Below are positions 1 through 55,173 of a stretch of DNA of 55,173 nucleotides, piece by piece. The stretch's first letter is position 1. Each line of letters begins with the position of its first letter. The notes beneath the pieces were generated by a model. That model had not been told where the DNA came from. It ran no database searches and was given only the letters and a program-made list of their open reading frames with translations. The position numbers were made by a program, and so were the translations under genes. Location: the NCBI GenBank assembly GCA_043803165.1, contig JAZDKI010000020.1:1-55173 (forward strand), in the 5' to 3' direction. The DNA comes from Candidatus Micrarchaeota archaeon (GTDB lineage: Archaea > Micrarchaeota > Micrarchaeia > Anstonellales > Bilamarchaeaceae).

Positions 1-1
1 C

Positions 2-1501
2 GCAGGCGTATCACCTGTACAAGCCACGTGCGTGATCTATGCGCCGTACATCCAGGTGACCTCCGGCACGAGCGGCTCGGTGTTCTCTGTGGACCGCTCT
101 GATCTGGGCGGGGACCTCGCGGACGATGAGTTCTACATCGCGATGAGCACAACTCCGGTTATGACAGAGGGATACCTTATGGCGGCACAGTGCGACGGCA
201 ACAACAACGGCGTCTTCGATGATGACGCTGATGGGCCTAATGGGCCGCACTCTTACTTCCTGGGGTCTTCCTATTATACGGCGTCGCTTCCAGCAGCTGA
301 TGAGGACATCGCTCTTCCGCCAGGCACGGTGTTCATGAAGATATCCCCCTCCAGCGAGGACTACGGATTCTCTGATTTCTGGGACCCGGCCAAAGACCCA
401 TATCCCCTGCCTATAGACAATCCGCCTGTAGCCTACAATTACCCAACTATCATCGGATATGAGGATATCGGAGATGGAGAGACGGGATTCATTCCTGGCG
501 AAGGGGGTGCGATCGCGATAGCCGATTATAACCTCGCAACCTTTGGCGATGATGGGGTTCTCGATCTGATATACAGCGCCGGAGCGCCTGGGATGTATCC
601 GCCGCCATATGCCGACTTGCTCCTTGCGATTTCGGAGAAGGCCGGCACAGGTTCGAGCAGCGACTTCGTTGACTACTATGTCTTCGGTGTGGACGAGACA
701 GGTTCAGGCACGCCCGGCGATGCGACATTCGACTTCGCTTCGGGCGATCCGACATTCTGGATCACCTCCGATGATGAGGAGGTCCTCTATGGCCATGCCC
801 TCGCTAATCCGGCCGACCCTCTACAGGGCCACTACTTCGAGTTCTACGACACCGACGGTATCGATGGATGCGATGCTGATGCCTTGTCCGGTCCTGTGGA
901 TTCGTGCATGGAGATGGTCGAAGAGGGCTACATCTCCGAGAGGGGCTCGAAATTCAAACTGATCGACGACAACACGGTCGAGTTTGACATGGCCCACAAG
1001 CTGGCGAGGGCGGAGTGGTACCTGGCTCCTTCATCGAGCTCAGCGGCTGACTCGTCAAAGACGATAGTCACGCTCGGCGAAGGGGAATCAGAGACCGTGA
1101 GCGGCATAACCATCAAGGTGCTTGAGATAACCGAAGATGTCGGCTCATGCAGCGCAGGCGAAGGCTCGGTCGGATGCACGGCGGACATGACCCCGGTATC
1201 AGCCGTGATAATGCCCCAAAACGCACCGACCCTCTCGGTCGCAGTGCCATATGGGTCCTACGGCAACCTGGTCATCCTGGATACAGACGCTGCCGGGGTG
1301 AACACCATCGTCTCTATAGGGGGCGACAAGGTGAACTCCGTCACGGCTGACCTGCTCGCATCCTCTCCGGTCGATTGGACGGCCGAGAAGAAGGTCGTGA
1401 GAGAGGTCGTGGCTGGCTCCAAGATAGTCGTGGCCGGCGCAGAGGCCTCCGACACCCTCGCGGCAGCCCAGGACTTCGTGACCCAGGTGAAAAAAGTCTA
1501 G
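2..1501 (+). CDS. acidic cell-surface (S-layer-like) protein; 5' end probably outside the window
   Basis: The frame is open from the window edge, with no stop before the GTG at 32. The 489+ aa are very D/E/G/S/T-rich and lack enzyme motifs. The C-terminal block (IVSIGGDKVN ... VVAGAEASDTLAAAQDF) resembles archaeal surface-layer protein tails. A T-rich tract follows the stop. Confidence 0.55.
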   Translation, partial: AGVSPVQATCVIYAPYIQVTSGTSGSVFSVDRSDLGGDLADDEFYIAMSTTPVMTEGYLMAAQCDGNNNGVFDDDADGPNGPHSYFLGSSYYTASLPAADEDIALPPGTVFMKISPSSEDYGFSDFWDPAKDPYPLPIDNPPVAYNYPTIIGYEDIGDGETGFIPGEGGAIAIADYNLATFGDDGVLDLIYSAGAPGMYPPPYADLLLAISEKAGTGSSSDFVDYYVFGVDETGSGTPGDATFDFASGDPTFWITSDDEEVLYGHALANPADPLQGHYFEFYDTDGIDGCDADALSGPVDSCMEMVEEGYISERGSKFKLIDDNTVEFDMAHKLARAEWYLAPSSSSAADSSKTIVTLGEGESETVSGITIKVLEITEDVGSCSAGEGSVGCTADMTPVSAVIMPQNAPTLSVAVPYGSYGNLVILDTDAAGVNTIVSIGGDKVNSVTADLLASSPVDWTAEKKVVREVVAGSKIVVAGAEASDTLAAAQDFVTQVKKV

Positions 1502-1507
1502 TATGGC

Positions 1508-1541
1508 TTTTTTCTTTCACTTTCTTTTCATTTATATTTTT
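1508..1541 (+). terminator. oligo-T rich putative archaeal terminator
   Basis: A T6 run at 1508-1513 and further T3-T4 runs lie immediately after the stop at 1499-1501. Confidence 0.4.
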
Positions 1542-1565
1542 CTTAAAAAAAGCGCAACAACCACA

Positions 1566-1573
1566 TTTATAAA
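1566..1573 (+). promoter_or_regulatory. TATA box (TTTATAAA)
   Basis: A canonical archaeal TATA-like octamer lies 23 nt upstream of the ATG at 1597, which implies a leaderless or very short leader. Confidence 0.5.
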
Positions 1574-1596
1574 CACTTTTTATCATCATTTATCCT

Positions 1597-2550
1597 ATGA
1601 AACCGACCGCTTACAGAAGGGAAGGCATCTCACGGAGGGAATTCGGCGCAGCAGCGGCTGCTACCCTCGGCATCGCTTTATTGAAACAGCTGCCGATGGC
1701 AGAAGCGAGGGCAGCAGGATATTCCACATCTACCGATCCATTCACTCTAGATGCGAAGCTAAAAGCGATAGCAGCAGGATTGCCGGCCGGGAGCACGGCA
1801 AATACGGTCCAGGCGATTTTCGACAGATTGAGGCGGGGCGTCCCAGGGGGCGTGAAGATCCTGAAGATGACCGGAAGGCAGCCCCATACCGCTTCAGAAG
1901 CGCTCGCAAAGGGGGGGGACTGCACGGACCTGGCCAGGATAGTCACAGCATTGTTCAAGGCTAAAGGCATCCCTGGCGGAGCGCTGTATGTGCATTTCGA
2001 GCGCGCCCCGGCGAATATAGATCATGTCGTCCCGTTCGCCCTGATAGGCGGCAAGAAGGTCATCGTGGACCTTATGACGTCCGTGCTCGGCCAGACGCAC
2101 CGAGGCAAGTTCAAGCTCCTTATGGAGATGACCCATGACGAATCGGCAGGGATATACCACCGCGAGCAGGGCGACCATTTCCGGGACAATAAAAACCCGA
2201 AAAGCGCTATGGCCGCATACAAGCGCTCGCTCGAGATCAACGACAAGGACCCGTATGTCCACCAGAACCTGGGCATATTGTACGAGAAATCGAGGGACTT
2301 CACAAAAGCCCTCCAGCACATCAAAAAGGCGGCCCAGCTCGACAAGGCGTACGGGAAGCACCTGCCAAAGGCGGTCTTCAACGCAGCGACAGAAGATGGG
2401 GAGAAGGCATACAATGACGGACGGTTCGCGGACTGCGCAAGCGAGTTCCAGAAGGCCCTGGATTCCGGGATCAAGCTACCCCCGGCCCAGGTCAAGTCGC
2501 TTAACGATAACATCGCGCTCTGCAAGGGGAAGGCCAGAGAGAAAAGATGA
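1597..2550 (+). CDS. Tat-signal transglutaminase-like protein with TPR repeats
   Basis: The N-terminus is twin-arginine like (SRREFGAAAAATLGIALL). A transglutaminase-like Cys/His/Asp core is present (GGDCTDLARIV ... IDHVVPF ... VDLM). TPR-like repeats follow (AMAAYKRSLEINDKDPYVHQNLGILYEKSRDFTKALQHIKKAAQLD). Confidence 0.7.
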   Translation: MKPTAYRREGISRREFGAAAAATLGIALLKQLPMAEARAAGYSTSTDPFTLDAKLKAIAAGLPAGSTANTVQAIFDRLRRGVPGGVKILKMTGRQPHTASEALAKGGDCTDLARIVTALFKAKGIPGGALYVHFERAPANIDHVVPFALIGGKKVIVDLMTSVLGQTHRGKFKLLMEMTHDESAGIYHREQGDHFRDNKNPKSAMAAYKRSLEINDKDPYVHQNLGILYEKSRDFTKALQHIKKAAQLDKAYGKHLPKAVFNAATEDGEKAYNDGRFADCASEFQKALDSGIKLPPAQVKSLNDNIALCKGKAREKR

Positions 2551-2628
2551 GCCGGCGGATTTAGGGACGTTCCCTTATAAACGATTACGCCGTATAATCT
2601 ACTGCTATTTACCTATAGGTGTTGCCAT

Positions 2629-5454
2629 ATGTACGATCATCGCAAGACAGAGAAGGAGATCCTCGATTTCTGGGAGAAGAACCAGATATTCCGCAAGGCC
2701 AGGGAGAAGAACGCAGGCAAGGAGACGTTCTATTTCTGCGACGGCCCGCCTTATGCGACCGGCCAGATCCACCCGGGCACCGGATGGAACAAGACCATCA
2801 AGGACTCCTTCTGCCGCTACCAGCGCATGTGCGGGATGGATGTCCGCGTCCAGGCCGGATACGACACCCACGGCCTCCCTATCGAGGTGAAGGTAGAACA
2901 GGAGCTCAAATTCACCAACAAGGGCGATATCGAGAAATACGGCATCGGGAAGTTCATCGACAAATGCAAGGCGTTCGCCACAAAATATGTAGGCATCATG
3001 GGCGCCCAGTTCCAGTCGCTCGGCGTGTGGATGGATTTCGAGAACCCGTATATCACATACCACGACAGCTTCATAGACTCCTCATGGAAGACGCTCGCGA
3101 TGGCCAATGAGCGCGGCCTTCTCCACGAGGGCATCTATGTGCTGCCCTATTGCTACCGCTGCGAGACGACCATGGCCAACTACGAACTGGAATACGACGA
3201 CGAGACGGACCCGAGCATATATGTCAAATTCAAGCTCAAGGACAAGGACGAATACCTGATCGTATGGACGACCACGCCATGGACGCTGGTCGCCAACATG
3301 GGCGTGATGGCCCACCCCACCTTCCCCTATGTGAAGGCCAAGGTTGACGGCGAGGTATGGATCCTCGCCAAAGACCGGCTCGAGCACCTGATGGGGCTTT
3401 TGGGAAAGAGCGCGACCGTCATAGAAGAGCTTCCGGGCAGGAAGCTGAGCGACCTAGAGTACCTCCATCCGTTCCAGGACAAGATACACAAGTTCTACGA
3501 CCGCAAGGTGGTCCTAAGCGACGATTTCGTCACATTGGAGGACGGCACCGGCCTTGTGCACACGGCCCCAGGCCACGGCCCGGCGGACTTCATAATAGGC
3601 AAGAGGTTCGGCATCGAGGCGTTCTGCCCCGTAGACGGCAAAGGGTGCTACACCGAGGAAGCCGGCCAATTCTCCGGCAGGAACGTCCGCGAGGCCAACC
3701 CCTCGATAATAGAGCTGCTCAATGACAACGGCTCGCTAATCCATGAATCCAGGATACGCCACCGCTACCCGCACTGCTGGCGCTGCAAGACCCCGCTGAT
3801 TTTCCTGACCACCAAGCAGTGGTTCATAACGATATCCAAGATGAAGGACCAGATGCTCAGCGAGATCGACAAGACGGAATGGCACCCGGAGTTCGCCAAA
3901 GCGCGTTTCCGGGAGTTCGTCTCGAACGCGCCGGACTGGTGCATATCCAGGCAGAGGTACTGGGGCATACCGCTCCCGATATGGAAATGCTCCTGCGGGC
4001 AGGTCAAGGTCATAGGCTCAAAAAACGAGATCCCTCATGTGAAGGAGCTCCACCGCCCGTATATGGACGAGGTCGAGTTGGAGTGCGCCTGCGGGAAGAA
4101 GATGAGCCGCATCCCGGATGTCCTGGACGTCTGGTTCGATTCAGGCAACGCGGCATGGGCCTCGCTGAGCCCTGAGGAGGCCAAAAGATACGGGGAGCGG
4201 CCTGATCTGATCATAGAGGGCCAGGACCAGATCAGGGGATGGTTCTATTCATTATTGGGCTCCGGGGTCGTCCGGTACGGCGCCTGCCCGTACAAGCGCA
4301 TCCTCATGCACGGCTTCTTCGTGGACGAGAAAGGGGAGAAGATGAGCAAGTCGCTCGGCAATTTCGTCCCCCTCGAAGACATCCTCGAAAAGTACGGCGC
4401 GGACAGCTTCAGGCTCTGGGGAGTCAGCAACACCATCTGGGAGGAGCTGAAATTCAGCTGGGATGAGCTGAAGAAAGCCACGTCCGAACTGAACATCGTC
4501 TTCAACATGATCGTTTTCCTCGAGAGGTTCCATCCAGAGCGCAGGCTCCAAAAGGTGGAACTCACTAAAGCCGATGAATGGATGATAAGCCGGCTGAACT
4601 CCACACTAAAGGAGTTTCGGTCCTCGTTCGACTCATACGAGATAAACCGCGCCGCAAAGGCCCTGCGCTCGTTCATAGTCGACGATGTGAGCAGGTTCTA
4701 CATGAAGATCGCCAAGGACAGGATATCCTCGGCCGACAACGCCGAGGCCGCCCTATGGACGATCTACACCGTCATGCTGGAGTCCTTGAAGATGCTCGGG
4801 TGCATCTCCCCGATGCTGAGCGAGCACCTCTACCAGAGGTTCTATCGGAGATACGAGGGCGAGGAGTCGCTCTTCCTGCTCAGCCTCCCCAAGCCCGATG
4901 AGGGCAGGATAAACGCCCTCTACGAGAAGCAGATGGAGGATGTCAAAGAGCTGGTGTCCGTTTCGCTGCTTGTCCGGCAGGACGCCGCCATAAAGGTGCG
5001 CTGGCCGGTCCGGACAATCTACATAGAGACAAAATCGCACGAGGTGGCTGAGGCCGTAAAGGCTTTCGGGCCCATAATACTGGATCTTGTGAACGCGAAA
5101 GAGGTCAAGCTCACAGAGGCTACGCCCCTAGGCGAGATAGCGGGCAAGGAATTTTCCAACGGCATCCTCCACCTGGACAAGAAGATAGACGAGGAGCTCT
5201 ACGAGGAGGGCGTGCTAAATGAGGTGAAGCGCCGGATCCAGATGATGCGGAAGGAAGCCCAGCTCGTCGAAAACGACAGCGTGGCCATTTCCATAAGCAC
5301 CGAGAAGGAGCTGGAAGGCATCCTCAGGAAGCACGAGAAGGCCCTCGCGGACGCGGTGAACGCCTCCGCCGTGGGGTATGACGCCGAGAAGCAGATGAGC
5401 GAATACACGATAGACGGCAGGCTGGTGCGCCTCGCGCTCAAGAAAAAAGGCTGA
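2629..5454 (+). CDS. ileS: isoleucyl-tRNA synthetase
   Basis: Class I aaRS signatures are present: PPYATGQIHPGTGWNK (HIGH region), WTTTPWTL (editing domain), DWCISRQRYWGIPLP and KMSKS (GEKMSKSLGN). Length is 941 aa. Confidence 0.9.
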   Translation: MYDHRKTEKEILDFWEKNQIFRKAREKNAGKETFYFCDGPPYATGQIHPGTGWNKTIKDSFCRYQRMCGMDVRVQAGYDTHGLPIEVKVEQELKFTNKGDIEKYGIGKFIDKCKAFATKYVGIMGAQFQSLGVWMDFENPYITYHDSFIDSSWKTLAMANERGLLHEGIYVLPYCYRCETTMANYELEYDDETDPSIYVKFKLKDKDEYLIVWTTTPWTLVANMGVMAHPTFPYVKAKVDGEVWILAKDRLEHLMGLLGKSATVIEELPGRKLSDLEYLHPFQDKIHKFYDRKVVLSDDFVTLEDGTGLVHTAPGHGPADFIIGKRFGIEAFCPVDGKGCYTEEAGQFSGRNVREANPSIIELLNDNGSLIHESRIRHRYPHCWRCKTPLIFLTTKQWFITISKMKDQMLSEIDKTEWHPEFAKARFREFVSNAPDWCISRQRYWGIPLPIWKCSCGQVKVIGSKNEIPHVKELHRPYMDEVELECACGKKMSRIPDVLDVWFDSGNAAWASLSPEEAKRYGERPDLIIEGQDQIRGWFYSLLGSGVVRYGACPYKRILMHGFFVDEKGEKMSKSLGNFVPLEDILEKYGADSFRLWGVSNTIWEELKFSWDELKKATSELNIVFNMIVFLERFHPERRLQKVELTKADEWMISRLNSTLKEFRSSFDSYEINRAAKALRSFIVDDVSRFYMKIAKDRISSADNAEAALWTIYTVMLESLKMLGCISPMLSEHLYQRFYRRYEGEESLFLLSLPKPDEGRINALYEKQMEDVKELVSVSLLVRQDAAIKVRWPVRTIYIETKSHEVAEAVKAFGPIILDLVNAKEVKLTEATPLGEIAGKEFSNGILHLDKKIDEELYEEGVLNEVKRRIQMMRKEAQLVENDSVAISISTEKELEGILRKHEKALADAVNASAVGYDAEKQMSEYTIDGRLVRLALKKKG

Positions 5455-5459
5455 AAATA

Positions 5460-5657
5460 TCAGTTCGCGCTCTTGAACATGCTGCGCTTCCTTATGCTGG
5501 ACCAGCAGCTCTTGCAGATGTAGCGGTGGTCGATCTTCTTCCTTTTCGCGCTTTTCACGCAAGGATTGCAGATGATGCGGTTGCAGTACTCGCATTTGAC
5601 CAGCTTCGCGGTCTGGCCCCCGCATCTTGCGCACATTTCGATAGCCATGAATATCAC
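5460..5657 (-). CDS. small zinc-ribbon protein (four CxxC pairs)
   Basis: The 65-aa product carries CARCGG, CEYC, CNPC and CKSC. It is convergent with ileS and fills the gap cleanly. Confidence 0.5.
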   Translation of the reverse strand: MIFMAIEMCARCGGQTAKLVKCEYCNRIICNPCVKSAKRKKIDHRYICKSCWSSIRKRSMFKSAN

Positions 5658-5693
5658 TCCGTGTGTTCTTCTGAGGATATACTGAGGGAAAGC

Positions 5694-5702
5694 TATTTAA
5701 TA
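5694..5702 (+). promoter_or_regulatory. TATA-like box (TATTTAATA)
   Basis: The box lies 21 nt upstream of the ATG at 5724. Confidence 0.45.
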
Positions 5703-5723
5703 GATATCAGGGGAAGCTAACCC

Positions 5724-6272
5724 ATGGGAGAAAGGACGTCCGGCCGGCTCAGGGGGCAGGCCGCTGTCAAGAGAACCCCGTTCTCAACCCGCAGCCTGCG
5801 CGGGCAGGCCGCGGTCGAATACCTGACCACCTACGGCTGGGCCCTGCTCGCCCTGGTGATCGTCATCGCCATCCTTGTATCGACCGGGATCTTCTCGCCT
5901 TCTTATCTTGTGGCTGAAGAGTGCAGCTTCGGGAACAACCTGAAATGCGAGGCGGCGGTATTCAACTCGGGCCCGGTCACGGATGTGCGCTTCAGCCTCT
6001 TCAACGGCCTTCCATACAAGGTGAAGGTGGTCTCGGTGAACCTCCAGACGGCGGAAGGGATCAGCGTCGACGGCTTCCCGCAAAACATCGAACTCGACAG
6101 CGGCGAGAAGTTCCTCTATGAAGGGACGACGAGCGAGCAGATACCGACAGGTGCCGTGAAGCGCTTCTCCGGGAACATCACTTATGTCTCATGCGCCAGC
6201 GAGCTCGGGCCCGAATGCAGCACCGTAGAGCATCCGTTATCCGGAAGGATGACCGCCAGAGTGATCGAATAA
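5724..6272 (+). CDS. archaeal type IV pilin-like protein (class III signal peptide)
   Basis: The sequence RGQAAVEYLTTYGWALLALVIVIAILV matches the class III signal pattern: a basic leader, G/Q cleavage context, E at +5 and a hydrophobic helix. The true start is uncertain because an RGQAAV motif occurs twice. Confidence 0.7.
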   Translation: MGERTSGRLRGQAAVKRTPFSTRSLRGQAAVEYLTTYGWALLALVIVIAILVSTGIFSPSYLVAEECSFGNNLKCEAAVFNSGPVTDVRFSLFNGLPYKVKVVSVNLQTAEGISVDGFPQNIELDSGEKFLYEGTTSEQIPTGAVKRFSGNITYVSCASELGPECSTVEHPLSGRMTARVIE

Positions 6273-6273
6273 G

Positions 6274-8598
6274 CTAGGCACTCACAGAGAATTCGCCCTT
6301 CACGATCTCGACATTCTTCACCCTGCTTATCTTTTTCAGCTCTTCTAAGAGCTCGCCTTCGATCCCATCGGGCAGGCTCAGCCTGACGATCTCGAGCTCG
6401 GCGTTCTGGGGCAGCTTGTTCCTGGACTTGTGCTGCCTCAGCTGGCTGACGATCCCATTGAGGACGGCGACCCTGGCGACATCAGTCTCGTATCCGTCTC
6501 CGGCCTCTGGCCAGGGCTCGCGGTGTATGCTCCCCTTGCCCCCGAACAGCTCGTGGTATATCTCCTCGCTCACATGCGGGGTGATCGGGGCGAGGAGCTT
6601 TATCGATTCGCGCAGCACCTTGTCCAATGTGGCCAATGCCGCGTCCTTGCCCGGATGCTCCTCGTATATCCTGTATTTGACATATTCGAGGTAGTTGTCG
6701 CAGAAATCGTGCCAGAAAAAGTCATGGAGCCTCTTCATGGCCTGGTGGTACTCGAAGCCCTCCATGGCATCCGTCACCTCTTTGATCGTGGTGTTCAGCC
6801 TGCCCAATATCCAGCGGTCCACCATGGTGGGTTCCGCGTCATGGGTCTTGGGCTTCCCGAAGCCCTCCACGAACCTGGCCGCGTTCCAGACCTTTGTCAG
6901 GAAGCTTTTTGCGAACTTGATATCCTCATATGAGAAGGGCCTGTCTTTAGCCATGGCCCCGCTCAGAGCGGACCACTGCCTGATGGCATCCGTAGGATAG
7001 TCCTTCTGCAATTCGGCCGGGGAGATGATATTTCCCAGGGACTTGCTCATCTTCTTGCCGTCTGGGGCGAGCACGTTGCCGTTCAGAAGTATCGTCTCGA
7101 AGGGCGGTATCCCTGTCAGGGCGACGCCGCTCCTGAAAATCGTGTAGAAGGCCCAGGTGCGGACTATCTCGACCCCCTGGGGCCGCAATGACGCCGGATA
7201 CAGCCTTTTCATGCGATTCTCGTCAGGCCAGCCCGAGATTATCAGTGGGGAGATGCTAGAGTCCACCCAGCAGTCGCAGGTGCTGGTCTCAGGAGACATA
7301 TCCAGCCCGCAATCGCATCTCCTATGCTTCGCCTTTTCCGGATAGAACGGCAGCTCGGATGCCTCTGCGGGCGCTGTCCTGCCACATTCGCAGATATAGA
7401 ACGGCAGCGGTGTCCCGAACACCCTTTGGCGCGAGATGACCCAGTCCCATTCCGCCCCCTCCACCCAGTCTATGAGGTAGTTGATGCCGAATTCAGGGAC
7501 CCACCTGATCTTATGGGCCATGGCCTTGATGCGGCTCGCGGTCGTGCGGATGTCCGCGAACCACTGTTTGGAAGGGATAAGCTCGACCGGCGTCTTGCAC
7601 CGGTCATGCACCTTGACGATCTGCCTGGTCTGGGTCTGTTTCACGACCTTCCCGCCCAGTTCCTCCAGGATCTTTTTCTTCGCCTCGGCGACCTTCAATC
7701 CGTTCAAGGATCCCGAATTGATCATCTTGCCGTATTGGTCTATCGCCTCGTAGAGCGGGAGCTTGTATCTATGCATCCATACGACGTCCATCTTGTCGCC
7801 GAATGTGCAGACCATCACCAGGCCGGTCCCGAACTCCTTGTCGACCTCCTTGTCCGGGAGGGCCAGGACCTCTTTTCCTAAAGGCGTGCGGACCTTGGCC
7901 CCGTCAAGGTTCTTGTACCGCTCATCCTCGGGATTGTACAATACCGCCCCGCAGGCATAGAGCATCTCGGGCCTCGTGGTGGCGATTATGAGGTCTTCGC
8001 CGTCCGGCCCCTTGAATATGATATGGTTCAATGTCCCGTCTCGCTCCTCTTCGTCGAGTTCCGCCTTTGCGACGGCGGAGACGCACCTCGGGCACCAATA
8101 GACCGGGTATTTGTCGCGGTAGACAAGCTTATCATTGTACATCTTTATGAGCGAGAGCTGGACCTTCCGGTGGTATTCCGGGTCCATCGTGCGGTACTCA
8201 TAGCGCCAATCCGGGCTGAAGCCCATCCCGATCATCTGGGACTTCATCCTCTCGATGAATTCCAATGTCCATTCCACGCATTTCTGCCTGAACTGCACCG
8301 GGGGGAGGCGCCCGAACTTCTTCTCCACCTTCACTTCGGTGGGGAAGCCCTGGGTGTCCCAGCCCTGGGGGTAATAGACGTTGAAGCCCCGCATGCGTTT
8401 GTATCTCGCCGCGAAATCGAAGAAGCTGTATGATAAGACATGGCCCATGTGCAATTCGCCGCTGGTGAAGGGGGGCGGGGTGTCGATGGAGTAGACGGGG
8501 CGGACCGTGTCCTTCTCGTCGAAATCGTATGTGCGGTTTTCCTGCCAGTGCTTCTGCCATTTCTCTTCGATTGACCTGTCGTAGCGCTGCTGGAGCAT
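6274..8598 (-). CDS. valS: valyl-tRNA synthetase
   Basis: Signatures present: PPPFTSGELHMGHVLSY (HIGH region), TTRPEMLYACGAVLYNPEDERY (ValRS editing-domain signature), DWVISRQRVFGTPLP and KMSKSLGN. Length is 774 aa. Confidence 0.85.
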   Translation of the reverse strand: MLQQRYDRSIEEKWQKHWQENRTYDFDEKDTVRPVYSIDTPPPFTSGELHMGHVLSYSFFDFAARYKRMRGFNVYYPQGWDTQGFPTEVKVEKKFGRLPPVQFRQKCVEWTLEFIERMKSQMIGMGFSPDWRYEYRTMDPEYHRKVQLSLIKMYNDKLVYRDKYPVYWCPRCVSAVAKAELDEEERDGTLNHIIFKGPDGEDLIIATTRPEMLYACGAVLYNPEDERYKNLDGAKVRTPLGKEVLALPDKEVDKEFGTGLVMVCTFGDKMDVVWMHRYKLPLYEAIDQYGKMINSGSLNGLKVAEAKKKILEELGGKVVKQTQTRQIVKVHDRCKTPVELIPSKQWFADIRTTASRIKAMAHKIRWVPEFGINYLIDWVEGAEWDWVISRQRVFGTPLPFYICECGRTAPAEASELPFYPEKAKHRRCDCGLDMSPETSTCDCWVDSSISPLIISGWPDENRMKRLYPASLRPQGVEIVRTWAFYTIFRSGVALTGIPPFETILLNGNVLAPDGKKMSKSLGNIISPAELQKDYPTDAIRQWSALSGAMAKDRPFSYEDIKFAKSFLTKVWNAARFVEGFGKPKTHDAEPTMVDRWILGRLNTTIKEVTDAMEGFEYHQAMKRLHDFFWHDFCDNYLEYVKYRIYEEHPGKDAALATLDKVLRESIKLLAPITPHVSEEIYHELFGGKGSIHREPWPEAGDGYETDVARVAVLNGIVSQLRQHKSRNKLPQNAELEIVRLSLPDGIEGELLEELKKISRVKNVEIVKGEFSVSA

Positions 8599-8625
8599 AA
8601 GTATCGAAAAGAAGATGGTTCGAGG

Positions 8626-8636
8626 TTTTTAAAAAA
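8626..8636 (-). promoter_or_regulatory. TATA-like box for valS
   Basis: The plus strand reads TTTTTAAAAAA, 27 nt upstream of the valS ATG (8598). The T-run on the minus strand could also terminate the upstream gene. Confidence 0.4.
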
Positions 8637-8644
8637 GAGCAAGG

Positions 8645-9613
8645 TCAGCGCATGGCCTGCTTCAGGCCTTTTTTCACAGGCACATACGTATCCGGGGACT
8701 GGGTGCTCAGGATGATGCTGTCCCGCAACCTGTCCCTGGTCTCCTGCTCAAGATCCCGAAGATTGATCGTCGTCCTTCCACCAGCATTCTCGAGAGCTTC
8801 CCGATTCATGTTCGCCAGCGGCGCGCCCAAATGGCGCTTGAGCTCTTCCATATACAGCTGCTCATCGAAAATGTTCCTCTGGCCCTTGTCAGCCAGTTTT
8901 TTCAGCCTGCCCAGCTCTTCCTGCACGAACTGGAGGCGCTGCTGGCCAGATAGGTTCATCACTTCGAAGAGCGCGTTTGTCTCGGTAGGCGAGAATTCTC
9001 CAATCCCGCCGTCGCTCCGGCGCTGTCTTTTCCCATCTCTCAGCCCTATGGCGCGGACGACCTGCCCGGCATCGAAACCGTAGCTGATGGCCGCACTTGC
9101 GAAGTCCCGGGCGATCGTCCGCTTCTCCTCTTCGCTTTTTCCGGCTGTGGCTTTTTCGTACATCTCCTTGGCGGTCTGATCCATGAGCCCTGTTTTCTTG
9201 AATTTCAATTCAAGTTGCTCGGAAGCGATACGCGCCTGTGTGCCTGCCACCTTCGCCAGATCATCGTTCTTCCCGAAATTCCTGAACCACGTTTCGATGC
9301 CATCTTTCCTGGCAGCTGTCAATGCGGTTTCCCGGAACAGATCGAAAACAGCGATCCCCGCCTTCGCTTTCATGCTAGCGAGGATTTCGGTGAACTGGGG
9401 CGATCTTGATTCGATCGCGGCTTGGGTCAGCCTGGCCAGGTTCTCCATCTGCTTCTTTTGGGCAAGAGGGTCCCTTTCTGACGGGAGGCCTAGCAGCTTG
9501 GCCGCTTGGGCATAGAATTCGCGATTTTTTATTAATTCATAAGCAAAATTCGTGCCAATTTTTACTTCCTGAACCTGGCCTTCATCCTTTTCCTTCCCTA
9601 TCACTGGTGTCAT
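8645..9613 (-). CDS. hypothetical protein (helical, no signal peptide)
   Basis: This is a 322-aa ORF with core-like GC and no competing ORF of similar length. I recognise no motif. Confidence 0.6.
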   Translation of the reverse strand: MTPVIGKEKDEGQVQEVKIGTNFAYELIKNREFYAQAAKLLGLPSERDPLAQKKQMENLARLTQAAIESRSPQFTEILASMKAKAGIAVFDLFRETALTAARKDGIETWFRNFGKNDDLAKVAGTQARIASEQLELKFKKTGLMDQTAKEMYEKATAGKSEEEKRTIARDFASAAISYGFDAGQVVRAIGLRDGKRQRRSDGGIGEFSPTETNALFEVMNLSGQQRLQFVQEELGRLKKLADKGQRNIFDEQLYMEELKRHLGAPLANMNREALENAGGRTTINLRDLEQETRDRLRDSIILSTQSPDTYVPVKKGLKQAMR

Positions 9614-9646
9614 GATGAAAATAGGAAGAATTAGAATATAAATATT

Positions 9647-10336
9647 CTATTTCTGGGCGATCGCGGCCTTAGGTTCGGATATCACTACCGGATCCGCGAA
9701 AAGCCTTCCGTTCACTGCGGTGGCCCCGTAGACCAGGAAGCCGTCGCTTCTTTTGCCAAGGACATTCCCGTTCTTATCCAGCGGGAAGATGTAGGCGGTC
9801 GTATAATTGGCCTTGCCCCCATCGAGGTCCATAGTCCCCCTTTCGATTAGGAACTTGACCCTTGCGACGCTTTCCCCGGCAGTTTCCTTGACAAGCGCGA
9901 CGAAATCTGTGAGGTTCGCACCTCTGAGTTTCCCATTGCTAGATACGGTTAAATTCTTCAGATTCGGTTCGATGCTGACAACGAACATGGCTTCTCTCGC
10001 AACCGTGATGCCATGGAAATATTTGTATCCATTCGAAGCACAGGCCAGTTTCTCGTTTGTGCTGTATCTTGCAGTTTCCTTCTCAAGCTGCGCGATCGTC
10101 CTATCCAGCTTATAACCCTGGACCTTCGTGCTGCCGATCATCGTCATGGCAACGTTCTGCGCTCTCGCTTCCCTTACCGGGTATGATACTGGAGAAAAAG
10201 CTAATCCAAACGCCAATCCGGCAGCAAGCACCGCAGCTCCTGCACGCTTCCAAAATCCCCTTTTAGGCATTACGGAATCCGTTTCCCTCGGTTCCTGCCT
10301 TTTCGGAGCGTTTTCGAGTCTTTTCATTTCCCCCAC
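9647..10336 (-). CDS. hypothetical membrane-anchored or secreted protein
   Basis: The N-terminus has a basic stretch followed by a hydrophobic helix (AGAAVLAAGLAFGLAFSPV). The rest looks beta-rich and has no recognised domain. Confidence 0.6.
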   Translation of the reverse strand: MGEMKRLENAPKRQEPRETDSVMPKRGFWKRAGAAVLAAGLAFGLAFSPVSYPVREARAQNVAMTMIGSTKVQGYKLDRTIAQLEKETARYSTNEKLACASNGYKYFHGITVAREAMFVVSIEPNLKNLTVSSNGKLRGANLTDFVALVKETAGESVARVKFLIERGTMDLDGGKANYTTAYIFPLDKNGNVLGKRSDGFLVYGATAVNGRLFADPVVISEPKAAIAQK

Positions 10337-10427
10337 CCCATATATCAGTGTGCCAAACTCATTAAAAACACTGCGTTTTCCGCTGGAATTCTGTTCAAAC
10401 GCACATCCCAGCCTGATTTCATTGATT

Positions 10428-10440
10428 AAAAATAAAAAAA
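10428..10440 (-). terminator. oligo-T terminator after the giant gene
   Basis: The minus strand reads TTTTTTTATTTTT, 15 nt after the stop at 10455-10457. Confidence 0.45.
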
Positions 10441-10454
10441 TTGAATGAAAGCCC

Positions 10455-13400
10455 TCACTTGACCTTGGGCTTCGGCGGTTTAGCCATCGCGTTGACCAAT
10501 CCCATGATCTTTTCCCTGAGATTGGCGTCCCTCTTCTTCGGATCCCCGAAAAGCTCCGTCTTGAGCATCAGCCCGTCGTCGGTCTCCTTGACCAGCTTCT
10601 TGACGCCGACGATGGCCCCGCTGCCGCCGTTCTTCACGACGTTGTGAAGGTATGCCTTCACCGAGCCGTCGAAGCTCTCCCTGCTCCCTTCATGGACCTT
10701 CTCGAGGACCGCGTTCGCGATGGCGGTCTTCGGGTCCTTCAATATGGCCTCTATCGCCTTATCGACGAGGGCGGAGAATCTCTGGTTGTCGGGGTCTTCG
10801 AAGAACGTTATCGATTCTTCGTTCGGCACCGGCACATTCCCGGGCTCCGGCTTGACCACGGCTCCAATGCTTCCCTTGGCCTTCAGCCCGGTCTTATCCT
10901 TGTCTGCGAGCATCTCGTCATCGACCGCCTGCATGAGGCTTGGGCTTGGGTTCCTGGCCTTCGGGTCGAATTCGACCTTAATCTCTATGCCGTTCACCAG
11001 CAGCTCCTTGAGATGCAAGGCGAACATGTCGCTTTTCAGGACAGAGAACCTGGAATGCCTGTCGTTGAACATCAGGAGGGTCTCAAGCAGTTCAGGGTAT
11101 TCGATGAGTGCTCCCCTGGCCTCGTGGTTCCCGAGCTTGATGTTCGGCAGCAGCTTCTTCGCCGCCTGCTCGACCTTGTAGTCCTCCTCCCTATCCGTGA
11201 AATACGCGCTCTTCCTGGTCTTGGCGATCTTGAAGGACCACTCCAGCGTCCTTTTGGAGACCGGTGCGTTGCGCGCGACGCTCACCAGCCACTTGTTGAC
11301 CAGCCCGGGTGTGATGCCCGTGATTGGGCTGGGGGCTGGCGCCTTCGCCTGGCCTTGCGTTCCGGTTTTTTTCTGGGCAGCGGCAGCCTTGTCTGCTTCG
11401 GCCTTGGCCTCATTCAATAGGGCGACCAGGTGCACCTTCAGCTCCGATGGCGTGGCCTTCGAGAGTATCTCCTCGCGCTTCTTGGCCGCGTCCTCCTTCA
11501 TATTGGCTTCGACCTGGGGGTCCGCCGGCCTGACGGCTACGGGGGCGGCGGGCGTTCCCAGCTTGGCCTGGACGACCTTTTCGCTCAGCGCCGACACGAG
11601 TCTTTTCGTATCCTCGTTCATATATTCAGGGGTCACGAGCTTCTTGGCTGAAAGGGTCCTCCTGGCGCGCTCGAAAGCGATCTTGAGGACCTCTCCGCTC
11701 GTAGCGGCCACTTCGGTCCAGGCGTTTATGAAATCATCGCGCCTCTCCCGTTCCAGGAACTCGGGCGCCCTAGCCTCCTTATCGCAGAATGGCGCAAGCA
11801 GGGCGGTCGCGTTCTTTTTCTGGGTAGAGAGGAAAGTGGCGCTCTCCCTCGTCTTGATGCCGAAGAGGATGATGTTCATCCTCTCATTGGCGGTGACAAG
11901 GTACCACTCCTTCCTGAACATGGAGTTGTTCCCGCTCAGGTATTCGTATGTGAGCGATCCTCCCCCATCCTTGTACTCCTTGATCGCTCCGACGAATGCG
12001 TCGACCTTGAGCGGATTCAGGTAATACCCCTTGTCCTTGAAATCCTCGGTCTTCTTGATCGCTATCGTGCAGCAGACCTTATCGCCCATCACCCATTTCG
12101 GGCTTTTCTTGCCCAAGCGGTAGCCCTTGAGGTCGGCGAAGTTCGTGAGCATCGCCGGCTTCTGGGCGTCCGTGTTCCACGATGGCAGGTTCATGCAGGA
12201 TCGGGGCAGTTTCATGAGCCGGAGCCTCTTTTCCATCTGCTCATCCGTCTCTTCCTTATTGCCCCTCGTCATGCCCCTCTTGAGCGGCCTGGTGCAGTGC
12301 TCCGGCCTCTGGCCTATGTCCCTCTTCTCGAGCACGCTGTATCCGAAGCGCTTCTCATAGAGGTATCTGAAGAGCGGGGGGGTGTCCTTGACGAATTTCG
12401 CGTACGAAGAGGACTTTAGGTGGAACATCTCCATTATCTCCGGCACGCTCCTATTCTTGAAGTTGGCCGGGTGGTCGTTGATTATCCACACCCTTGGCTT
12501 CTCTTTGTCAAGGGGCATCAGCCATGTCCATGGCCTGACCGCGCTTCCCCGGAAGACATTGTCCACGCGGTACCATCCCGCTTCCTTGGAAAAAAGCCTG
12601 CCCCAGGTCTTGGGCTTGAGCAGTTTCGCCCCGCCTAAGAACGCGGGCTTGTCCGGGTAGAAGACATGCCTCTCCTTGGTGTAATACGGGCCACCTGCGA
12701 TGGCCGTGGTGTAGTTCGGAGGCCAGAGGTAGCTGAACCATCTCCATGAGCCGTCATTGGCCTTCGACGGCGCGCTGGAAACGAGCCAGCCCATCGCGAT
12801 GGACGTGATATAGAATATCCCTGCGAGCCCGCCTACGCCCCGCAGCCAGTTCCAAACCTTTTTCGGCTTCCTGTCCGTAGGCCGGTGGTCGGCATCAGGC
12901 TTCTTGGTCCGCCGGTGCCATGGGTTTGTCCATATCAGGTCGATTTTCTCCATGACCAATTCATAATACCAGCCTCCGAAGCCCGCCATGAGCAGGAACG
13001 GCTTGGCCAGCACCCTCTTGATCTTCTCCCAGATCGCCTTGTGCGGAGGGAGCGCTTTCGGCGGCGGGGTCTCTATCCTGCCCGCGCGGGTCTCGAACGT
13101 GATCCTGGCGACCACCCATGCGAAGCGGCTCAGCCCGCCGACCTGTTGCGTGGACTGCGACCCGCGCAGGGCGTTCACTGCGCGCTGGGCGACCTTCTTG
13201 AACGGCTTTCCGTATATCTCATGGATCGCATCGATGGATGCGTTGACGTCCGAGGCCCCATACTGGAGGGTGGTCATCTCCATGACCACTTTGCGGAGCT
13301 CTTTTTTGACATCATCCGGGAGCGGGGCCTTTTCCACGCCCTCCCTGAAGCTCGCAAGTTCGCCTTTGAATACATTCTCATTGAATCCGTAGATCGCCTG

Positions 13401-15329
13401 ATCCCTGGCCAATGCGCCTTCCTGCCTGTTCAAGGCCTTCGTGAGCACTGCCACCGATTCCGGATCCTTCGCCTCCAAGGCGAGCCTGCTGCGCAGCGCG
13501 AGCTGGGCGGATCCGCCCTTGGCATCGGTGATCTCTTTATGGAGCGATTCGACCAGGCCCGTATCCAGCAGCCTCCCGAACGCCTCGATGCATTTGCTCC
13601 TCGAATCGGCTACTTTCCTCGCGCTGGCGAGAAGCTCCATCAGGTGCGGGTTGGGCATCCTCTCGCCCATCTTCTCCATCACTTGATCGAGGCCGGATAC
13701 CGACTTGTCGCGGTTGTGGAGCAGTGCCCTGAAATAATCCGAAAGGTCCACGCAGACCCTTTCCGGGGATTCGTTCGCTACATACTTCTGGAAGCGCGCG
13801 ACCTCCCTCTCCAGCGCAGCGTTGCTCGCCGCGACGGTCCTTTCCGCCTGCGCCTTCGTCTTATCGGCGGTTGTCTTGTTCTCTTGCGCCAACTCGCTCC
13901 TTTTGGAAGCATCCGCTATCAGATCCTCAAGATCGGCGCTCCCCTTCATGTGCCTGGTGCCGTCGATCTCCACCGATCCTTTGGAATTCGCGGTCTTCCT
14001 GGCCTGGAGCAGATAGTCCAATCTGGCCTTCGCCTCGTTGAATTCGCCCTCAGTGGCTGATGTATCATTCCTCACGGCCTCCAGCCTGCCATCCGCCTGC
14101 GTGATAAGCTCCTCAAGCTCGGCGCTCCCCTTCATGTGCCTGGTGCCGTCTATCTCCACCGATCCTTTGGAATTGGCGGTCTTCCTGGCAAGAAGCAGAT
14201 AATCGTGCCTGCCTTGCGCTTCGATGATCTCATTTTCAGCTGCGGTGACATTAGCCTCCGCGGCCACCTTTGCGGTGTCCGCGGCCTCCAGCCTCGCCCC
14301 TGCATCGGCGACCGCGGCCTCCCTCTCCTTCTTCCCGGCCTCGAAAATCTCCAGGTAGCCATTGCCCGGGACATGGTCGAGTTCGTCCATCTTGTCCGAA
14401 GGCAGGGAATTGATGGCCTGCGACCTCGGGAGGAGCACGTTGCACGCATCCTCTATGGGCTCCTTTGAATTCTCGAAGAGCTCTGCGTTGAGGAACGAGC
14501 TGTCGACCACATTCCGATACGCCAGCTCCTTCCAGTCTGTGAACGTCCTGCCTTGGGCTGAGAGCGCCTTGCAGACGTTTCCGACGAACTCTCCCTGGTC
14601 AGCCTCTTCCGTCTTGGTCATCTTCGCGACGCTGACCAGGAACTTGAAAAACGCCTCTGGAGGTGTCGGAAGGTCCTTGGGCCATGCGCCGCGGTCGCGG
14701 TCCGCCTCCCAAAGCTCCACTGCGTTCAATGTCTTCATATCCTTCGTCTGTTTTTGGTCCTTGGAGGTCCCGGTCACTTCCCTCTCTACGGGAGTGCCCA
14801 TCATGGCGGTGTATATAATGTCAAGATCATGGGTGGTGAAATCGCCGATCATGAAGGTCGGGGATTCCCTGGCCCTTGTCAGAGTGTCTGCGAGGATCTC
14901 CCTCGTCCTTTTCATGTCCTTGGCATACTCCTCGTCGACCTCTTCGCGGGGCGTCGGTATCGGGGGGTTGCGGATGACGCTGATCCACGCGGGCTGCGTG
15001 AAGACATCCCTCATGATGCTGGCTGGCGCGGCCGCGTCGGCGTCCCTGGAATATTCGGTCCTTATCGCTGCGAAAAGGTGGTTGTGGAACGTCTGCATCT
15101 CGTCGCCCCTCGCGGTTGTGACATCGACCAGCGCCTCGTCTTTCCTCTGCCCCGCCGGCGCTTGCGCTGGGTTGTTTTCCGTGGCCGGGGCATGCCCCGA
15201 GAAGGCGCCCGCTACGGCGCTTCCCGTATTCCTTACCCTCTGCATTATGCCTACCTTGGCCTGCTGCTGGTCCCTGACCTGCGCCCTCTCCAATCCTGTC
15301 GCTTCCTGCTGACCTGGTTTGTCCGCCAT
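10455..15329 (-). CDS. giant orphan protein (1,624 aa) with coiled-coil N-terminal part and two central TM helices
   Basis: A single uninterrupted ORF with a GGTGG Shine-Dalgarno-like element 8 nt upstream of the ATG. Coiled-coil-like A/E/K-rich segments include an internal 62-aa duplication. Hydrophobic helices are FLLMAGFGGWYYELV and VGGLAGIFYITSIAMGWLV. No catalytic motif is recognised. Confidence 0.85.
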   Translation of the reverse strand: MADKPGQQEATGLERAQVRDQQQAKVGIMQRVRNTGSAVAGAFSGHAPATENNPAQAPAGQRKDEALVDVTTARGDEMQTFHNHLFAAIRTEYSRDADAAAPASIMRDVFTQPAWISVIRNPPIPTPREEVDEEYAKDMKRTREILADTLTRARESPTFMIGDFTTHDLDIIYTAMMGTPVEREVTGTSKDQKQTKDMKTLNAVELWEADRDRGAWPKDLPTPPEAFFKFLVSVAKMTKTEEADQGEFVGNVCKALSAQGRTFTDWKELAYRNVVDSSFLNAELFENSKEPIEDACNVLLPRSQAINSLPSDKMDELDHVPGNGYLEIFEAGKKEREAAVADAGARLEAADTAKVAAEANVTAAENEIIEAQGRHDYLLLARKTANSKGSVEIDGTRHMKGSAELEELITQADGRLEAVRNDTSATEGEFNEAKARLDYLLQARKTANSKGSVEIDGTRHMKGSADLEDLIADASKRSELAQENKTTADKTKAQAERTVAASNAALEREVARFQKYVANESPERVCVDLSDYFRALLHNRDKSVSGLDQVMEKMGERMPNPHLMELLASARKVADSRSKCIEAFGRLLDTGLVESLHKEITDAKGGSAQLALRSRLALEAKDPESVAVLTKALNRQEGALARDQAIYGFNENVFKGELASFREGVEKAPLPDDVKKELRKVVMEMTTLQYGASDVNASIDAIHEIYGKPFKKVAQRAVNALRGSQSTQQVGGLSRFAWVVARITFETRAGRIETPPPKALPPHKAIWEKIKRVLAKPFLLMAGFGGWYYELVMEKIDLIWTNPWHRRTKKPDADHRPTDRKPKKVWNWLRGVGGLAGIFYITSIAMGWLVSSAPSKANDGSWRWFSYLWPPNYTTAIAGGPYYTKERHVFYPDKPAFLGGAKLLKPKTWGRLFSKEAGWYRVDNVFRGSAVRPWTWLMPLDKEKPRVWIINDHPANFKNRSVPEIMEMFHLKSSSYAKFVKDTPPLFRYLYEKRFGYSVLEKRDIGQRPEHCTRPLKRGMTRGNKEETDEQMEKRLRLMKLPRSCMNLPSWNTDAQKPAMLTNFADLKGYRLGKKSPKWVMGDKVCCTIAIKKTEDFKDKGYYLNPLKVDAFVGAIKEYKDGGGSLTYEYLSGNNSMFRKEWYLVTANERMNIILFGIKTRESATFLSTQKKNATALLAPFCDKEARAPEFLERERRDDFINAWTEVAATSGEVLKIAFERARRTLSAKKLVTPEYMNEDTKRLVSALSEKVVQAKLGTPAAPVAVRPADPQVEANMKEDAAKKREEILSKATPSELKVHLVALLNEAKAEADKAAAAQKKTGTQGQAKAPAPSPITGITPGLVNKWLVSVARNAPVSKRTLEWSFKIAKTRKSAYFTDREEDYKVEQAAKKLLPNIKLGNHEARGALIEYPELLETLLMFNDRHSRFSVLKSDMFALHLKELLVNGIEIKVEFDPKARNPSPSLMQAVDDEMLADKDKTGLKAKGSIGAVVKPEPGNVPVPNEESITFFEDPDNQRFSALVDKAIEAILKDPKTAIANAVLEKVHEGSRESFDGSVKAYLHNVVKNGGSGAIVGVKKLVKETDDGLMLKTELFGDPKKRDANLREKIMGLVNAMAKPPKPKVK
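13925..14189. repeat. intragenic direct duplication (two 79-bp copies offset by 186 bp)
   Basis: Positions 13925-14003 and 14111-14189 differ at 3 of 79 positions. The encoded repeat is ARKTANSKGSVEIDGTRHMKGSA(E/D)LE(E/D)LI. Confidence 0.9.
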
Positions 15330-15461
15330 CCTGACCCACCTCGATTTATCGTGATTATTTGTAGCATATTATGAGTGATGGTCTTTTTAAAAGTATGTAG
15401 ATTTTGATGGTTCTTCGTGCACTATATGAAAAGCGCCGGCGGCTGCCGTATGGGGCCCCGC

Positions 15462-16862
15462 CTACTCCAATATCCGTTCTACTATCTTCTGGGGGTCGAA
15501 CCGCTCCAAATCGTCATACCCCTGGCCCATGCCGACGTATATTATAGGCACGCCGGTGGCTTTGCCAAGCGAGAGCATCGTCCCGCCCTTCGGGTCGCAG
15601 TCGAGCTTTGTCAGTATCACGGCGTCTATTCCGACCTCGCGGTTGAAGGCGGACACCTGCTCTATTATCGCGTTCCCGGCTATGCTCTCCCCGATATAGA
15701 CCTTGAGGTCCGGCTTGATGACGCGCCCCATCTTCTTCATCTCGTTGAGCAGGCTGATGTTGGTGTCCTGCCTGCCGGCCGTGTCGATGAGGACTGCGTC
15801 TATCCCGTGCGCTTTCGCGTAATTCACTGCGTCGTATGCGACCGACGTCGGGTCGCTGCCGTATTCCCTCTTTATCATCTTCACGCCCAGCCTTTGGGCG
15901 TGGACGTCCATCTGCTCGATCGCCGCCGCGCGGAACGTGTCGGCCGCGGCGAAAACGACCTTCTTACCGCTTTTCTGCAGCAGCCTCGCCACCTTGGCTA
16001 TCGTCGTGGTCTTTCCCGCCCCGTTTATCCCGATGAACATGATCTTCAGGGGCTTCTCCACCTCTTCGAGCCTCTCTTCGAACGTGAAGGCCTTATCGTT
16101 AGCGAGGATCGAAAGGAGCGTCTCCTTGATCGACCCGCTCACAAACGAGTGCAACTTGTCCTTTGGGACAATCGAACCGATGAGCCTTCCGCGCAGGTCG
16201 GCGGAGATGGCTTCTGCGACCCCGAGGTCCACATCCGCCTCCAGGAGCTCGAGTTCAAGGCCATCAAGCATCTCCTTGACATCTCCCTCGTTGATCTCGA
16301 CTTCGCGCGTGATGATGCTTTTGACGCTCTCGACTATCCCGAGCTTCATCCTCTCCCTGGGCTTCTCCTCTTTCACCGCGATTTTATGCGGAGCGGGCGC
16401 CTCCGCAACCTTTTTCGGCGCGATGATATGCATCTGAGGGATCCCGGGCTCGGGCGCTTTGGAAGGGGCTGGAGCCATCAGCGGAACCGGTTTCTTCTCT
16501 ATCGGCGCTTCTTCCTTCACTATCCCGGTCTCGGGTTTTTTCTCTTCGATTTCCGGTTTTTTTATCCCGATCGGAGGTTTTCTCTCCGGCTTCCGCTCCT
16601 CCTTTTTCGGCTCGGCCTTTATATGCGCGGCCGGCTTCTCTTCGGGTTTAGGATGAGCCTCTTTTTTTGCCGGAGACGCTTTCTCTTTGGTTGCGGGCTC
16701 TTTCTTTTTCGATTCCGCCTCGATCTTCACGGCCGGCTTCTCTTCGATTACGGCCTGCGCCGGGGCCTCTTTGACGGAAATCTCCTCTTTCGGCTTCTCC
16801 TCCTCCTTCTTGGTCAGGCCGTCTATGAAGCCGCCGATCTTCTTCTTGAGGAAATCAAACAT
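15462..16862 (-). CDS. ftsY: signal recognition particle receptor FtsY
   Basis: NG-domain motifs are present: GINGAGKTTTIAK, DTAGR and TKLD. The start is placed at MFDFLKKK (ATG 16862) rather than the ORF-track start at 16922. A K/E/P/A-rich linker of about 190 aa precedes the NG domain. Confidence 0.9.
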   Translation of the reverse strand: MFDFLKKKIGGFIDGLTKKEEEKPKEEISVKEAPAQAVIEEKPAVKIEAESKKKEPATKEKASPAKKEAHPKPEEKPAAHIKAEPKKEERKPERKPPIGIKKPEIEEKKPETGIVKEEAPIEKKPVPLMAPAPSKAPEPGIPQMHIIAPKKVAEAPAPHKIAVKEEKPRERMKLGIVESVKSIITREVEINEGDVKEMLDGLELELLEADVDLGVAEAISADLRGRLIGSIVPKDKLHSFVSGSIKETLLSILANDKAFTFEERLEEVEKPLKIMFIGINGAGKTTTIAKVARLLQKSGKKVVFAAADTFRAAAIEQMDVHAQRLGVKMIKREYGSDPTSVAYDAVNYAKAHGIDAVLIDTAGRQDTNISLLNEMKKMGRVIKPDLKVYIGESIAGNAIIEQVSAFNREVGIDAVILTKLDCDPKGGTMLSLGKATGVPIIYVGMGQGYDDLERFDPQKIVERILE

Positions 16863-17002
16863 GGGCTTTTCCACCTGTCTTCCACCGGACAACAGCAGGG
16901 AACCCGGTTCCCTGCGCCCCATTGTTCGAATCGTCGAACAATAGGGAAGCCCGCAAAACTTCGTCCGGTGATACTGAGAAAAAAGGATGAGAAATAAAAA
17001 AA

Positions 17003-17452
17003 TCAGATGTAGTCTTCGCGGATGTTGTCATCCACGCGCTCGTTGAGCTCGGTCTGCACCTGCATGCGCTGGATCTGGCCCGAGACCTCGCGTAGCCTGC
17101 CGGCTATCCGGTTGAACTCGTCGTTGAGCTTCTCGACCGCCTTCCTGGTCGCCTCGATCCGCCTGCGCATCTCGCCTGCAGCCTCGTCCTTTTCCATCTC
17201 GACCAGGTATTCCCCGCCGATAGGCACCAGCACCTTGGTCTGCGAGACGGCGCCCTTTATCATCGCGCCGCCGCCGATCGGTATCAGCACCTTCTCGGCC
17301 GACAGGCTCTCCACCGTGCGGAGCGCGTTGCCCAGGTCCATCGTGGTCAGGCTGACCCTCTCGGTCTCGCGCTTTATCATCGCGATCTGCTCCCTATAGA
17401 CAGCGAGCTCGTAGCTCAGCTGCGCCTGCGTCGCTTCTTCTCCCTCAGCCAT
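17003..17452 (-). CDS. pfdA: prefoldin alpha subunit
   Basis: The 149-aa product has coiled coils flanking two beta hairpins (VLIPIGGGAMIKG ... VLVPIGGEYLVEM). It sits in the conserved position between rplX and ftsY. Confidence 0.8.
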   Translation of the reverse strand: MAEGEEATQAQLSYELAVYREQIAMIKRETERVSLTTMDLGNALRTVESLSAEKVLIPIGGGAMIKGAVSQTKVLVPIGGEYLVEMEKDEAAGEMRRRIEATRKAVEKLNDEFNRIAGRLREVSGQIQRMQVQTELNERVDDNIREDYI

Positions 17453-17456
17453 AACA

Positions 17457-17636
17457 TCACGAAACCTTCTCTACTTTCTCTATTTTAATCTTATTCCTAG
17501 GGACGCCGTTCACCGAGCCGAACAGGGCGTAGGCCTTGTGCTTGGCGGCGTTCTCGCTCGCAGCCTCGACCTCTTTGGAGAATGTCCTCTCCTCCCGGCC
17601 TAAGGTTATCTTCCCGCTTATGTTGAATCGAGCCAT
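17457..17636 (-). CDS. rplX: ribosomal protein LX (L18Ae/eL20 family); not in the ORF track (59 aa)
   Basis: Hand translation gives MARFNISGKITLGREERTFSKEVEAASENAAKHKAYALFGSVNGVPRNKIKIEKVEKVS. This fits the LX pattern and the conserved eif6-rplX-pfdA order. Confidence 0.7.
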   Translation of the reverse strand: MARFNISGKITLGREERTFSKEVEAASENAAKHKAYALFGSVNGVPRNKIKIEKVEKVS

Positions 17637-17652
17637 AAAAAACCCTCCATGA

Positions 17653-18312
17653 TCATACGATGAGGCCCAAGGCCTCTTCCAGCCTCCCTATCTCGAAGGC
17701 TGTGGTGGCCTCTCCGACCACATAACCGTTCTTGTTCGCTATCGCCCCGAAAGCCACGAAGCCGTTCCCCGTGTTCACGGTGCCTTTGCTCCCGGAGACC
17801 TTGAGCGCGTCCTTTATCTTCGACATCTCCTCCCCGCTCGCCTTGAAGTGCGCGAGGAACCCGCCATTCGTAGCGAGGCACGCGCTTCCGACCGTCGTAT
17901 ATCCTGCGATCGAAAGGGGGACCATCTCGATCCCGAGCGCATCGCCGATCTTTTTGGCCTCTGCGGCTTCGACATTCGGGTTGATTATCCCGCCACGGTC
18001 GTTTGCGGATATGTTGTTGCCATTCGCGTTGTTCTTGTCCTGGCAGACATAGACGTTCAGGCCCGCCTTCTTGAGGAGGGATATCTCCTCCTCTCGCGCG
18101 ACATTGGGAAGCACCACGCCATTCGAATTCATCGCGCAATACATCCCGACCAGGTTGCAGTCCCCGATGCCGGTCCTGATGACCTCGGTCTTGAGCCTCT
18201 CGCGCACCAGGTCCTCGATTCTCTGCATGCTGTCAAGGGGCAGCATGGTGATCGAATCGTTCGTCCGGATGAACATCCCGAGCCAGGGGTTCCCGAAATA
18301 CGCGGCCCTCAT
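17653..18312 (-). CDS. eif6: translation initiation factor 6 (aIF6)
   Basis: The 219-aa product has a typical eIF6 N-terminus (GNPWLGMFIRTND) and pentameric repeat character. It shows an ATGA start/stop overlap with rpl31e. Confidence 0.85.
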   Translation of the reverse strand: MRAAYFGNPWLGMFIRTNDSITMLPLDSMQRIEDLVRERLKTEVIRTGIGDCNLVGMYCAMNSNGVVLPNVAREEEISLLKKAGLNVYVCQDKNNANGNNISANDRGGIINPNVEAAEAKKIGDALGIEMVPLSIAGYTTVGSACLATNGGFLAHFKASGEEMSKIKDALKVSGSKGTVNTGNGFVAFGAIANKNGYVVGEATTAFEIGRLEEALGLIV

Positions 18313-18770
18313 TTGTGTTCCTTCTTCGCCTCTTTGGGCTGCTCTGCATGGATCGGGGCTTCCGTGGGGGCGTGTCTGGCCTCTGGTTTGGCCGCGACGC
18401 CCTTCGCTTCGGGTTTCGGGGCCGCTGTAACGCCCTTGGCCTCGGCCTTCGGCGTCTCTTTCTTCCCTTCGGCGCCCTTCACGGTTTTTTTCGGCTCTTC
18501 GATCTTCTCGTCGTGGAGGTACGCCCTGATGACACCCTCGTCCTTGATGAGCCTGACCTTGACCCTGCGCGGGGGCTTCATGATGCTCCGCACCCAGAGG
18601 TGCGCGTTCAGCCCCTTGCTGATGAGGATCCTCTCCCCGTCGGCCTTCATGTGCCTCCCGATGAATTCGCGCAGTATCTTGACCGCGCGGGGGACGCGCT
18701 TGCGCCGGACCGTCTCATAAGCCTTCCGCAGCGGGATTGTGTATATCCTTTCGAGTTTCATCGATTTCAC
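18309..18770 (-). CDS. rpl31e: ribosomal protein L31e with K/E/A/P-rich C-terminal extension
   Basis: The core is L31e-like (ERIYTIPLRKAY ... VPRAVKILREFIGRHMK ... LNAHLWVRSIMKPPRRVKVRL). The start is either GTG at 18770 or ATG at 18761. A low-complexity tail of about 55 aa follows. Confidence 0.85.
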   Translation of the reverse strand: MKSMKLERIYTIPLRKAYETVRRKRVPRAVKILREFIGRHMKADGERILISKGLNAHLWVRSIMKPPRRVKVRLIKDEGVIRAYLHDEKIEEPKKTVKGAEGKKETPKAEAKGVTAAPKPEAKGVAAKPEARHAPTEAPIHAEQPKEAKKEHK

Positions 18771-18931
18771 CCTTCATCCGGGATCCGGAGCTTGTCTGTC
18801 CTCCAGTCCCTTCTCCTTCGATTGAAGCTGACCTTCCGCTTGGTCCGGATTATCACAAAGGCGGGGATCCGCCTGATCTTCCTCGCTTCTTTGGCGAGCT
18901 TCATCTTCTTGGCTAGTCCTTTTGCACCCAT
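18767..18931 (-). CDS. rpl39e: ribosomal protein L39e; not in the ORF track (54 aa)
   Basis: Hand translation gives MGAKGLAKKMKLAKEARKIRRIPAFVIIRTKRKVSFNRRRRDWRTDKLRIPDEG. It has the basic L39e pattern and the conserved position upstream of rpl31e. Confidence 0.75.
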   Translation of the reverse strand: MGAKGLAKKMKLAKEARKIRRIPAFVIIRTKRKVSFNRRRRDWRTDKLRIPDEG

Positions 18932-18935
18932 AATC

Positions 18936-19232
18936 TCACTTCGTGTGGAATGTTATCGTCGTTTTCGTCTCGGTCTGCTCCCTTATCGCTTTCAGCAGCG
19001 AGAGCACCTCGCTGTCCTTTATCTTCCTTCCCGCGCGCTTGTAGAACATCAGCGCGTTCTTGGCCGCGGTCAGATACAGCTCGTTGTTGGCAAGGGCGAC
19101 GTTCATCATCCGCTCATACGCCGGCTCTTCCAATGCCATGCGGAGGGTGGATTTGAGCTGCTCCTGGGCTTTTTTGGCCTCGAGCTTCTCCTTCCTCACC
19201 TTCTCGAGCCCGTCATCCTCTCCCATCTTCAT
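18936..19232 (-). CDS. PDCD5/TFAR19-like dsDNA-binding protein
   Basis: The product MKMGEDDGLEKVRKEKLEAKKAQEQLKSTLRMALEEPAYERMMNVALANNELY... is family-typical. The start is set at the internal ATG 19232, which forms an ATGA overlap with the rps19e stop. The longer ORF-track version would overlap rps19e. Confidence 0.7.
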   Translation of the reverse strand: MKMGEDDGLEKVRKEKLEAKKAQEQLKSTLRMALEEPAYERMMNVALANNELYLTAAKNALMFYKRAGRKIKDSEVLSLLKAIREQTETKTTITFHTK

Positions 19233-19636
19233 GCGCTCTCTTTGGCCGCCGCGTCGAGGAACTTCCTCCCCTTCGGCGTTAGGATCCTTCCCTGCTTCTG
19301 CTTGGCGAGCAAGCCCGCCTTCTCGAGCTCCTGCATGGCCTTCCTTATCGTCGAGCCTCCGGCCTGGCGGTGGTGCTCGGGCTTGACCCCGCTGCGCTTC
19401 CTTCCGCCATAGTGCCTCCGGAGCCTGTTCGTGCCGGCCGAGTCGTTGACGTATATCTGCCGCAGGATGGAGGCGCACCTCATGAACCAGAAGTTGTCGT
19501 CCTGGGGCGGCCGTGAGGCGTGGGATCCTGTCTTGACAAGCCCGACGAATGCCGGCTTGTGGAGCTTCATCTCCTTGAGCTTCTGCGCTGCCTTCTCTAT
19601 CAGCTTGTTGGGTTCTACATCATATGCTGTGACCAT
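19229..19636 (-). CDS. rps19e: ribosomal protein S19e
   Basis: The sequence MVTAYDVEPNKLIEKAAQKLKE ... RKAMQELEKAGLL is typical S19e. The start is moved to ATG 19636. Confidence 0.85.
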   Translation of the reverse strand: MVTAYDVEPNKLIEKAAQKLKEMKLHKPAFVGLVKTGSHASRPPQDDNFWFMRCASILRQIYVNDSAGTNRLRRHYGGRKRSGVKPEHHRQAGGSTIRKAMQELEKAGLLAKQKQGRILTPKGRKFLDAAAKESA

Positions 19637-19746
19637 ATCTGCACCTCGGTAAGGGCGTATCTGCAACTCTTGCTACGACGTAAAATTGGATACGTTTTGC
19701 AGGTCTAATTTATCCATAACCCTATTAAAATGTATCTTTCGGGCCG

Positions 19747-20148
19747 TCATATCCGCTCGGGCAGGTCCTCCACGGATCCGGGCGATTCCTCCCCCTCATC
19801 CCGGGCGGTCTCCACATCGACGCGCTTCCGCGCCTTCCTCGTCGCCTTGCCCCCGGGTACGTTCAGCAGCATCTGGCTGCCCTTCAATCTCGCCTCGAGC
19901 TCTGCTATCGTTTTCCTGGCCTCGGCGCTGCCTAGGTCATCCGGGGCTATGACCTTGAATATCCTGCATCTGGTTCTGGCCGCGAGCTTGAGATCCGGGT
20001 CCTCCGCCTTCTCCACCGCCACACCGAGGCTGGAGAGCACATCGGGAGGCAGGCATGCTGCGGGGATCCCCCGCCTCTTCGCCTCTATATATAGCGCGCT
20101 GAGCACCAGGGATCGGTATCTCTGCTCTGTTGTGTTCCTCGCTTGCAT
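19747..20148 (-). CDS. hypothetical protein (133 aa)
   Basis: The ORF is divergent from flpA and has a basic/acidic C-terminal tail. I recognise no motif. Confidence 0.5.
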   Translation of the reverse strand: MQARNTTEQRYRSLVLSALYIEAKRRGIPAACLPPDVLSSLGVAVEKAEDPDLKLAARTRCRIFKVIAPDDLGSAEARKTIAELEARLKGSQMLLNVPGGKATRKARKRVDVETARDEGEESPGSVEDLPERI

Positions 20149-20173
20149 ACTATGGAACCCTGTGGCATAGGAG

Positions 20174-20182
20174 ATTAATATA
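20174..20182 (+). promoter_or_regulatory. TATA-like box (ATTAATATA) for flpA
   Basis: The box lies 20 nt upstream of the ATG at 20203. Confidence 0.45.
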
Positions 20183-20202
20183 CTTCCTTACCCAACAAAC
20201 CC

Positions 20203-20859
20203 ATGAAGCAGGTTTTCCCGTCCGTCTATGAGGTAGACGGCCTATTCGCCACGTTGAACGCGGATCCCGGCCGCCAGGTGTACAAGGAGCGGCTAATCAA
20301 GAAAGAAGGTGCGGAGTTCCGCATCTGGGACCCGTTCCGCAGCAAATTGTGCGGGGCGATGAAGAAGGGCCTGAAGAACTTCCCGTTCCTTCCAGGGAGC
20401 AAGGTCCTCTATCTCGGCGCATCGACAGGCACCACGCCATCCCACCTCTCGGATGTCCTCGGGCCGGAAGGGGAGCTGTTCGCGGTCGAGATCGCGCCGC
20501 AGTGCATGAAGACCCTTATCGCGTTATCCGAGCGGAGGAGCAACCTGATCCCGATCCATGCGGATGCCCGCCAGCCAGCGACATACGAGGAGGTCGGTCA
20601 GGTCGATTCCATCTACATGGATGTCGCCCAGCCGGACCAGGACGACATCCTGATCAAGAACGCGAAGATGTTCCTGAAAAAAGACGGCATAGCGATGATC
20701 TGCATCAAGAGCCAGAGCATCGATGTCACAAAGGAACCGAAGGTCGTCTTCGATGCCGTCCTCAAGAAGCTCGGGACCGAATTCGATGTCTTGGAGAAGA
20801 TGAAGCTCGAGCCCTTCGACAAGGACCATCTTTTCGTCGTCCTGCGGTTCAGGGGTTGA
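20203..20859 (+). CDS. flpA: fibrillarin-like rRNA/tRNA 2'-O-methyltransferase
   Basis: The 218-aa product has an SAM motif (VLYLGASTGTTPSHLSD) and family-typical FRIWDPFRSKL and DVAQPDQ. Confidence 0.9.
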   Translation: MKQVFPSVYEVDGLFATLNADPGRQVYKERLIKKEGAEFRIWDPFRSKLCGAMKKGLKNFPFLPGSKVLYLGASTGTTPSHLSDVLGPEGELFAVEIAPQCMKTLIALSERRSNLIPIHADARQPATYEEVGQVDSIYMDVAQPDQDDILIKNAKMFLKKDGIAMICIKSQSIDVTKEPKVVFDAVLKKLGTEFDVLEKMKLEPFDKDHLFVVLRFRG

Positions 20860-21475
20860 TGGCGCAGAGCGCGAGATCCAAGAGGGGCATATAATAGGTC
20901 TCGAGGACCGCCACCCTCTCCGCCTTGTCCTCGCCCAGTTCATGGTATCCGCCGATATCGAACCTGACAAGCCGGCCCTTCGACATCGCGCTCCCGATCC
21001 CGGCATACAAGTCGGAGAGGCCGTTGCTCCCGGTGCTCATCCAGGGAAGCGCGGGGAACCCTTTCAAGAAGTCCAAATCGGTGCTGATGTGCAGCATGCC
21101 ATTGCCCTCGCGCTCGTCATAGGCGGAGAACCACCGCCCGGGGCCGGCGCTATAGCAGACCCTGACGATGACGCCCTCCTTCCTCGAGAAATGGTTGTGG
21201 GAATCATATGCCGGCCCGTCCCCATATTCCGATCCGTCGGGGTGGTTGTCGAAGACATATTTCACCGAGCCCGGGATGTTCAGTATATTGGAGAGGCGGT
21301 GGTTGGTGCCGTCGCCCCAGATCAAAAGCGCCGGTCCGCTTCCGGGGAGCCGCTCGCGTCCCGCTCCGCTGATAGCCTCGCAAAGCAGACGCCCTCCGAA
21401 CCTCTTCTCCGCCCTTTCTGCGGCAAGGGTGCAGAACGGGGTCTGCTGGTAAAACAAGAGAGCCTTCGTCATCAT
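20849..21475 (-). CDS. ureohydrolase (arginase/agmatinase)-fold-like protein, divergent; start uncertain
   Basis: Degenerate family blocks are present: IWGDGTNH (cf. GGDHS), VFDNHPD (cf. DAHxD) and HISTDLDFL (cf. SxDxDxxDP). The ORF-track N-terminus (to 21787) lies antisense to a genuine PAS domain, so an internal ATG (21475/21472 or 21559) is more likely. Confidence 0.45.
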   Translation of the reverse strand: MMTKALLFYQQTPFCTLAAERAEKRFGGRLLCEAISGAGRERLPGSGPALLIWGDGTNHRLSNILNIPGSVKYVFDNHPDGSEYGDGPAYDSHNHFSRKEGVIVRVCYSAGPGRWFSAYDEREGNGMLHISTDLDFLKGFPALPWMSTGSNGLSDLYAGIGSAMSKGRLVRFDIGGYHELGEDKAERVAVLETYYMPLLDLALCAINP

Positions 21476-21550
21476 CCCGGTTTTATCTAGAAAGTGTTTA
21501 GATCCGATTGCCTGCGATAGGATAATAAACCGCCCCGGAGATTCGATTCC

Positions 21551-23431
21551 GTGGCGCATCAAAGCCGGAGAAACGGGATTCTGCAAGAGCGCAAAAAGGT
21601 GGAATGCGAAGCCTTTTTGGGCTACGACAGATCTAGGAGATACCTGGATCTTGCGGGTGTCATGATCGTGGCCATCGACCGTAAAGGCCGGGTCACCCTG
21701 ATAAATCGGAAAGGATGCGAGCTTCTCGGTTTTCCGCAGAAGGATGTCATAGGCAAGGATTGGTTCGGCAATTTCATACCCGCGCACGAACGGAGCAAGG
21801 TAAGATCTGTTTTCCGGCGGATCGTGTCGGGCAGGCTAAGGATGGCCGAGCGGTTCGAGAACGCAGTGCTCACCCGGAGCGGCAAGGAGCGCCTCATATC
21901 CTGGCACAACACGCTCATCAAAGACAAGCAGGGCCGGTTCGTCTCCACTCTAAGCAGCGGCGAAGACATCACAGACCTTCGGAAGGTCGAAAACTCCCTC
22001 AAGGAGAGCGAAGAGAAATTCCGGCGGATGGTCGAGAGCGACCCGGACATGGTGATGCTCACCGATCCGGACGGCACGATCTCGTACCTCAGCCCGGCAT
22101 GCAGGAAGGTCATCGGATGGGACCCTAAGGATCTTGTCGGAAGGAAGGCCACCGTGACATACCCCGAAGACAGGAAGATGGTATTCGCCGCCCTCTCATC
22201 CGCCCTCCGGGGCAAAAGCGGCTACGATCTGCAGTACCGCATCCTGACCAAGGACGGCCGGGTCAAATGGGTGTCGCATACCTGGTCCCCCATCATGGTC
22301 GAAGGGAGGTTCGCGCGGGTCGTGAGCGTGGTCCGCGACATCACCGAGCACAAGGAGGACGAGGACCGGCTGAAGGAAAGCGAAGAGCGCTACCGCCTGC
22401 TTGTCGAGATGTCTCCGGACGCCGTCGTGGTGCATGACGGGAAGAAGGTCCTCTTCGCGAATCCGGCGGCGGTATCCCTGATCGGCGCGAAAAAAGCCTC
22501 GGATCTGGTCGGGCGCGATGTCATGAGCCTCGTCCATCCGGACTATCGCGTCAAGGTCCGGGGGCGCATCAAGACCCAGAGGCGCGGGCATGGCGTCCCT
22601 TTGATGGAGGAGAGATTCCTGCGCATCGACGGCACGCCGATAGACGTGGGCGTCTCCGCTTCGCCTATCTTCTATGGGGGCATGAAGGCGATGATGGTCG
22701 TGTTCCGGGACATCAGCGAGCAGAAGCGCTATGAAGACGGCCTGCGCCTTCAGAAGGAGAAGGTCGAAGAGATGTCCATCATGCGGGAGCGCTTCTTGGC
22801 CGATATCGCCCACGAACTCAAGACGCCCCTAAGCGTCATCATGCTCAACCTGGCGATGATGAAGAAGATGCAGAGCAAGCCGCTATGCGACCTCGCCCCT
22901 GTGAATGCCCTCCTTTGGAGGAACGTCAAGCGCATCAGCACCTCCATAGACCAGATCATGCAGTTCACCGCGAGGGACTCGATAACGGTCCGTAAGAGGG
23001 ATTTCGATGTCGCGGACATGATGAGGGGCATCCTGAACGATTACGCTCCCCTCGCCCGCTCGAAGGGCCTGTCCTTCCAATTCAAAGGGAAAAAGCTGAG
23101 AATCGAGTCAGACCCGCGCCTGCTTTCCGCCGCGGTGAGCAACCTTGTCAGCAATGCGATAAAATTCACATCGGAAGGCCGGGTGCGGGTCTTGTGGGGG
23201 GCATCCGGCCCTGACCTTGTGATATCCGTCTCCGATACCGGCAGCGGCATCAGCCCGCAGAACCGGGGGAACATCTTCGAGATGTTCTACAAGGAGAACC
23301 ATGACGCCCCGGGCTCCGGGATCGGCCTCTCGCTCTCCGCGGAATTCGTCAGGCGGATGGGCGGAAAGATGACGTTCCGCTCGGAATTGGGCGAAGGGAG
23401 CACATTCACTATCACGATACCCAGAAGGTGA
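21551..23431 (+). CDS. multi-PAS sensor histidine kinase
   Basis: Three PAS-like modules are followed by an H-box (FLADIAHELKTPLSVI) and HATPase N/G boxes (NLVSNAIKFT, DTGSGI, GSGIGLSL). The start (GTG 21551) is uncertain. Confidence 0.85.
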   Translation: MAHQSRRNGILQERKKVECEAFLGYDRSRRYLDLAGVMIVAIDRKGRVTLINRKGCELLGFPQKDVIGKDWFGNFIPAHERSKVRSVFRRIVSGRLRMAERFENAVLTRSGKERLISWHNTLIKDKQGRFVSTLSSGEDITDLRKVENSLKESEEKFRRMVESDPDMVMLTDPDGTISYLSPACRKVIGWDPKDLVGRKATVTYPEDRKMVFAALSSALRGKSGYDLQYRILTKDGRVKWVSHTWSPIMVEGRFARVVSVVRDITEHKEDEDRLKESEERYRLLVEMSPDAVVVHDGKKVLFANPAAVSLIGAKKASDLVGRDVMSLVHPDYRVKVRGRIKTQRRGHGVPLMEERFLRIDGTPIDVGVSASPIFYGGMKAMMVVFRDISEQKRYEDGLRLQKEKVEEMSIMRERFLADIAHELKTPLSVIMLNLAMMKKMQSKPLCDLAPVNALLWRNVKRISTSIDQIMQFTARDSITVRKRDFDVADMMRGILNDYAPLARSKGLSFQFKGKKLRIESDPRLLSAAVSNLVSNAIKFTSEGRVRVLWGASGPDLVISVSDTGSGISPQNRGNIFEMFYKENHDAPGSGIGLSLSAEFVRRMGGKMTFRSELGEGSTFTITIPRR

Positions 23432-23437
23432 AACCCG

Positions 23438-23800
23438 ATGAAAAAAAAGATATTGATAATCGAGGACGAGCCTGATGTCGCGGACACGATCAAGATGTAC
23501 CTGGAGCAGGCGGGCTATCTGGCGGATTTCACGCTCGATGCCCAAGAGGGGCTCAGGATGCTCCCAAAATACGACCTGCTCCTCCTGGACCTGATAATGC
23601 CGAAAGTCTCCGGCAGGGCCGTCCTCAAGGAGATGAAGGCGAAGAAGATAAGCAAGCCGGTCGTCGTCCTCAGCGCGGTGACGATGCCGATGGTGGTCAG
23701 CGCAGAGCTGTCCAAGGAATACCCGGATATGGTTTTCGTGCCCAAGACCGCGATGTACTCCGACTTGATCCCGGCGATAAAGAAAGCGCTCGGAGGATGA
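23438..23800 (+). CDS. single-domain response regulator (receiver)
   Basis: The 120-aa product has KILIIEDEP, the phospho-acceptor context LLLLDLIMPKVSG and the conserved K (VFVPKT). It starts 7 nt after the kinase stop. Confidence 0.85.
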   Translation: MKKKILIIEDEPDVADTIKMYLEQAGYLADFTLDAQEGLRMLPKYDLLLLDLIMPKVSGRAVLKEMKAKKISKPVVVLSAVTMPMVVSAELSKEYPDMVFVPKTAMYSDLIPAIKKALGG

Positions 23801-23810
23801 CGGGCTGGCC

Positions 23811-24236
23811 CTAGAACCTCTGCAGGTTCAGGCCGGTCTCCTCGTCATGCTCGCGCCTTATCGCGATCCCGTGCATCAGCAGCACCAATTCGCATGTCGG
23901 CCTTATCTCGGCCTTCATCAGATGCCCGGATACCGTGGAGAAATCCCTCATGCTCATGGCCACATGGAGGTGCGGGACGGCCTCCCCGTCTTTCATCGCG
24001 ACATTCCCTGAGAGCGAGACTATCTCGAGCTTGCCCTCCAGCTTCCTCACATGATACTCCTTCGTGTCCGGGTCGTAATGAGCTATCTCCGCCTTCTTCG
24101 CCGCGCCTATTCCGCTCACCAACGCTCCAGACACCTTCTCTTTCGCGCACAATGCCTTGAGCGATGAGATGAGCTCGTCCCCCTGATCAAAGCGTATCGC
24201 TATCGCATCCCCTTTCCGCCTGTATTCCAAGTTCAC
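23811..24236 (-). CDS. PPC/DUF296-domain protein
   Basis: The sequence GDELISSLKALCAKEKVSGALVSGIGA ... LEIVSLSGNVA ... PHLHVAMS ... GHL is typical of the PPC (DUF296) fold. The start is set at GTG 24236, which forms a GTGA overlap with the pyrI stop. Confidence 0.6.
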   Translation of the reverse strand: MNLEYRRKGDAIAIRFDQGDELISSLKALCAKEKVSGALVSGIGAAKKAEIAHYDPDTKEYHVRKLEGKLEIVSLSGNVAMKDGEAVPHLHVAMSMRDFSTVSGHLMKAEIRPTCELVLLMHGIAIRREHDEETGLNLQRF

Positions 24237-24661
24237 ACCAGCTCTTCCGCCTTGAAAAGCCTCTCGCAGTAGTGGCAGCGGTAGCGCTCGTCGCCCTCTT
24301 TGGTGAAGCGGGTCTTGGCCCCTTCGCCCGTTATGCAATTCGGGTTCGAGCACCGCGCGAGCCCGCTGATCTCGCGGGGCAGCTCGACATTGAACTTCTT
24401 CTCGAGCTTCCCGCCCTTGACGATGTTCACGGTGGCCCCGGGCGAGACGAGGGCTATCATGTTGGCCGCCTCCTCGGTGACGACCTTGCCCTCTATCTTG
24501 AGTATGTCTTTCGTCTTCATCTTCTTGCTCGGCACATTGAGCATCATCGCCACCCGATGCGGGTAGTCCTCGCCTATGTGGAGGAGCCTCATGACCTTGC
24601 CCGCCTTGCCCGCCCGGATATGGTCCACCACTGTCCCCATCTCGATCTTGTCGACCTGCAT
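24233..24661 (-). CDS. pyrI: aspartate carbamoyltransferase regulatory subunit
   Basis: The 142-aa product has IEMGTVVDHI and a C-terminal Zn domain (CSNPNCI ... CHYCE). It lies directly downstream of pyrB. Confidence 0.9.
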   Translation of the reverse strand: MQVDKIEMGTVVDHIRAGKAGKVMRLLHIGEDYPHRVAMMLNVPSKKMKTKDILKIEGKVVTEEAANMIALVSPGATVNIVKGGKLEKKFNVELPREISGLARCSNPNCITGEGAKTRFTKEGDERYRCHYCERLFKAEELV

Positions 24662-24665
24662 AGCA

Positions 24666-25574
24666 TCACCTCAAAGCGTATTCCAAAATGGCCTGCCGCA
24701 CCGGCACACCGTTGTGCGCCTGCTCGAAATATCTCGCCTGCTTCATCGTGTCTATCGCGCCCTCGATCTCGTTTATCTTGGGGAGCGGGTGCAATATGAC
24801 CAGGTCCTCTTTGGCATCCACGAGGTCCGCCTTCCTTATCATGAACCTCTCGGTGACCCTTTTGGCTTCCAGGGGGTCTGCGAACCTCTCCTGCTGTATC
24901 CTGCAGACATATAGCACATCCGCATCCGAGAAAGACGGCTCGTTCTTGACATTTATCTTCGCCTTGAACCGCTCTTCGAGCTCCTTGACATAAGCCGGGT
25001 CCATCTCGAGCCCTTGGGGGGAGATCAGCGTCACCCTGGCCTCGAACATCGCCAGGGCATAAGCGAGCGACCTCATCGTCCTCGCATGCTTGAGGTCCCC
25101 GAAGAGCGTCACATTGAGCCCCTTGATCCTTCCCTTGGCCCTCCTGATGGAATAAAGGTCGATCAATGTCTGCGTGGGGTGCTGGTTGCCACCGTCCCCG
25201 CCGTTTATCACCGGCTTGTCTATTATATCGGCGGCTAAGCGCGCCGAGCCTTCCTTAGGGTGCCTGACAACGAGCACGTCCGCATATCCGGTGACCGTCC
25301 TTATCGTGTCCTCGAACGACTCGCCCTTTTTCAGCGAGCTTGTCTCCGGGAGGAAATCGATGTATTCCATGCCCGAGCGCAGTGCCGCGGACTGGAAGGA
25401 CAGCTTGGTCCTTGTCGACGGCTCGAAGAACAGCGTCGCGAGCACCTTGCCATCCACGTTCGGCTTTTTCTTGCCCTTGTGTATGGCTTCCGCGCTGTCG
25501 AGAATCGACTCTATATCCCCCTTTCCCATGTCCCGAATCGAAATGACGTCCATGTCACTACCTCTCCCTGCCAT
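24666..25574 (-). CDS. pyrB: aspartate carbamoyltransferase catalytic subunit
   Basis: Signatures present: FFEPSTRTKLSF, HPTQ, HPLPK and the LxxxxP pattern. The start may instead be the internal MDVISIRD (25553). Confidence 0.9.
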   Translation of the reverse strand: MAGRGSDMDVISIRDMGKGDIESILDSAEAIHKGKKKPNVDGKVLATLFFEPSTRTKLSFQSAALRSGMEYIDFLPETSSLKKGESFEDTIRTVTGYADVLVVRHPKEGSARLAADIIDKPVINGGDGGNQHPTQTLIDLYSIRRAKGRIKGLNVTLFGDLKHARTMRSLAYALAMFEARVTLISPQGLEMDPAYVKELEERFKAKINVKNEPSFSDADVLYVCRIQQERFADPLEAKRVTERFMIRKADLVDAKEDLVILHPLPKINEIEGAIDTMKQARYFEQAHNGVPVRQAILEYALR

Positions 25575-25648
25575 ATCTTAGAAATAAACTTTATAATGGA
25601 TGGGTAGGACGGATGCGCGCGCCGAAGCGGGTCCGCCCCTAAGGTTTT

Positions 25649-25656
25649 TTTAATAT
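25649..25656 (+). promoter_or_regulatory. TATA-like box (TTTAATAT)
   Basis: The box lies 19 nt upstream of the ATG at 25676. Confidence 0.4.
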
Positions 25657-25675
25657 TGGCTAAGTCTATCTGGGC

Positions 25676-27856
25676 ATGAAACCGATATCGTTCGTCTTCT
25701 TGTCGATGCTTTTATTCGCGGGGCTTGCCTACTGCGCTCCGGCCATCCAGAACGTGACCAGCTGCATAAACATCACCGGCTCAGGCGAATACCGCCTCAT
25801 CTCGGACCTGGCCGGCGCTCCGAACCCCGGCTCCCCATTCTTCGATTGGGCATGCATCATGATCTCGACCAGCAACGTGATCCTGGACTGCCAGGGCCAT
25901 TCCCTGACCGGGACCGGTTTCGGGGCGGGGGTCAATGCATATGAAGGGCTCGGCCCCCTGCGCGGGATCATGGTCAAGAACTGCCACATCACCGGATATG
26001 ACTACGGGATAGGATTCGAGATGGTGAACAACAGTTACATCGAAGAAAATACGCTTTTCGATAACAACATGGCCAACATCCGGCTAGAAGACAGGTGCAA
26101 CGATAATCAGATCACCGACAACATCGCTTATGGCGCTAGGGACTGCTATCAGGTAGTCACCAACTCTAACCGGAACCTGCTCGCGAGCGATATAGCCCAC
26201 GACTGCGATTACGGTTTCTCCATCTATAATAGCCTGGACAACAATATCACAAGCTGCACGGCTTACCGCAATCCGGAATACGGGTTCTTCGAGCGCTTCG
26301 GCTTCGGCGGCCCGGTGGGCACCGTAGCTACGACCATCCTCGATTCAAGGTTCTATGACAACGGCTGGGAGATAGGGCAGGCCTCGGCTTACGGCCACAC
26401 CTTCACGATGACCAATACCACCTTGGGGAGCAGGTCCGTGACGATCTCACTGACCGACCGCTCCACATCCCCAAGCACCCCGGTCCCCCTTCCGGCATAC
26501 ACGATCAACGAGACATACCTCTACAACACGCCACCGGACGGCTACATGTCTTTCCTGAACAAGTACATCAAGGTCTATTACGACGAGGATATCCTTTTGG
26601 ATTCCTTGACGTTCCACTACACCGCCGCGGAGATCGCGCCTTACAACGAATCCAGCCTGAAGGTCTTCGTCTGGGACGGGACGGCGTGGGTAGAGCCCAG
26701 TCAGACATTCGACATGCGCGCGAGGACGATAAACCTCGCGGGCCTGACCAACCTCACCCTAGATGACTACTACGGCCTCTTCGTCGAGGCGATACCATCC
26801 GAACCTGATGATGACGGCGCGGGCCGGAAGATGTTGGATCTCTCTGCTTCCGCCTCATGCGACGGGATATCCGTATCGGTCGAGAGCGGCGGAGAGCCGA
26901 TAGACGGGGCGTCTGTCGTGGCCTTCGATGCCGAGAGCCTCTATGATATGGCCTCCGGGAGGACCGTCGATGGCACATACTCATTCGACGCATGCGACCG
27001 GACCGTGCGCGTGCGGGCATCGAAAGAAGGCTACAGCTCTGACGCCCTGACGATCACATCCGTCCCATGCGTGCAATGCCTGCCGGGCAAGGCCTGCAAA
27101 ACGGATGGCGACTGCCCGTCCGATCAAACGTGCGCCGGGCAAAGGTGCGCCGAGCTGGACTGCGGCTGCGGGTATCCGGAAGGCCACCAGTGCGTGCCGC
27201 TCCCCTGCTGCTCAGACCTGGACTGCCAAAGCGGGGAGAGGTGCCTAGACAATGACTGCGTTCCAGAATGCATCCCCCCCGTCTGCTGCACCTCCTCAGG
27301 CCAATGCGCAGGCATCGAATACTGCACGGTCGGAGCCACGGCCGCTGAAGGCTCCTGCCAGCCCGTCGCTGGGTGCGGCGAGGCGAAGGACCATGCGCTC
27401 GTGCCATATGAATGCGGCACAGCGCCTGGATGCCCGTCCTGCCCGCAGGGTGAATACTGCGTCTCCGATATCTGCTCATCCGGGCGCCTTTCAGCCTCCG
27501 GCCTGAGCGCGGTGGGCGAAGAGCTTGAGATCGATGCGGAAGCCGACGGCTCATCTTGCGGGGGCTGCCAGATCCAGGTGACCGACCCCTCTGGCGCCAG
27601 ATCCACATTGACGACCGACCCGTCAGGGAAGGCGTTCCTTCCCCTGTCCAAGCCCGGCAAATACAGCCTGGCTTTGCTCAAAGACGGCATGCCCATAGGG
27701 ACACTCGATGTGGATGCGGCATCAGCAGGGGACGAAACGCCCGAGCCGCCTGTTCAGGGCGGACCGGACCTGGTGCCGATAGTCGGAGGCCTGCTCCTGC
27801 TCGGCACTATCGCCTTGGGCGTCTTCTACCTCCTCGGCAAGGGAGCGAAGAAATAA
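25676..27856 (+). CDS. secreted parallel beta-helix (NosD-like repeat) surface protein with Cys-rich stalk and C-terminal TM anchor
   Basis: An N-terminal signal helix is followed by repeated N/D/G-rich roughly 22-aa turns (NCHITGYDYGIGF, NNSYIEENTLFDN, ITDNIAYGA, ...). A Cys-rich block spans about 27068-27476. The C-terminal hydrophobic helix plus basic tail is IVGGLLLLGTIALGVFYLLGKGAKK. Confidence 0.75.
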   Translation: MKPISFVFLSMLLFAGLAYCAPAIQNVTSCINITGSGEYRLISDLAGAPNPGSPFFDWACIMISTSNVILDCQGHSLTGTGFGAGVNAYEGLGPLRGIMVKNCHITGYDYGIGFEMVNNSYIEENTLFDNNMANIRLEDRCNDNQITDNIAYGARDCYQVVTNSNRNLLASDIAHDCDYGFSIYNSLDNNITSCTAYRNPEYGFFERFGFGGPVGTVATTILDSRFYDNGWEIGQASAYGHTFTMTNTTLGSRSVTISLTDRSTSPSTPVPLPAYTINETYLYNTPPDGYMSFLNKYIKVYYDEDILLDSLTFHYTAAEIAPYNESSLKVFVWDGTAWVEPSQTFDMRARTINLAGLTNLTLDDYYGLFVEAIPSEPDDDGAGRKMLDLSASASCDGISVSVESGGEPIDGASVVAFDAESLYDMASGRTVDGTYSFDACDRTVRVRASKEGYSSDALTITSVPCVQCLPGKACKTDGDCPSDQTCAGQRCAELDCGCGYPEGHQCVPLPCCSDLDCQSGERCLDNDCVPECIPPVCCTSSGQCAGIEYCTVGATAAEGSCQPVAGCGEAKDHALVPYECGTAPGCPSCPQGEYCVSDICSSGRLSASGLSAVGEELEIDAEADGSSCGGCQIQVTDPSGARSTLTTDPSGKAFLPLSKPGKYSLALLKDGMPIGTLDVDAASAGDETPEPPVQGGPDLVPIVGGLLLLGTIALGVFYLLGKGAKK

Positions 27857-27868
27857 TCCGGTGGGACG

Positions 27869-28435
27869 ATGCTCGTAGTCTTCGAAGGGATAGACGGTTG
27901 CGGGAAGGACACCCAGATCAAGCTGCTTCTCGAGAAGCACCCTGAGGCCGTCGTCTTCAAGTATCCGACCAAGAACTTCCAGATGCTAAACGACTATCTG
28001 GAGAAGAAGCTCGAGCTTGCCCCCACATCCCTTTTCCTCCTTTTCCTCTCGGACATCGCGAACGAGCAGGCGAAAGTGAAGGCGGCCCTCGAGACCGGCA
28101 AGATGGTGGTATTGGACAGGTATGTCTTCTCCACGATAGCCTATGAGCTCAACGAGCTCCATTATCCGCAGGCGAAGAAGATCGTCGAAGGGATAAACTT
28201 CATCAAGCCCGACTGCGTATTGCTGCTCGACATAACCCCCGAGGTCTCACAGGAGAGGAAAAGCAGGCAGAAGCAGCTCGACCGGTATGAGGAGAACAGG
28301 GAATACCTCCGCAGGGTGCGGGAAGACTTCATCAGGCTCGAAGAGGAAAAGTTTTTAACACCGAATTGGCACAAGATAGATGCGACAAAGGGCGTGGAGG
28401 AAGTGTTTTCAAAGATCCTGCGCGTCCTGAAGTAG
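27869..28435 (+). CDS. tmk: thymidylate kinase
   Basis: The P-loop MLVVFEGIDGCGKDTQ and the DRY motif (VLDRYVFS) are present. Length is 188 aa. Confidence 0.85.
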   Translation: MLVVFEGIDGCGKDTQIKLLLEKHPEAVVFKYPTKNFQMLNDYLEKKLELAPTSLFLLFLSDIANEQAKVKAALETGKMVVLDRYVFSTIAYELNELHYPQAKKIVEGINFIKPDCVLLLDITPEVSQERKSRQKQLDRYEENREYLRRVREDFIRLEEEKFLTPNWHKIDATKGVEEVFSKILRVLK

Positions 28436-28439
28436 CAAA

Positions 28440-28671
28440 GCTCCGTTCGTCTAGAGGCCTTTTGGCTTCTGCATCTCTCATGCCAAAAGCCCTGGGAAAA
28501 TGCGTGAGGCAGAAAAAGTCGGAAGGCCGGGCTGACCGGTCAAGGATAGTGGACTTTCAAGCACCTTTTTGAAAAAAGGTGCTCCAAAGACTTTATTATA
28601 AGTTTTGGGGCGCCTTTTACCAAAAGGCGCAAAGTCCTCCATCGACCTGGGTTCAAATCCCAGACGGAGCA
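28440..28671 (+). tRNA. tRNA-Glu(UUC) interrupted by two introns (D-loop and anticodon loop)
   Basis: Acceptor GCTCCGT (28440-28446) pairs perfectly with ACGGAGC (28664-28670), followed by discriminator A. The T arm is CTGGG-TTCAAAT-CCCAG (28647-28663). The D stem is GTCT/GGAT. The anticodon arm GTGGA-CTTTCAA (28549-28560) closes with TCCAT (28638-28642), giving anticodon TTC. This fold needs removal of about 80 nt in the D loop (~28460-28540) and about 77 nt at or next to position 37/38 (~28560-28637). The mature length is about 75 nt, and no CCA is encoded. Confidence 0.7.
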
Positions 28672-28732
28672 TCCCACTTTTTTGAAAAAAGTGGGGTCAA
28701 AAACAGATTGTTTGTCGACCCTCAGGGTCGAC

Positions 28733-29560
28733 CTAATCCCCTTTCCTTAATAGGAACAACTTGCCCATTCCATACTCAAGCTCGTCCTGCCCCTCCAGCC
28801 TGAGTCCTGCCGCTTCTGCCATCTCAATGTTGGGGGCAGGCTCGTTCTCTAGAACGAAATGCACGACGCATCCATCCGCGTTCACCAATCTCCCAAAGTG
28901 CTCCTGGGCATTAAACTCAATGAACTCTTTTATCTCTCCATATAACGGCATGTCTGTGATATGTTCGCCCTGCCTCGCAAGAATATTCCAATTAAGCTGA
29001 TGTGTTGAAGATCCTAGAGGGAACCCGAAGAACATGGAAGTAAAAACGATGTCGAATTCCCCAATATCCCTTCTTACGTTTTCATCTAATTCATAAAGAG
29101 AAACCGGTATGAACCGCCTTCCTTCCTCATGGTCGCGCATAAGACTTGGACTTAGGGCTGGATCCACTCCGACATATGAAGATAAATTGATCCCCAATCC
29201 TCTCAATATCTTGAGTACTTCGGTCTCTCTATTCTCGGTCGGCCCACAACCGACATCTATCAAACTCTTCCCTTCCAGTGCGCCGACGAGCACTGAGAGC
29301 TTGCGCAGCAATTTCTCCCCCCTGTAGGAACCTATAGAAACACCCTTGCCAGGTATCTGCCAACTATAGTTTATCGGATCTGGTGATAGCTTCAGCGAAT
29401 TGAGTAGCCGTGCAATCCTGGCGACTCCATCCGGCATCCTGGGGGTTATCTCGATGGGCTTGCGCTGCGATACCACACATCTTCTTAGGATGCAAAGTCT
29501 TATAATAACACTTTTAGCAACTATAAACCGGAATTTCCCGAAAGCACTATTAAATTTCAT
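28733..29560 (-). CDS. SAM-dependent methyltransferase-like protein
   Basis: The motif I-like sequence SLIDVGCGPTE and a downstream acidic/VGVDP block suggest a methyltransferase. GC is lower than in neighbouring genes. The N-terminal 40 aa are doubtful, and an internal start at MPDGVARIA is possible. Confidence 0.5.
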   Translation of the reverse strand: MKFNSAFGKFRFIVAKSVIIRLCILRRCVVSQRKPIEITPRMPDGVARIARLLNSLKLSPDPINYSWQIPGKGVSIGSYRGEKLLRKLSVLVGALEGKSLIDVGCGPTENRETEVLKILRGLGINLSSYVGVDPALSPSLMRDHEEGRRFIPVSLYELDENVRRDIGEFDIVFTSMFFGFPLGSSTHQLNWNILARQGEHITDMPLYGEIKEFIEFNAQEHFGRLVNADGCVVHFVLENEPAPNIEMAEAAGLRLEGQDELEYGMGKLFLLRKGD

Positions 29561-29565
29561 GCGAA

Positions 29566-29766
29566 TTGTTGGGGTCTATGCGCATCCTGATAATAGCGCT
29601 TCTCATGTTTCCGCTATCGCTAGCGGTAAACACCACATACCGCCTCGACATGTCCATGGCATACACATGCCCCGGCGACATCCTTTGGGTGAATGCCGCT
29701 GCTTCGAACGGCGATCCAGCGCCCGATTTGGAGCTCCGCCTTCACGTTCCTAATGCTTATCGCTAG
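29566..29766 (+). pseudogene. 5' fragment of a paralog of the 32231-32821 secreted-protein gene
   Basis: MRILIIALLMFPLSLAVNTTYRLDMSMAYTCPGDILWVNAAASNGDPAPDLELRL aligns with MRLFAISLLMFSVSLAANTTYRLDLEMHAECPGDMLIVDAVASNGEPAPDVELRL. Similarity ends at about 29745, and a stop follows at 29764. Confidence 0.65.
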
Positions 29767-30053
29767 TTCATCAAATGATTTTCTAATGGCTTCAAGTTGA
29801 GCCAGATTGATTACTTTGAGTATATCATTTTTGTTTATCTTCACCATCATTCCCACCTCATGCATCCAAGATACGGTTCTTCATCCGTAAAAGCAAGTAT
29901 AGTAGGTGGGTCCGTAAAAAGCTTTAGACTTATCGGGATGGTTTATATTCTTAATGATGGTGTAGAATATTATCAAAATTTACGTCATAAAACAGAGATT
30001 TTAACTCTAGATAGGATTCTCAGACGGAGCATTTTTCTCTCTAAAAGGAGACG

Positions 30054-30064
30054 TTAAAAATATT
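30054..30064 (+). promoter_or_regulatory. TATA-like box (TTAAAAATATT)
   Basis: The box lies 17 nt upstream of the ATG at 30082. Confidence 0.4.
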
Positions 30065-30081
30065 GCATCCCTCATTCCTGC

Positions 30082-30672
30082 ATGGTGCCGAAAAATCTTC
30101 TTCTTTTAGCGGTTTCATTAGCGCTGGTCCTGGCGCTCTTGGGGTGCGTAAGCAAGGAGCAGAGGTACGCGAAGGAACTGAATGACCCCCAGCTATGCAA
30201 CAACCAGTCCCTCGCGGGCGATAGGCTTGAATGCTTCGAATATGTCTCAACTACGCAGAACAAGCCGGAGTATTGCGAATACTACATTGGGAAAAAGGTC
30301 GATTGCTACACCCGCGTCGCCTCAGAGATGGGAAAGCCGGAGGTCTGCGACCATCTGACCGACCCCAAAGAGGTGTACACCTGCAAGGGCATGGTGGGGG
30401 GCGAAATGGCGGTGGATTTCATATCCGATTTCATGGGCGAAAAGGATCCAAAATGCCTGGACGGGTGCTTGGAAAAGCTTAACGAGTGCACTGCCAGATA
30501 CGACAAGGTGTATAATGACGACCTGAAGCGCTGCGCAGAGATCGAGGCGATAGGCGCCAATCCGGATGTTGCCCCGCAGGCCGGCCCCTGCGAGGCCCAA
30601 GCGAAAGAGCATTGGGACACCGGCAAAGACGGCTGCGAGTCGGCCCGAAAGGCCTGCGATGGCACATGCTGA
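30082..30672 (+). CDS. Cys-rich putative lipoprotein
   Basis: The signal ends in the lipobox-like LALLGC. The mature part contains 14 Cys. I recognise no domain. Confidence 0.65.
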   Translation: MVPKNLLLLAVSLALVLALLGCVSKEQRYAKELNDPQLCNNQSLAGDRLECFEYVSTTQNKPEYCEYYIGKKVDCYTRVASEMGKPEVCDHLTDPKEVYTCKGMVGGEMAVDFISDFMGEKDPKCLDGCLEKLNECTARYDKVYNDDLKRCAEIEAIGANPDVAPQAGPCEAQAKEHWDTGKDGCESARKACDGTC

Positions 30673-30676
30673 GGCG

Positions 30677-32140
30677 TCAATCCCCGCCCTTGTAGCAGGT
30701 CTCGGTCACTTCGGTATGGGTCGTGACCGAGGATTTCATGTTCGTGTTGGAGATTATCAAATAGATGTAGTCCGAACGGTCCCAGTCGAATCCGTATTCC
30801 GTCTCCATCACCTGCTCCTCCCCGTAATACCTGATGAAGGTGCGCTGATGCGAATAGTCGTCATATCCGTCCTCGTCGGTCAAATACCAGTCCAGCGGCT
30901 TTGTGGAAAGGGACTTTATCCGGATGTCATAGTGGCAGTACTCGAAGTCCGGCACGTTCTCCTTCCAGGGCGGGATGTAATAGTAGTAATGGTATGCCGG
31001 CCTCAGTATCTGGGTCTCATTCAACCGGACCAGAGGTCCGTATTCCGTGCCGCGGGTGATGGGCGACTTGAGCAGCTCCGGGTCGCGGTTGCAGTCGAGC
31101 AGGTAATATACGGTGGTGGCATTCATGCATTCCGGTATTGTGTTGCCCGGGTAATATCCGCCTGCCGTGTCGAAGATGAACCAGTTCTCGGTCTCGTTGT
31201 TCCTGTTGAGGGATGTATGCCATTGGGGGTAGGTCCCTTCGACGATGTCATAATGCGCCCAAACGGCATTGTTCAGGTATTCGGCGTCCTGGCCGGTCCC
31301 GAGGTATACCTCGGAAAATGCGTGCCTGCAATCGGGGATGTAGAGTATGCGCGCTGAGCCGCCTATCGATTCCACCATGGACGCGATGAGCACAGCCTGG
31401 TTCTTGCAGTCTCCCGATTCCGTTTTGAGGGTCTCGTTGGGGGGATATGGCGGCCACATGTCGATGGGCACGCTCTGGTAGAACACGTTCGCATGCACCC
31501 AGTCATACACATCAAGCAGCTGGTTGAGGGAGAACTCCCCTGGATGCTCTGCTATCGCCTCTGCCGAGGCCTCTCTGACATCTAGGTCTTCCGGGACTAT
31601 CTTGTCGCAGTATTCGTCGTACATATAGTCGCATGGCGGGCTGTACCGGTTTTCATTGCAGTTGTACCATCCCGGTCCGGCGAGCCACTCGCCGGGAAGC
31701 ACGGTGAACCCGACCGTCTTCGAAGCGCTCAGGCCGTCGCTGTCAAGGGCTTCTATGCTCATGGTGTAGTTTCCAGGCGTTTTCATGCTCTCTTGATAGA
31801 AACCAGGATATGTGTAATTTTCCGGGAATATCTCGTTTTGTTCGAGCCCTTTGGCGAAGGCCAACCCGTCCAACTTGAATTCGCATGAGACGAGGTTGGC
31901 ATCCGGGTCGTAGCACACATAAGTGAACGTCGGGTAGAACGGGCTAGGGCCGCTGGCCGAATCCAGGGTCAAATCGACTTGCGGAGGCCTGTTCTCGATC
32001 GGCGCCGGGGTCTGGTTCGTCTGGTTTTCCTGGATTGCCGTATCCGCCGTCCCGCAGCATCCCGGGAACAATGCAAATGCGATTAGCGCTATTGCGATCA
32101 TCATGGTCGCTATGCGACCCTGCCTGGTGGCGATACGCAT
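30677..32140 (-). CDS. secreted transglutaminase-like protein (putative cysteine protease fold) with N-terminal Ig/PKD-like region
   Basis: The signal has an FPGC lipobox-like end. The core is ESGDCKNQAVLIASMVESIGG ... CRHAFSEVYL ... FIFDTAGG, i.e. Cys/His/Asp spaced as in the transglutaminase-like superfamily. Confidence 0.7.
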   Translation of the reverse strand: MRIATRQGRIATMMIAIALIAFALFPGCCGTADTAIQENQTNQTPAPIENRPPQVDLTLDSASGPSPFYPTFTYVCYDPDANLVSCEFKLDGLAFAKGLEQNEIFPENYTYPGFYQESMKTPGNYTMSIEALDSDGLSASKTVGFTVLPGEWLAGPGWYNCNENRYSPPCDYMYDEYCDKIVPEDLDVREASAEAIAEHPGEFSLNQLLDVYDWVHANVFYQSVPIDMWPPYPPNETLKTESGDCKNQAVLIASMVESIGGSARILYIPDCRHAFSEVYLGTGQDAEYLNNAVWAHYDIVEGTYPQWHTSLNRNNETENWFIFDTAGGYYPGNTIPECMNATTVYYLLDCNRDPELLKSPITRGTEYGPLVRLNETQILRPAYHYYYYIPPWKENVPDFEYCHYDIRIKSLSTKPLDWYLTDEDGYDDYSHQRTFIRYYGEEQVMETEYGFDWDRSDYIYLIISNTNMKSSVTTHTEVTETCYKGGD

Positions 32141-32230
32141 GAGTGGACTATGGGATTAAGGAATATAACCCTTTATCAAAGCCGAGCGCTTTATAACGGG
32201 TTTCGGGAAGATATGTTCCGGCAGGTCCAT

Positions 32231-32821
32231 ATGCGTCTCTTCGCGATATCACTTCTCATGTTCTCCGTCTCGCTGGCGGCCAACACCACCTACCGGCTCG
32301 ACCTTGAGATGCACGCAGAATGCCCGGGGGACATGCTGATCGTCGACGCCGTCGCATCCAACGGCGAGCCCGCCCCGGATGTCGAATTGCGCCTCGTCCT
32401 TTACGAGCCTTACCAGGGCCTCCGGGCGCTCAAGCACACCGATTATAGCGGCCACACGGCATTCGAACTCACGAAGAACGGGACATACCGGATATATATC
32501 AACACCGATACGTATAACGCCAAGGATTACGAGATATTCCGATATCCGGAGAGATGCCCGCCCCCTCCGCCCAAGAAGCTGTTCGCGGTCGTAGAGGTGG
32601 ACTGCGATGGCATGTCCGTGAAGGCGAATGTGACAGACGGCGGATCGCCCGTCGGGGGGGTATTCGCCAGGACCCTGCACTGGTCTTCCATGAGCGGCAA
32701 AGACGGCCTTGTCTCCCTCCCACTGGAAGAGGACGACTATTTTCTGGCGGTCGGAGACGGGGATCGGGAAGGATTCGTCGTTTTCGGGGATATCTGCAGA
32801 TCCTCTTTTGATGCCACCTGA
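32231..32821 (+). CDS. secreted hypothetical protein (full-length copy of the 29566 fragment)
   Basis: The start is set at MRLFAISLLMFSVSLA (ATG 32231), which begins a signal peptide. The ORF-track start at 32150 adds a non-signal leader. Confidence 0.6.
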   Translation: MRLFAISLLMFSVSLAANTTYRLDLEMHAECPGDMLIVDAVASNGEPAPDVELRLVLYEPYQGLRALKHTDYSGHTAFELTKNGTYRIYINTDTYNAKDYEIFRYPERCPPPPPKKLFAVVEVDCDGMSVKANVTDGGSPVGGVFARTLHWSSMSGKDGLVSLPLEEDDYFLAVGDGDREGFVVFGDICRSSFDAT

Positions 32822-32928
32822 TAAGCTAGCCACAGTGCGGGCAGATCCATTTGGATAGGCATTCCTTATCGGACTACGTCAACCTGGCTTTTGGGCAACC
32901 ATTTTAACCTATAGCGAGAAAGCCACCC

Positions 32929-35900
32929 ATGGCGGATGGTATTCGCAGGCATATACCTGTCATCCTGGTCCTAGCGGTTTCGCTGTGTTTTTTCGGCTGC
33001 CTCGAGCAGCTCCAGTCGTTTTTCGGCGGGCAAAGCGTTGGACCCGAAGACACATTCGGGCCGAGGCTGGACGCCATGAACAACCAGATAGCGTCAGCAA
33101 GCACGGCACCGAACGTCGCATCGCTTCGCACGCAGGTGGAAGCTATCGAATCCGAGATCGAATCGGACGGCAATTTCCCGCTATACCTCCATCTCACAGA
33201 AGCCCAGCTCCTCACCCTGGACATGATCGGCCTCCACCTCTCCTATGTCGAGGAAGTCGGAAAATACTCGGAAGGCGTGGACTGCGGCAGGGACTATTCA
33301 TCGCTGTTTTCCCAGATGGAAGGGGCGGAAGCGAAGATGGACGAAGCCCAGCGCAAGGTATCGGCATACATTTCGGCAAACCCGGGCTCGACCGCGGAGA
33401 AACTCAAGGCCCGCCTGGATTCGATCGATGCTTCCGGGATGGGCATATTCGTCGTGATGATGGAGCGGGATATCGGCCGGGACTGCCTCGAATCCGAGAC
33501 CCCCGCCCAGGCATATGCGATTCCGATCTCCCGCGAGGACGCGATACGCCTCGTGGTGAGCGAAGTCGTCGGCTCCAACGATTACTACGTCTTTTCCCCA
33601 GGGGAGGATCCCCTTCCTGCAGGCACGGTGGTGACATCAACGCGCGGGGAGAAGGATTTCAACTTCACCTTGGACGGCGATACGTGGTTCTTTTTCGTAG
33701 ATACGGCCCCGCAAGCGCCTTTCGCGCACGACGCCTTTTTCGTATTCGTCGATGTGGAAAGCGCGGAATTCACGGTCTCCAACGAATCGTTCTACCCGAT
33801 CATCGACGGCGTCTCGTATTTCCCGGGGATCGAAGACCGCACTGACGCATATTGGAGGGTATATCCTGATCCTTCAGAAGGCAACCTGAGCATGGGTCTC
33901 TCCGGACAAACCCACACATCCACCCGGCTCGGGTTCCCGGCATACGCGATAGCGAACGTTCCAGATGGGACCACGGTCCCAGTGGCGCAGGAGCGATGCT
34001 GCGAGGGGGTCGGCAAGAAGCGCGCCCTGATAGTGACAGGCTACGACGAGCCCATGTTCCGGGGGGATACGAAGAGGATGTACGATTATCTCATCGGGCA
34101 GGGTTACGCTGACGGCGATATCATATACCTTACAGCCAAAGCGAATGAATCCAACAGCGACGGCCAGACGACCCTGGCAAGCCTCACGGACGGTTTCAAC
34201 ACGCTGATGCGCAGCTCGGTATGCTGCGACAAGGTCTTCATCTACGTCTCGACGCACGGCATGTCCACGTATTACTACAAATACCTGAACATACGGACAG
34301 GGGAGGCGAAGTGGGTCCCATCGGTGGCGAGCTTCGGGGCAGACGTCCCGAACTGGATATTCGCCGGTGAATACAAGAAATTCCACTGGGTCAACATGAA
34401 CCCGCGCTTCCGTAAGGCGACGCCGGGCGGAGGCATCGAGGAGGGCGGGAGCGCGCAGGGCGTGGCGCAGGTCTTCGACTCCCAATTCGACCTGTGGCTG
34501 GACGGCATCAAGTCCTGCGATTTAACATTCATGTATTTCTCGTGCTACAGCGGGGCGGCCTCAGGCAATCTCAAAGGGCCTGGAAGGACGATAATAACCC
34601 CTGTCGAGGACAATCCGGCCTGGGGGCTGACACGCCCCTATCAGAATATGGGGGCGGGGGGCGTCTTCAGCCACTTCTTCCTCCAGGCCAAGACCAACGC
34701 CTCAATCAGCGCCGAAGCCGACAAGGACGGGACGCCCGGCGTCTCGGACAAGGAAGCCTATGAATGGGCGAAGCCAAAAGCGAAAACCTTCATCAGCACC
34801 AATTTCCATGAGAATAACAGCGCCACCTGGACCGATCCGGGTCCGTGCAGGTGCTGCTATGTGCCCTGCGACGAATCCACCAGTTATCGGTGCGTCGTCA
34901 AGGAAGGCAACAAGACCGACTGCCCGGACTGCAAGAAGGTCGGGGACTACTGCGGGCCGGATCTGAGCCCAGAAGCCCCATATGACCAGCCTCCACAGAC
35001 CGGCAACGGGACGACGGAAGGCAACGGCACCGGCCAAGAGCCGCCCGAAGAGGATGTGCCCCCGGTATGCGGCGACGGCAAGGTCACGGGCAATGAAGGC
35101 TGCGACTACGGCAGCACAAACACCAACAAATGCTCCGAGGGCCACTACTGCCATGACAGCTGCGTATGCAAGAAGCTCGAGACATCCGTGGTCTGCGGAG
35201 ACGGCAAGATATCCCTCCCGAACGAGGAGTGCGATGGGGGGAATGTGAAATTCAACATCTGCCCGACCGGCTTCTCCTGCAAGATATGCAAGTGCGTCCA
35301 GACGCAGGGCCAATGCGGGGACGGCTTGGTGGATCCCCCTGAGGAATGCGACCACGGCAACAGCTACACCGACGACTGCTCGATGGGAAAGACATGCCAC
35401 GACTGCAGATGCTATCTCCCTGAGGATGTGCCGGAAGACGGGCTGCCTCCTGGGGAAGCCTACTGCGGCAATGACGAGCAGGAAGGCGATGAGGAATGCG
35501 ACGGAAGCGATGATCTTGCCTGCGGGGATGACGAATACTGCTCCGGATGCGTCTGCGTAGAGGACACCGGATGCGGCGATGGCGAACGCGAAGGCAACGA
35601 GGAGTGCGACGGAACGGGTGATCTCGCCTGCGGGGAAGACGAGGTCTGCGGCCCGGGCTGCACCTGCGTGGATGAGGCTGCCGAGTGCGGCAACCAGCAG
35701 GTCGAAGCCGGGGAAGAATGCGAGGACGATTCCGACTGCGGATCAGGAGAGACCTGCGACCAATGCCTCTGCTGGGAGGAGCCCGAATACTGCGGGGACG
35801 GGAAAGTGAACGGAAACGAGGGGTGCGATCCCGACGCTTCGCCGACAGGATGCAGCGAGAACCAGGCATGCGGATCTAACTGCGAATGCGTATCGCCTCC

Positions 35901-36198
35901 GGATTTGAACTGCGAATCGGTCTGCGCCTTGACAAGCGGGGCCCAGGTAATAGCCAGCGGCCTGAGCTCCCAGAGCGAGTGCCAGGCTGCGGCATCCCAG
36001 TTCTTCACCAGCCAGACCTGCTACACCACCTGCAAGTACTCGTGGTTCTATCGGGTGGACAACATCGCAGGATTCGACAGCTGCTGCTGCGGGATGAAGA
36101 AGCAGTTCCCCTGCTCGGATTGCCCTGGCCAGAATCCCGTCTGCCCGCCATCGGAGACCACCTGCGCGGCGAACGCCCCGAGCTGGCATTCGCCCTGA
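32929..36198 (+). CDS. surface lipoprotein with legumain-like (clan CD, C13-type) peptidase domain and seven Cys-rich repeat modules
   Basis: The signal ends in the lipobox-like FFGC. The His block VFIYVSTHG (His codon 34254-34256) and Cys block FMYFSCYSGA (Cys codon 34543-34545) match the legumain/GPI8 pattern (FIYFTDHG / YIEACESG). Modules of the form CGDGxxxxxEECD run from 35068 to 35889. Confidence 0.75.
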   Translation: MADGIRRHIPVILVLAVSLCFFGCLEQLQSFFGGQSVGPEDTFGPRLDAMNNQIASASTAPNVASLRTQVEAIESEIESDGNFPLYLHLTEAQLLTLDMIGLHLSYVEEVGKYSEGVDCGRDYSSLFSQMEGAEAKMDEAQRKVSAYISANPGSTAEKLKARLDSIDASGMGIFVVMMERDIGRDCLESETPAQAYAIPISREDAIRLVVSEVVGSNDYYVFSPGEDPLPAGTVVTSTRGEKDFNFTLDGDTWFFFVDTAPQAPFAHDAFFVFVDVESAEFTVSNESFYPIIDGVSYFPGIEDRTDAYWRVYPDPSEGNLSMGLSGQTHTSTRLGFPAYAIANVPDGTTVPVAQERCCEGVGKKRALIVTGYDEPMFRGDTKRMYDYLIGQGYADGDIIYLTAKANESNSDGQTTLASLTDGFNTLMRSSVCCDKVFIYVSTHGMSTYYYKYLNIRTGEAKWVPSVASFGADVPNWIFAGEYKKFHWVNMNPRFRKATPGGGIEEGGSAQGVAQVFDSQFDLWLDGIKSCDLTFMYFSCYSGAASGNLKGPGRTIITPVEDNPAWGLTRPYQNMGAGGVFSHFFLQAKTNASISAEADKDGTPGVSDKEAYEWAKPKAKTFISTNFHENNSATWTDPGPCRCCYVPCDESTSYRCVVKEGNKTDCPDCKKVGDYCGPDLSPEAPYDQPPQTGNGTTEGNGTGQEPPEEDVPPVCGDGKVTGNEGCDYGSTNTNKCSEGHYCHDSCVCKKLETSVVCGDGKISLPNEECDGGNVKFNICPTGFSCKICKCVQTQGQCGDGLVDPPEECDHGNSYTDDCSMGKTCHDCRCYLPEDVPEDGLPPGEAYCGNDEQEGDEECDGSDDLACGDDEYCSGCVCVEDTGCGDGEREGNEECDGTGDLACGEDEVCGPGCTCVDEAAECGNQQVEAGEECEDDSDCGSGETCDQCLCWEEPEYCGDGKVNGNEGCDPDASPTGCSENQACGSNCECVSPPDLNCESVCALTSGAQVIASGLSSQSECQAAASQFFTSQTCYTTCKYSWFYRVDNIAGFDSCCCGMKKQFPCSDCPGQNPVCPPSETTCAANAPSWHSP
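35068..35889 (+). repeat. seven tandem Cys-rich modules (CGDGK-x4-NE(E/G)CD-...-C-x-C), 35-50 aa each
   Basis: The first Cys codons of the modules are at 35068, 35194, 35314, 35464, 35572, 35686 and 35791. The pattern matches the Cys-rich repeat known from myxobacterial and eukaryotic surface proteins. Confidence 0.8.
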
Positions 36199-36429
36199 TT
36201 TTTTCATTTTTCCCTTTTCTTTGTTTCGTCCAGCGTCAGTTCCCGGAGCCCAGGAGAAGCAGGAGGCGAACGGGTCCTAGTCGATAATGAGAAGAGCCTA
36301 GAAATGCAGAATAAGGGACCAGCGCCAGTCAAACATGAGCGGGCTTCCACTTGAAAGCTCGCTTCGCTCGTTTTCAAGATCGCCCACTTTTCGTGAGGAA
36401 AGACGAAAGCACAATAGGACGAGCTTATG

Positions 36430-36765
36430 AAAAGCGGGCTTCAGTTCGGCCTGCGGGCCAAATCAGCCCACAACCCGTGAGGCACTACACAGAACCCGAA
36501 ACCTGGGAGTTGTGGGCTTCCCGGTTGGCCCTGACGGATAAACAAGGAGCCTGCGCCATCTGCTCGGTCCTGGGTCTTGCAAGCACGGCACAATAAATTT
36601 AGGGCTGCTCCTTCCGGCCTGACCCGGTTCATCTATTGTCCCGCCACACAAGGCAGGACGTCAGCGCTTAAGGCGCAGGGCATGCCTATCCGGCAAAACG
36701 CCCCGGGCATTCGAGCCGCCTAAGGGGATATGCGGTATCGGGACCCCTAGCCCCGCTCTAGCCCA
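36430..36765 (-). ncRNA. signal recognition particle RNA (7S RNA); ends approximate (+/-30 nt)
   Basis: The minus strand of 36601-36625 reads GGGTCAGGCCGGAAGGAGCAGCCC. This is the universal SRP RNA helix 8 with GGAA tetraloop (compare E. coli 4.5S GGUCAGGUCCGGAAGGAAGCAGCC). An adjacent helix-6-like hairpin reads GTCCTGCC-TTGTGT-GGCGGGAC. Long-range helix-5 pairings are CCCTGCGCC/GGCGCAGG and GGATA/TATCC. A/T-rich boxes lie upstream (36767-36797), and a T4 run marks the 3' end (36430-36433). Confidence 0.7.
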
Positions 36766-36855
36766 CATATATATGCCGATGGCGCTATTTAATTATGCCG
36801 GAATGGCGGGCATGCCATTTATAAAGTGTTTTAGTTAGTATATTAATGTGTAATA

Positions 36856-38166
36856 ATGGGCATTAAACAGAAGGTTTTACGTCCAGGGCCATCCCCCCAT
36901 CAAGAGGGAGGGCGGCGCCCCGGCATCTTTTCCAGCGCATTGAAGAAGCTCCGCGGATTCGCCCTCGCGGTCCCTTTGGCCGCGTCGCTATCGCTCGGCG
37001 CATGCGCCAAGGACCCGTGCTATTCCCATAACGAAACGACCCAGTCTCTCAACCGCAAGACCAACGGCCTGAGCAGGATGGTCCCTGAACTCGAGGGGTC
37101 CAGCTGGAAGATCCCTCTGGACCCCCAGCTCGCGGATTTCGTCAACGAGACCCACATGCTTTCGACACAGGGGATGCCAGAAGGCGTGACGATCACGAAG
37201 ACCGACAAGTCCTGCTCGCAAAAAAAAGGCCTGCAAGCGACCGCATATGCCCGTGCACGCTCGGATTTCACGCACGACCGGGGCATATATTTCCCAGGCG
37301 GCAAAGTGATTTTTCCGATAGATCTGATGATGCTGGTCTCCCATGAGCTCGGACATATGCAGCAGGACGGGGCCGCGGATCATAGCGAAGTGATATCCAC
37401 ACTGAATGCCGAAGAGCAGATGCTGATGGGATTCGTCCTGCTCCATGGGCAGGGGGCTCCAAAGAGGGACCTGATCCGCTTCGTCCATCACATCGACCGG
37501 CTGGGCCTTCCGTCAAGGCTCAATGGCATACTCTATATGATAAACGAAGGGCTCATCGGCGATGAGGATCTGAGCATCTACGACCTCGCGGATTTCTTCA
37601 TCTTCAATAAACTGGAGGCATCCGGGGGCGATTTCTCATATGTCAGGAACACCACTAGGGGATTCGATGCGGATTCCTATGCGGGGGAGGTGGAGAGGGT
37701 GGCTGGGATGGCGATAAACGAATCCCTCGACATGGCCCCCTCCGAGATCGCCCTAAAAACCAGGCTCCATCACCACAGGGCCCTTCTTGCGCGGTTCGGA
37801 CATGAGGAGGCATCGGCATACCTGCAGACGGCTTCTAATCTGGTCGGCTCTTTGCCTGTGACCGGCCTGGACGGGCTGGCGTGCTCTTCAGGCGACATCC
37901 TCAAAGATGCAGACGCCACGCGGTGCGAAGACCGTGAATGCGTTTTGAAAGGGGCGTATATGCAGGCGCCGGTGAATCTCAGCCTCTGCTGCCTTGATCC
38001 GGACATCCAGCGGGGCGTGCTGGTGAAGGTGCAGGTCGAAGCGAGCGGAAGGATGCTGACGGACAACGGCCGGGGGATGAGCTTTTTCGGATATAGATAC
38101 CCTGCGCTCATATCCATCGGGGATTATTCCAAAACCTTCCCTTCGATCGGCGATCGTTGCCGATGA
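36856..38166 (+). CDS. putative lipoprotein zinc metalloprotease (HExxH)
   Basis: The lipobox-like sequence is LSLGAC, and the zinc motif is VSHELGHMQQDG. I recognise no further family assignment. Confidence 0.65.
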   Translation: MGIKQKVLRPGPSPHQEGGRRPGIFSSALKKLRGFALAVPLAASLSLGACAKDPCYSHNETTQSLNRKTNGLSRMVPELEGSSWKIPLDPQLADFVNETHMLSTQGMPEGVTITKTDKSCSQKKGLQATAYARARSDFTHDRGIYFPGGKVIFPIDLMMLVSHELGHMQQDGAADHSEVISTLNAEEQMLMGFVLLHGQGAPKRDLIRFVHHIDRLGLPSRLNGILYMINEGLIGDEDLSIYDLADFFIFNKLEASGGDFSYVRNTTRGFDADSYAGEVERVAGMAINESLDMAPSEIALKTRLHHHRALLARFGHEEASAYLQTASNLVGSLPVTGLDGLACSSGDILKDADATRCEDRECVLKGAYMQAPVNLSLCCLDPDIQRGVLVKVQVEASGRMLTDNGRGMSFFGYRYPALISIGDYSKTFPSIGDRCR

Positions 38167-38167
38167 G

Positions 38168-38746
38168 TCAGGCCGCGTATCTCACCCTCTTCTCCACGTC
38201 CTTGACCCTCTTCAAGACGGATGGCGCCTTTTCATAAGAATCGTATCCCGAGAGGAACGCCTCTTCCGCGCGTTCTCGGGATTTCCCCTTTCCACGTCCA
38301 TCTCCGAGCGCGCGCAGCATCGTGAAGACGTCCACCGCCTTGTCCTCGATGTCTTTGGATATGAACCCGAGCCCGAAATCTATCACATACAGGCGCTTAT
38401 CGGACAGGATCAGGTTCGCGGGGGTGAAATCGCCATGGATGATGTCGTCCTTATGCAGTTTCGCGAGCATCCTGCCCGCCCCTTCCGCATCCCCCTCATC
38501 CATCGCGGGGCGCGAACCGCCGATAAAGCCCATCGTTATCCTGAAATCATCGACCTCATAGACGGTAGGGCAGTCCACGCCGGCCAATTTAGCCTTATGG
38601 AGGAGCCTGGCCTCCCCCCTCGTCCGCTCCATGCGCAGGCGCCGGTCCAGCTCCGTGGCGCGGTATCCCTTGGGGAGCCTCTCTTTGACCACGCACTGCC
38701 TGCCGAGCAGGATCTTTTTTGAGAGTACCGCTTCAGCTCCGCGCAT
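38168..38746 (-). CDS. bud32: Bud32/PRPK-type small kinase (KEOPS subunit)
   Basis: The 192-aa product has the catalytic loop IIHGDFTPANLIL and the metal-binding motif YVIDFGLG. It is stand-alone and not fused to Kae1. Confidence 0.8.
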   Translation of the reverse strand: MRGAEAVLSKKILLGRQCVVKERLPKGYRATELDRRLRMERTRGEARLLHKAKLAGVDCPTVYEVDDFRITMGFIGGSRPAMDEGDAEGAGRMLAKLHKDDIIHGDFTPANLILSDKRLYVIDFGLGFISKDIEDKAVDVFTMLRALGDGRGKGKSRERAEEAFLSGYDSYEKAPSVLKRVKDVEKRVRYAA

Positions 38747-38750
38747 GCAG

Positions 38751-39470
38751 TCACCTGAATATCATCCTTGAGAGGAACGTGAAGAAGACGAGCGCCATGA
38801 CCCACGTGAACACTATCACCGGGCTTATCAGCACGGAGCCCATGGCAAGAAGCGCCGCCACGACGATCAGCCAGGCCGGGAGGCTCCACCGGAACACCTT
38901 GCTCCCGTCCAGGGGGAAGGCGGGTATCATGTTGAAGAGCGCGAGGAGGATGTTCATCGCAGCCCCGAACCTCCACACCTGGAGGATCCCGCTTGCGATG
39001 CCGAAGCCGGTCCCGGCTGGGAAGCCTGCAAGGAAGCTGAAGAACATCCTCACAGGGGCGACATGATCCAATCCGAGGAAGAAGAGGGCCAGCGAGATGT
39101 TCAGCAGGGAGCCGGCCACGGCGATATGCCCGTTCTCCCTGTTGTCGACCCTGCCGTAGATGACGACGGCCCCGGGGGCGGCCAACAGGAACCCGAAGAG
39201 CGATGTCACGAGCATCGCGACCAGCCCGGTGGTCCACATCCGGAACCGCGCCCCGACCCCGTAATAGATGGCCGCCAGCTTGTGGGCCATCTCGTGGAGT
39301 ATGAATCCGCTTCCGACGGTGACAAAGAGGGGCGCGAGGAAGAGCAGGAATTCCTTTGGATATGCGAAGATGCCTGATACGCCCGCGAAGAAGATGCCCA
39401 TCGCGAGCGAGATGGCGAGCACGCTGACCGCGATCTGGCCAGCCTCGTCCTTTTCGATAAGTATATCCAT
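38751..39470 (-). CDS. site-2 protease family (M50) membrane metalloprotease
   Basis: The motif HEMAHK sits in a TM helix, and the second motif is NMIPAFPLDG. The protein is polytopic and hydrophobic. Confidence 0.8.
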   Translation of the reverse strand: MDILIEKDEAGQIAVSVLAISLAMGIFFAGVSGIFAYPKEFLLFLAPLFVTVGSGFILHEMAHKLAAIYYGVGARFRMWTTGLVAMLVTSLFGFLLAAPGAVVIYGRVDNRENGHIAVAGSLLNISLALFFLGLDHVAPVRMFFSFLAGFPAGTGFGIASGILQVWRFGAAMNILLALFNMIPAFPLDGSKVFRWSLPAWLIVVAALLAMGSVLISPVIVFTWVMALVFFTFLSRMIFR

Positions 39471-39474
39471 CGGT

Positions 39475-41622
39475 TCACCTATACATGGTCGCGGCAGCGC
39501 TCTTGAACCGCTGGACGCTCTCCACGTCCTCCTTCTTCACGCTCGGGACGATGTTCTTGAAGGACAGCTCGAAATGCCTCAGCGAGACCTTCTTCGACCC
39601 GTCCCTTATCGCGGCCATGCCGGCTTCCCTCACAAGATTGTCTATGTCCGCTCCGGTATATCCCTCGGTGAGTTTCGAGAGGTCCTTGAGCCCGACGTCC
39701 TTTTCCAAGGGCATCCTGGAGGTGGATATCTTGAAAATCTCCAGCCTCGCAGGCTCGTCCGGAGGCGTTATCTCGACAAGCCTGTCGAACCTCCCTGCCC
39801 GCATGAGCGCGGCATCGAGCATGTCAGGCCGGTTCGTCGCCGCTATCACGACCACGTTCTTGAGGCTCCGCAATCCGTCCATCTCAGTGAGCAGCGTATC
39901 GACTATCCTCTCGGTGACCATGGTCCCCCCTTCGCCGGAGCCTGTCCTGCGCACCGCTATCGCGTCGATCTCGTCTATGAACAGCACGCAGGGCGCGGCC
40001 ATCCGGGCCTTCTTGAATATCTCGCGGACCGATTTCTCGCTCTCACCGACGTATTTCGTCAGCACCTGCGCGCCGCTTATCGATATGAAATTCGCCTCGC
40101 TCTCGTTCGCCACCGCCTTGGCAAGGAGCGTCTTCCCTGTCCCGGGCGGCCCGTAGAGCAGTATGCCCTTTATCGGCCGGATGCCCATCTTCTCGAATAT
40201 CTCCGGTTTCTTGAGCGGGAGCTCCACGGCCTCTTGGATCTCCCTTTTTATGCCCTGCATGCCCCCGATATCCGCCCACTTCACGGTCGGCCTCTCCACA
40301 TACACCTCGCGGAGGGCGGACGGCTGGATCTCGTGCATCGCGTTGAAGAAGTCCTCCCTTGTGACGATGAGCGTCTCGAGGAGCTTTGGCGATATCGCCT
40401 CCTCCCCGATGTTTATCGCCGGGAGTATCCTCCGCAACGCCTTGATGGCGGCCTCCTTGCAGAGCAAAGAGAGGTCCGCTCCTGTGTATCCATGGGTGAC
40501 GTTGGCGACCTCGGTCACATCGACGTCTTTTTCCAAAGGCATGTTGCGCACATGGATGTTCAGGATCTCTTTCCGGTCGTTCTTGTCAGGGACGCCTATC
40601 TCTATCTCGCGGTCGAAGCGCCCCGGCCTCCGCAATGCCGGGTCTATGGAGTCCGGCCGGTTCGTGGCGCCGATCACGATGACCTCGCCCCTCGCCTTCA
40701 GGCCGTCCATGATGGTGAGCAATTGCGAGACCATCCTTTTTTCCACCTCGCCCATGACCTCCTCCCTCTTCGGGGCTATGGCGTCTATCTCGTCTATGAA
40801 TATTATCGACGGGGCGCCTTCCTGGGCTTCGGCGAAAAGCTTCCTCAGCCTCTCCTCGCTCTCCCCGACATACTTGCTGATGATCTCAGGGCCGCCCACA
40901 TAGAAGAAATTGGCGTCGCTTTCATTGGCGACCGCCTTGGCCAGCAGGGTCTTGCCCGTCCCCGGGGCGCCGTAGAGCAGGATGCCTTTGGGCGGATCTA
41001 TACCCAGCCTCTCGAAGATCTCGGGGTGCCGCAGCGGGAGCTCGATCATCTCGCGGACCTTCTGTATCGTGCTTTTCAGTCCGCCGACATCATCGTAGGT
41101 GATGTTCGGGACGTTCTTCATCTCCTTGATCGGCTCCTTGTTTATCCTGACCTCGGTCTCCTCGCTGACCATCACGGGGCCCTGCGGGAACACCTGGGCG
41201 ACTATGAGCGGGATCGATGTGCCGAATATGCCGACCGGGAGGAGGTTGCCTTTCAATAGGGGCTTTCCTATGAGCCTCTTTTTGACATACTGGTCGAATC
41301 CTACGGAGTATCGGACAGCTTCCTGCGGCGCCAGCACGATCTTCTTGGCCACCTTGACCTGCACCGGCTCGGCGCGTACCTTCTCGCCCAGGCCGACGCC
41401 CACGTTCTGCCTCAGGATGCCGTCCATCCTGATCATATCCAATCCTTCATCGTCCGGATGCGCCTGCCAGACGATGGCGAGGGCTGCCTTCTTGCCAAGG
41501 AGCCTTATCATATCCCCCGTGGAGACGCCCAGCTCGCTTTTGGCTTTGGAGTCTATCCTGGCTATCCCTCTCCCTATGTCGTTCTGGAACGCTTCAGCGA
41601 CCTTCAAAGTAATCGGGGCCAT
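39475..41622 (-). CDS. cdc48: Cdc48/VCP-like AAA+ ATPase
   Basis: A Cdc48-type N domain (LKVAEAFQNDIGRGIARI) is followed by two AAA modules, each with GxPGTGKTLLAKAVA and a Walker B (IIFIDEID / VLFIDEID). Confidence 0.9.
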   Translation of the reverse strand: MAPITLKVAEAFQNDIGRGIARIDSKAKSELGVSTGDMIRLLGKKAALAIVWQAHPDDEGLDMIRMDGILRQNVGVGLGEKVRAEPVQVKVAKKIVLAPQEAVRYSVGFDQYVKKRLIGKPLLKGNLLPVGIFGTSIPLIVAQVFPQGPVMVSEETEVRINKEPIKEMKNVPNITYDDVGGLKSTIQKVREMIELPLRHPEIFERLGIDPPKGILLYGAPGTGKTLLAKAVANESDANFFYVGGPEIISKYVGESEERLRKLFAEAQEGAPSIIFIDEIDAIAPKREEVMGEVEKRMVSQLLTIMDGLKARGEVIVIGATNRPDSIDPALRRPGRFDREIEIGVPDKNDRKEILNIHVRNMPLEKDVDVTEVANVTHGYTGADLSLLCKEAAIKALRRILPAINIGEEAISPKLLETLIVTREDFFNAMHEIQPSALREVYVERPTVKWADIGGMQGIKREIQEAVELPLKKPEIFEKMGIRPIKGILLYGPPGTGKTLLAKAVANESEANFISISGAQVLTKYVGESEKSVREIFKKARMAAPCVLFIDEIDAIAVRRTGSGEGGTMVTERIVDTLLTEMDGLRSLKNVVVIAATNRPDMLDAALMRAGRFDRLVEITPPDEPARLEIFKISTSRMPLEKDVGLKDLSKLTEGYTGADIDNLVREAGMAAIRDGSKKVSLRHFELSFKNIVPSVKKEDVESVQRFKSAAATMYR

Positions 41623-41630
41623 CGTATCAC

Positions 41631-42581
41631 CTAAGACCGGCCTTCTATCTGTCCGAGCTTAACGGCTATCTTACTATTTATAAGTTCGTCTTTTTTAAGC
41701 TGCACGACGGTGGAAAGCGATATGTCACCGGCAGCCTGCACGCCAAGGAAGCGCAGGGCGCCTTCACGCCCGAATGCGGCCTTCTTCCCGCCGACCTCGA
41801 CAGCCAAACCATCGCCAACGCACTCCAGCGCGCTGATTTTCCCGATAAGCATGTCCTTGGCCCTCCGGGAAAGCATCCTCGCATGCGAATCGATCTCCAC
41901 GCCGCCGTTTTTCGCGTCCGCGTTCTCGATGATGATCTCATCGCCCCTCTCGAGCCTATCCGCCCTCCCAAGGCCTTCGATTATGACGCACCTCCGCTCG
42001 GCCTTGCCGTCTGTCAGCATGAAAGAGAATCCCGGGACGGTCCTTCCGCCCCGCACAAACGTGTCCCTCCCCTCGATGGAGGAGACGACGCCCCGCAGAT
42101 GGATTCCTTCCCCGTCTTCCAGGCCGGATAGGTCGGAAAAAGCCGCCTTGGACGTGACTTCGAGGTTTCCGCTATATCCGAGATGCAGTTCCCCCCCCTT
42201 CTCATAGGCGCCTTTGACCGATATCGCGTCCTTAGCCCGCAGGCCCTTGGCAAGGTCCACATCATCGTTCCAGAGGACCAGGGGCTTATAGCCGGTCCCG
42301 TCCTCGACCTCGACCACCCTGGAGCGCTTCCCTGACGGATAAAGCGCCGTAGGCCAGACCTTCCTCACATCTGCGCAGAAGCAGACCCTTTTCTGGGCCC
42401 TTGGGATCTCCCCCAGGCGGAACGTCTTATCCTCGCTTTTGAGCAGGCCCATCTCTTTTGCGATGAGCCTGACCGCGACCTCCCTCGTCAGCAGGCCGTG
42501 GAACGATGAGACCGCTCCCCCTATCCTCTCTTCGAGCTGGTCCTTCGTCAGCGATTTGAGGAGTTCAGCCTCCAAGTCCAT
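41631..42581 (-). CDS. RPA-like OB-fold ssDNA-binding protein (tentative)
   Basis: Two segments follow the OB-fold pattern seen in archaeal RPA: RVVEVEDGTGYKPLVLWNDDVDLAKGLRAKDAISVKGAY and FSFMLTDGKAERRCVIIEGL...GDEIIIENA. The assignment rests on pattern only. Confidence 0.45.
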   Translation of the reverse strand: MDLEAELLKSLTKDQLEERIGGAVSSFHGLLTREVAVRLIAKEMGLLKSEDKTFRLGEIPRAQKRVCFCADVRKVWPTALYPSGKRSRVVEVEDGTGYKPLVLWNDDVDLAKGLRAKDAISVKGAYEKGGELHLGYSGNLEVTSKAAFSDLSGLEDGEGIHLRGVVSSIEGRDTFVRGGRTVPGFSFMLTDGKAERRCVIIEGLGRADRLERGDEIIIENADAKNGGVEIDSHARMLSRRAKDMLIGKISALECVGDGLAVEVGGKKAAFGREGALRFLGVQAAGDISLSTVVQLKKDELINSKIAVKLGQIEGRS

Positions 42582-42633
42582 GCCCGCATATCATCAGCTA
42601 AACGATTAAAACCGCACGCTGCGTTATCGGTGC

Positions 42634-43629
42634 ATGCACATCATGTCAGCCTTCGAATACTCCTTTCTCGCAGGCGAGCTTTCAAGATCGCTCGTAGGCA
42701 AGCATCTCTCACGCATCCGGAAGATCGGGGAAAAGAGATACCGGATGAAGATCGGTTCAGACGAGGTCATCTGCGAGCTCGGGATGCGCATCAACATCAC
42801 AAGGTATATCGAGCCTTGCGAAGGCGGGGACAAGTTCGCCGAGAAGATAGAAAAAGAGCTCGGGAACGCGAGATTGAAGGCCGTGCGGCAGGTGTGCCAT
42901 GACCGGATCCTATCCTTCGATTTCGAGAAGGGGTCGCTCATCTTCGAGATGTTCGGGGAAGGCAACGCGATCCTGATCCGGGACGGCGCCATCATAGCCG
43001 CGCACCGCTATGAGACATGGTCGGACCGCGAGATAAAGGCAGGGAGCCCCTACAAAGCGCCGAAAACCTCCCCGTCCGAGGCATTGGAGCTTTCAGATAA
43101 GTATGTCATCGTATCGCTGATGAAGATGCCACTCGGAAAGGAATATGCGCTCGAAGCCATATCCCGCTCGGGGATCGATGAGAAGACCCCCGGGACCAGC
43201 CTAAATCCGGAGCAGAGGCAGAATCTGGAGAAGGCGATCGATGAGATGCTTACAAGCGCCCGGCCGACCGGCTTCTTCGAAGGGGGCAGGATGGCGGATT
43301 TCTCGCTCGCCAGGCTCTCAAAACTCTCCAAATCAGAACCCAGGGATTTCGCCACGCTGAGCGAGGCGGCTGATGAATACTACGCCAATGCGGAGAAGCC
43401 GAACCTGAAGCTTGAGAAGCTCCTCGGGAGGCTGGAGAAGCAGAAGGAGCGCATCGCAGCCCTCAAAGAGGAGGAGAAGGAGCTGAAAGCCAAAGGCGAC
43501 CTGATCTACGAGAGATACTCCCGGGTCGAAGAGCTATCGGCCCTCGCCAAATCCGGGGATTTCGGATCCCTCGAGAAGCAGAACGTGAAAATAGATAAGA
43601 AAGGGAAAACCCTGGAAGCCGACCTCTAG
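42634..43629 (+). CDS. NFACT-N (Rqc2/FbpA N-terminal) domain protein with coiled coil; lacks the NFACT-R/DUF814 part
   Basis: The N-terminus MSAFEYSFLAGELSRSLVGKHLSRIRKIGEKRYRMKI is typical of the NFACT-N family. A C-terminal K/E-rich coiled coil follows. The product is only 331 aa. Confidence 0.5.
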   Translation: MHIMSAFEYSFLAGELSRSLVGKHLSRIRKIGEKRYRMKIGSDEVICELGMRINITRYIEPCEGGDKFAEKIEKELGNARLKAVRQVCHDRILSFDFEKGSLIFEMFGEGNAILIRDGAIIAAHRYETWSDREIKAGSPYKAPKTSPSEALELSDKYVIVSLMKMPLGKEYALEAISRSGIDEKTPGTSLNPEQRQNLEKAIDEMLTSARPTGFFEGGRMADFSLARLSKLSKSEPRDFATLSEAADEYYANAEKPNLKLEKLLGRLEKQKERIAALKEEEKELKAKGDLIYERYSRVEELSALAKSGDFGSLEKQNVKIDKKGKTLEADL

Positions 43630-44033
43630 TAGGCCGACTCGTTCGTTATCAGGTGGGGCTGGAGCACCAGCATCGCCCTTTTGGGCTTGTCCACGATCAT
43701 CGCGAGGACCGTGTTCTTGCCGTCCTTGGAGAGCGTATGGATGTGCATCACGTTCACGCCCTCTTTCGAGAGCAGGGTCGTTATCCGGTTCAGCTCCCCG
43801 GGCTTGTCCTCCAGCTTTATCACGACAGCGCTCTGGTCCTCGACCTTGTATCCGGCCGATTCTATGACCTGCTTGCCCTTGACTGCGTCTGATACCGTGA
43901 GCGAGATGATGGCCTTGCCTCCGACCACGTCCACGTTGATGGCATCGATGTTGATCTTGCTTTTAGCAAGGACGTATGATATGTCAGCGAGCAGCCCGAC
44001 CTTGTCATCCGCGATTATGGTGATGTTTTTCAT
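43626..44033 (-). CDS. tandem ACT-domain protein
   Basis: Two ACT-like beta-alpha-beta-beta-alpha-beta units are present: MKNITIIADDKVGLLADISYVLAKSKINIDAINV ... and VVIKLEDKPGELNRITTLLSKEGVNVMHIH. Confidence 0.65.
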   Translation of the reverse strand: MKNITIIADDKVGLLADISYVLAKSKINIDAINVDVVGGKAIISLTVSDAVKGKQVIESAGYKVEDQSAVVIKLEDKPGELNRITTLLSKEGVNVMHIHTLSKDGKNTVLAMIVDKPKRAMLVLQPHLITNESAY

Positions 44034-44043
44034 ATCCCCCGCC

Positions 44044-44352
44044 TCAGAACCTATAAATCTGGATATACGGCGTCTTCTTTATATACATAACGCCGTCTTT
44101 CGAGGCCAGGCCCATCGCGAGCGCCACACCGACCGCTTCTTTGCCCACAAGATTGGCCGAATCGAAGCTCCGGAGGGCCTTTTCGACCTGGGGCTTGCCC
44201 ACCAGCTCTCCCTGGTAGAATGATTTGTGCTTTTCCAGGTCCAGATACCCCTTGTCGCTTTCGAGGACCTTGCCTATCAGGTCCGCGTCGCAGACAGCGA
44301 CGACCTTCTCCTTGTCCTGGTGTATCTTCAGGTACATGGCCATCAATCGCAC
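44044..44352 (-). CDS. DUF424-family protein
   Basis: The sequence MYLKIHQDKEKVVAVCDADLIGK ... GELV ... ANLVGKEAV is the typical archaeal DUF424 pattern. Confidence 0.6.
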   Translation of the reverse strand: MRLMAMYLKIHQDKEKVVAVCDADLIGKVLESDKGYLDLEKHKSFYQGELVGKPQVEKALRSFDSANLVGKEAVGVALAMGLASKDGVMYIKKTPYIQIYRF

Positions 44353-44365
44353 CTCAACGATTTAA

Positions 44366-44902
44366 TCATTTCTGGACCCTGGCTTCCCTCGATTTCGGCT
44401 CCGGCCATCCTTTGGGGAAGCCGAAGATGAGCGGGCATACGAGCCTCTGCCCGTCTTTCAATCCTAGCGATCGCATCAGCGCCAATTCATCGGCGAGCAT
44501 GGTCGCGAAGCCTATGAAGCAGCTCCCCAGGCCGAGGTCGTATGCGCGGAGCATCATGTTCTGCGCAGCCAAAGCGCTGTCGATGTCGCCCCACTTGTCC
44601 TCTTCCGCTACGACCAGGACGAGGAGCGGCGCGCCATGGAAGATGACGTCCTCCTTGAGCTTCATCCTCTCCGCGAACCTGGCAGCGACGCCGAGCGTCC
44701 CGGCCTTCTCTTTCACCTTGTCCGATAGCGACTTGATCAGTTTGGTATCCGAGATGACGATGAACCTGCACGGCTGTCTGTCCATCGCGGACGGGGCCAT
44801 CGCCCCTGCTTTCAGCAGTTTCTTGATGATATCCTCCGGCACCGGCTTATCAAGATAGCTCCGGACCGATCTCCGCCCCAAAATCGCTTTCTCGACTTCC
44901 AT
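44366..44902 (-). CDS. nitroreductase-family protein
   Basis: The start is set at MEVEKAILGRRSVRSY (ATG 44902), a canonical nitroreductase N-terminus. APSAMDRQPCRF is also present. The longer ORF-track version would overlap the upstream gene. Confidence 0.75.
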   Translation of the reverse strand: MEVEKAILGRRSVRSYLDKPVPEDIIKKLLKAGAMAPSAMDRQPCRFIVISDTKLIKSLSDKVKEKAGTLGVAARFAERMKLKEDVIFHGAPLLVLVVAEEDKWGDIDSALAAQNMMLRAYDLGLGSCFIGFATMLADELALMRSLGLKDGQRLVCPLIFGFPKGWPEPKSREARVQK

Positions 44903-44964
44903 GATATGGATTGGGCTGGAAGGTTTATGAAAATATAAGAGAGGGGGAATCCCCCCAAAACAAA

Positions 44965-45600
44965 TCACGCCGCTTTTGTCATGCGTTCCTGGAGCGCCTC
45001 GACCACTTTCGGATGAACCGGCCACGGTGCATCCGGGTGGGCATCGCCCATCGCATGGTCCATCGCGGTCTTTCCGCTCTCATCTGTGGCTTTCGGATCC
45101 GCCCCAGCATCGAGCGCCTCCTTCACGCCTTCGGCGTCGCCCTTCTTCGCCGCATCGAGCAGTCGCTTGTCCGCTGGGACATAACCGGCTTGGTTTTGCT
45201 TTCCGCCCTCAGCTTTCGCCGGAGGCGTGTCCATCTCCCGGGCTTTCCCGTCCAGCGCCTTGTCCACCTGCCCCTTAGCGGTCATGAGGACCTCCAAATC
45301 GCGTCCGTTCCAGGTCCTTTTGGCTTCCGCCAAGACCGACTTCAGGCCTTCGCTCCAGCCCACGAGCTCCTTGAAACCCGCGTTTGCGCTTGCGAGCACA
45401 AGATAACCGCAGACGGCCTTGACCACTTCCCCATCCCGGCTCTTCCCGGCATCAGACAAGGTCTCGAATGTGCCTTTCTTCGGAGGGGCCATCGCTCTCG
45501 CGAACATATCGGCCGGATGCATCGCACCGACGAGCAACGGGCTGTCCGCCAATCTCCTAAAATCAGATCTCGCTTTAGCTACCTGTTCCTGCTTCGTCAT
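44965..45600 (-). CDS. hypothetical protein with C-terminal ankyrin repeat
   Basis: The sequence LLDAAKKGDAEGVKEALDAGADPKATDESGKTAMDHA matches the ankyrin consensus. Confidence 0.6.
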   Translation of the reverse strand: MTKQEQVAKARSDFRRLADSPLLVGAMHPADMFARAMAPPKKGTFETLSDAGKSRDGEVVKAVCGYLVLASANAGFKELVGWSEGLKSVLAEAKRTWNGRDLEVLMTAKGQVDKALDGKAREMDTPPAKAEGGKQNQAGYVPADKRLLDAAKKGDAEGVKEALDAGADPKATDESGKTAMDHAMGDAHPDAPWPVHPKVVEALQERMTKAA

Positions 45601-45730
45601 TCCCTTACTGGATTTCCAAACACCCTTTCATATTTTTACACCTCGTATACTGCGCCTTCAGGCACAGCTGTTATACTCGATGTGCGGATCCAAGGTATAT
45701 AAAGAAGCGTCACAAAATGCCCGCAACATT

Positions 45731-46171
45731 TCAGCACGACGCAGCTGGCAGTTCCCTTCCGGCCCTGGCTTCCGCGGCACTCAGGACCTCGGCGATATCA
45801 TACCTGCCAGCCTCGATCGCGATATCCCTGGCGGTCTCCCCGCAGATGCTCCTCGCCAGCACATCCGCCCCCCTTTCGATGAGAAGCTCCACGATCTCCT
45901 TGTACCTGCCGCCCTTCTCCCCGCCCCGGGCGGCCCACATCAGCTTGGTCAGCGAGTTGGTGTCCCGACCGTTGACATCGGCGCCTTCATTGACGCTTTT
46001 TTCAGCCCGCTCAAAATCCCCCTTCATGCAAGCCATTTTCAAATCTCTATCTATAGGGCGTCTCTGCGTATCCGGGTCAGACGGCGCGGTGCACCGGAAC
46101 CTCCCTGAATCATCTTCCCTTCTGGATTCGGTCAGATCAGGACGCAGCAATCTCTCAGTTCTATGCCTCAT
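45731..46171 (-). CDS. ankyrin-repeat protein
   Basis: Ankyrin-like segments are ACMKGDFERAEKSVNEGADVNGRD, TKLMWAARGGE...IVELLIERGADV and ETARDIAIEAGRYDIAEVL. The N-terminal 45 aa are doubtful. Confidence 0.6.
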   Translation of the reverse strand: MRHRTERLLRPDLTESRREDDSGRFRCTAPSDPDTQRRPIDRDLKMACMKGDFERAEKSVNEGADVNGRDTNSLTKLMWAARGGEKGGRYKEIVELLIERGADVLARSICGETARDIAIEAGRYDIAEVLSAAEARAGRELPAASC

Positions 46172-46268
46172 CCCCCCACCCCCACACAGTTTTATTGAGA
46201 AAATGTGTTTAAAACACTATCTAAGGGCAGAAAAAAGGTAAAAACGTATCTGGATTGTGGGGATAATG

Positions 46269-46314
46269 AAAAAAATGCAGGAGGAAGACCCTCCGGGCAG
46301 TTCTGAGGTCTGCA
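46269..46314. repeat. island repeat copy A (5' box + 3' box, 46 bp)
   Basis: The copy reads AAAAAAATGCAGGAGGAAGACCCTCCGGGCAGTTCTGAGGTCTGC. AGACC(C)TC pairs with GAGGTCT as an imperfect inverted repeat. Confidence 0.7.
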
Positions 46315-46430
46315 AGAAAGAGACTATCCTTTCCTTCCGGCGCAGGTAAGGATAAGGGCGGACCTAATCTTTTCCAAAACTAGAGAATAGAAAACCGGCA
46401 TCTTAGCGCCGGAGACAAAAAAGGGAAAAA

Positions 46431-46793
46431 TCAGCCGGCGCTTGTAGAGCCGAAAGCCGCGACGCAATGATCCTTATCGGTCCCTGAGAACCGGTTGCAG
46501 AGCGTCATATCCCCATTGGTCTTGGCCACGGTGCCGTAGCATGACGGGATGTTCGGCAAGTTATCCAGCTGGTCGCACCAGTAGGTGTCTTGCGTGCGTG
46601 CTCCCTCCTCGGCCCTGCAGCCATCTATGCAGAACGAGCCGTTTCCTGAATTTCCAGGCTCGCACTGGGATACGCATCTTTGGAAATTCGCGCTTCCCTG
46701 GCCCTGGGGCGCGGCGGTTCCGTTGCCGGCACCCGGACTGGCGCATCCGGCCAGCATCAACCCTAGAATCAATACGAGACACAATCTTTTCAT
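46431..46793 (-). CDS. small Cys-rich putative lipoprotein
   Basis: The signal is MKRLCLVLILGLMLAGC (lipobox LAGC). The start is set at ATG 46793, although 46814 is possible. The mature part of about 100 aa contains 9 Cys. Confidence 0.65.
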   Translation of the reverse strand: MKRLCLVLILGLMLAGCASPGAGNGTAAPQGQGSANFQRCVSQCEPGNSGNGSFCIDGCRAEEGARTQDTYWCDQLDNLPNIPSCYGTVAKTNGDMTLCNRFSGTDKDHCVAAFGSTSAG

Positions 46794-46838
46794 GATGGCG
46801 GTAGTATCGGGCAAACTCTAATATGCTTTGCCAAAACC

Positions 46839-46997
46839 AAAAAATGCAGGAGGAAGACCCTGAGGCCACGGCTCGGGACAGGACCGTTTAGGCCCCGAGC
46901 CCAAGTCTCGAATCTCGCACCCCGCACAGATACTTGGTTTCAGGTCAGCAGAAACCCCCTGCCGATCCTCCGTTACCGAGGGCTGTTCTGAGGAGAG
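46839..46997. repeat. island repeat copy B (long form, ~159 bp)
   Basis: The 5' box AAAAAATGCAGGAGGAAGACCCT is identical over 23 nt to copy A. A central hairpin GGCTCGGG...CCCGAGCC is present. The 3' box GGGCTGTTCTGAGG (46978-46997) matches copy A GGGCAGTTCTGAGG. Confidence 0.65.
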
Positions 46998-47020
46998 AAT
47001 TATATAAATCTAGCTCTGGC

Positions 47021-47533
47021 TCACATCTTCTGGTATCCGAAGCCTTTTGATTCGTAAACGATCCTTGTTATCTCAGCGACGAAATCCCGGGCATCAGAAA
47101 GCACCCTGTCAGCCTCGGTGGAAGTTATCCCGCCCAACCCATATGAGGCCTTTATCCGTTCGCTTTTTGCATATTCCAGTGAATCGGAATATCTGCTGTC
47201 TAGACTTTTCGCCTTCTTTACGTATTCCAGATATTCTTTATCGACTTTCTGCCGCTTCACATAAAACACTTCGAAGGCAGCTATGGCGCACTCGTGCGAT
47301 CTGGCGTCTATGCCGATCAGCCATATGCTTGCCATAGTAGCATGGTACATGGCGTAATATGCGCAGGAAATCGTCCAGTCGAAGAATTTGTTGTCATTCA
47401 TGAGTTTCGCAGCAATCAGGTTCCTATTGGCCTTCTCCAGATGCTCTTCTGCCTTCTCGATGCTTGCCGGAACCTTCAGCAGCCTTTTAGGCACATTCGC
47501 GGCCCCTTCGAAACAGCGGTCGATCAGATTCAT
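47021..47533 (-). CDS. HEPN-domain protein (toxin partner of MNT)
   Basis: The 170-aa product has HEPN-like helices (AEEHLEKANRNLIAAKLM ... YYAMYHATMASIW ... LDSRYSDS). A 4-nt overlap links it to the upstream nucleotidyltransferase gene. Confidence 0.7.
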   Translation of the reverse strand: MNLIDRCFEGAANVPKRLLKVPASIEKAEEHLEKANRNLIAAKLMNDNKFFDWTISCAYYAMYHATMASIWLIGIDARSHECAIAAFEVFYVKRQKVDKEYLEYVKKAKSLDSRYSDSLEYAKSERIKASYGLGGITSTEADRVLSDARDFVAEITRIVYESKGFGYQKM

Positions 47534-48156
47534 CCCGGTTCACCCATCTCCAGCACATCTCTCCAAAATTCTTCATCCCCGTATAGTATGATGTGGTCCT
47601 GCCACAATGTCGTGTAGACTGGCTCTTTCTTCCATCTCGATTTCAGTTCATCTATCGAGACGGTATGCATCGAGAATCGCCTGCCGCTGAGTGCCTCCAT
47701 CTTCTTTGCCAGATCGTTGAGCTGCTTCTCAAATGCATCATCCTTCTGCTTCAACACGAACAAAAGGTCGATATCGCTCTCTTTCCTGGCTTCGCCTCTC
47801 GCAGCAGAGCCGAAAAGGATCACATACCGGATGCCTGCCGCCCCGGTGTCTTTCGCTATGGCTTGGAGATTGATGCCGATTTTTGGATTCTTTGCGTAAA
47901 ATGCCTGCCGCCGCTCCATCTCCAGCAGGGAGAATATCTTCAAGACCAATTCGTGTTTCCTGTTGAGCGTGTACTCTTTTATCTTGCCTTTCGTCTTGGA
48001 TTCTACGGCCTTTATCTTTTCAAGCTCCTTCAGGTAATGCTGGACCCTCTCGTAGGATAATTCGCAGTCCTTTGCGATTTCCCGGATGTACTTCGCTTTG
48101 GAAGGGGCGAAGAAGAATGGCTTGAGGACGGCTTTCGCGTTGTCTATCGAGACCAT
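47530..48156 (-). CDS. wHTH-fused minimal nucleotidyltransferase (MNT antitoxin-like)
   Basis: The nucleotidyltransferase motif is ILFGSAARGEARKESDIDLLFV. The N-terminal ~100 aa are wHTH-like (IREIAKDCELSYERVQHYLKELEK). Confidence 0.75.
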   Translation of the reverse strand: MVSIDNAKAVLKPFFFAPSKAKYIREIAKDCELSYERVQHYLKELEKIKAVESKTKGKIKEYTLNRKHELVLKIFSLLEMERRQAFYAKNPKIGINLQAIAKDTGAAGIRYVILFGSAARGEARKESDIDLLFVLKQKDDAFEKQLNDLAKKMEALSGRRFSMHTVSIDELKSRWKKEPVYTTLWQDHIILYGDEEFWRDVLEMGEPG

Positions 48157-48198
48157 GACAGAGATAGCACTGGAAAATTATTTAAATCTACTGAATTT

Positions 48199-48214
48199 TC
48201 AATCATATGATTGA
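48199..48214. promoter_or_regulatory. perfect 16-bp palindrome TCAATCATATGATTGA next to the MNT promoter (putative operator)
   Basis: The palindrome lies just upstream of a TATA-like box (48179-48186, minus strand TTTAAATA), 22 nt from the MNT ATG. It is flanked by direct repeats GAATTTTCAATCA and GATTTTCCAATCA. Confidence 0.5.
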
Positions 48215-48313
48215 TTTTCCAATCAATAATTTCCAACCACGCTATTCCTCAACCTTTTACTTTTTTTAGCCATTTCCCATTCTGCAATGCGCTGGAAACT
48301 GGAGAAGAGATAG

Positions 48314-49312
48314 CTACTCCATCGGTGGATAGCATCCGGGCATGAAATCCACTTTATCTTCCCTCGCTATCAGTATGGAATCATAGCTCTTCACAATATC
48401 TCCAAACTTTTCCCTTATCTCCTTCATGTGACTATGGAAGCTCTCGAAATTGGGCACTTCGAATTCCAGTTCGACATCCCAGCTTCCGTATATAGTCACC
48501 ATGTTCAGTATATCACTGTGATATTTGCAATACTCTAAGAATTCGTTTATCCTTTTCTGGTTCATTCCCTTTAGATACACAAATGATTTGCAGAATTCGT
48601 ATCCATATCTGTCCAGGTCGAAACTTATCCTGTATGAGAGTATCACCTTCTGTTGCTCCATCCTCTTTATCCTGTGCCGTACTATCGTCAGACTGGTTTT
48701 CGTAAGTTCCGCTATTTTCGTGAACGACATCCTAGCATTGTTCGCTATTATTTTCAGTATCTCCCTATCCGTCTCGTCCAGCTCCAATTTCTCCGCCTTC
48801 CCGCCTACATCCGATGAGATCGGCTCTTCATCCGTTTTATAGAGCCACTTCCTGTTCTGCTGTATATTATGCTCGGTCGTGCTCACATCCTTCGCGAGTA
48901 TATAGCTGCTGAACATGCTTAAGAAATCCCCAAGGAAGGACTCCTCTAGATCCACTACGTCCTCTGCCCATGCGCCAACTATCATATCCCATCTGCCCGA
49001 AGACATACACGACCATCCATACCGCGGGTGCGCGTGGAGGTAGTCCATCATCTCCTTCTCCGTCTTTTGCGTCATGTTCTGCAGCTGGAGGTAGATTTTG
49101 AAGAAATAATAGCCGAATTTCGCCGTGTTTATTATTGTATAGAATTTGGATATGCGCCCTTTTTCCCGCAACCGCTTAATCCGATAATGCAGCGCTTCCT
49201 TGCTTATGCCTACTTTTCTAGAGAGCGTGCTCAGCGGCATCCTCGAATTTCTGTCCAGGTGGTAGAGTATTCTCCAGTCTGTTTTGTCCAATTCCTTCAT
49301 ATTCCTTAACAT
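48314..49312 (-). CDS. tandem-duplicated Lrp/AsnC-type transcription regulator
   Basis: Two HTH_AsnC-like modules (LDKTDWRILYHLDRNSRMPLSTLSRKVGISKEALHYRIKRL and LDETDREILKIIANNARMSFTKIAELTKTSLTIVRHRIKRM) are each followed by a RAM-like segment. Confidence 0.75.
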   Translation of the reverse strand: MLRNMKELDKTDWRILYHLDRNSRMPLSTLSRKVGISKEALHYRIKRLREKGRISKFYTIINTAKFGYYFFKIYLQLQNMTQKTEKEMMDYLHAHPRYGWSCMSSGRWDMIVGAWAEDVVDLEESFLGDFLSMFSSYILAKDVSTTEHNIQQNRKWLYKTDEEPISSDVGGKAEKLELDETDREILKIIANNARMSFTKIAELTKTSLTIVRHRIKRMEQQKVILSYRISFDLDRYGYEFCKSFVYLKGMNQKRINEFLEYCKYHSDILNMVTIYGSWDVELEFEVPNFESFHSHMKEIREKFGDIVKSYDSILIAREDKVDFMPGCYPPME

Positions 49313-49397
49313 ATTTGTATAATTTTATTAATTTATACATTTTTGTTAAAATTATTTATCGAAACATTTATTATCATGAAAGACACCTACATATCAC

Positions 49398-49955
49398 ATG
49401 AGAGGTATAAGAATTGGACAGGAGATACCCGGGAATGGCGAGCAGCCTAAGCTCGTGTGCGGCAGGCATGGATTCGTAAGGGCACATACGCTCATAAACC
49501 CGCCTTTTGGAGCGAGGGAAATGAACCGGAGGGCAAGGGAATTGCTGAGGAGCCTCGAACGAGTCGATGGAATGGTCAGCAGGGGGAAATTGCCCAAGGA
49601 TTTTGAGGTTCCTTTCTATGGCGACACCGTAAATCCCTCCGCCCTGGGTGAGGAGATTTACGAACGGGCCTTCTATGTTCCTTACACGCCTGCACGGTTG
49701 CTTATTACCACCATGGCAACAATTACACCACTTGCTTTGCTGTCAAATCAAATAGAGCGTCTCGCCTTTCCCACCAATATTATTGTTTTCTTCTCATCCT
49801 TGGCCGGTTGGTCTACACTTGTTTCTTTCGTAGGCTCTTATATCGCAGCTCGCCAAGTCCTTCTTGATGAAACAAGGGAACTGATTTCTTCTCATCCAAT
49901 TCTGGTGGAACTGCCAAAAGCCATTAACAAAGCAATTGAAGCTAGAAATGGCTAG
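49398..49955 (+). CDS. hypothetical membrane protein (weak call)
   Basis: This is the only plus-strand ORF in the array. The C-terminal half has two hydrophobic helices (LLITTMATITPLALL, IIVFFSSLAGWSTLVSFVGSYI). The start is uncertain. Confidence 0.4.
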   Translation: MRGIRIGQEIPGNGEQPKLVCGRHGFVRAHTLINPPFGAREMNRRARELLRSLERVDGMVSRGKLPKDFEVPFYGDTVNPSALGEEIYERAFYVPYTPARLLITTMATITPLALLSNQIERLAFPTNIIVFFSSLAGWSTLVSFVGSYIAARQVLLDETRELISSHPILVELPKAINKAIEARNG

Positions 49956-50150
49956 TGCATACTATGTGACTCATATCTTCGCAGGCCATAGTGAAGATCC
50001 GAGCTCTTAATGAAAAATAGTCCGGGCGTCCTGAGACTAGGCCTCAGAGCACTATCGGCAGGATTCGAGTATTGCTGCGAATCACTAAACCTGCATCTTG
50101 GGTATCTATCCCTTAAACTGTCGTCGAGGATTCTAAAAGAAGAGAAGCAG

Positions 50151-50264
50151 AAAAAATGCAGCAGGAGGGATTCGAGATTATGGTTCGAATCCCTTTCCTA
50201 CTGTCCTGAGCCTACGTTACTATGCAGGAGGAAGGGCCTCAGAGCAGGTCAGAGGTCTGAGCAG
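50151..50264. repeat. island repeat copies C1 and C2
   Basis: C1 (50151-50212) reads AAAAAATGCAGCAGGAGGGATTCGAGATTATGGTTCGAATCCC...TGTCCTGAGCC. C2 (50222-50264) reads ATGCAGGAGGAAGGGCCTCAGAGCAGGTCAGAGGTCTGAGCAG. Confidence 0.65.
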
Positions 50265-50286
50265 CCCCTTTCGACCAAATCTATGG

Positions 50287-51660
50287 TTAGCGTCTATATT
50301 CTTCAATAAACGAAGCAAGCGTATAACCCAAGAATTGCGGCAAACTGCGGTTCTCCAATGCGCGGTAATAATTCTGTTTCGATTTTTCCAGTATCGTTAT
50401 CGGCAGGTATCCCCGTTGCTTCAGGATGTGATTCATTAAAAGGCGGCCGACCCTCCCATTCCCATCTTCGAAGGGATGGATCATCTCGAACTCCATATGG
50501 AATATCGATGCCAATACGAATGGGTGTGCCGTGTCCTTGTTCTGGGCATACCACTCGATCAGGATCCTCATCCGTTCCTTGACGTGCTGCGGGGGGGTTG
50601 TCGGGCTGCTTGGCTTCACATAATTGTAGAATCGTTTATATTCGCCCGGATTATCTGCGATATCCTTCTGCACCATGAAATGGAGCTCTTGGATAAGCCC
50701 CTCGCTGATATCTTCTTTCACCTTGAGCTTGAGGAATCGGAGGGCATGCCTGATATTCGAAGTTTCATGAAGCTCTCGTTTCGAGATCCTCTCCGGTCTC
50801 TTGCCGTTTTTCAGATACCGGTCGACATCCTTCTCGCTCATCGTGTTGCCTTCGATGCTATTGGTATTGTAGATATATTTCCGTTCCCACTGGTCGAACA
50901 AAGCGGCGCGTATCGGCTCGTCCAATGCATTCAGGAAAAGCAGGTACTCTTTTGTGACCTGATCGGCATTCTTCAGCAAGTCGTTCAACCGCTGGTCAGG
51001 AACGAATCCGGATGATTTGGACAAAACCTCGATGTCGGCGTTCGCAGAATACGCCTGATCGCATATCCGGACCACCTCTGGTTCGCTTTCGACAGGTTTC
51101 ACACTGATCCGGGATTTCGTGAGATCGGTCCGCTCTATGGTTTTCTGGAAATCTATCAGGTTATAGCTTGGTTTAAGGTCATGGTATTCCAGCAGGGAAG
51201 AGACCAAGGCCTCATTTATCTTGAGGCAATATGCCGAAGGCCGCTTTGACAACCTGAGGACAATCCTCAGAGGGATCGCGATATGTTCCATCCGGTTTAT
51301 CTGGCTCTGAGAGAACATTTTCCGGCTTTCAGGGAGTTTATGGCATAATTTGGTCAGGATATCCCTGAAAGTCGGCGTCAACAAGAGGTGGAACCTCTCC
51401 GGCGTCATGGCCTGGAGATCGAGGATGATGCGCAGTTTTTCGTTGGCTTTGTTCACTATATATGTCCCGGAATGTGTTTTCTGGATGAGATTCTCTCCTG
51501 CCAGCTCTTTCAGGTAGGTGTATACGTTGGGAAGGGAGATCCCGGTTTTCTTTGAGATATCGTTAGGACTGGCGGCTCCGGTGCTCTCGAATAGCATCTT
51601 GAGGATATCGAATTTTCTCATAATTGTTGTTATGGCATTACTATATATAAATATATGCAT
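50287..51660 (-). CDS. wHTH-Fic domain protein (class II-like, internal inhibitory motif)
   Basis: The Fic motif is HPFEDGNGRVGRLLMNHIL. An upstream TNSIEGN matches the (S/T)xxxE(G/N) inhibitory-helix pattern. The N-terminal wHTH is ISKKTGISLPNVYTYLKELAGENLI. Confidence 0.8.
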   Translation of the reverse strand: MHIFIYSNAITTIMRKFDILKMLFESTGAASPNDISKKTGISLPNVYTYLKELAGENLIQKTHSGTYIVNKANEKLRIILDLQAMTPERFHLLLTPTFRDILTKLCHKLPESRKMFSQSQINRMEHIAIPLRIVLRLSKRPSAYCLKINEALVSSLLEYHDLKPSYNLIDFQKTIERTDLTKSRISVKPVESEPEVVRICDQAYSANADIEVLSKSSGFVPDQRLNDLLKNADQVTKEYLLFLNALDEPIRAALFDQWERKYIYNTNSIEGNTMSEKDVDRYLKNGKRPERISKRELHETSNIRHALRFLKLKVKEDISEGLIQELHFMVQKDIADNPGEYKRFYNYVKPSSPTTPPQHVKERMRILIEWYAQNKDTAHPFVLASIFHMEFEMIHPFEDGNGRVGRLLMNHILKQRGYLPITILEKSKQNYYRALENRSLPQFLGYTLASFIEEYRR

Positions 51661-51906
51661 TTAGGGCTAAATATAGCTAAATCTGCTTTAATTGATGAAA
51701 ATTATATACAGATAGATGTACTGTGTGCGTAGGTAACACTTATCCAAAAGTGAATAATATAATCCACAAATGCATGTGGTTTCCATCCGGCGTTGTGACC
51801 TATATGCCTACAAAATATCTGTCTATGCAAAATGTAGACATACGCATGGCATTTTTGTAGTGGGGAATAATTTTCGTTATTTTCGTTTTTGAGTCACCAC
51901 TACGAG

Positions 51907-51936
51907 AAGACCCTCTGAACAGCTCTGAGGTCTGAC
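51907..51936. repeat. island repeat copy D (short form), abutting a stop codon
   Basis: The copy reads GAAGACCCTCTGAACAGCTCTGAGGTCTGA. It ends 2 nt from the stop (51939-51941) of the 339-aa gene. Confidence 0.6.
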
Positions 51937-51938
51937 CC

Positions 51939-52958
51939 TTATTTGAGAAAGGAAGTCGTTTCTGGTTCAGAGGTAAAACTGGGAATCTCAATGCGTCCTC
52001 GCAATCTAAGCCAGTTCTCAACAATCGTGTCAATGAATTGCCCGATTAAAGGTGCCTGCCATGCGAAATATTTCGAGGCTTCGTTCATGCGCTGCTCGGG
52101 GGATCTATCATCCATTGGTCGATGAGGATCGATTCCACTATAGCAGAGCACGATCTTCATCTTACGGATATAATCCCAAAAAGCTTCTTTGCCTCCAGGT
52201 CCGTGATAAATCCATGGCAGGGCAAAAATGGACGTGACCCTGTTGTTATGGTAGACTGTTTCCCCATAGCAAATCGATGGCGGCGGCCGGTATTCTGCAG
52301 TAGCAAATACAGGAGATGAGACATCCTGATTTTCAGGAATCGAGTGGGGGTCAGGCAGTTCTAACGCCCGTCGTATGACTTCGGCCATATGCTCGTATCT
52401 GTTGGGGTAAAACGAGGGAGGAAGCATCTCGCTTGTCGGAAGAAGAAAGCCTTCAGAATTGCACAAATCGAGGACACCCGCATCCCCGATAATCGGTCGT
52501 ATCCCGTTATCGATCGTCATCTTCAATAAGGACCACATCAGTCTGTTTGCTGGATCTTGGGTAAAATATCGTTCGAGGTGATGTATCGCCCCGCAAGAAT
52601 CTTGATTTATCGCGCCCATCTTTCCCTCGCCTTGGAAATGCGACCTGAGTCTATCTGCGATGCGGTAAGGCATATTCCCCCTACAATCCTCAACTCGCTT
52701 CACTTGAGTCGAATGGTAACGTAACCCAGTATCTGACACAACCGATGCGATATAGTTTGCAATCGCATTCCTTGATACCCGCTCTGGGCCAGTCCCCATT
52801 CTCTTACTCAATTCCAAGCGGACCAGGGAGATTAGCGATTTGCCATCGCATGTCTCTCTGTCAATAAATCCGATCAAGACATCGTAATCAAATCTTCTTT
52901 TTAACTCCGGATTCCCCTCTCCTTCGCAACCTAGTCCAGTTCGGCCAATCCTTTTCAT
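51939..52958 (-). CDS. hypothetical protein (339 aa, orphan)
   Basis: A long clean ORF at about 45% GC with no motif I can name. It lies 45 nt downstream of the HTH_10 gene. Confidence 0.65.
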   Translation of the reverse strand: MKRIGRTGLGCEGEGNPELKRRFDYDVLIGFIDRETCDGKSLISLVRLELSKRMGTGPERVSRNAIANYIASVVSDTGLRYHSTQVKRVEDCRGNMPYRIADRLRSHFQGEGKMGAINQDSCGAIHHLERYFTQDPANRLMWSLLKMTIDNGIRPIIGDAGVLDLCNSEGFLLPTSEMLPPSFYPNRYEHMAEVIRRALELPDPHSIPENQDVSSPVFATAEYRPPPSICYGETVYHNNRVTSIFALPWIYHGPGGKEAFWDYIRKMKIVLCYSGIDPHRPMDDRSPEQRMNEASKYFAWQAPLIGQFIDTIVENWLRLRGRIEIPSFTSEPETTSFLK

Positions 52959-53003
52959 GATATTTCATCATCATTTAACACAAAAAAGAATAGCTGACAC
53001 ATG

Positions 53004-53687
53004 TCATGAGGTATATAGATAGTCCAGTAACCAAGGCATGACCTTCCCCTCGGCTTTTCTTATAAGTTCCTGGATGGTCCGCCTTTTACGCCCGCTTTTC
53101 TTCGCCAGTTTTTCCAGGTTATTCACCTTCGGCCAAGAATAATATCCGCTGGCGATAGCGAAAGCGATGGCATCGCGCTGTTTCTGTGTAAGCCCCGGAA
53201 TCGCATTTATCGAAGGAGAGGGACTACCACCATCTTTCACGCGGAAAATCTTGACTTCTCCAATATCTTCGAACTCTTCTATGAGCCTTTTCATAACGTT
53301 CGGCTGCTCAGAAAAAACAGAATAAGCCTCATAGCTCCCCTTGGAGTACGTATTCGAGTAGTACGAGGTCCCGGATTTCATGACCAGTTCATATGACGAA
53401 CAACCGCTCGACTTCCAAGTTATGCCGACCAACGCATCCATTGCGTTTTTTGAAAGAAGTTTTGCGTCCAGCACGCCACTCCTCGACTTCAGGAACTTCA
53501 AATAATCAGATATAGCCGAATCGCAAGCAGAACCGATTTTCCATACGCCTCGACTTACTTTCTTTCCATTTTCTAAAGCACGGATTGATCTCGGCCCCCA
53601 TTCGCAGGAAAAGATATCAGTAAACATATTGATCGAATCGGTATTCCAGCAATTATGATGGTAAACGCCCAATTCGTATAGTTTCAT
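53004..53687 (-). CDS. HTH_10 (bacterio-opsin activator-type) transcription regulator
   Basis: The C-terminal LTQKQRDAIAFAIASGYYSWPKVNNLEKLAKKSGRKRRTIQELIRKAEGKV is the HTH_10 signature (LT.rQ...l..A...GYy..PR). Confidence 0.7.
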   Translation of the reverse strand: MKLYELGVYHHNCWNTDSINMFTDIFSCEWGPRSIRALENGKKVSRGVWKIGSACDSAISDYLKFLKSRSGVLDAKLLSKNAMDALVGITWKSSGCSSYELVMKSGTSYYSNTYSKGSYEAYSVFSEQPNVMKRLIEEFEDIGEVKIFRVKDGGSPSPSINAIPGLTQKQRDAIAFAIASGYYSWPKVNNLEKLAKKSGRKRRTIQELIRKAEGKVMPWLLDYLYTS

Positions 53688-54037
53688 ACCTCTATCGATG
53701 TCTATATCGTGTTAAAAAACTATCTTTCATGGATGTGGACATCTCTTGTCTACTTTTTTGAAGGGAATGACCTAGGCCTCAGAGACATTTATTAATCTCT
53801 CTTCTCAGACCCTCTCTCGGCGGATGGAACATATCTGGCTAAACTTAGAAAGATCATCTGAGAGCTACTGGTAGGTAATAGGAGAATCGAAAAATAATTG
53901 AACTTGTAACCGCCGGATGGCTGTCGCAGGTTATTGCCGAAGGCAGTCAGATTATCCGGCTGATAAGGATGGCACATGAAGTTCAAAGATTAATCTGTAA
54001 TGCTATAATTCATCTACTGCCCATTGATCGCTACATA

Positions 54038-54724
54038 TCAAACTGAGAATATTACCTCATAACATGTAGTTGCACCTGTAGCTTCTTTCATTTTCATCGC
54101 GGCATCCTTCATTGCGCCCTTTAATATGTCCGCCGAAACGCTTGCCGGATGATAAATCAGCATAAGAACCTCTTTTGTGCCGAGTGTGATGCAAGTTCTT
54201 CGGGAATCAGCAGTTGGCCCTCCGAAAGCTCCCTTGGCGTCACTTGTGATGATCCGGTTTTCTACATTGATCGGTTTCCCGCTAATGCCTTCATACGTCT
54301 GTCCTGGCTGCCCTATGGTTAAGGTGATGGTCTCTCCTTCGAGTTTAGCCATATCGTAGACCCCGCATGGATACGCGGTCCGGAGCGATATCACATTATT
54401 GGTATCAACCACGGTATTTATTCGGTAAAGTCCCTGTCCTCCAACAATCCTGCGTATCAACGCCTCTCCAGATGCCCTTTCTTTCGTAGGATCCAAGCCT
54501 GCCTTGGAAAATATGGCGCGGATTCCTTTTATCACAGGGTCATCTGAGATCGATTTGGTGTCCTTGAACCTGTTGGAAACAGAACGAGAAGCCTCTTTTA
54601 TTGCCTGATCCACAATTGAATTATTCTGTTCAGTACGGACGCCAATGAAGTGTATACAACCGATGCCCAAGCCAGCGAGTTTCTCCCGTGTGCTTTCCTC
54701 AACATTAATAGTGAATGTTTTCAT
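54038..54724 (-). CDS. B3/B4 (PheRS beta-like tRNA-binding) domain protein
   Basis: The 228-aa product has IRAIFSKAGLDPTKERASGEALIRRI ... INTVVDTNNVISLRTAYPCGVYD ... ITLTIG, which matches the stand-alone B3_4 family pattern. Confidence 0.6.
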   Translation of the reverse strand: MKTFTINVEESTREKLAGLGIGCIHFIGVRTEQNNSIVDQAIKEASRSVSNRFKDTKSISDDPVIKGIRAIFSKAGLDPTKERASGEALIRRIVGGQGLYRINTVVDTNNVISLRTAYPCGVYDMAKLEGETITLTIGQPGQTYEGISGKPINVENRIITSDAKGAFGGPTADSRRTCITLGTKEVLMLIYHPASVSADILKGAMKDAAMKMKEATGATTCYEVIFSV

Positions 54725-54779
54725 ATCTCTGTATTCCGGAAACAGTCTTTTAATTCTCTGGCCCTCAGATGAGAAATCG

Positions 54780-55173
54780 GCAAGATGGATGTGATCTGGA
54801 AAACTTAGACGATGGCAATCTTTGATTGCCAGATGTGAGCCGCATCAGCGGATCACAAGAGATCTGAAAGCGCTAAGGCAGGATTTGAGACCATGGCGAA
54901 CCAGCAAGGCTGGTTTGCCAATAGTGGAACGCGATAAGCGTTCCACTGCTGATCTGAGGTCCGATTGAACGGCGAACCGTTCAATGGACCAGCGAACGAA
55001 GCGTCGTTCGCTCGGTCATCACGAAAGTGCTACCTCAGAGCATGGCAAACTCGGTTTGCCAGAATTGACCGATAAGGTCAATAAAGATCTGAATGCAGGA
55101 GGAACACGGCTAGGACAATCCTAGAGTCTGAACCTCAGCGGATACCGCAAAATCGGCATATCGGACAGTCTGT
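54780..55173. other. ORF-free run of at least 9 stem-loops with a repeated unit ending in GATCTGA; truncated by the window end
   Basis: Hairpins are at 54814-54830, 54840-54851, 54894-54920, 54923-54947, 54958-54990, 54991-55012, 55043-55061, 55064-55082 and 55110-55124. GATCTG occurs at 54793, 54861, 54951 and 55086. Island repeat copy E (ATGCAGGAGGAAC...) is at 55093-55139. No ORF of 60 aa or more occurs in any frame. Confidence 0.6.

Follow-up and report, generated by a model that had tools for sequence, protein, structure and literature searches.

The locus examined here raises the question of whether its longest open reading frame (ORF), which resembles no protein of known function, is a genuine gene and, if so, what kind of protein it encodes. 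The ORF, here called giant-1, is the largest in the window (the whole 55,173-nucleotide stretch of DNA analyzed, from a Candidatus Micrarchaeota archaeon), the runners-up encoding 1,089 and 941 aa. An earlier note on this DNA had described a 4.9-kb gene with core-like GC, its own Shine-Dalgarno-led start and a T-rich terminator, and each of these features was recovered (Table 1). The GC content of 0.56 to 0.59 is similar to that of the bulk of the window, AGGTG is conserved at equal spacing among giant-1 orthologs, and the T7-A-T5 tract is a candidate archaeal-type terminator. The motifs GCACGAAGAACCA and ATACTTTTAAAAAG upstream of the start codon are each unique within the 55-kb window, and both are kept upstream of the orthologous gene in approximately 12 other genomes, including those whose protein shares only approximately 25% identity; CACGAARAACCA is a conserved element belonging to the same region. 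These comparisons show a conserved, gene-specific and putatively dedicated promoter. A scan with sigma-70 promoter and intrinsic-terminator models, which are not applicable to archaea, performed at chance level.

Giant-1 had been regarded as an orphan, and word-indexed protein searches using the whole protein, an alignment of the full family or an alignment of the C-domain returned the query itself or nothing. These negatives reflect a limitation of the method, as exact look-ups placed relatives in the same collection. A contig scan with the giant-1 protein as a direct query gave no loci, and a six-sequence giant-1 alignment gave only four metagenome loci; the neighboring FtsY was used as bait to reach giant-1 loci. 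About 20 related genomes and contigs carry, as the next gene after ftsY, a collinear homolog of 1,250 to 2,100 aa that shares 17 to 33% identity, with tblastn E values down to 1e-92. When 1.84 billion proteins were scanned exhaustively with HMMER, the family comprised 87 clusters (50% identity) at an E value of ≤1e-3 and 84 at ≤1e-10, all of them collinear, and was sharply bounded with no leakage into other families. The window protein matched the family profile over its full length (1,019 bits, E = 0, profile positions 2 to 974) and shares with the family its place directly downstream of ftsY and the conserved promoter. Thus, the designation as an orphan did not hold. The ORF is intact in relatives wherever the contig is long enough, the disruption that the earlier note had named as a sign of an assembly artifact being absent. 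No relative more than 50% identical to the window protein was found, and its sequence occurs on a single contig only. All source names retrieved for family members read "hypothetical protein" or "uncharacterised protein," and a literature search found no description of the family.

The best relatives of FtsY from the window organism were all Micrarchaeota MAGs, placing it in the DPANN archaea and in agreement with the small-genome archaeon that had been supposed. The divergence of giant-1 tracks that of FtsY (r = 0.80), with giant-1 diverging about five times faster. The dN/dS ratios among orthologs show that the gene is under ordinary purifying selection, with no diversifying signature; by region, the ratio is highest across the helical residues 325 to 720 (0.20 to 0.29) and lowest in the C-terminal domain (0.04 to 0.14). 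Giant-1 is a genuine, vertically inherited and putatively expressed gene, and it represents an uncharacterized, fast-evolving family restricted to Micrarchaeota.

No catalytic or domain motif had been recognized in the protein from its sequence, and searches by Pfam, NCBIfam, PDB sequence and Foldseek were in accord, with no assignment to a well-known family such as an SMC-like or adhesin family. The best Pfam match of the window protein (E = 0.15) was below the cutoff, NCBIfam gave none, and Pfam searches of 36 family members returned only isolated coiled-coil-type noise in single members. PADLOC and PHROGs gave no match to giant-1. Queried with the whole family, with the N-domain or with the C-domain, PDB sequence and profile searches yielded nothing beyond noise, including coiled-coil matches at E values of >0.05, and Foldseek comparisons of the confident AlphaFold models with PDB (both halves) and BFVD (C-terminal half) gave none at an E value of ≤0.001. 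Motif scans identified no Walker A, HExxH, CxxC, GxSxG or LPxTG sequence in giant-1. An N-terminal Sec or Tat signal peptide is also absent, the N terminus being hydrophilic and disordered and the first hydrophobic segment lying at approximately aa 830. Several identities were rejected on these grounds: an SMC-like ATPase, as there is no [AG]xxxxGK[ST] motif or SMC_N or AAA match and Foldseek found coiled coil only; an S-layer or secreted surface protein, as the signal peptide is missing; a dynamin-, mitofusin- or atlastin-like remodeler, as there is no P-loop, the all-alpha N-domain has no significant fold match and a second transmembrane (TM) helix is missing in most members; a defense system, as PADLOC had no match; and a prophage or viral gene, as neither PHROGs nor BFVD (by fold) had one.

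The architecture predicted by AlphaFold2 agrees in part with the earlier outline of an N-terminal coiled coil of approximately 750 aa, two hydrophobic helices at aa 760 to 830, and a W/Y/K/P-rich region of approximately 800 aa. Within the first of these, the long helices at aa 325 to 720 were recovered, whereas the preceding residues form a disordered tail and a confidently modeled all-alpha globular domain. The motifs PTPxEE, DLDIIY, PPEAFFxFLE and EGEFIG mark this N-domain, with PGxGY coming next at aa 321 to 325, and its residues P127, E129 and R143 are present in 60 to 62 of 65 members; no member scanned had a Pfam match to the N-domain, and no PDB sequence matched it significantly. The helical region that follows is the most variable part of giant-1 and is read as a probable antiparallel stalk; Foldseek found only nonsignificant coiled-coil matches for it. 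It contains a duplication detected at the protein level, Tandem Repeats Finder reporting nothing from the DNA; relatives carry a single copy of the unit. Only one of the two hydrophobic helices is TM-like (aa 832 to 850), as the segment at approximately aa 774 to 792 has a Kyte-Doolittle score of just 0.88. Aromatic and Pro-rich character is confined to approximately aa 700 to 1000, with disorder predicted for aa 852 to 938, and the remainder of the supposed W/Y/K/P-rich region holds two confident globular domains. The first of these carries the motifs PWTW, INDxxDIP, YGVG, FFQER, DGLKLN and RDxF, has no PDB or BFVD fold match, and contains a Cys quartet (C1012, C1045, C1086 and C1087) that is all-or-none across the family, with all four residues in 34 of 65 members and none in 19, and that includes no CxxC knuckle.

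Table 1. Features of the giant-1 locus (positions in the window; aa, residues of giant-1)
Feature	Position	Strand	Basis or remarks
giant-1 coding sequence, 1,624 aa, stop codon included	10455..15329	(-)	Single uninterrupted ORF, ATG start; orthologs collinear over full length; dN/dS 0.13-0.20
Shine-Dalgarno-like AGGTGG	15336..15341	(-)	7 nt 5' of ATG; read from sequence
Oligo-T tract T7-A-T5	10428..10440	(-)	Starts 14 nt past giant-1 stop codon; read from sequence
Conserved promoter region of giant-1	15383..15420	(-)	Upstream element GCACGAAGAACCA (15408-15420) and BRE/TATA-like ATACTTTTAAAAAG (15383-15396)
aa 1-65, disordered N-terminal tail	15135..15329	(-)	pLDDT <50; motif MA(G/D)...TG(M/L)xxAQxxD in family alignment
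aa 70-310, conserved all-alpha globular N-domain	14400..15122	(-)	pLDDT mostly >90
aa 325-720, long alpha-helices of 64, 57 and 45 residues	13170..14357	(-)	AlphaFold2 secondary structure
Tandem duplication, 62-aa period, at conserved KGSVxLxG motif	13890..14285	(-)	36-aa core, 87% DNA identity; window-specific
aa 829-853, single position-conserved hydrophobic helix, candidate membrane anchor	12771..12845	(-)	Kyte-Doolittle 1.71
aa 854-938, W/Y/P-rich juxtamembrane linker, predicted disordered	12516..12770	(-)	WYxPxxWP-type motif
aa 939-1229, conserved alpha/beta domain with Cys quartet	11643..12515	(-)	pLDDT 85-98
aa 1230-1358, variable A/K/P-rich linker	11256..11642	(-)	Low model confidence; largely window-specific insertion
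aa 1359-1624, conserved C-terminal alpha/beta domain	10458..11255	(-)	pLDDT 86-97; motifs GWxxDxTxEY, DYxPF
ftsY (SRP receptor), conserved upstream neighbor	15462..16922	(-)	Pfam SRP54 and SRP54_N
229-aa protein (p229), downstream, Tat/Sec-like N-terminal signal	9647..10336	(-)	KRGFWK, then hydrophobic stretch

The housekeeping setting of giant-1 reported previously was evident on both sides, with genes for FtsY, prefoldin alpha, eIF6 and L31e upstream and class I aminoacyl-tRNA synthetases downstream. In about 20 of the 22 contexts examined, the gene immediately preceding giant-1, on the same strand, is ftsY. This holds for all 15 loci found with the family HMM. It also holds for loci recovered independently of ftsY, among five additional ones for which giant-1 served as the query, and for locus L087, where the whole S19e-L39e-L31e-eIF6-LX-PfdA-FtsY cluster is present upstream. 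What follows giant-1 differs between relatives. In the window it is occupied by the gene for p229, whose ortholog in locus L001 carries RRGFFK; the two are 28% identical, against 81 to 86% for the flanking housekeeping genes, and p229 diverges as fast as giant-1. In 10 loci giant-1 is followed by a second giant membrane protein, giant-2, in which a cytoplasmic part of approximately 1,200 aa precedes two or three strong TM helices (Kyte-Doolittle score up to 2.56). Giant-1 is paired with this unrelated protein in most relatives; as the hhalign probability between the two was only 0.1%, they are not paralogs.

From this architecture and context we infer that giant-1 is a membrane-anchored envelope scaffold, single-pass and type II-like with an N-in/C-out topology, a tentative reading to which we give slightly less than an even chance. 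By inspection, the 19-mer of highest hydrophobicity closely follows a K/R-rich stretch in the middle of the protein, aligned with the candidate anchor helix, in nearly all 65 members. The 20 aa on the N-terminal side of this helix contain a mean of 4.65 K and R residues compared with 2.06 on the C-terminal side, the former exceeding the latter in 57 of 65 members, which is the positive-inside charge asymmetry of type II membrane proteins. A W/Y aromatic belt is conserved on the C-terminal side. A membrane or envelope location for giant-1 is plausible. Counted against a membrane anchor is the marginal hydrophobicity of the helix, with Kyte-Doolittle scores of <1.6 in 42 of 65 members (1.2 to 1.6 in 36 and <1.2 in 6; ≥1.6 in the other 23). 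The additive estimate for the window helix on the Hessa biological hydrophobicity scale, approximately +1.6 kcal/mol, is borderline for insertion.

Under the type II-like reading, approximately 830 residues would lie in the cytoplasm (the disordered tail with its conserved motif, the all-alpha domain and the long helical stalk), a single hydrophobic helix rich in Gly and aromatic residues would cross the membrane, and approximately 770 residues would be outside (the aromatic/Pro-rich linker, the Cys-quartet domain and the second globular domain). The quartet would probably form two disulfides stabilizing its alpha/beta domain. Since giant-1 lacks a signal peptide, insertion via an internal signal-anchor is proposed; it would proceed cotranslationally via SRP/FtsY/Sec upon emergence of this segment. 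The protein may then act as a structural envelope scaffold joining the cell surface to the cytoplasmic helical stalk, together with the coencoded polytopic giant-2 in most relatives.

The same features could also belong to a wholly intracellular protein, a cytoplasmic or peripheral scaffold in which the mid-protein helices are buried or form an in-plane or hairpin anchor (N-in/C-in), the Cys quartet binds metal, and the stalk is cytoskeletal, membrane-shaping or chromosome- or ribosome-organizing. We judge this rather unlikely, although it would account for the missing signal peptide, for the marginal anchor helix, which often contains a Lys, and for the second moderately hydrophobic helix found 55 to 70 aa upstream of the anchor in 11 of 65 members. 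The net positive charge of the C-terminal half points the same way, as does the strong constraint on the C-terminal domains, which would be expected of an internal machine. The lack of N-glycosylation sequon enrichment in the half that would be external (0.37 observed versus 0.43 expected per 100 aa) also fits but is uninformative on location. However, the K/R asymmetry and the conserved aromatic belt resemble a real signal-anchor; the upstream helix lacks hydrophobic character in the majority of members (median Kyte-Doolittle score of 0.65), and a hairpin is therefore not a feature of the family; the cysteines lack CxxC geometry; and the neighbors giant-2 and p229 are membrane or secreted proteins.

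The constancy of the upstream neighbor suggests a different possibility, a lineage-specific functional coupling of giant-1 to the SRP receptor, in which it would serve FtsY as, for example, a tether at the membrane or a platform in cotranslational targeting. Such a partnership would account for the ftsY-giant-1 junction being the sole invariant feature of a locus whose downstream side varies, and we know of no SR-beta-like membrane receptor for FtsY in archaea. The proposal is nonetheless improbable. A conserved promoter of its own precedes giant-1, and the gene is separated from ftsY by a spacer of 60 to 240 nt (0.8 to 1.1 kb in two loci), so cotranscription is not required; the most divergent member, P0097, is not adjacent to ftsY, and Micrarchaeota with a more distant FtsY have no giant-1 at this position. 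Compact related genomes generally keep their gene order, and the adjacency may be no more than the trace of an ancient insertion where a conserved cluster ends, while evolution five times faster than that of FtsY would be unexpected in a housekeeping partner. That giant-1 is a genuine orphan, an artifact of assembly or annotation, or a recent mobile or viral acquisition, as the empty word-indexed searches and the single contig might imply, is scarcely credible, as those negatives are technical and the reading is refuted by synteny, the 87-cluster family, vertical inheritance with divergence tracking FtsY, and purifying selection, with core-like GC and the lack of PHROGs, PADLOC and BFVD matches also against it.

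DPANN archaea rely on physical contact with host cells, and to our knowledge no identified protein makes or organizes this contact in Micrarchaeota; a literature search likewise found none named. A role for the envelope scaffold proposed above in host-cell contact is plausible. By extension, giant-1, usually with giant-2, might constitute an undescribed, Micrarchaeota-specific trans-envelope apparatus of new folds that attaches the symbiont to its host or connects their cytoplasms and whose biogenesis is tied to the SRP receptor gene, its neighbor since early in the history of the clade; the helical stalk and a globular domain in the cytoplasm would be joined across the membrane to domains on the surface. 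This is a bolder idea that we consider doubtful. Diversifying selection is often seen in contact proteins, whereas the putative external domains of giant-1 are its most constrained part by dN/dS and bear no diversifying sign, which counts against the envelope scaffold. So does the absence of giant-2 at the locus in the window and in the closest genome. Should giant-1 be merely a cytoplasmic scaffold, it would be of modest interest as a new lineage-specific structural protein.

What appeared to be a one-off ORF is now a defined target, with about 87 clusters, a conserved promoter, a fixed address beside ftsY, a frequent giant-2 partner and two confidently modeled domains without a known fold. 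These features offer concrete entry points for proteomics, cryo-electron tomography and heterologous expression in the small number of existing Micrarchaeota cocultures. The case also carries a caution, in that word-indexed homology searches reported "no relatives" where dozens exist.

Giant-1 can be compared with several known systems. Like SMC and Rad50 proteins, it has long predicted helices, which in giant-1 may fold back on each other, and flanking globular ends, and Rad50 and MukB were among its weak Foldseek matches, but these were to coiled coil only (E values of 0.7 to 1.2) and giant-1 has no Walker A, SMC_N or AAA. Type II signal-anchor proteins share with it the lack of a cleavable signal, an internal hydrophobic helix flanked by basic residues toward the cytoplasm and by aromatic ones on the outer side, and a large putative ectodomain at the C terminus with conserved cysteines; they are a topological class rather than a homologous family, and the cytoplasmic part of giant-1 (approximately 830 aa) is unusually large and its anchor marginal. 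SPEAREs are named for their serine protease, adhesion and restriction endonuclease domains, none of which was detected in giant-1 or in the 36 members scanned by Pfam. These proteins of Nanohaloarchaeota exceed 5,000 aa, are located on the surface and are thought to act in host invasion (bioRxiv 10.1101/2025.05.02.651781). Giant-1 is likewise very large, lineage specific and encoded by a DPANN archaeon with a reduced genome, and it is presumed to sit at the cell surface and to have a role in the host relationship, but it differs in its length of 1,250 to 2,100 aa across the family, its mostly alpha-helical N-terminal half and the lack of detected homology to annotated families. In Ca. Sukunaarchaeum mirabile, adjacent giant membrane proteins encoded on the same strand are rich in alpha-helices, have no homologs, contain internal TM segments and are hypothesized to function at the membrane in host association (bioRxiv 10.1101/2025.05.02.651781). 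Although that organism belongs to another lineage and its proteins, compared here by description only, have at least four predicted TM helices each versus one marginal helix in giant-1, its side-by-side giant pair resembles the giant-1/giant-2 tandem of the relatives.

The reading frame of giant-1, the 1,624-aa protein at issue (positions 10455 to 15329, minus strand), runs without interruption from an ATG start and is, as an earlier note had claimed, the largest gene of the window, the next-largest ORFs comprising 1,089 and 941 aa. Its GC content (0.56 to 0.59) is the same as that of the window bulk, AGGTGG lies 7 nt 5′ of the ATG, and a T7-A-T5 tract lies 14 nt past the stop codon, bearing out the core-like GC, SD-led start, and T-rich terminator described there. 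The housekeeping setting was also found as stated: upstream lie the genes for FtsY, prefoldin alpha, eIF6, and L31e, and downstream those for two aminoacyl-tRNA synthetases of class I.

Giant-1 is not the orphan it had been called but belongs to a conserved family. A direct scan of reference genomes gave no match, and a word-indexed protein search retrieved nothing but the query; as this search missed every family member though its collection includes them, an "only self" result is no evidence for orphan status. FtsY of the window, used as bait, placed the source organism in the Micrarchaeota (DPANN archaea), and 80 loci were fetched, in which tblastn identified homologs of giant-1 with E values down to 1e-92 and 21 to 33% identity. 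Each is an intact ORF of 1,250 to 1,560 aa on the same strand, immediately downstream of ftsY, and the disruption in relatives that would have suggested an artifact was thus not seen. A family HMM picked up giant-1 in 15 loci, with no match in any Iainarchaeum, Altiarchaeota, or methanogen locus or in Micrarchaeota whose FtsY is less than about 49% identical. One related locus (L003) is from Candidatus Bilamarchaeum dharawalense, a member of the order Candidatus Anstonellales (PMC8561730). HMMER, run exhaustively against 1.84 billion cluster representatives with a profile of aa 60 to 1215, returned 87 proteins at an E value of ≤1e-3, 84 at ≤1e-10, and 74 at ≤1e-30; as nothing was found beyond these matches, this is a small family with sharp limits. 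Its members are all collinear from end to end, and all source names retrieved read "hypothetical protein" or "uncharacterised protein." The window sequence itself was present on one contig only, and no relative of >50% identity was found.

AlphaFold2 models of giant-1 were built in two pieces from 31-sequence alignments, with mean pLDDT values of 80.5 (aa 1 to 720) and 72.2 (aa 700 to 1624). The architecture sketched earlier stood as to its long helices but needed correction elsewhere; the N-terminal part also includes a disordered tail and an all-alpha domain, and the W/Y/P-rich part is a short stretch. Residues D952, R960, E992, D1099, N1105, and D1110 of the alpha/beta domain are highly conserved, and cysteines 1012, 1045, 1086, and 1087 are all present in 34 of 65 members and all absent from 19. 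The earlier failure to recognize a domain was reproduced, as the best Pfam match to the window protein (E = 0.15) was below the cutoff and searches of NCBIfam and PDB sequences were empty. Profiles of the family, of its N-domain, and of its C-domain matched only noise among PDB sequences, and no Walker A, HExxH, CxxC, or GxSxG motif was found. Using Foldseek (E ≤ 0.001), neither half was matched in the PDB, nor was the C-terminal half in BFVD; for the N-terminal half, the only matches were coiled coils of axonemal and Rad50 type, with E values of at least 0.04. The family apparently has new folds, the models being structurally unmatched in these two collections.

Features of giant-1, its surroundings, and the remainder of the window (nt unless marked aa)
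Feature	Position	Strand	Remarks
Disordered tail	aa 1-65		alignment and AlphaFold2; extreme N-terminal conserved motif MA(G/D)..TGMxQAQxxD
All-alpha globular domain	aa 70-310		pLDDT >90; P127, E129, R143 near-invariant
Very long helices	aa 325-720		64, 57, and 45 residues (AlphaFold2)
Tandem duplication	aa ~349-480		62-aa period; window only; at conserved KGSVxLxG motif
Amphipathic helices	aa 760-826		include conserved W787 (53/65 members)
Sole TM-like segment	aa 829-853
Disordered W/Y/P-rich part	aa 854-938
Alpha/beta domain	aa 939-1229		pLDDT 85-98
Variable linker	aa 1230-1358		mostly window-specific insertion
Second confident domain	aa 1359-1624		pLDDT 86-97
Element CACGAARAACCA	15408-15420	-	5′ of giant-1 TATA box; conserved across genomes (equivalent positions in A10); window-unique
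p229, hypothetical protein	9647-10336	-	next gene after giant-1; Tat/Sec-like signal KRGFWK (RRGFFK in L001)
p322, hypothetical protein	8645-9613	-	helical, without hydrophobic segment
giant-2 in related loci	L003:15705-21350, L013:15316-20901, L036:15888-21164, L006:5891-11137, L082:6986-11764, and others
182-aa ORF	5724-6272	+	archaeal class III (type IV pilin-like) signal, RGQAAVEYL
1,089-aa ORF	32929-36198	+	second large ORF of window; no Pfam match
SRP RNA	36512-36766	-	top score with Bacteria_large_SRP model (85.9 bits), not archaeal model, despite archaeal organism
HEPN and minimal-nucleotidyltransferase pair	47021-48156		in low-GC stretch
Double-wHTH regulator	48314-49312		in low-GC stretch
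HTH-Fic protein	50287-51660		in low-GC stretch

Two hydrophobic helices had been proposed, of which the first is no family feature (median score 0.65, with 1.2 reached in only 11 of 65 members), whereas the second is TM-like. The most hydrophobic 19-mer occupies the same aligned position in nearly all members, its 20-residue flanks hold a mean of 4.65 K+R on the N side versus 2.06 on the C side (N exceeding C in 57 of 65), and the C-flank carries a conserved aromatic belt of the WYxPxxWP type. This pattern fits a signal anchor with the N terminus inside and the C terminus outside. Giant-1 would then be a lineage-specific envelope scaffold anchored in the membrane N-in/C-out, a tentative reading to which we give somewhat less than an even chance, the role being more conjectural than the predicted topology. 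The alternative, in which the whole scaffold is cytoplasmic or peripheral and its cysteine site binds a metal, is unlikely, if still worth considering. Several observations speak against a membrane anchor: the hydrophobicity of the helix is moderate (Kyte-Doolittle ≥1.6 in 23 and <1.2 in 6 of 65 members), lysine often occurs within it, and the putative external half shows no enrichment of sequons. In favor of the membrane reading, CxxC spacing is lacking among the four co-varying cysteines, and two disulfides in an external domain would fit them better than a zinc site.

An envelope location of giant-1 is also pointed to by giant-2, a second conserved giant with predicted TM helices, and, in the window, by the Tat/Sec-type signal of the next gene product, p229. 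The region downstream of giant-1 is variable: most loci have giant-2 there, the window and its closest genome, L001, have p229 and p322, and L014 and L087 have other large ORFs. Giant-2 follows giant-1 in 10 related loci and was not found in the window or L001. It ranges from 1,300 to >1,880 aa, with about 1,200 predicted-cytoplasmic residues followed by two to three strong TM helices, and has no Pfam match and, by hhalign, no homology to giant-1. In L009 (15883 to 21473) it is split into three ORFs of 175, 420, and 1,316 aa, while the L013 copy, 82 to 84% identical, is intact at 1,862 aa, which points to frameshifts, pseudogenization, or assembly errors.

The adjacency of ftsY and giant-1 is conserved. 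ftsY lies directly upstream in every family-carrying locus fetched through FtsY and, as the more telling case, in L081 to L085 and L087, which were found through giant-1; in L087 the whole S19e-L39e-L31e-eIF6-LX-PfdA-FtsY cluster precedes it. The gene upstream in L086 encodes 472 aa, and P0097, the most divergent member examined, does not adjoin ftsY. The adjacency could reflect functional coupling, because so large a signal-anchor protein would depend on SRP/FtsY, or equally an ancient insertion that became frozen where a conserved cluster ends. That giant-1 is itself a partner of the SRP receptor is improbable. The noncoding DNA 5′ of giant-1 is more conserved than the protein, and about 12 genomes share a layout of CACGAARAACCA-N6-ATACTTTTAAAAAG (BRE/TATA-like), CTAC about 22 nt downstream, and a leader, about 35 nt long, with AGGTG at its end, 6 to 8 nt before the ATG. 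As the two motifs are conserved and each occurs once in the 55-kb window (at 15383 to 15420), giant-1 has its own dedicated promoter, and cotranscription with ftsY is not needed. The CACGAARAACCA element may be a transcription factor site or part of the ftsY transcript 3′ end.

Among close orthologs, dN/dS of giant-1 is 0.13 to 0.20, highest in the helical stalk (0.20 to 0.29) and lowest in the C-terminal domains (0.04 to 0.14). Its pairwise identity correlates with that of the NG domain of FtsY (r = 0.80) and drops about five times faster (94% in FtsY corresponds to 79% in giant-1, and 83% to 46%). The window and L001 lie off this trend (FtsY, 86%; giant-1, 28%). In this pair, the ValRS-type synthetase is 81% identical; for the three genes lying between it and ftsY, identity is 28 to 33% in giant-1, 28% in p229, and undetectable in p322, the latter two diverging as fast as giant-1 while flanking genes are 81 to 86% identical. 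Giant-1 is a functional, vertically inherited gene, and the rival reading, that it is artifactual, mobile, or truly an orphan, is refuted with near certainty.

Elsewhere in the window, positions 46000 to 55173 have a low GC content (0.44 to 0.51 versus about 0.57), also encode an HTH_10 protein and a B3_4-domain protein, and resemble an island that is accessory or was acquired horizontally. The GC content also dips locally (0.479) at 28001 to 30000, around a 275-aa ORF (28733 to 29560, minus strand) with no Pfam match. The 182-aa ORF also has no Pfam match; it carries LRGQAAV twice near its N terminus, and RGQAAVEYL is followed by a helix of very high hydrophobicity (Kyte-Doolittle, 2.7).

The earlier observation was thus partly confirmed and its interpretation partly supported. 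Homology of giant-1 to annotated families was not detectable, and membership tests failed for SMC/Rad50, S-layer, and dynamin-like identities. According to a preprint, the SPEAREs of Nanohaloarchaeota are giant lineage-specific surface or membrane proteins, and Candidatus Sukunaarchaeum encodes adjacent giant membrane proteins (bioRxiv 10.1101/2025.05.02.651781). By architecture and biological setting, these giant lineage-specific proteins of reduced archaeal symbionts are nearest to giant-1. Unlike SPEAREs, giant-1 has none of the SPEARE-defining domains. Giant-1 is real and conserved and offers a clear experimental path to a function that we infer here. Giant proteins of unknown function in DPANN genomes are no surprise in themselves; giant envelope proteins are a known phenomenon in these archaea, and giant-1 is an uncharacterized family within it.

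Follow-up and report, generated by a model that had tools for sequence, protein, structure and literature searches.

Our analysis indicates that the low-GC segment ending the window (55,173 nt, one entire contig) is probably the left-hand part of an integration hotspot anchored in a tRNA-Leu(CAA) gene, itself predicted, of a Micrarchaeota (DPANN) chromosome. The spacers of this segment share a repeated unit that would be the att site of a XerA-like tyrosine integrase family of Micrarchaeota, and if one such site was left per insertion into the tRNA-Leu end, the region would be a set of stacked integrated elements and their remnants. The kind of island is ordinary and its host is unusual; the integron origin proposed in the sequence-only reading is rejected.

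The GC content of the window lies between 0.53 and 0.63 up to 46 kb, with a small dip at 28-30 kb as the sole exception, versus 0.44-0.49 in the remainder from 47 kb on (averages of about 0.57 and about 0.46), in agreement with the drop placed earlier at about 46.9 kb. The minus strand holds eight of the nine genes of the array, also as first described, and Pfam bore out the labels HEPN, NTP_transf_2 with wHTH, double Lrp/AsnC, wHTH-Fic, HTH_10 and B3_4 while giving no match for three of the nine. At unit A, the att copy farthest to the left, the array borders GC-normal DNA with an ankyrin gene (45731-46171). In L087, the closest syntenic relative, no island follows the ankyrin gene. Two genes of the array have homologues elsewhere: that of the small Cys-rich gene (45% identity) is located in chromosomal, GC-normal DNA of L091, and that of the Lrp/AsnC regulator (27%) adjoins a unit in L032. 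Neither a tRNA nor an integrase was found within the window. Its last 310 nt match the integrase-upstream region in L026 and others, which agrees with the earlier expectation of a tyrosine recombinase beyond 55173, and the contig would stop about 25 nt short of the expected integrase ATG.

A repeat search of the window placed a 38-nt family at 46275, 46844, 50222, 51897 and 55093, with its 5' box additionally at 50153. Six co-oriented motif copies lie exclusively past 46.2 kb, and an nhmmer profile found copies solely from 46275 onward, on the plus strand throughout. The 18-mer 5' box, allowing up to three mismatches, gave 3 matches against 0.12 expected, a number equaled in 0 of 100 shuffles, and the 3' box alone was at chance level (12 matches, 12.1 expected). 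The motif family noticed by eye in the spacers is real. Two proposed members were not retained, as C0 (50031-50050) fails to score in the profile search and F (53768-53820) yields no more than a weak match (E 0.12), in inverted orientation, with the end of the long B-type unit. Copy D possesses the type-1 palindrome but is missing the initial 9 nt of the 5' box. The reported absence of the boxes from the first 46 kb holds for TGCAGGAGG but not for GAGGTCTG, which is present at 30340 and 35641. Over about 190 nt, unit B shares 79% identity with a unit in L021/L090 that has other gene neighbors. Units E and C1 have only the 5' box in common and differ in their hairpins; at least five distinct 3' parts were found attached to this box. 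All units at a single locus point one way.

Outside the array, the unit is absent from about 140 kb of non-island Micrarchaeota DNA, comprising the first 46 kb of the window, L087, L089 minus its tRNA, the flanks of L026 and L027, L094, and L096. A 5'-box scan of the genome collection gave an overall number of matches at chance level, with Micrarchaeota MAGs (GC 0.39-0.57) at 5/25; four of those five contain the 38-nt unit in full, and in the fifth, L012, a "type 2" variant occurs. This distribution, with zero copies in the first 46 kb or in the non-island set, contradicts a generic hairpin plus oligo-T terminator module common to many genes of the organism, which we reject as very improbable. 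The units do lie shortly past stop codons, and the A6-7 run just before A, B and C1 is confirmed as T6-7 on the coding (minus) strand, which reads hairpin, CTTCCTCCTGCAT, T6-7 in these copies; yet C2, D and E are without a T-run, the copies accompany integrase genes, in the orientation that places them upstream of int, and the conserved 13-mer corresponds to the 3' end of a tRNA. Termination of cargo transcripts may well be an incidental effect of the units. Repeated insertion of decayed MITEs or other non-autonomous transposons into an AT-rich accessory region is hardly credible either: it would suit short repeated copies with internal inverted repeats and a longer B-type variant conserved between genomes among different neighbors, but unit-bounding terminal inverted repeats, target-site duplications and a transposase are absent and strict co-orientation is unexpected under transposition. 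A tyrosine integrase and tRNA 3'-end link accounts better for the copies, and the MITE alternative was rejected against it.

Each unit consists of a 13-14 nt identity block, O, (A)TGCAGGAGGAAG(G), and an adjoining imperfect palindrome, CCTCWGAG-CAG-CTCTGAGG; the bulged inverted repeat described earlier (AGACC-C-TC/GAGGTCT) is present in type-1 copies, and the unpaired base is kept, its identity varying between C and G. The unit alignment shows no covariation in the palindrome half, the conservation being one of sequence, and paired-position counts equal those of the shuffled control. Folding of the window copies as single-stranded DNA gave nothing better than shuffles (z +0.3 to -1.6), with the exception of C1 (z -3.1 / -4.2).

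Table 1. Repeated units, associated modules and cargo genes of the array, in window coordinates.
Feature	Coordinates	Strand	Details
Unit A	46269..46313	+	A7 run, O (ATGCAGGAGGAAG, 46275-46287), type-1 imperfect palindrome ending GAGGTCTG; nhmmer 46.9 bits
Small Cys-rich secreted or lipoprotein-like gene	46431..46793	-	Normal GC; between units A and B
Unit B, long "B-type"	46839..47012	+	A6, O, ~115 nt, then GGGCTGTTCTGAGGAGAGAATTATATAAAT
HEPN (47021-47533) and wHTH-nucleotidyltransferase (47530-48156) pair	47021..48156	-	Pfam
Duplicated Lrp/AsnC regulator	48314..49312	-	Pfam
185-aa ORF	49398..49955	+	No family match; sole plus-strand gene in array
Unit C1	50151..50212	+	A6, variant identity block ATGCAG(CAG)GAGG, own 9-10 bp palindrome GGGATTCGA..TCGAATCCC
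Unit C2	50222..50260	+	Complete type-1 unit, 26 nt past Fic stop codon; nhmmer 44.9 bits
wHTH-Fic gene	50287..51621	-	Pfam; PADLOC SoFic / PDC-S04 matches
Unit D	51906..51935	+	Type-1 palindrome, O reduced to last 4 nt (GAAG); nhmmer 31.8 bits
339-aa orphan	51939-52958	-	One of three cargo genes in 51939..54724
HTH_10 protein	53004-53687	-	Pfam
B3_4-domain protein	54038-54724	-	Pfam
33-nt module AGATCTGAAAGCGCTAAGGCAGGATTTGAGACC	54860..54892	+	Recurs upstream of integrase-proximal units in L026 and L090 (twice); may be read as far arm of next element
Short-hairpin run ending AGATCTGA	54893..55092	+	Usual left flank of integrase-proximal units
Unit E	55093..55173	+	O (ATGCAGGAGGAAC), substitute hairpin CTAGGA-CAA-TCCTAG, GAGTCTGAAC, start of integrase leader; contig stops there

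The last 13 nt of an intron-containing tRNA-Leu(CAA) gene, when reverse-complemented, give the 5' box. O covers, as reverse complement, the 3' strands of the T-stem and acceptor and the discriminator in an opposite-strand tRNA-Leu gene. Such an intron-containing tRNA in L089 (16608-16798(-), 41.5 bits) ends ...GGUUCAAAUCCUUCCUCCUGCA, its last 13 nt reverse-complemented being the 5' box, and the site there is empty of any element. An intact tRNA closing an array was predicted and was found in L037 (10358-10548(-), 42.9 bits), where the tRNA 3' end is the O block with the AGATCTGA arm abutting. A type-1 unit is located 2.9 kb left of this tRNA, separated from it by two integrase-less opposite-strand genes, and the DNA right of the tRNA holds chromosomal genes. 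The direct evidence consists of this one unit-to-tRNA junction and the one empty site in L089. As a 13-mer match with up to two mismatches is expected about 0.7 times by chance in 62 kb, the tRNA argument rests on the exact 3'-end register and the L037 junction. We infer that the array of the window would end, beyond the contig end, in a tRNA-Leu with the 3' end CCUUCCUCCUGCA.

The integrase linked to the units is a XerA-like tyrosine recombinase of about 400 aa with a C-terminal zinc ribbon, and its closest sequence relatives are NCBIfam recomb_XerA_Arch and Pyrococcus abyssi XerA (PDB 4a8e). The best model is archaeal XerA (102 bits, cut-off 220); the integron-integrase model matches a fragment only (49 bits, cut-off 265). 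The L021 integrase, read directly, has an intact R-K-H-R-W-Y catalytic set and a CxxC..CxxC motif. There are more than 100 close homologues, many with zinc ribbon PF13240, and the taxonomic names listed among them are all micrarchaeal. A Phage_integrase gene lies 60-110 nt downstream of a co-oriented unit in L021/L090 (twice), L027/L028, L066 and L084, and in L026 and L029/L030 the int-proximal unit is degenerate, with a variant block O'. Several integrase copies occur per contig, beside Cdc6-like and TraG/DUF87 ATPases, including at least two pairs (P0015 with P0059 and P0016 with P0075). We judge the earlier proposals right that the motif is a tyrosine recombinase site and that it bounds modules of one to three genes.

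On other contigs the integrases sit inside arrays, bounded by units and with cargo converging on int (L090, L091 and L029), and are thus part of mobile modules rather than of a fixed platform. The L090 mini-element holds int, AbiEii/AbiEi and a 105-aa gene; that of L091 holds int, HEPN/MNT and a 128-aa gene between diverged sites with block O', and its HEPN and MNT are 81% and 53% identical to those of the window. Integrase-less modules of one to three genes with co-oriented units at their borders are found in the window, L019, L027, L037, L066 and L081. The recurrence of integrases in arrays, together with the 81% identity of the L091 HEPN, makes the window modules look like integrase-less derivatives or satellites. 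Units regularly follow the 3' end of a cargo gene on the opposite strand at a distance of 3-135 nt, unit D coming within 3 nt of the 339-aa gene's stop codon; random deletion of integrases would be expected to leave a less orderly arrangement.

According to the tRNA-Leu hotspot model, strand exchange would occur inside the 13-14 nt identity block, with the adjoining palindrome as presumed core-binding site of the integrase. Complete elements would consist of a unit, a leader of about 70 nt and the int gene, and would be small, with the integrase in one direction and one to three cargo genes (toxin-antitoxin or defense-type pairs, Fic proteins, regulators) converging on it, a design that would explain why nearly all window genes lie on the strand opposite the units. 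With every integration the right end would regain an intact tRNA gene and the left would acquire another displaced tRNA 3' fragment, and the same site hit again and again would yield a head-to-tail stack in a single orientation. The window modules would either have lost their integrase or be satellites moved in trans by the integrase starting past the contig end, and may still be mobile. Under simple serial integration, a lone A-run/O junction should mark the leftmost border; three occur in the window (A, B and C1), so each integrase-less module seems to have its own A-run. The att-site reading leaves the 160-nt B-type unit and the 33-nt module at 54860 without explanation.

An integron-like gene-capture platform, in which a resident integrase beside a primary site takes up and excises single integrase-less cassettes made of one or more genes plus a unit acting as attC, appears unlikely. 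Like integrons, including archaeal ones (Ghaly et al. 2022, PMC9668308, whose main text does not contain the word Micrarchaeota), the array has a predicted tyrosine recombinase at its end, short co-oriented modules each ending in a recombination site that is an imperfect inverted repeat with one unpaired base, abundant toxin-antitoxin-like cargo, and cargo divergent from the recombinase gene. The recurrence of integrase-less modules across loci, the position of their units just past cargo 3' ends, the A-run ahead of O in each of modules A, B and C1, and the several 3' parts on one 5' box, which resemble conserved ends with a variable centre, also fit capture. Unlike in integrons, the IntI-specific domain is absent, RYYYAAC/GTTRRRY core sites were looked for in the units and none was found, and the site is conserved across genomes by sequence rather than structure, its box being a tRNA fragment with one array closing in a tRNA gene. 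The integrase also recurs inside arrays as part of unit-bounded modules, and no unit was found beside the closest Fic homologues.

The system also resembles XerA/dif and Xer-exploiting elements (IMEX, pdif modules), as XerA is the nearest relative of the integrase and the site is an inverted repeat around a short spacer. Unlike XerA/dif, the integrase scores well under the XerA cut-off, occurs in several copies per contig adjoining mobile-element cargo, and is associated with a tRNA 3' end plus palindrome rather than a 28-bp dif. Bacterial accretion arrays contain cis-mobilizable elements (CIMEs), e.g., those of ICESt1/ICESt3 of Streptococcus thermophilus. As in these arrays, integrase-less modules flanked by functional-looking att sites share one site with integrase-bearing relatives in a tandem arrangement, and by analogy a neighbor's integrase could excise or co-mobilize them; unlike them, the array is archaeal, the window has no conjugation genes and the modules are much smaller, with one to three genes. 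Our literature search found no description of such elements in Micrarchaeota. Archaeal classical integrases with the gene kept intact, 8-60 bp att sites and tandem integration have been described (PMC8371274), and the array shares with the pNOB8-type, lambda-paradigm elements in tRNA genes (PMC8371274; Islander concept, PMC4383910) an intact int beside att, an att identity block that is the tRNA 3' end, an intact tRNA at one end with displaced fragments as direct repeats, several elements stacked at one site, and a low-GC island with accessory or defense-type cargo. Unlike the pNOB8-type elements, the block here is very short (13-14 nt), is located at the outermost 3' end of an intron-containing tRNA-Leu and is adjoined by a conserved palindrome, the integrase has a C-terminal zinc ribbon, and the elements are unusually small (3-3.5 kb), with many modules integrase-less.

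The low-GC end of the window is probably a tRNA-Leu att array, built of tandem small integrative elements and their integrase-less derivatives. In 1-kb steps, GC content stays at 0.53-0.63 as far as 46 kb, with one dip between 28 and 30 kb, and is 0.44-0.49 everywhere past 47 kb, much as the sequence-only reading had estimated by hand. Its gene list and strand bias also held, as eight of the nine genes lie on the minus strand and the labels agree with gene calls and domain search. PADLOC assigned the window Fic protein to SoFic/PDC-S04; for the nucleotidyltransferase it gave the candidate systems PDC-M05A and PDC-S09. No integrase remnants were found in the window by tblastn and no tRNA by ARAGORN, which also misses intron-containing tRNA-Leu genes that Rfam detects. 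The dip before the island is a small second low-GC patch (GC 0.36-0.52) with a 275-aa ORF lacking a Pfam match, and no unit or tRNA was found within it. An SRP RNA elsewhere in the window is best matched by the Rfam bacterial large SRP model (85.9 bits), though the contig is archaeal.

An unbiased repeat search recovered the proposed repeat family as 38-nt copies at 46275, 46844, 50222, 51897, and 55093, with a lone 5' box at 50153. The repeated unit consists of a 5' box and, in its type-1 form, an imperfect palindrome. An 18-mer from the 5' box has three matches in the window against 0.12 expected, and a profile derived from the units finds copies exclusively past 46.2 kb, every one on the plus strand. 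Other parts of the original description did not survive: the 3' box as a separate signal occurs at chance-level frequency, with GAGGTCTG present at 30340 and 35641 in the first 46 kb, and two further proposed copies (C0, 50031-50050; F, 53768-53820) are unsupported as family members. Rfam searches of the island and related loci returned no family for the units, including the B-type and type-2 forms described below.

Features of the island, its units, and related loci (L numbers denote other contigs or loci)
Feature	Location	Strand	Description
Small Cys-rich secreted protein	window 46431-46793	minus	normal GC
HEPN protein	window, island	minus	
wHTH-nucleotidyltransferase	window, island	minus	
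Duplicated Lrp/AsnC regulator	window, island	minus	
185-aa ORF	window, island	plus	
wHTH-Fic	window, island	minus	
339-aa orphan	window, island	minus	
HTH_10 protein	window, island	minus	
B3_4 protein	window, island	minus	
Unit copies A, B, C1, C2, D, E	window 46269, 46839, 50151, 50222, 51906, 55093	plus	
B-type unit	window 46839-47012; L090 6190-6375 (= L021 7870-7690, minus)		box, ~115 nt, then GTTCTGAGRRGAGAAYTATATAAAT
Type-2 unit	L012 502-522, 2134-2154; L019 1758-1778; L038 106-126; L061 8977-8997		box, then GGNCCTCCGTANNTAGTACAGTRCAGA and ~60 conserved bases
Variant identity block (A/G)TGCAGGGGAAG	L026 9877-9915; L029 2081-2150, 9877-9915; L091 ~9705, ~13110		
33-nt module AGATCTGAAAGCGCTARGGCAGGATTTGAGACC	window 54860-54892; L026 ~9800-9832; L090 ~4911-4940, ~6125-6145		upstream of integrase-proximal units
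12-codon ORF	window 46275-46313, 50222-50260; also L008, L019, L021, L023	plus	MQEE[DG]P[QL]S[SR]SE[VA] and stop, in complete type-1 units
tRNA-Leu(CAA)	L089 16608-16798		strand opposite the 13-mer; empty site
tRNA-Leu(CAA)	L037 10358-10548	minus	array end
Tyrosine recombinase genes	L029 2202-3314, 8253-8834, 9986-11179		three in a row within 9 kb
Fic homologue and 297-aa tyrosine integrase	L094 1455-2054, ~4700-5230		convergent
Second low-GC patch	window 28300-30100		
275-aa ORF	window 28733-29560	minus	no Pfam match
SRP RNA	window 36512-36766	minus	

The unit is not confined to this contig. A 5' box scan of 185,579 species genomes gave 25 loci, about the number expected by chance; five of these are Micrarchaeota MAGs (GC 0.39-0.57), four with a near-unchanged whole unit and the fifth, L012, with a variant 3' part. 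A metagenome scan added six type-1 and two type-2 loci among 54 matches; scans of viral contigs yielded no true unit and no tRNA-Leu junction. In L021, which is the same DNA as L090, a unit lies ~70 nt upstream of, and in the same orientation as, a 400-aa protein with a Phage_integrase domain (Pfam, 6.5e-21). The order along this contig is chromosomal genes, unit, Fic, long unit, integrase 1, then AbiEii, AbiEi, and a small gene on the opposite strand, unit, and integrase 2. Seven distinct loci, holding nine integrase genes, have a unit 60-110 nt upstream of an integrase. In integrase-centred loci and unit-centred metagenome loci alike, all units within a locus share one orientation and are separated by integrase-less stretches of one to three genes, mostly on the strand opposite the units; in many loci the distance between a unit and the nearby cargo-gene 3' end is 3-135 nt. 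Units may terminate cargo transcripts incidentally. That the unit is a generic terminator is nevertheless very improbable, since the window has none before 46 kb and ~140 kb of Micrarchaeota DNA outside islands has none either. An equally improbable suggestion is that the copies are MITEs: no bounding inverted repeats, duplications, or transposase accompany them, and they are strictly co-oriented.

The source of the 5' box became apparent during a check of a syntenic relative, when the 13-mer TGCAGGAGGAAGG was found in L089. Reverse-complemented, this 13-mer equals the final 13 nt of the tRNA-Leu gene in both L089 and L037. In L089 the gene is an intron-containing class II tRNA (Rfam, 41.5 bits) whose anticodon was read as CAA, identifying it as tRNA-Leu. 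The tRNA parts that the box matches in this way are the discriminator and the 3' strands of T-stem and acceptor. As the box is a tRNA 3' end, the A-run that precedes many units corresponds to the oligo-T terminator of the tRNA, and arrays should close, on the side to which the units point, with an intact tRNA-Leu on the opposite strand. Rfam finds such a gene in L037. Its 3' end is exactly the box, and its left neighbour is the ...CAGATCTGA arm known from in front of integrase-proximal units. At 7444, 2.9 kb further left, stands a complete unit; the interval holds two opposite-strand genes and no integrase, and ordinary chromosomal genes follow to the right. The L089 tRNA-Leu represents the empty site, from which the element is absent. 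The sequence-only reading had looked to relatives for differences in gene content and order; in L087, the closest syntenic relative of the window though a distant one (69% identity in the NFACT protein), the order is the same up to the ankyrin gene and the island is then absent.

By analogy with L037, we infer an intact tRNA at the right end of the window's own array, beyond the contig. The array would end in an intron-containing tRNA-Leu(CAA) on the minus strand with the 3' end ...CCTTCCTCCTGCA, and strand exchange would fall inside the identity block TGCAGGAGGAAG. Junctions of the att type, in the order arm, identity block, palindrome, leader, and integrase, are seen in the window (copy E), L026, L027, and L066, and an excised circle or tandem copies would explain them equally. 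Some integrases, in three loci, have a variant identity block, as would be expected if relatives target a tRNA with a different acceptor stem; TGCAGGGGAAG would imply a target with the acceptor 3' strand CCCCTGC, and a single integrase family may thus show covariation of its att site with its target. The two Micrarchaeota tRNA-Leu(CAA) genes each carry a ~110 nt intron at the anticodon loop. In its default mode ARAGORN misses these genes, and only the Rfam tRNA model detects them.

An imperfect palindrome, CCTCWGAG-CAG-CTCTGAGG, makes up the second half of the unit, between AGRC and GTCT and with one extra base at the left. This had been proposed as the bulged hairpin of an integron attC site, a class of site conserved as a fold. 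In 19 distinct units, however, 83% of the proposed pairs form, equal to the shuffled control; only two compensatory cells were found, and one pair is mismatched in 14 of the 19. The window copies, folded as single strands, are no more stable than shuffled sequence, with the exception of C1. It is therefore the sequence that is conserved and not the fold. One unpaired base is kept, but by itself this is not diagnostic of attC, and the consensus of the alignment, ATGCAGGAGGAAGGCCCTCTGAGCAGnTCTGAGGTCTGA, has no GTT...AAC boxes and lacks the attC core sites RYYYAAC and GTTRRRY. The palindrome is a candidate core-binding site for the integrase, because it adjoins the identity block and precedes seven of the nine integrase genes examined; the other two, both in L091, have diverged sites.

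Besides this palindrome, further 3' parts follow the 5' box, namely the B-type, the type-2, and palindromes peculiar to C1 and E, which are best seen as element-specific arms of different elements using the same tRNA block. The B-type unit spans 160 nt with 79% identity between the window and L090, in genomes of different GC, and is followed by the HEPN 3' end in the window and by a degenerate unit and an integrase in L090. Its A/T-rich end appears to be a gene 3' flank, since the B-like unit in L090 directly follows a Fic stop codon. The type-2 3' part, which has a 55-nt insertion of two hairpins in two copies, is probably the arm of another element family on the same tRNA. A reading of both these unit types as small RNA genes, each with its own minus-strand TATA box, was dropped because of the A/T-rich gene flank and because RNAalifold gave no covariation. 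Complete type-1 units contain a plus-strand 12-codon ORF, without its stop codon in window copy A; a peptide gene, MQEE[DG]P..SEV*, was rejected, the ORF being judged incidental to the palindrome and the block taken from the tRNA.

The final 310 nt of the window match DNA that leads up to the integrase in L026 and other loci, running from the 33-nt module through variable hairpins, AGATCTGA, the box, a hairpin, and GTCTGA to a leader hairpin. The window, a complete 55,173-bp contig, ends ~25 nt before the position of the integrase ATG in those loci and holds the leader only; it is likely that the integrase follows past the contig end. A break at this spot is expected because unit, leader, and integrase are all repeated, and L028 breaks at the same place. 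The 33-nt module stands 0 to ~190 nt from the unit, with short hairpins in the gap. Its other strand (GGTCTCAAATCCTGCCCTAGCGC) looks like the T-arm and acceptor end of a tRNA in degraded form. The module may be left over from an older att site, or it may serve in arm-type binding.

The integrase family comprises more than 100 close homologues, and the taxonomic names given by the sources are all micrarchaeal. Many have a C-terminal zinc ribbon, and several copies can occur on one contig; the homologues P0015 and P0059 share a contig of 1.57 Mb. The L021 integrase, examined in place of its predicted homologue beyond the window, retains an intact catalytic set, R (CRIGEL), K (GKTG), H-x-x-R (HLFRHSR), W (GW), and Y (TYVH), and a readable CxxC..CxxC motif. 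Its best family model is archaeal XerA, at 102 bits far under the cut-off of 220, and its nearest solved structure is P. abyssi XerA. A dif site served by XerA was rejected on copy number, context, and score: XerA/dif comprises one chromosomal recombinase at equivalog score and one dif site, whereas here the score falls short, there are several copies per contig, and mobile-element cargo adjoins. Nor is the enzyme of the IntI type, with an extra domain around patch III, that an integron would call for, as NCBIfam integrase_gron (TIGR02249) gives 49 bits where its cut-off is 265, over model positions 81-164 of 315 only, and the PDB IntI4 entry 2a3v aligns only at residues 130-202. Of the integron platform that had been proposed, the cassettes without integrase are present in the window, but a single fixed integrase is not the pattern, since integrases recur within unit-bounded arrays, two in L090, two in L091, and three in L029. 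Two of the three L029 recombinase genes are preceded by unit-like sites, and Cdc6-like and TraG/DUF87 ATPase genes come after them, a context suggestive of a larger integrated element akin to a plasmid or virus.

Cargo and integrase are convergent in complete mini-elements, where the integrase is accompanied by AbiEii/AbiEi in L090 and by HEPN, nucleotidyltransferase, and a small gene in L091. The window HEPN and nucleotidyltransferase are 81% and 53% identical to the L091 proteins, and the B-to-C1 module of the window therefore looks like such an element minus its integrase. Stacking cargo-converging elements head to tail places all cargo opposite to the units. Integrase-less segments between two direct-orientation units are seen in the window (A-B, B-C1, C2-D, and D-E) and in L027, L037, and L066. 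This is the layout of a cis-mobilisable element (CIME) in an accretion array, with an integrase-less segment between direct att sites beside an integrase-bearing relative, although mobilisation here is putative.

It is conceivable, though unlikely, that these modules are minimal mobile cassettes, each with its own att (tRNA-derived block, palindrome, and oligo-A), which are captured, excised, and reshuffled in trans by the XerA-like zinc-ribbon integrase and stockpiled at tRNA-Leu, in the manner of an integron. The arrangement is tidier than random decay would leave it, with three window modules each having their own A-run before the box and units close to cargo 3' ends at many loci, and the small element size and many integrase-less modules hint at trans-mobilisation. 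Against this, the closest homologues of the window Fic (67% and 64% identical) have no adjoining unit, which goes against gene and site travelling as one cassette but is a weak test at that divergence. One close homologue lies among housekeeping genes, and the same Fic cassette was not found in other arrays. In L094 the closest homologue converges on an unrelated tyrosine integrase that adjoins another intron-containing tRNA, with RVT_1 (reverse-transcriptase) fragments upstream; Fic thus seems to be recurrent cargo of different micrarchaeal elements. Over the loci compared, tRNA-Leu att arrays have the marks of classical tRNA-targeting elements: an intact integrase by att (seven loci), a tRNA identity block, a tRNA with its displaced fragment (L037), and an empty site (L089).

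Micrarchaeota are small-genome, host-dependent DPANN archaea, and our literature search found no description of their integrative elements, att site, or target, which is not proof of absence. What is gained here is an integrase family, an att site to the nucleotide, and, as the target in the chromosome, the very 3' terminus of a tRNA-Leu gene that contains an intron. Together these can be used to delimit integrated elements and their defence or toxin-antitoxin cargo in fragmented MAGs. More generally, where gene ends carry a conserved box with a variable hairpin beside it, the combination may represent an att repeat derived from a tRNA instead of an attC site.

In other archaea, classical integrases stay intact beside att sites of 8-60 bp, and tandem integration at one locus occurs (PMC8371274). 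The archaeal integrons of Ghaly et al. required an IntI-specific domain and canonical attC sites detected by HattCI/IntegronFinder (PMC9668308); unlike those, the present array lacks both defining features. Should trans-mobilisation be confirmed, genes could be stockpiled in integron fashion by a second and independent route, and the array would be a convergent, tRNA-anchored integron analogue in DPANN archaea that uses a different recombinase and a different site.

Follow-up and report, generated by a model that had tools for sequence, protein, structure and literature searches.

The 394-nt tail of the window (the window being the whole 55,173-nucleotide stretch of Micrarchaeota DNA that was analysed) is part of a real, conserved non-coding module located at the ends of gene cassettes stacked beside tRNA-Leu in Micrarchaeota. 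It most likely belongs to the recombination site of these cassettes and is probably not a free-standing structured RNA. Judging from the sequence, we tentatively read the stretch from ~54747 to 55092 as the non-coding end, on the tRNA side, of a mobile gene cassette that may serve as an attP-like arm for a Micrarchaeota tyrosine integrase, a reading to which we give somewhat less than an even chance.

Hairpin modules and a conserved backbone

An initial annotation had described the tail as ORF-free and as containing three two-hairpin units that each end in GATCTGA, two further long hairpins between them, and a following copy of an island repeat. All hairpins were found, the two long ones at 54964-54985 and 54984-55019, and the repeat copy at 55093 is real. 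The tail holds at least eight separate, almost perfect hairpins, and on either strand its predicted fold is much more stable than that of shuffled sequence (z = -8.7 for + and -9.2 for -, equalled by 0 of 100 shuffles). GATCTGA stands on the + strand at 54861, 54951, and 55086, which places 3 of the 12 window copies within 313 nt (P ~4e-5). Hairpin b of the first unit exists, but the 4-bp stem assigned to it really comprises 9 bp with one G.A mismatch. The hairpin-a pattern TGGCRAAY..TTYGCCA, with a chance expectation of 0 matches, had no match in the window besides units U2 and U3. No ORF in the tail exceeds 48 aa, and a coding role of its small ORFs (43-48 aa) is excluded because homologues differ by indels of whole modules. 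The units themselves required revision: the two-hairpin modules are real, but they are inserts in one larger conserved element and not an array of independent sites. The features are as follows.

46275..46312, + strand: outermost att-core copy with hairpin, forming the island boundary (GC ~57% before it, ~45% after it) and preceded by an A-run
53785..53872, + strand: second, partial copy of the 5' part of the element (nhmmer 53804-53864, E = 0.005; alignment)
54747..54760, + strand: TATA-like A/T-rich box TCTTTTAATTCTCT, which opens the conserved element
54765..54811, + strand: backbone segment 1, with a CTCAGA box, AAATCGGCA, and the degenerate P0 palindrome (TCTGG aaaa CTTAGA)
54812..54860, + strand: module U1 in palindrome P1, GGCAATC-TTT-GATTGCC and GTGAGCCGC-ATCA-GCGGATCAC
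54861..54892, + strand: backbone segment 2, with GATCTGA (3' half of P1), then AAGCGCTAAGGCAGGATTTGAGACC (5' half of P2)
54893..54949, + strand: module U2 in palindrome P2, GGCGAACCAGC-AAG-GCTGGTTTGCC and AGTGGAACGC-GATAA-GCGTTCCACT
54950..55041, + strand: backbone hairpin H4 (TGATCTGAGGTC ... ACCTCAGAGC), with module M2 in its loop
54962-55017, + strand: module M2, two long hairpins in the H4 loop
55042..55084, + strand: module U3 in palindrome P3, GGCAAAC-TCG-GTTTGCC and ATTGACC-GATAA-GGTCAAT
54814-54820/54824-54830, 54895-54905/54909-54919, and 55044-55050/55054-55060: stems of hairpin a in U1, U2, and U3
54835-54843/54848-54856, 54923-54932/54938-54947, and 55066-55072/55078-55084: stems of hairpin b in U1, U2, and U3
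55085..55092, + strand: AGATCTGA, which closes the element as the 3' half of P3
55093..55105, + strand: att-type core ATGCAGGAGGAAC, reverse complement of the tRNA-Leu 3' end (CTTCCTCCTGCA plus one base)
55106..55131, + strand: left-end hairpin of the next cassette (CTAGGA-CAA-TCCTAG), then AGTCTGA
55134..55173, + strand: probable start of a further element copy (CTCAG...AAAATCGGCA...GTCTG), cut by the window end

The backbone comprises ~140 nt, in which the TATA-like box is followed by reiterated heptamer palindromes TCAGASC / GATCTGA, and has a mean column identity of 81% over 14 loci with differing cargo. In every homologue, the TATA-like octamer lies 10-12 nt ahead of CTCAGA, in the variants TTTTTATT, CTTAAATA, CTTTATAA, and ATTATAAT. 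Segment 1 can be aligned with 13 homologues, while segment 2 is the most conserved stretch of the family, and both the P0 helix (GGTCTGA/TCAGACC) and the H4 stem covary across loci. The closing AGATCTGA is invariant in all homologues, bearing in mind that the metagenome search pattern itself demanded it. The partial copy at 53785 contains a TATA-like box and CTCAGACC...TCGGCGGATGG...CTGGCTAAACTTAGA, then AGATCATCTGAGAGC, and the stretch at the window end aligns with the first 60 columns of other element copies. Partial or degenerate copies also occur in related loci (denoted by L numbers), namely in L088 near 7437 and in L092.

Modules U1-U3 (43-57 nt) sit exactly at the palindrome centres TNAGASC^WGATCTGA, which is why each unit seems to end in GATCTGA: the heptamer does adjoin each unit but belongs to the host palindrome. 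Empty insertion sites are present in L035, L064, L089, L090, and L098. U1 occurs in L031, L035, L064, and L093 and is missing in L089, L090, L094, and L098; U2 has identical copies in L007 and L064, with the empty P2 site GAGACC^TGATCTGA in L035, L090, L098, and others; the empty P3 site CAGAGC^AGATCTGA is seen in all other homologues, and L097 holds a decayed U3-like copy. M2 is also found in L094, and its hairpin 1 (ATTGAACGG-CGAA-CCGTTCAAT) closely matches the intron hairpin of the L035 tRNA-Leu(TAA), in the same orientation. Insertions always lie in loops or palindrome centres, and no stem is interrupted. A profile search of the window and 16 related loci found no U-type modules outside element copies. 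Across 185,579 species genomes, the unit pattern gave 86 hits, 82 of which were chance matches inside bacterial genes, and true copies came only from two Micrarchaeota MAGs, inside the element. Dispersed palindromes of the REP, PATE, or MITE type were rejected, as module copies are confined to this element. Manual inspection of the U1-U3 and M2 borders on either strand revealed no bulge-helix-bulge motifs, and no convincing target-site duplications were seen around the modules, with a possible GGTC / TCC repeat around M2 only.

Cassettes at tRNA-Leu and the proposed arm

The 13-mer ATGCAGGAGGAAG, the reverse complement of the tRNA-Leu 3' end, marks the boundaries of small cassettes in a low-GC island at 46.2-55.2 kb, where GC drops from 0.56-0.60 to 0.44-0.49 at 46.2 kb. 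All 17 element copies end exactly at ...GATCTGA|ATGCAGGAGGAAG, an association partly built in by a metagenome search pattern that contained GATCTGA plus the core. Further core copies lie at 46275, 46844, 50156 (variant), 50222, and 51897 (degenerate), making 5-6 copies in the window in all, and the A-run before the outermost one reads as the T-run trailer of an opposite-strand tRNA. In eight loci, among them L007, L035, L087, L088, L090, L094, and L098, the core runs into an intron-containing tRNA-Leu gene; the window's own tRNA-Leu would lie past the window end, on the - strand and behind further cassettes. At default settings ARAGORN found no tRNA anywhere, and only its intron-aware mode recovered the tRNA-Leu genes, whose introns in related loci are perfect hairpins of 31 to 106 nt. 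Core, variable hairpin, and (G)GTCTGA form the layout common to every internal cassette boundary, and the same 7-11-mer (GACCTCAGAGC / GCTCTGAGGTC, GGTCTGA) is present on both core flanks.

In the window and its relatives, the core repeats delimit units of 0.07-3.4 kb that typically carry one to four genes, including a 67-nt empty cassette in L092 and, in L094, a lone TFB cassette of 1.3 kb that separates the tRNA from the native T-run flank. Cargo beside the same element is unrelated (B3/4, TFB, cytidine deaminase, TIR effector, GNAT, B12-radical SAM, TrmB, ICMT), orthologous tRNA-Leu loci hold different cargo, and the island cargo in the window includes HEPN/NTase, Fic, and HTH regulators. 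The cargo genes of the window lie on the - strand; in most relatives, the cargo converges on the element. Direct repeats of the tRNA 3' end bound the element, with an intact tRNA at one end in relatives, and composition and gene content are those of acquired DNA, as for a tRNA-targeting element. Conservation of the tail in relatives was confirmed, at 87-98% identity in other Micrarchaeota assemblies, whereas syntenic core genes of the same genomes are only ~66% identical to the window, which, together with the low-GC island, we count as evidence of mobility. No counterpart turned up among the viral contigs of IMG/VR, the plasmids of PLSDB, or the phages of GenBank. A tyrosine integrase beside the att site was found in relatives only, the window containing no integrase genes: in L031 and L089, a Phage_integrase ORF begins ~120 nt past the core and hairpin (L089, Phage_integrase match at E = 1.4e-7; L031, homologous N-terminus). 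The named homologues of these integrases are all from Micrarchaeota, and relatives lie directly 3' of tRNA genes.

A cassette is ordered as the 13-nt tRNA-Leu 3'-end core with variable hairpin and GGTCTGA, then the cargo, then the TATA-like box and palindrome-rich element ending in GATCTGA, followed by the next core. Where its two ends come together, as in a tandem junction or an excised circle, the result is a composite site of ~200-400 bp (element, core, hairpin) that corresponds to an attP, in which the ~140-nt backbone would work at the DNA level as an arm of the recombination site. In a lambda-type attP arm, reiterated motifs on both sides of the core are bound by integrase or accessory factors; in the present case, the heptamers TCAGASC/GATCTGA/GGTCTGA are reiterated on both core sides. 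The heptamers TCAGASC/GATCTGA would be the likely recognition sites of the family tyrosine integrase, which some family members encode and the window lacks, or of an accessory protein, and might be recognized either in the duplex, as palindromes, or as hairpins that are extruded or folded. The two-hairpin modules would then be secondary inserts at palindrome centres or loops, tolerated, as we propose, because their self-folding keeps the half-sites adjacent. The data directly show the conservation of the element, its place beside the att core, the architecture of the cassettes, the module indels, the substitutions that keep pairing, and the rarity of wobbles, whereas binding of a protein, participation in recombination, and folding as DNA are what we infer.

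Some observations speak against the arm reading. The element is absent at core-plus-hairpin boundaries in the window (46275, 46844, 50222, 51897) and in L091 (6805) and is therefore not required at every junction, and the count of 17 out of 17 is partly search-derived. The modules place 43-57 bp between the halves of a palindrome, which would normally destroy a duplex binding site; recognition of a folded strand, or an RNA, fits this better than binding of a simple duplex. The associated integrases, ~310 aa long, match only the general Phage_integrase model and lack a recognized arm-binding domain. Furthermore, int has a TATA box of its own in L031 and in L089, and in L099 and L100 the same integrase family adjoins tRNAs without this element. 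Finally, the fixed distance of the TATA-like box, along with its likeness to the SRP RNA promoter, suggests + strand transcription of the element.

Pairing constraint and alternative readings

Selection on a folded RNA or single-stranded DNA had been proposed from the preserved pairing. The pairing is indeed constrained, whereas an RNA nature found no support, there being no Rfam match, no strand bias, and few wobbles. The differing hairpin-b stems in the window, which had been taken as covariation, compare paralogues and do not amount to strict covariation. Orthologous hairpins, however, stay perfectly paired through double substitutions: hairpin a of U1 shows a compensatory change (GGCAATC/GATTGCC versus GACAATC(C)/(G)GATTGTC in L064 and L093), and long hairpin 2 shows three double changes relative to M2 of L094 (GCGAACGA/TCGTTCGC versus GTGGACGG/CCGTCCAC). 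In two backbone helices, 6 pairs have changed on both sides, and the backbone covariation score of 0.212, compared to 0.109 in shuffles, was reached by 0 of 500 shuffles. The module pairs are almost purely Watson-Crick (133 of 137, with 2 G.T and 0 A.C), compared with 10 G.U among the 86 pairs predicted for the SRP RNA of the window. Wobbles are hence ~8-fold rarer in module stems (1.5% G.T versus 11.6% G.U), with a binomial P of two or fewer wobbles of 0.03 at an assumed 5% rate and ~5e-6 at 12%. In the backbone helices, G.U and A.C are about equal in number, and no consistent strand bias emerged from G.U versus A.C counts or from +/- folding energies. Near-pure Watson-Crick stems that favour neither strand point to pairing at the DNA level.

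The alternative that survives best, which we nevertheless consider unlikely, is a stand-alone + strand ncRNA that would start ~25 nt past the TATA-like box (near 54773-54778) and run through the hairpins to the att core, its 3' end being antisense to the tRNA-Leu 3' end, where it might regulate, or conceivably guide, recombination or tRNA-Leu. The TATA-like box keeps its fixed distance in all homologues despite sequence turnover and resembles the SRP RNA promoter of the window (TTAAATA 26 nt before +1), and it is not needed for int expression, as the int genes have their own promoters. The insertions preserve structure, GNRA-type tetraloops appear on the + strand (GCAA in L089 and L093, GAAA in H4), both module G.T pairs lie on the + strand, and a T-run follows the post-core hairpin in some copies, such as L064. 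A terminator is, however, not consistently present, and the window box could equally serve the divergent B3/4 gene, whose ATG is ~28 nt away. Core-only copies fold better on the - strand, and the backbone alone is weakly structured as a + strand RNA (z = -1.6 to -1.9), in addition to the scarcity of wobbles relative to SRP RNA and the equality of G.U and A.C among backbone mismatches. The Rfam search suggested in the initial annotation assigned the tail to no family (best, sR40 with 18.1 of the 50 bits required, E = 0.46): the SRP RNA at 36512-36766 is the only gathering-level match in the window, only tRNA genes score in seven related loci, and a permissive threshold yielded only sub-threshold noise (sR40, mir-584, Pseudomon-groES). 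Archaeal C/D box sRNAs have a 5' C box (RUGAUGA), a 3' D box (CUGA), and a K-turn; this class was rejected, since the units end in CUGA but their 5' side, (C/G)AUGGC, is no C box. Hammerhead-like CUGA...GAAA motifs were likewise discarded, their core positions misfitting and Rfam being silent.

We regard as quite improbable that the element is a functionless scar, passively carried and made of decayed tRNA-Leu fragments and palindromic debris of repeated integration and excision. Its partial similarity to tRNA-Leu, the partial and degenerate copies at 53785-53872, at 55134-55173, in L088, and in L092, and the boundaries without element would suit such an origin. But a ~140-nt backbone at 81% mean column identity over 14 loci with different cargo, compensatory substitutions that keep the stems perfect, and element conservation far above that of core genes argue against it. 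Support for deriving the element as a whole from a decayed 3' fragment of tRNA-Leu was marginal, with z = 3.8-4.8 in two copies and the window copy not significant.

The chance is slimmer still that the element acts as an RNA on the tRNA strand (window -), namely a structured 3' trailer that is transcribed together with tRNA-Leu and cut off by RNase Z. Such a trailer would be a partial tRNA-Leu duplicate with intron-like module inserts and a possible insulator or leader between tRNA and cargo. The element begins right after the tRNA discriminator base, without a T-run; the alignment of the L098 and L090 copies with tRNA-Leu spans the anticodon loop, the intron hairpin, and the variable arm; M2 hairpin 1 matches the tRNA-Leu intron of L035; the H4 variant TTCC..GGAA gains G.U pairs only on the tRNA strand; and the window cargo genes lie on that strand. 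However, segment 2, read on the tRNA strand, resembles the variable-arm and anticodon-stem region of tRNA-Leu at z = 3.8-4.8 in the L098 and L090 copies only, the tRNA similarity being marginal in most copies, the window's included (z = 1.4-1.9). Internal copies have no upstream tRNA promoter, the module borders show no bulge-helix-bulge by eye, the cargo of most relatives converges on the element, and the wobble scarcity applies equally.

An attC site bears R'' (RYYYAAC) and R' (GTTRRRY) boxes and forms one imperfect hairpin per cassette, which has extrahelical bases and follows the cassette ORF. The suggestion of tandem attC-like sites came close in spirit, since the element abuts a cassette-bounding att-type repeat, but canonical attC features are absent. 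That these are canonical tandem attC sites, recombined as folded single strands by an IntI-type integrase, is highly improbable and in effect refuted: the element does lie at cassette boundaries, its hairpin sequences vary with pairing kept, the composite junction can fold, the array heptamer pairing with GGTCTGA past the core, and integrons do occur in Archaea (PMC9668308), but a regex search of both strands (46001-55173) found no RYYYAAC-N40-130-GTTRRRY pair, the conserved core is a tRNA 3' end, the integrases are ordinary, several hairpins take the place of the single bulged one, and archaeal attCs are reported to have the bacterial structure (PMC9668308).

Relation to known systems and significance

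A close likeness is to elements with tRNA-targeting integrases, such as Islander-type islands and tandem integrated archaeal elements, with their tyrosine-integrase attP/attL arms (reviewed in PMC8371274). Shared with these are the direct repeat of the tRNA 3' end at the boundaries, an integrase beside the site in some cases, low GC, tandem accumulation, int loss, and short-motif arms flanking the core, whereas the units described here measure 0.07-3.4 kb, are mostly int-less, and have a putative arm built of closely spaced palindromes, with nested perfect hairpin modules that vary by copy. Prochlorococcus tycheposons and satellite cargo arrays are reportedly tRNA-anchored tandem islands with integrase-less cargo units and partial tRNA repeats. 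They resemble our loci as tRNA-anchored tandem elements flanked by partial tRNA repeats, differ in domain of life and recombinases, and are not known to have a hairpin-module arm. Archaeal tRNA introns, which are mobile in some lineages, have at the insert borders a bulge-helix-bulge of two 3-nt bulges with a 4-bp helix between. They resemble the modules in the match to M2 hairpin 1, the tRNA-Leu introns here being perfect hairpins as well, but the modules lie outside any tRNA, no bulge-helix-bulge was seen, and the U-type modules have no intron counterpart.

Like integron cassettes, the cassettes form an ordered array, are small and mostly promoterless-looking, and carry diverse cargo (TA modules, Fic, TIR, regulators), while the element, like attC, is a boundary site with variable stem sequence, kept pairing, and terminal structures of varying length. 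Unlike in integrons, R''/R' and L''/L' boxes are lacking, the 3' end of tRNA-Leu makes up the core, multiple hairpins accompany a ~140-nt conserved sequence, a tRNA gene is the anchor in place of attI/intI, and the integrase appears to be of another family. It is a doubtful but conceivable extension that Micrarchaeota practise an integron-like gene capture at tRNA-Leu, in which a tyrosine integrase specific to the lineage would act in trans to shuffle small int-less cassettes, each bearing a site read as folded DNA. In this reading, the site would be a functional attC analogue that evolved independently from tRNA-Leu/intron sequence, with the modules as variable terminal structures. In a bolder variant, a + strand transcript of the element may, by analogy with bridge RNA, guide the recombinase.

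DPANN archaea are host-dependent and have very small genomes, and, to our knowledge, the ways in which they gain and trade accessory genes are poorly understood. The locus points to a compact tRNA-Leu platform on which cassettes of 0.6-3.4 kb share a palindrome-rich end and carry defence-type, toxin-antitoxin, and regulatory genes. If the arm is read as folded DNA, this would be a second, independent invention of integron logic, and the TATA-like box, the heptamer palindromes, and GATCTGA|ATGCAGGAGGAAG would provide a signature by which such cassettes could be recognized in metagenomes. The nested perfect modules, one of which is related to a tRNA intron, offer a tractable case for the origin and spread of palindromic inserts in archaeal non-coding DNA.

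The hairpin-rich element and its relatives

We found the hairpin-rich tail to be a real, conserved and unannotated element (about 54747-55092) that matches no Rfam family. The stem-loops described for 54780-55173 in the initial annotation are present as listed, save that hairpin b of unit 1, given as CCGC/GCGG, is a 9-bp stem with one mismatch, and the region has no ORF longer than 48 aa. Folded as RNA, the tail reached -166.9 kcal/mol on the + strand (shuffles ~-115; z = -8.7) and -164.9 kcal/mol on the - strand (shuffles ~-112; z = -9.2). No hairpin-a motif is expected by chance; GATCTGA shows no overall enrichment in the window (12 seen versus 14.8 expected), and three + strand copies lie inside 313 nt (P ~4e-5).

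Scanning the unit pattern across 185,579 species genomes yielded 86 matches, of which only four proved genuine; these came from two Micrarchaeota MAGs (loci L007 and L064; L031 and L035). By blastn, identity of the tail was 87.8% with L064 (221 nt), 97.8% with L007 (92 nt) and 96.7% with L035 (90 nt), against just 66% with L007 in the syntenic core genes at 41426-44169. These identities assign the window to a Micrarchaeota-like archaeon and show much stronger conservation of the element than of the chromosome, as would be expected of a mobile sequence. A metagenome scan with the 20-mer joining element to repeat added 11 further real copies. Because this search pattern itself required GATCTGA plus the 13-nt core, the strict association of element and core is partly an effect of how copies were found, and several cassette boundaries occur without the element.

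After removal of hairpin modules, 14 copies aligned over ~140 nt with a mean column identity of 81%, sharing these backbone features in order (^, insertion site):

TATA-like octamer
CTCAGA
(A)TCGGnnGACGG
Palindrome P0, GGTCTGA ac TCAGACC
Palindrome P1, TTAGACC^AGATCAGA, decayed in some copies
Palindrome P2, AAGGCGCTAGGGCAGGATTTGAGACC^TGATCTGAG
Hairpin H4
Palindrome P3, CTCAGAGC^AGATCTGA
Core

A 9-11-mer (GACCTCAGAGC / GCTCTGAGGTC) and GGTCTGA are found again beyond the core, on its far side. The three units from which the initial annotation had built the tail do exist (U1, U2 and U3) but are insertions, 49, 57 and 43 nt long, located precisely at the ^ of P1, P2 and P3, sites that are empty in other loci. 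M2, the fourth module (56 nt), consists of the two long hairpins; it lies in the H4 loop and is shared by L094. A further module type, GACAAAGT-GCAA-ACTTTGTC plus ATTGGAAATC..GATTTCCAAT, occupies P0 of L089, L092 and L093.

Cassettes anchored at tRNA-Leu

The GC content of the window is 0.55-0.63 up to ~46 kb and 0.44-0.49 thereafter. The resulting island (46200-55173; ~45% GC versus ~57%) holds at least five small cassettes bounded by a 13-mer, the reverse complement of the tRNA-Leu 3' end; the tRNA-Leu gene itself sits outside the window. Features of the island and of the remaining window are as follows:

46275, 46844, 50222, 51897, 55093: boundary repeat ATGCAGGAGGAAG, then a variable hairpin + GTCTG
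50156-50200: variant att copy ATGCAGCAGGAGG, 66 nt ahead of the regular one at 50222; after it comes a 9-10-bp palindrome GGGATTCGA..TTCGAATCCC with tRNA T-arm-like arms (GGTTCGAATCC)
54747-55092 (approximate): hairpin-rich element, directly upstream of the last repeat copy
53785-53872, 55134-55173: partial copies of the element
51802-51941: second conserved non-coding element, just inside the cassettes' left end
10455-15329 (-): 1624-aa ORF, within which a 174-nt unit occurs twice in tandem (13909-14268; 76% identical, spacing 186 nt)
28562-28704: palindrome CACCTTTTTTGAAAAAAGGTG twice, 113 nt apart, in intergenic DNA that is richer in AT (28-30 kb, GC 0.45-0.51)
36512-36766 (-): SRP RNA gene, top model bacterial large SRP (85.9 bits) despite the archaeal organism, with a TTAAATA box preceding the predicted 5' end by 26 nt

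The second element (...AATGTAGACATA...TTTTGTAGTGGGGAA...CCACTAC...) recurs twice in the Sv348 contig (L064, 502-590 and 5694-5813), with ~80% identity to the window; another left-end motif, GCTGTGATGA, comes after GGTCTGA in several loci. Island cargo comprises a 127-aa protein predicted to have a hydrophobic stretch at its N-terminus, a HEPN/nucleotidyltransferase pair, a double-HTH Lrp/AsnC protein, Fic, a 339-aa protein of unknown function, HTH_10 and B3/4.

In seven loci (L007, L035, L087, L088, L090, L094 and L098) the 13-mer runs on into a reverse-complement tRNA-Leu gene with a CAA or TAA anticodon and an intron of 31-106 nt, detected solely by intron-aware ARAGORN and Rfam; on the tRNA strand, the element therefore starts right after the 3' end of the tRNA. 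The introns of these genes and of L092 are perfect hairpins, default ARAGORN misses every tRNA-Leu of the eight loci, and the L092 gene appears to carry an additional insert in its T-loop. Mapping every 13-mer copy gave a common plan, in window + orientation: core + hairpin + GGTCTGA, cargo, TATA-like box + element ending GATCTGA, core. From the tRNA to a native flank with a T-run, this plan is found once or several times over. The genomic context is explained by tRNA-Leu-anchored mobile cassettes of Micrarchaeota.

Constraint on pairing

The helices P0 and H4 were paired in 92.9% of alignment cells, with six pairs changed on both sides; their covariation score (0.212 versus 0.109 in shuffles, reached by 0/500) collapsed on sliding the partners. 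In orthologous modules, double substitutions kept stems perfect once in U1 hairpin a, three times in M2 hairpin 2 and twice in hairpin 1 of the module M3. Their 137 stem pairs comprised 133 Watson-Crick, 2 G·T (+ strand), no A·C and 2 other mismatches, against 10 G·U in 86 pairs of the window's SRP RNA (RNAfold prediction); for an assumed wobble rate of 5%, the binomial probability of at most two such pairs is 0.03, and for 12% it is ~5e-6.

The main rival to a DNA-level role is a + strand non-coding RNA driven by the TATA-like box, which lies at a constant distance across copies and resembles the SRP RNA promoter (TTAAATA 26 nt before +1). In the backbone, however, G·U mismatches are about as numerous as A·C, the strand difference in folding energy flips sign between copies, and the module-free backbone has only weak RNA structure (z = -1.6 to -1.9 on +, -3.1 to -3.4 on -). 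Since pairing is kept while wobble is scarce, neither strand consistently favoured and the backbone RNA fold weak, the sequences argue that complementarity itself is constrained, as it is in palindromic or folded DNA, and speak against an RNA of conventional type. A trailer RNA of the tRNA strand and a functionless scar are less likely. Canonical attC sites are excluded by sequence analysis and by comparison with PMC9668308.

Role, origin and cargo

The best-supported reading is that the element would form the tRNA-proximal arm of the cassettes' composite recombination site, in which the reiterated heptamers are candidate recognition sites and the hairpin modules may be tolerated because they can fold back on themselves. 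No integrase gene was found in the island; for archaeal elements, tandem integration and loss of the int gene are documented (PMC8371274). A Phage_integrase-family gene is present in L031 and L089, starting ~120 nt past the core + hairpin. Its named homologues are all from Micrarchaeota, many truncated or at contig ends, and relatives are located immediately 3' of other tRNA genes.

As to origin, tRNA-Leu similarity in the L098 and L090 copies (tRNA strand) extends from the anticodon loop, across the intron hairpin, as far as the variable arm (z = 3.8-4.8); the similarity of the window copy to tRNA-Leu is not significant. M2 hairpin 1 matches the hairpin in the L035 tRNA-Leu(TAA) intron, scoring 30 where 200 shuffles reached at most 25. 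These matches are suggestive only: the element may have arisen from a tRNA-Leu 3' fragment that was displaced, and its modules may be related to tRNA introns.

The cargo adjoining the element differs at every locus. L092 has an empty cassette of 67 nt, L094 a single 1.3-kb cassette carrying a TFB, and L087 a single 1.4-kb cassette carrying a TIR-domain protein, a 351-aa ORF that ends 172 nt before the core and has a CAP12/Pycsar-type TIR effector domain. This last cassette, at tRNA-Leu, suggests that genes for defence against viruses move with these cassettes.
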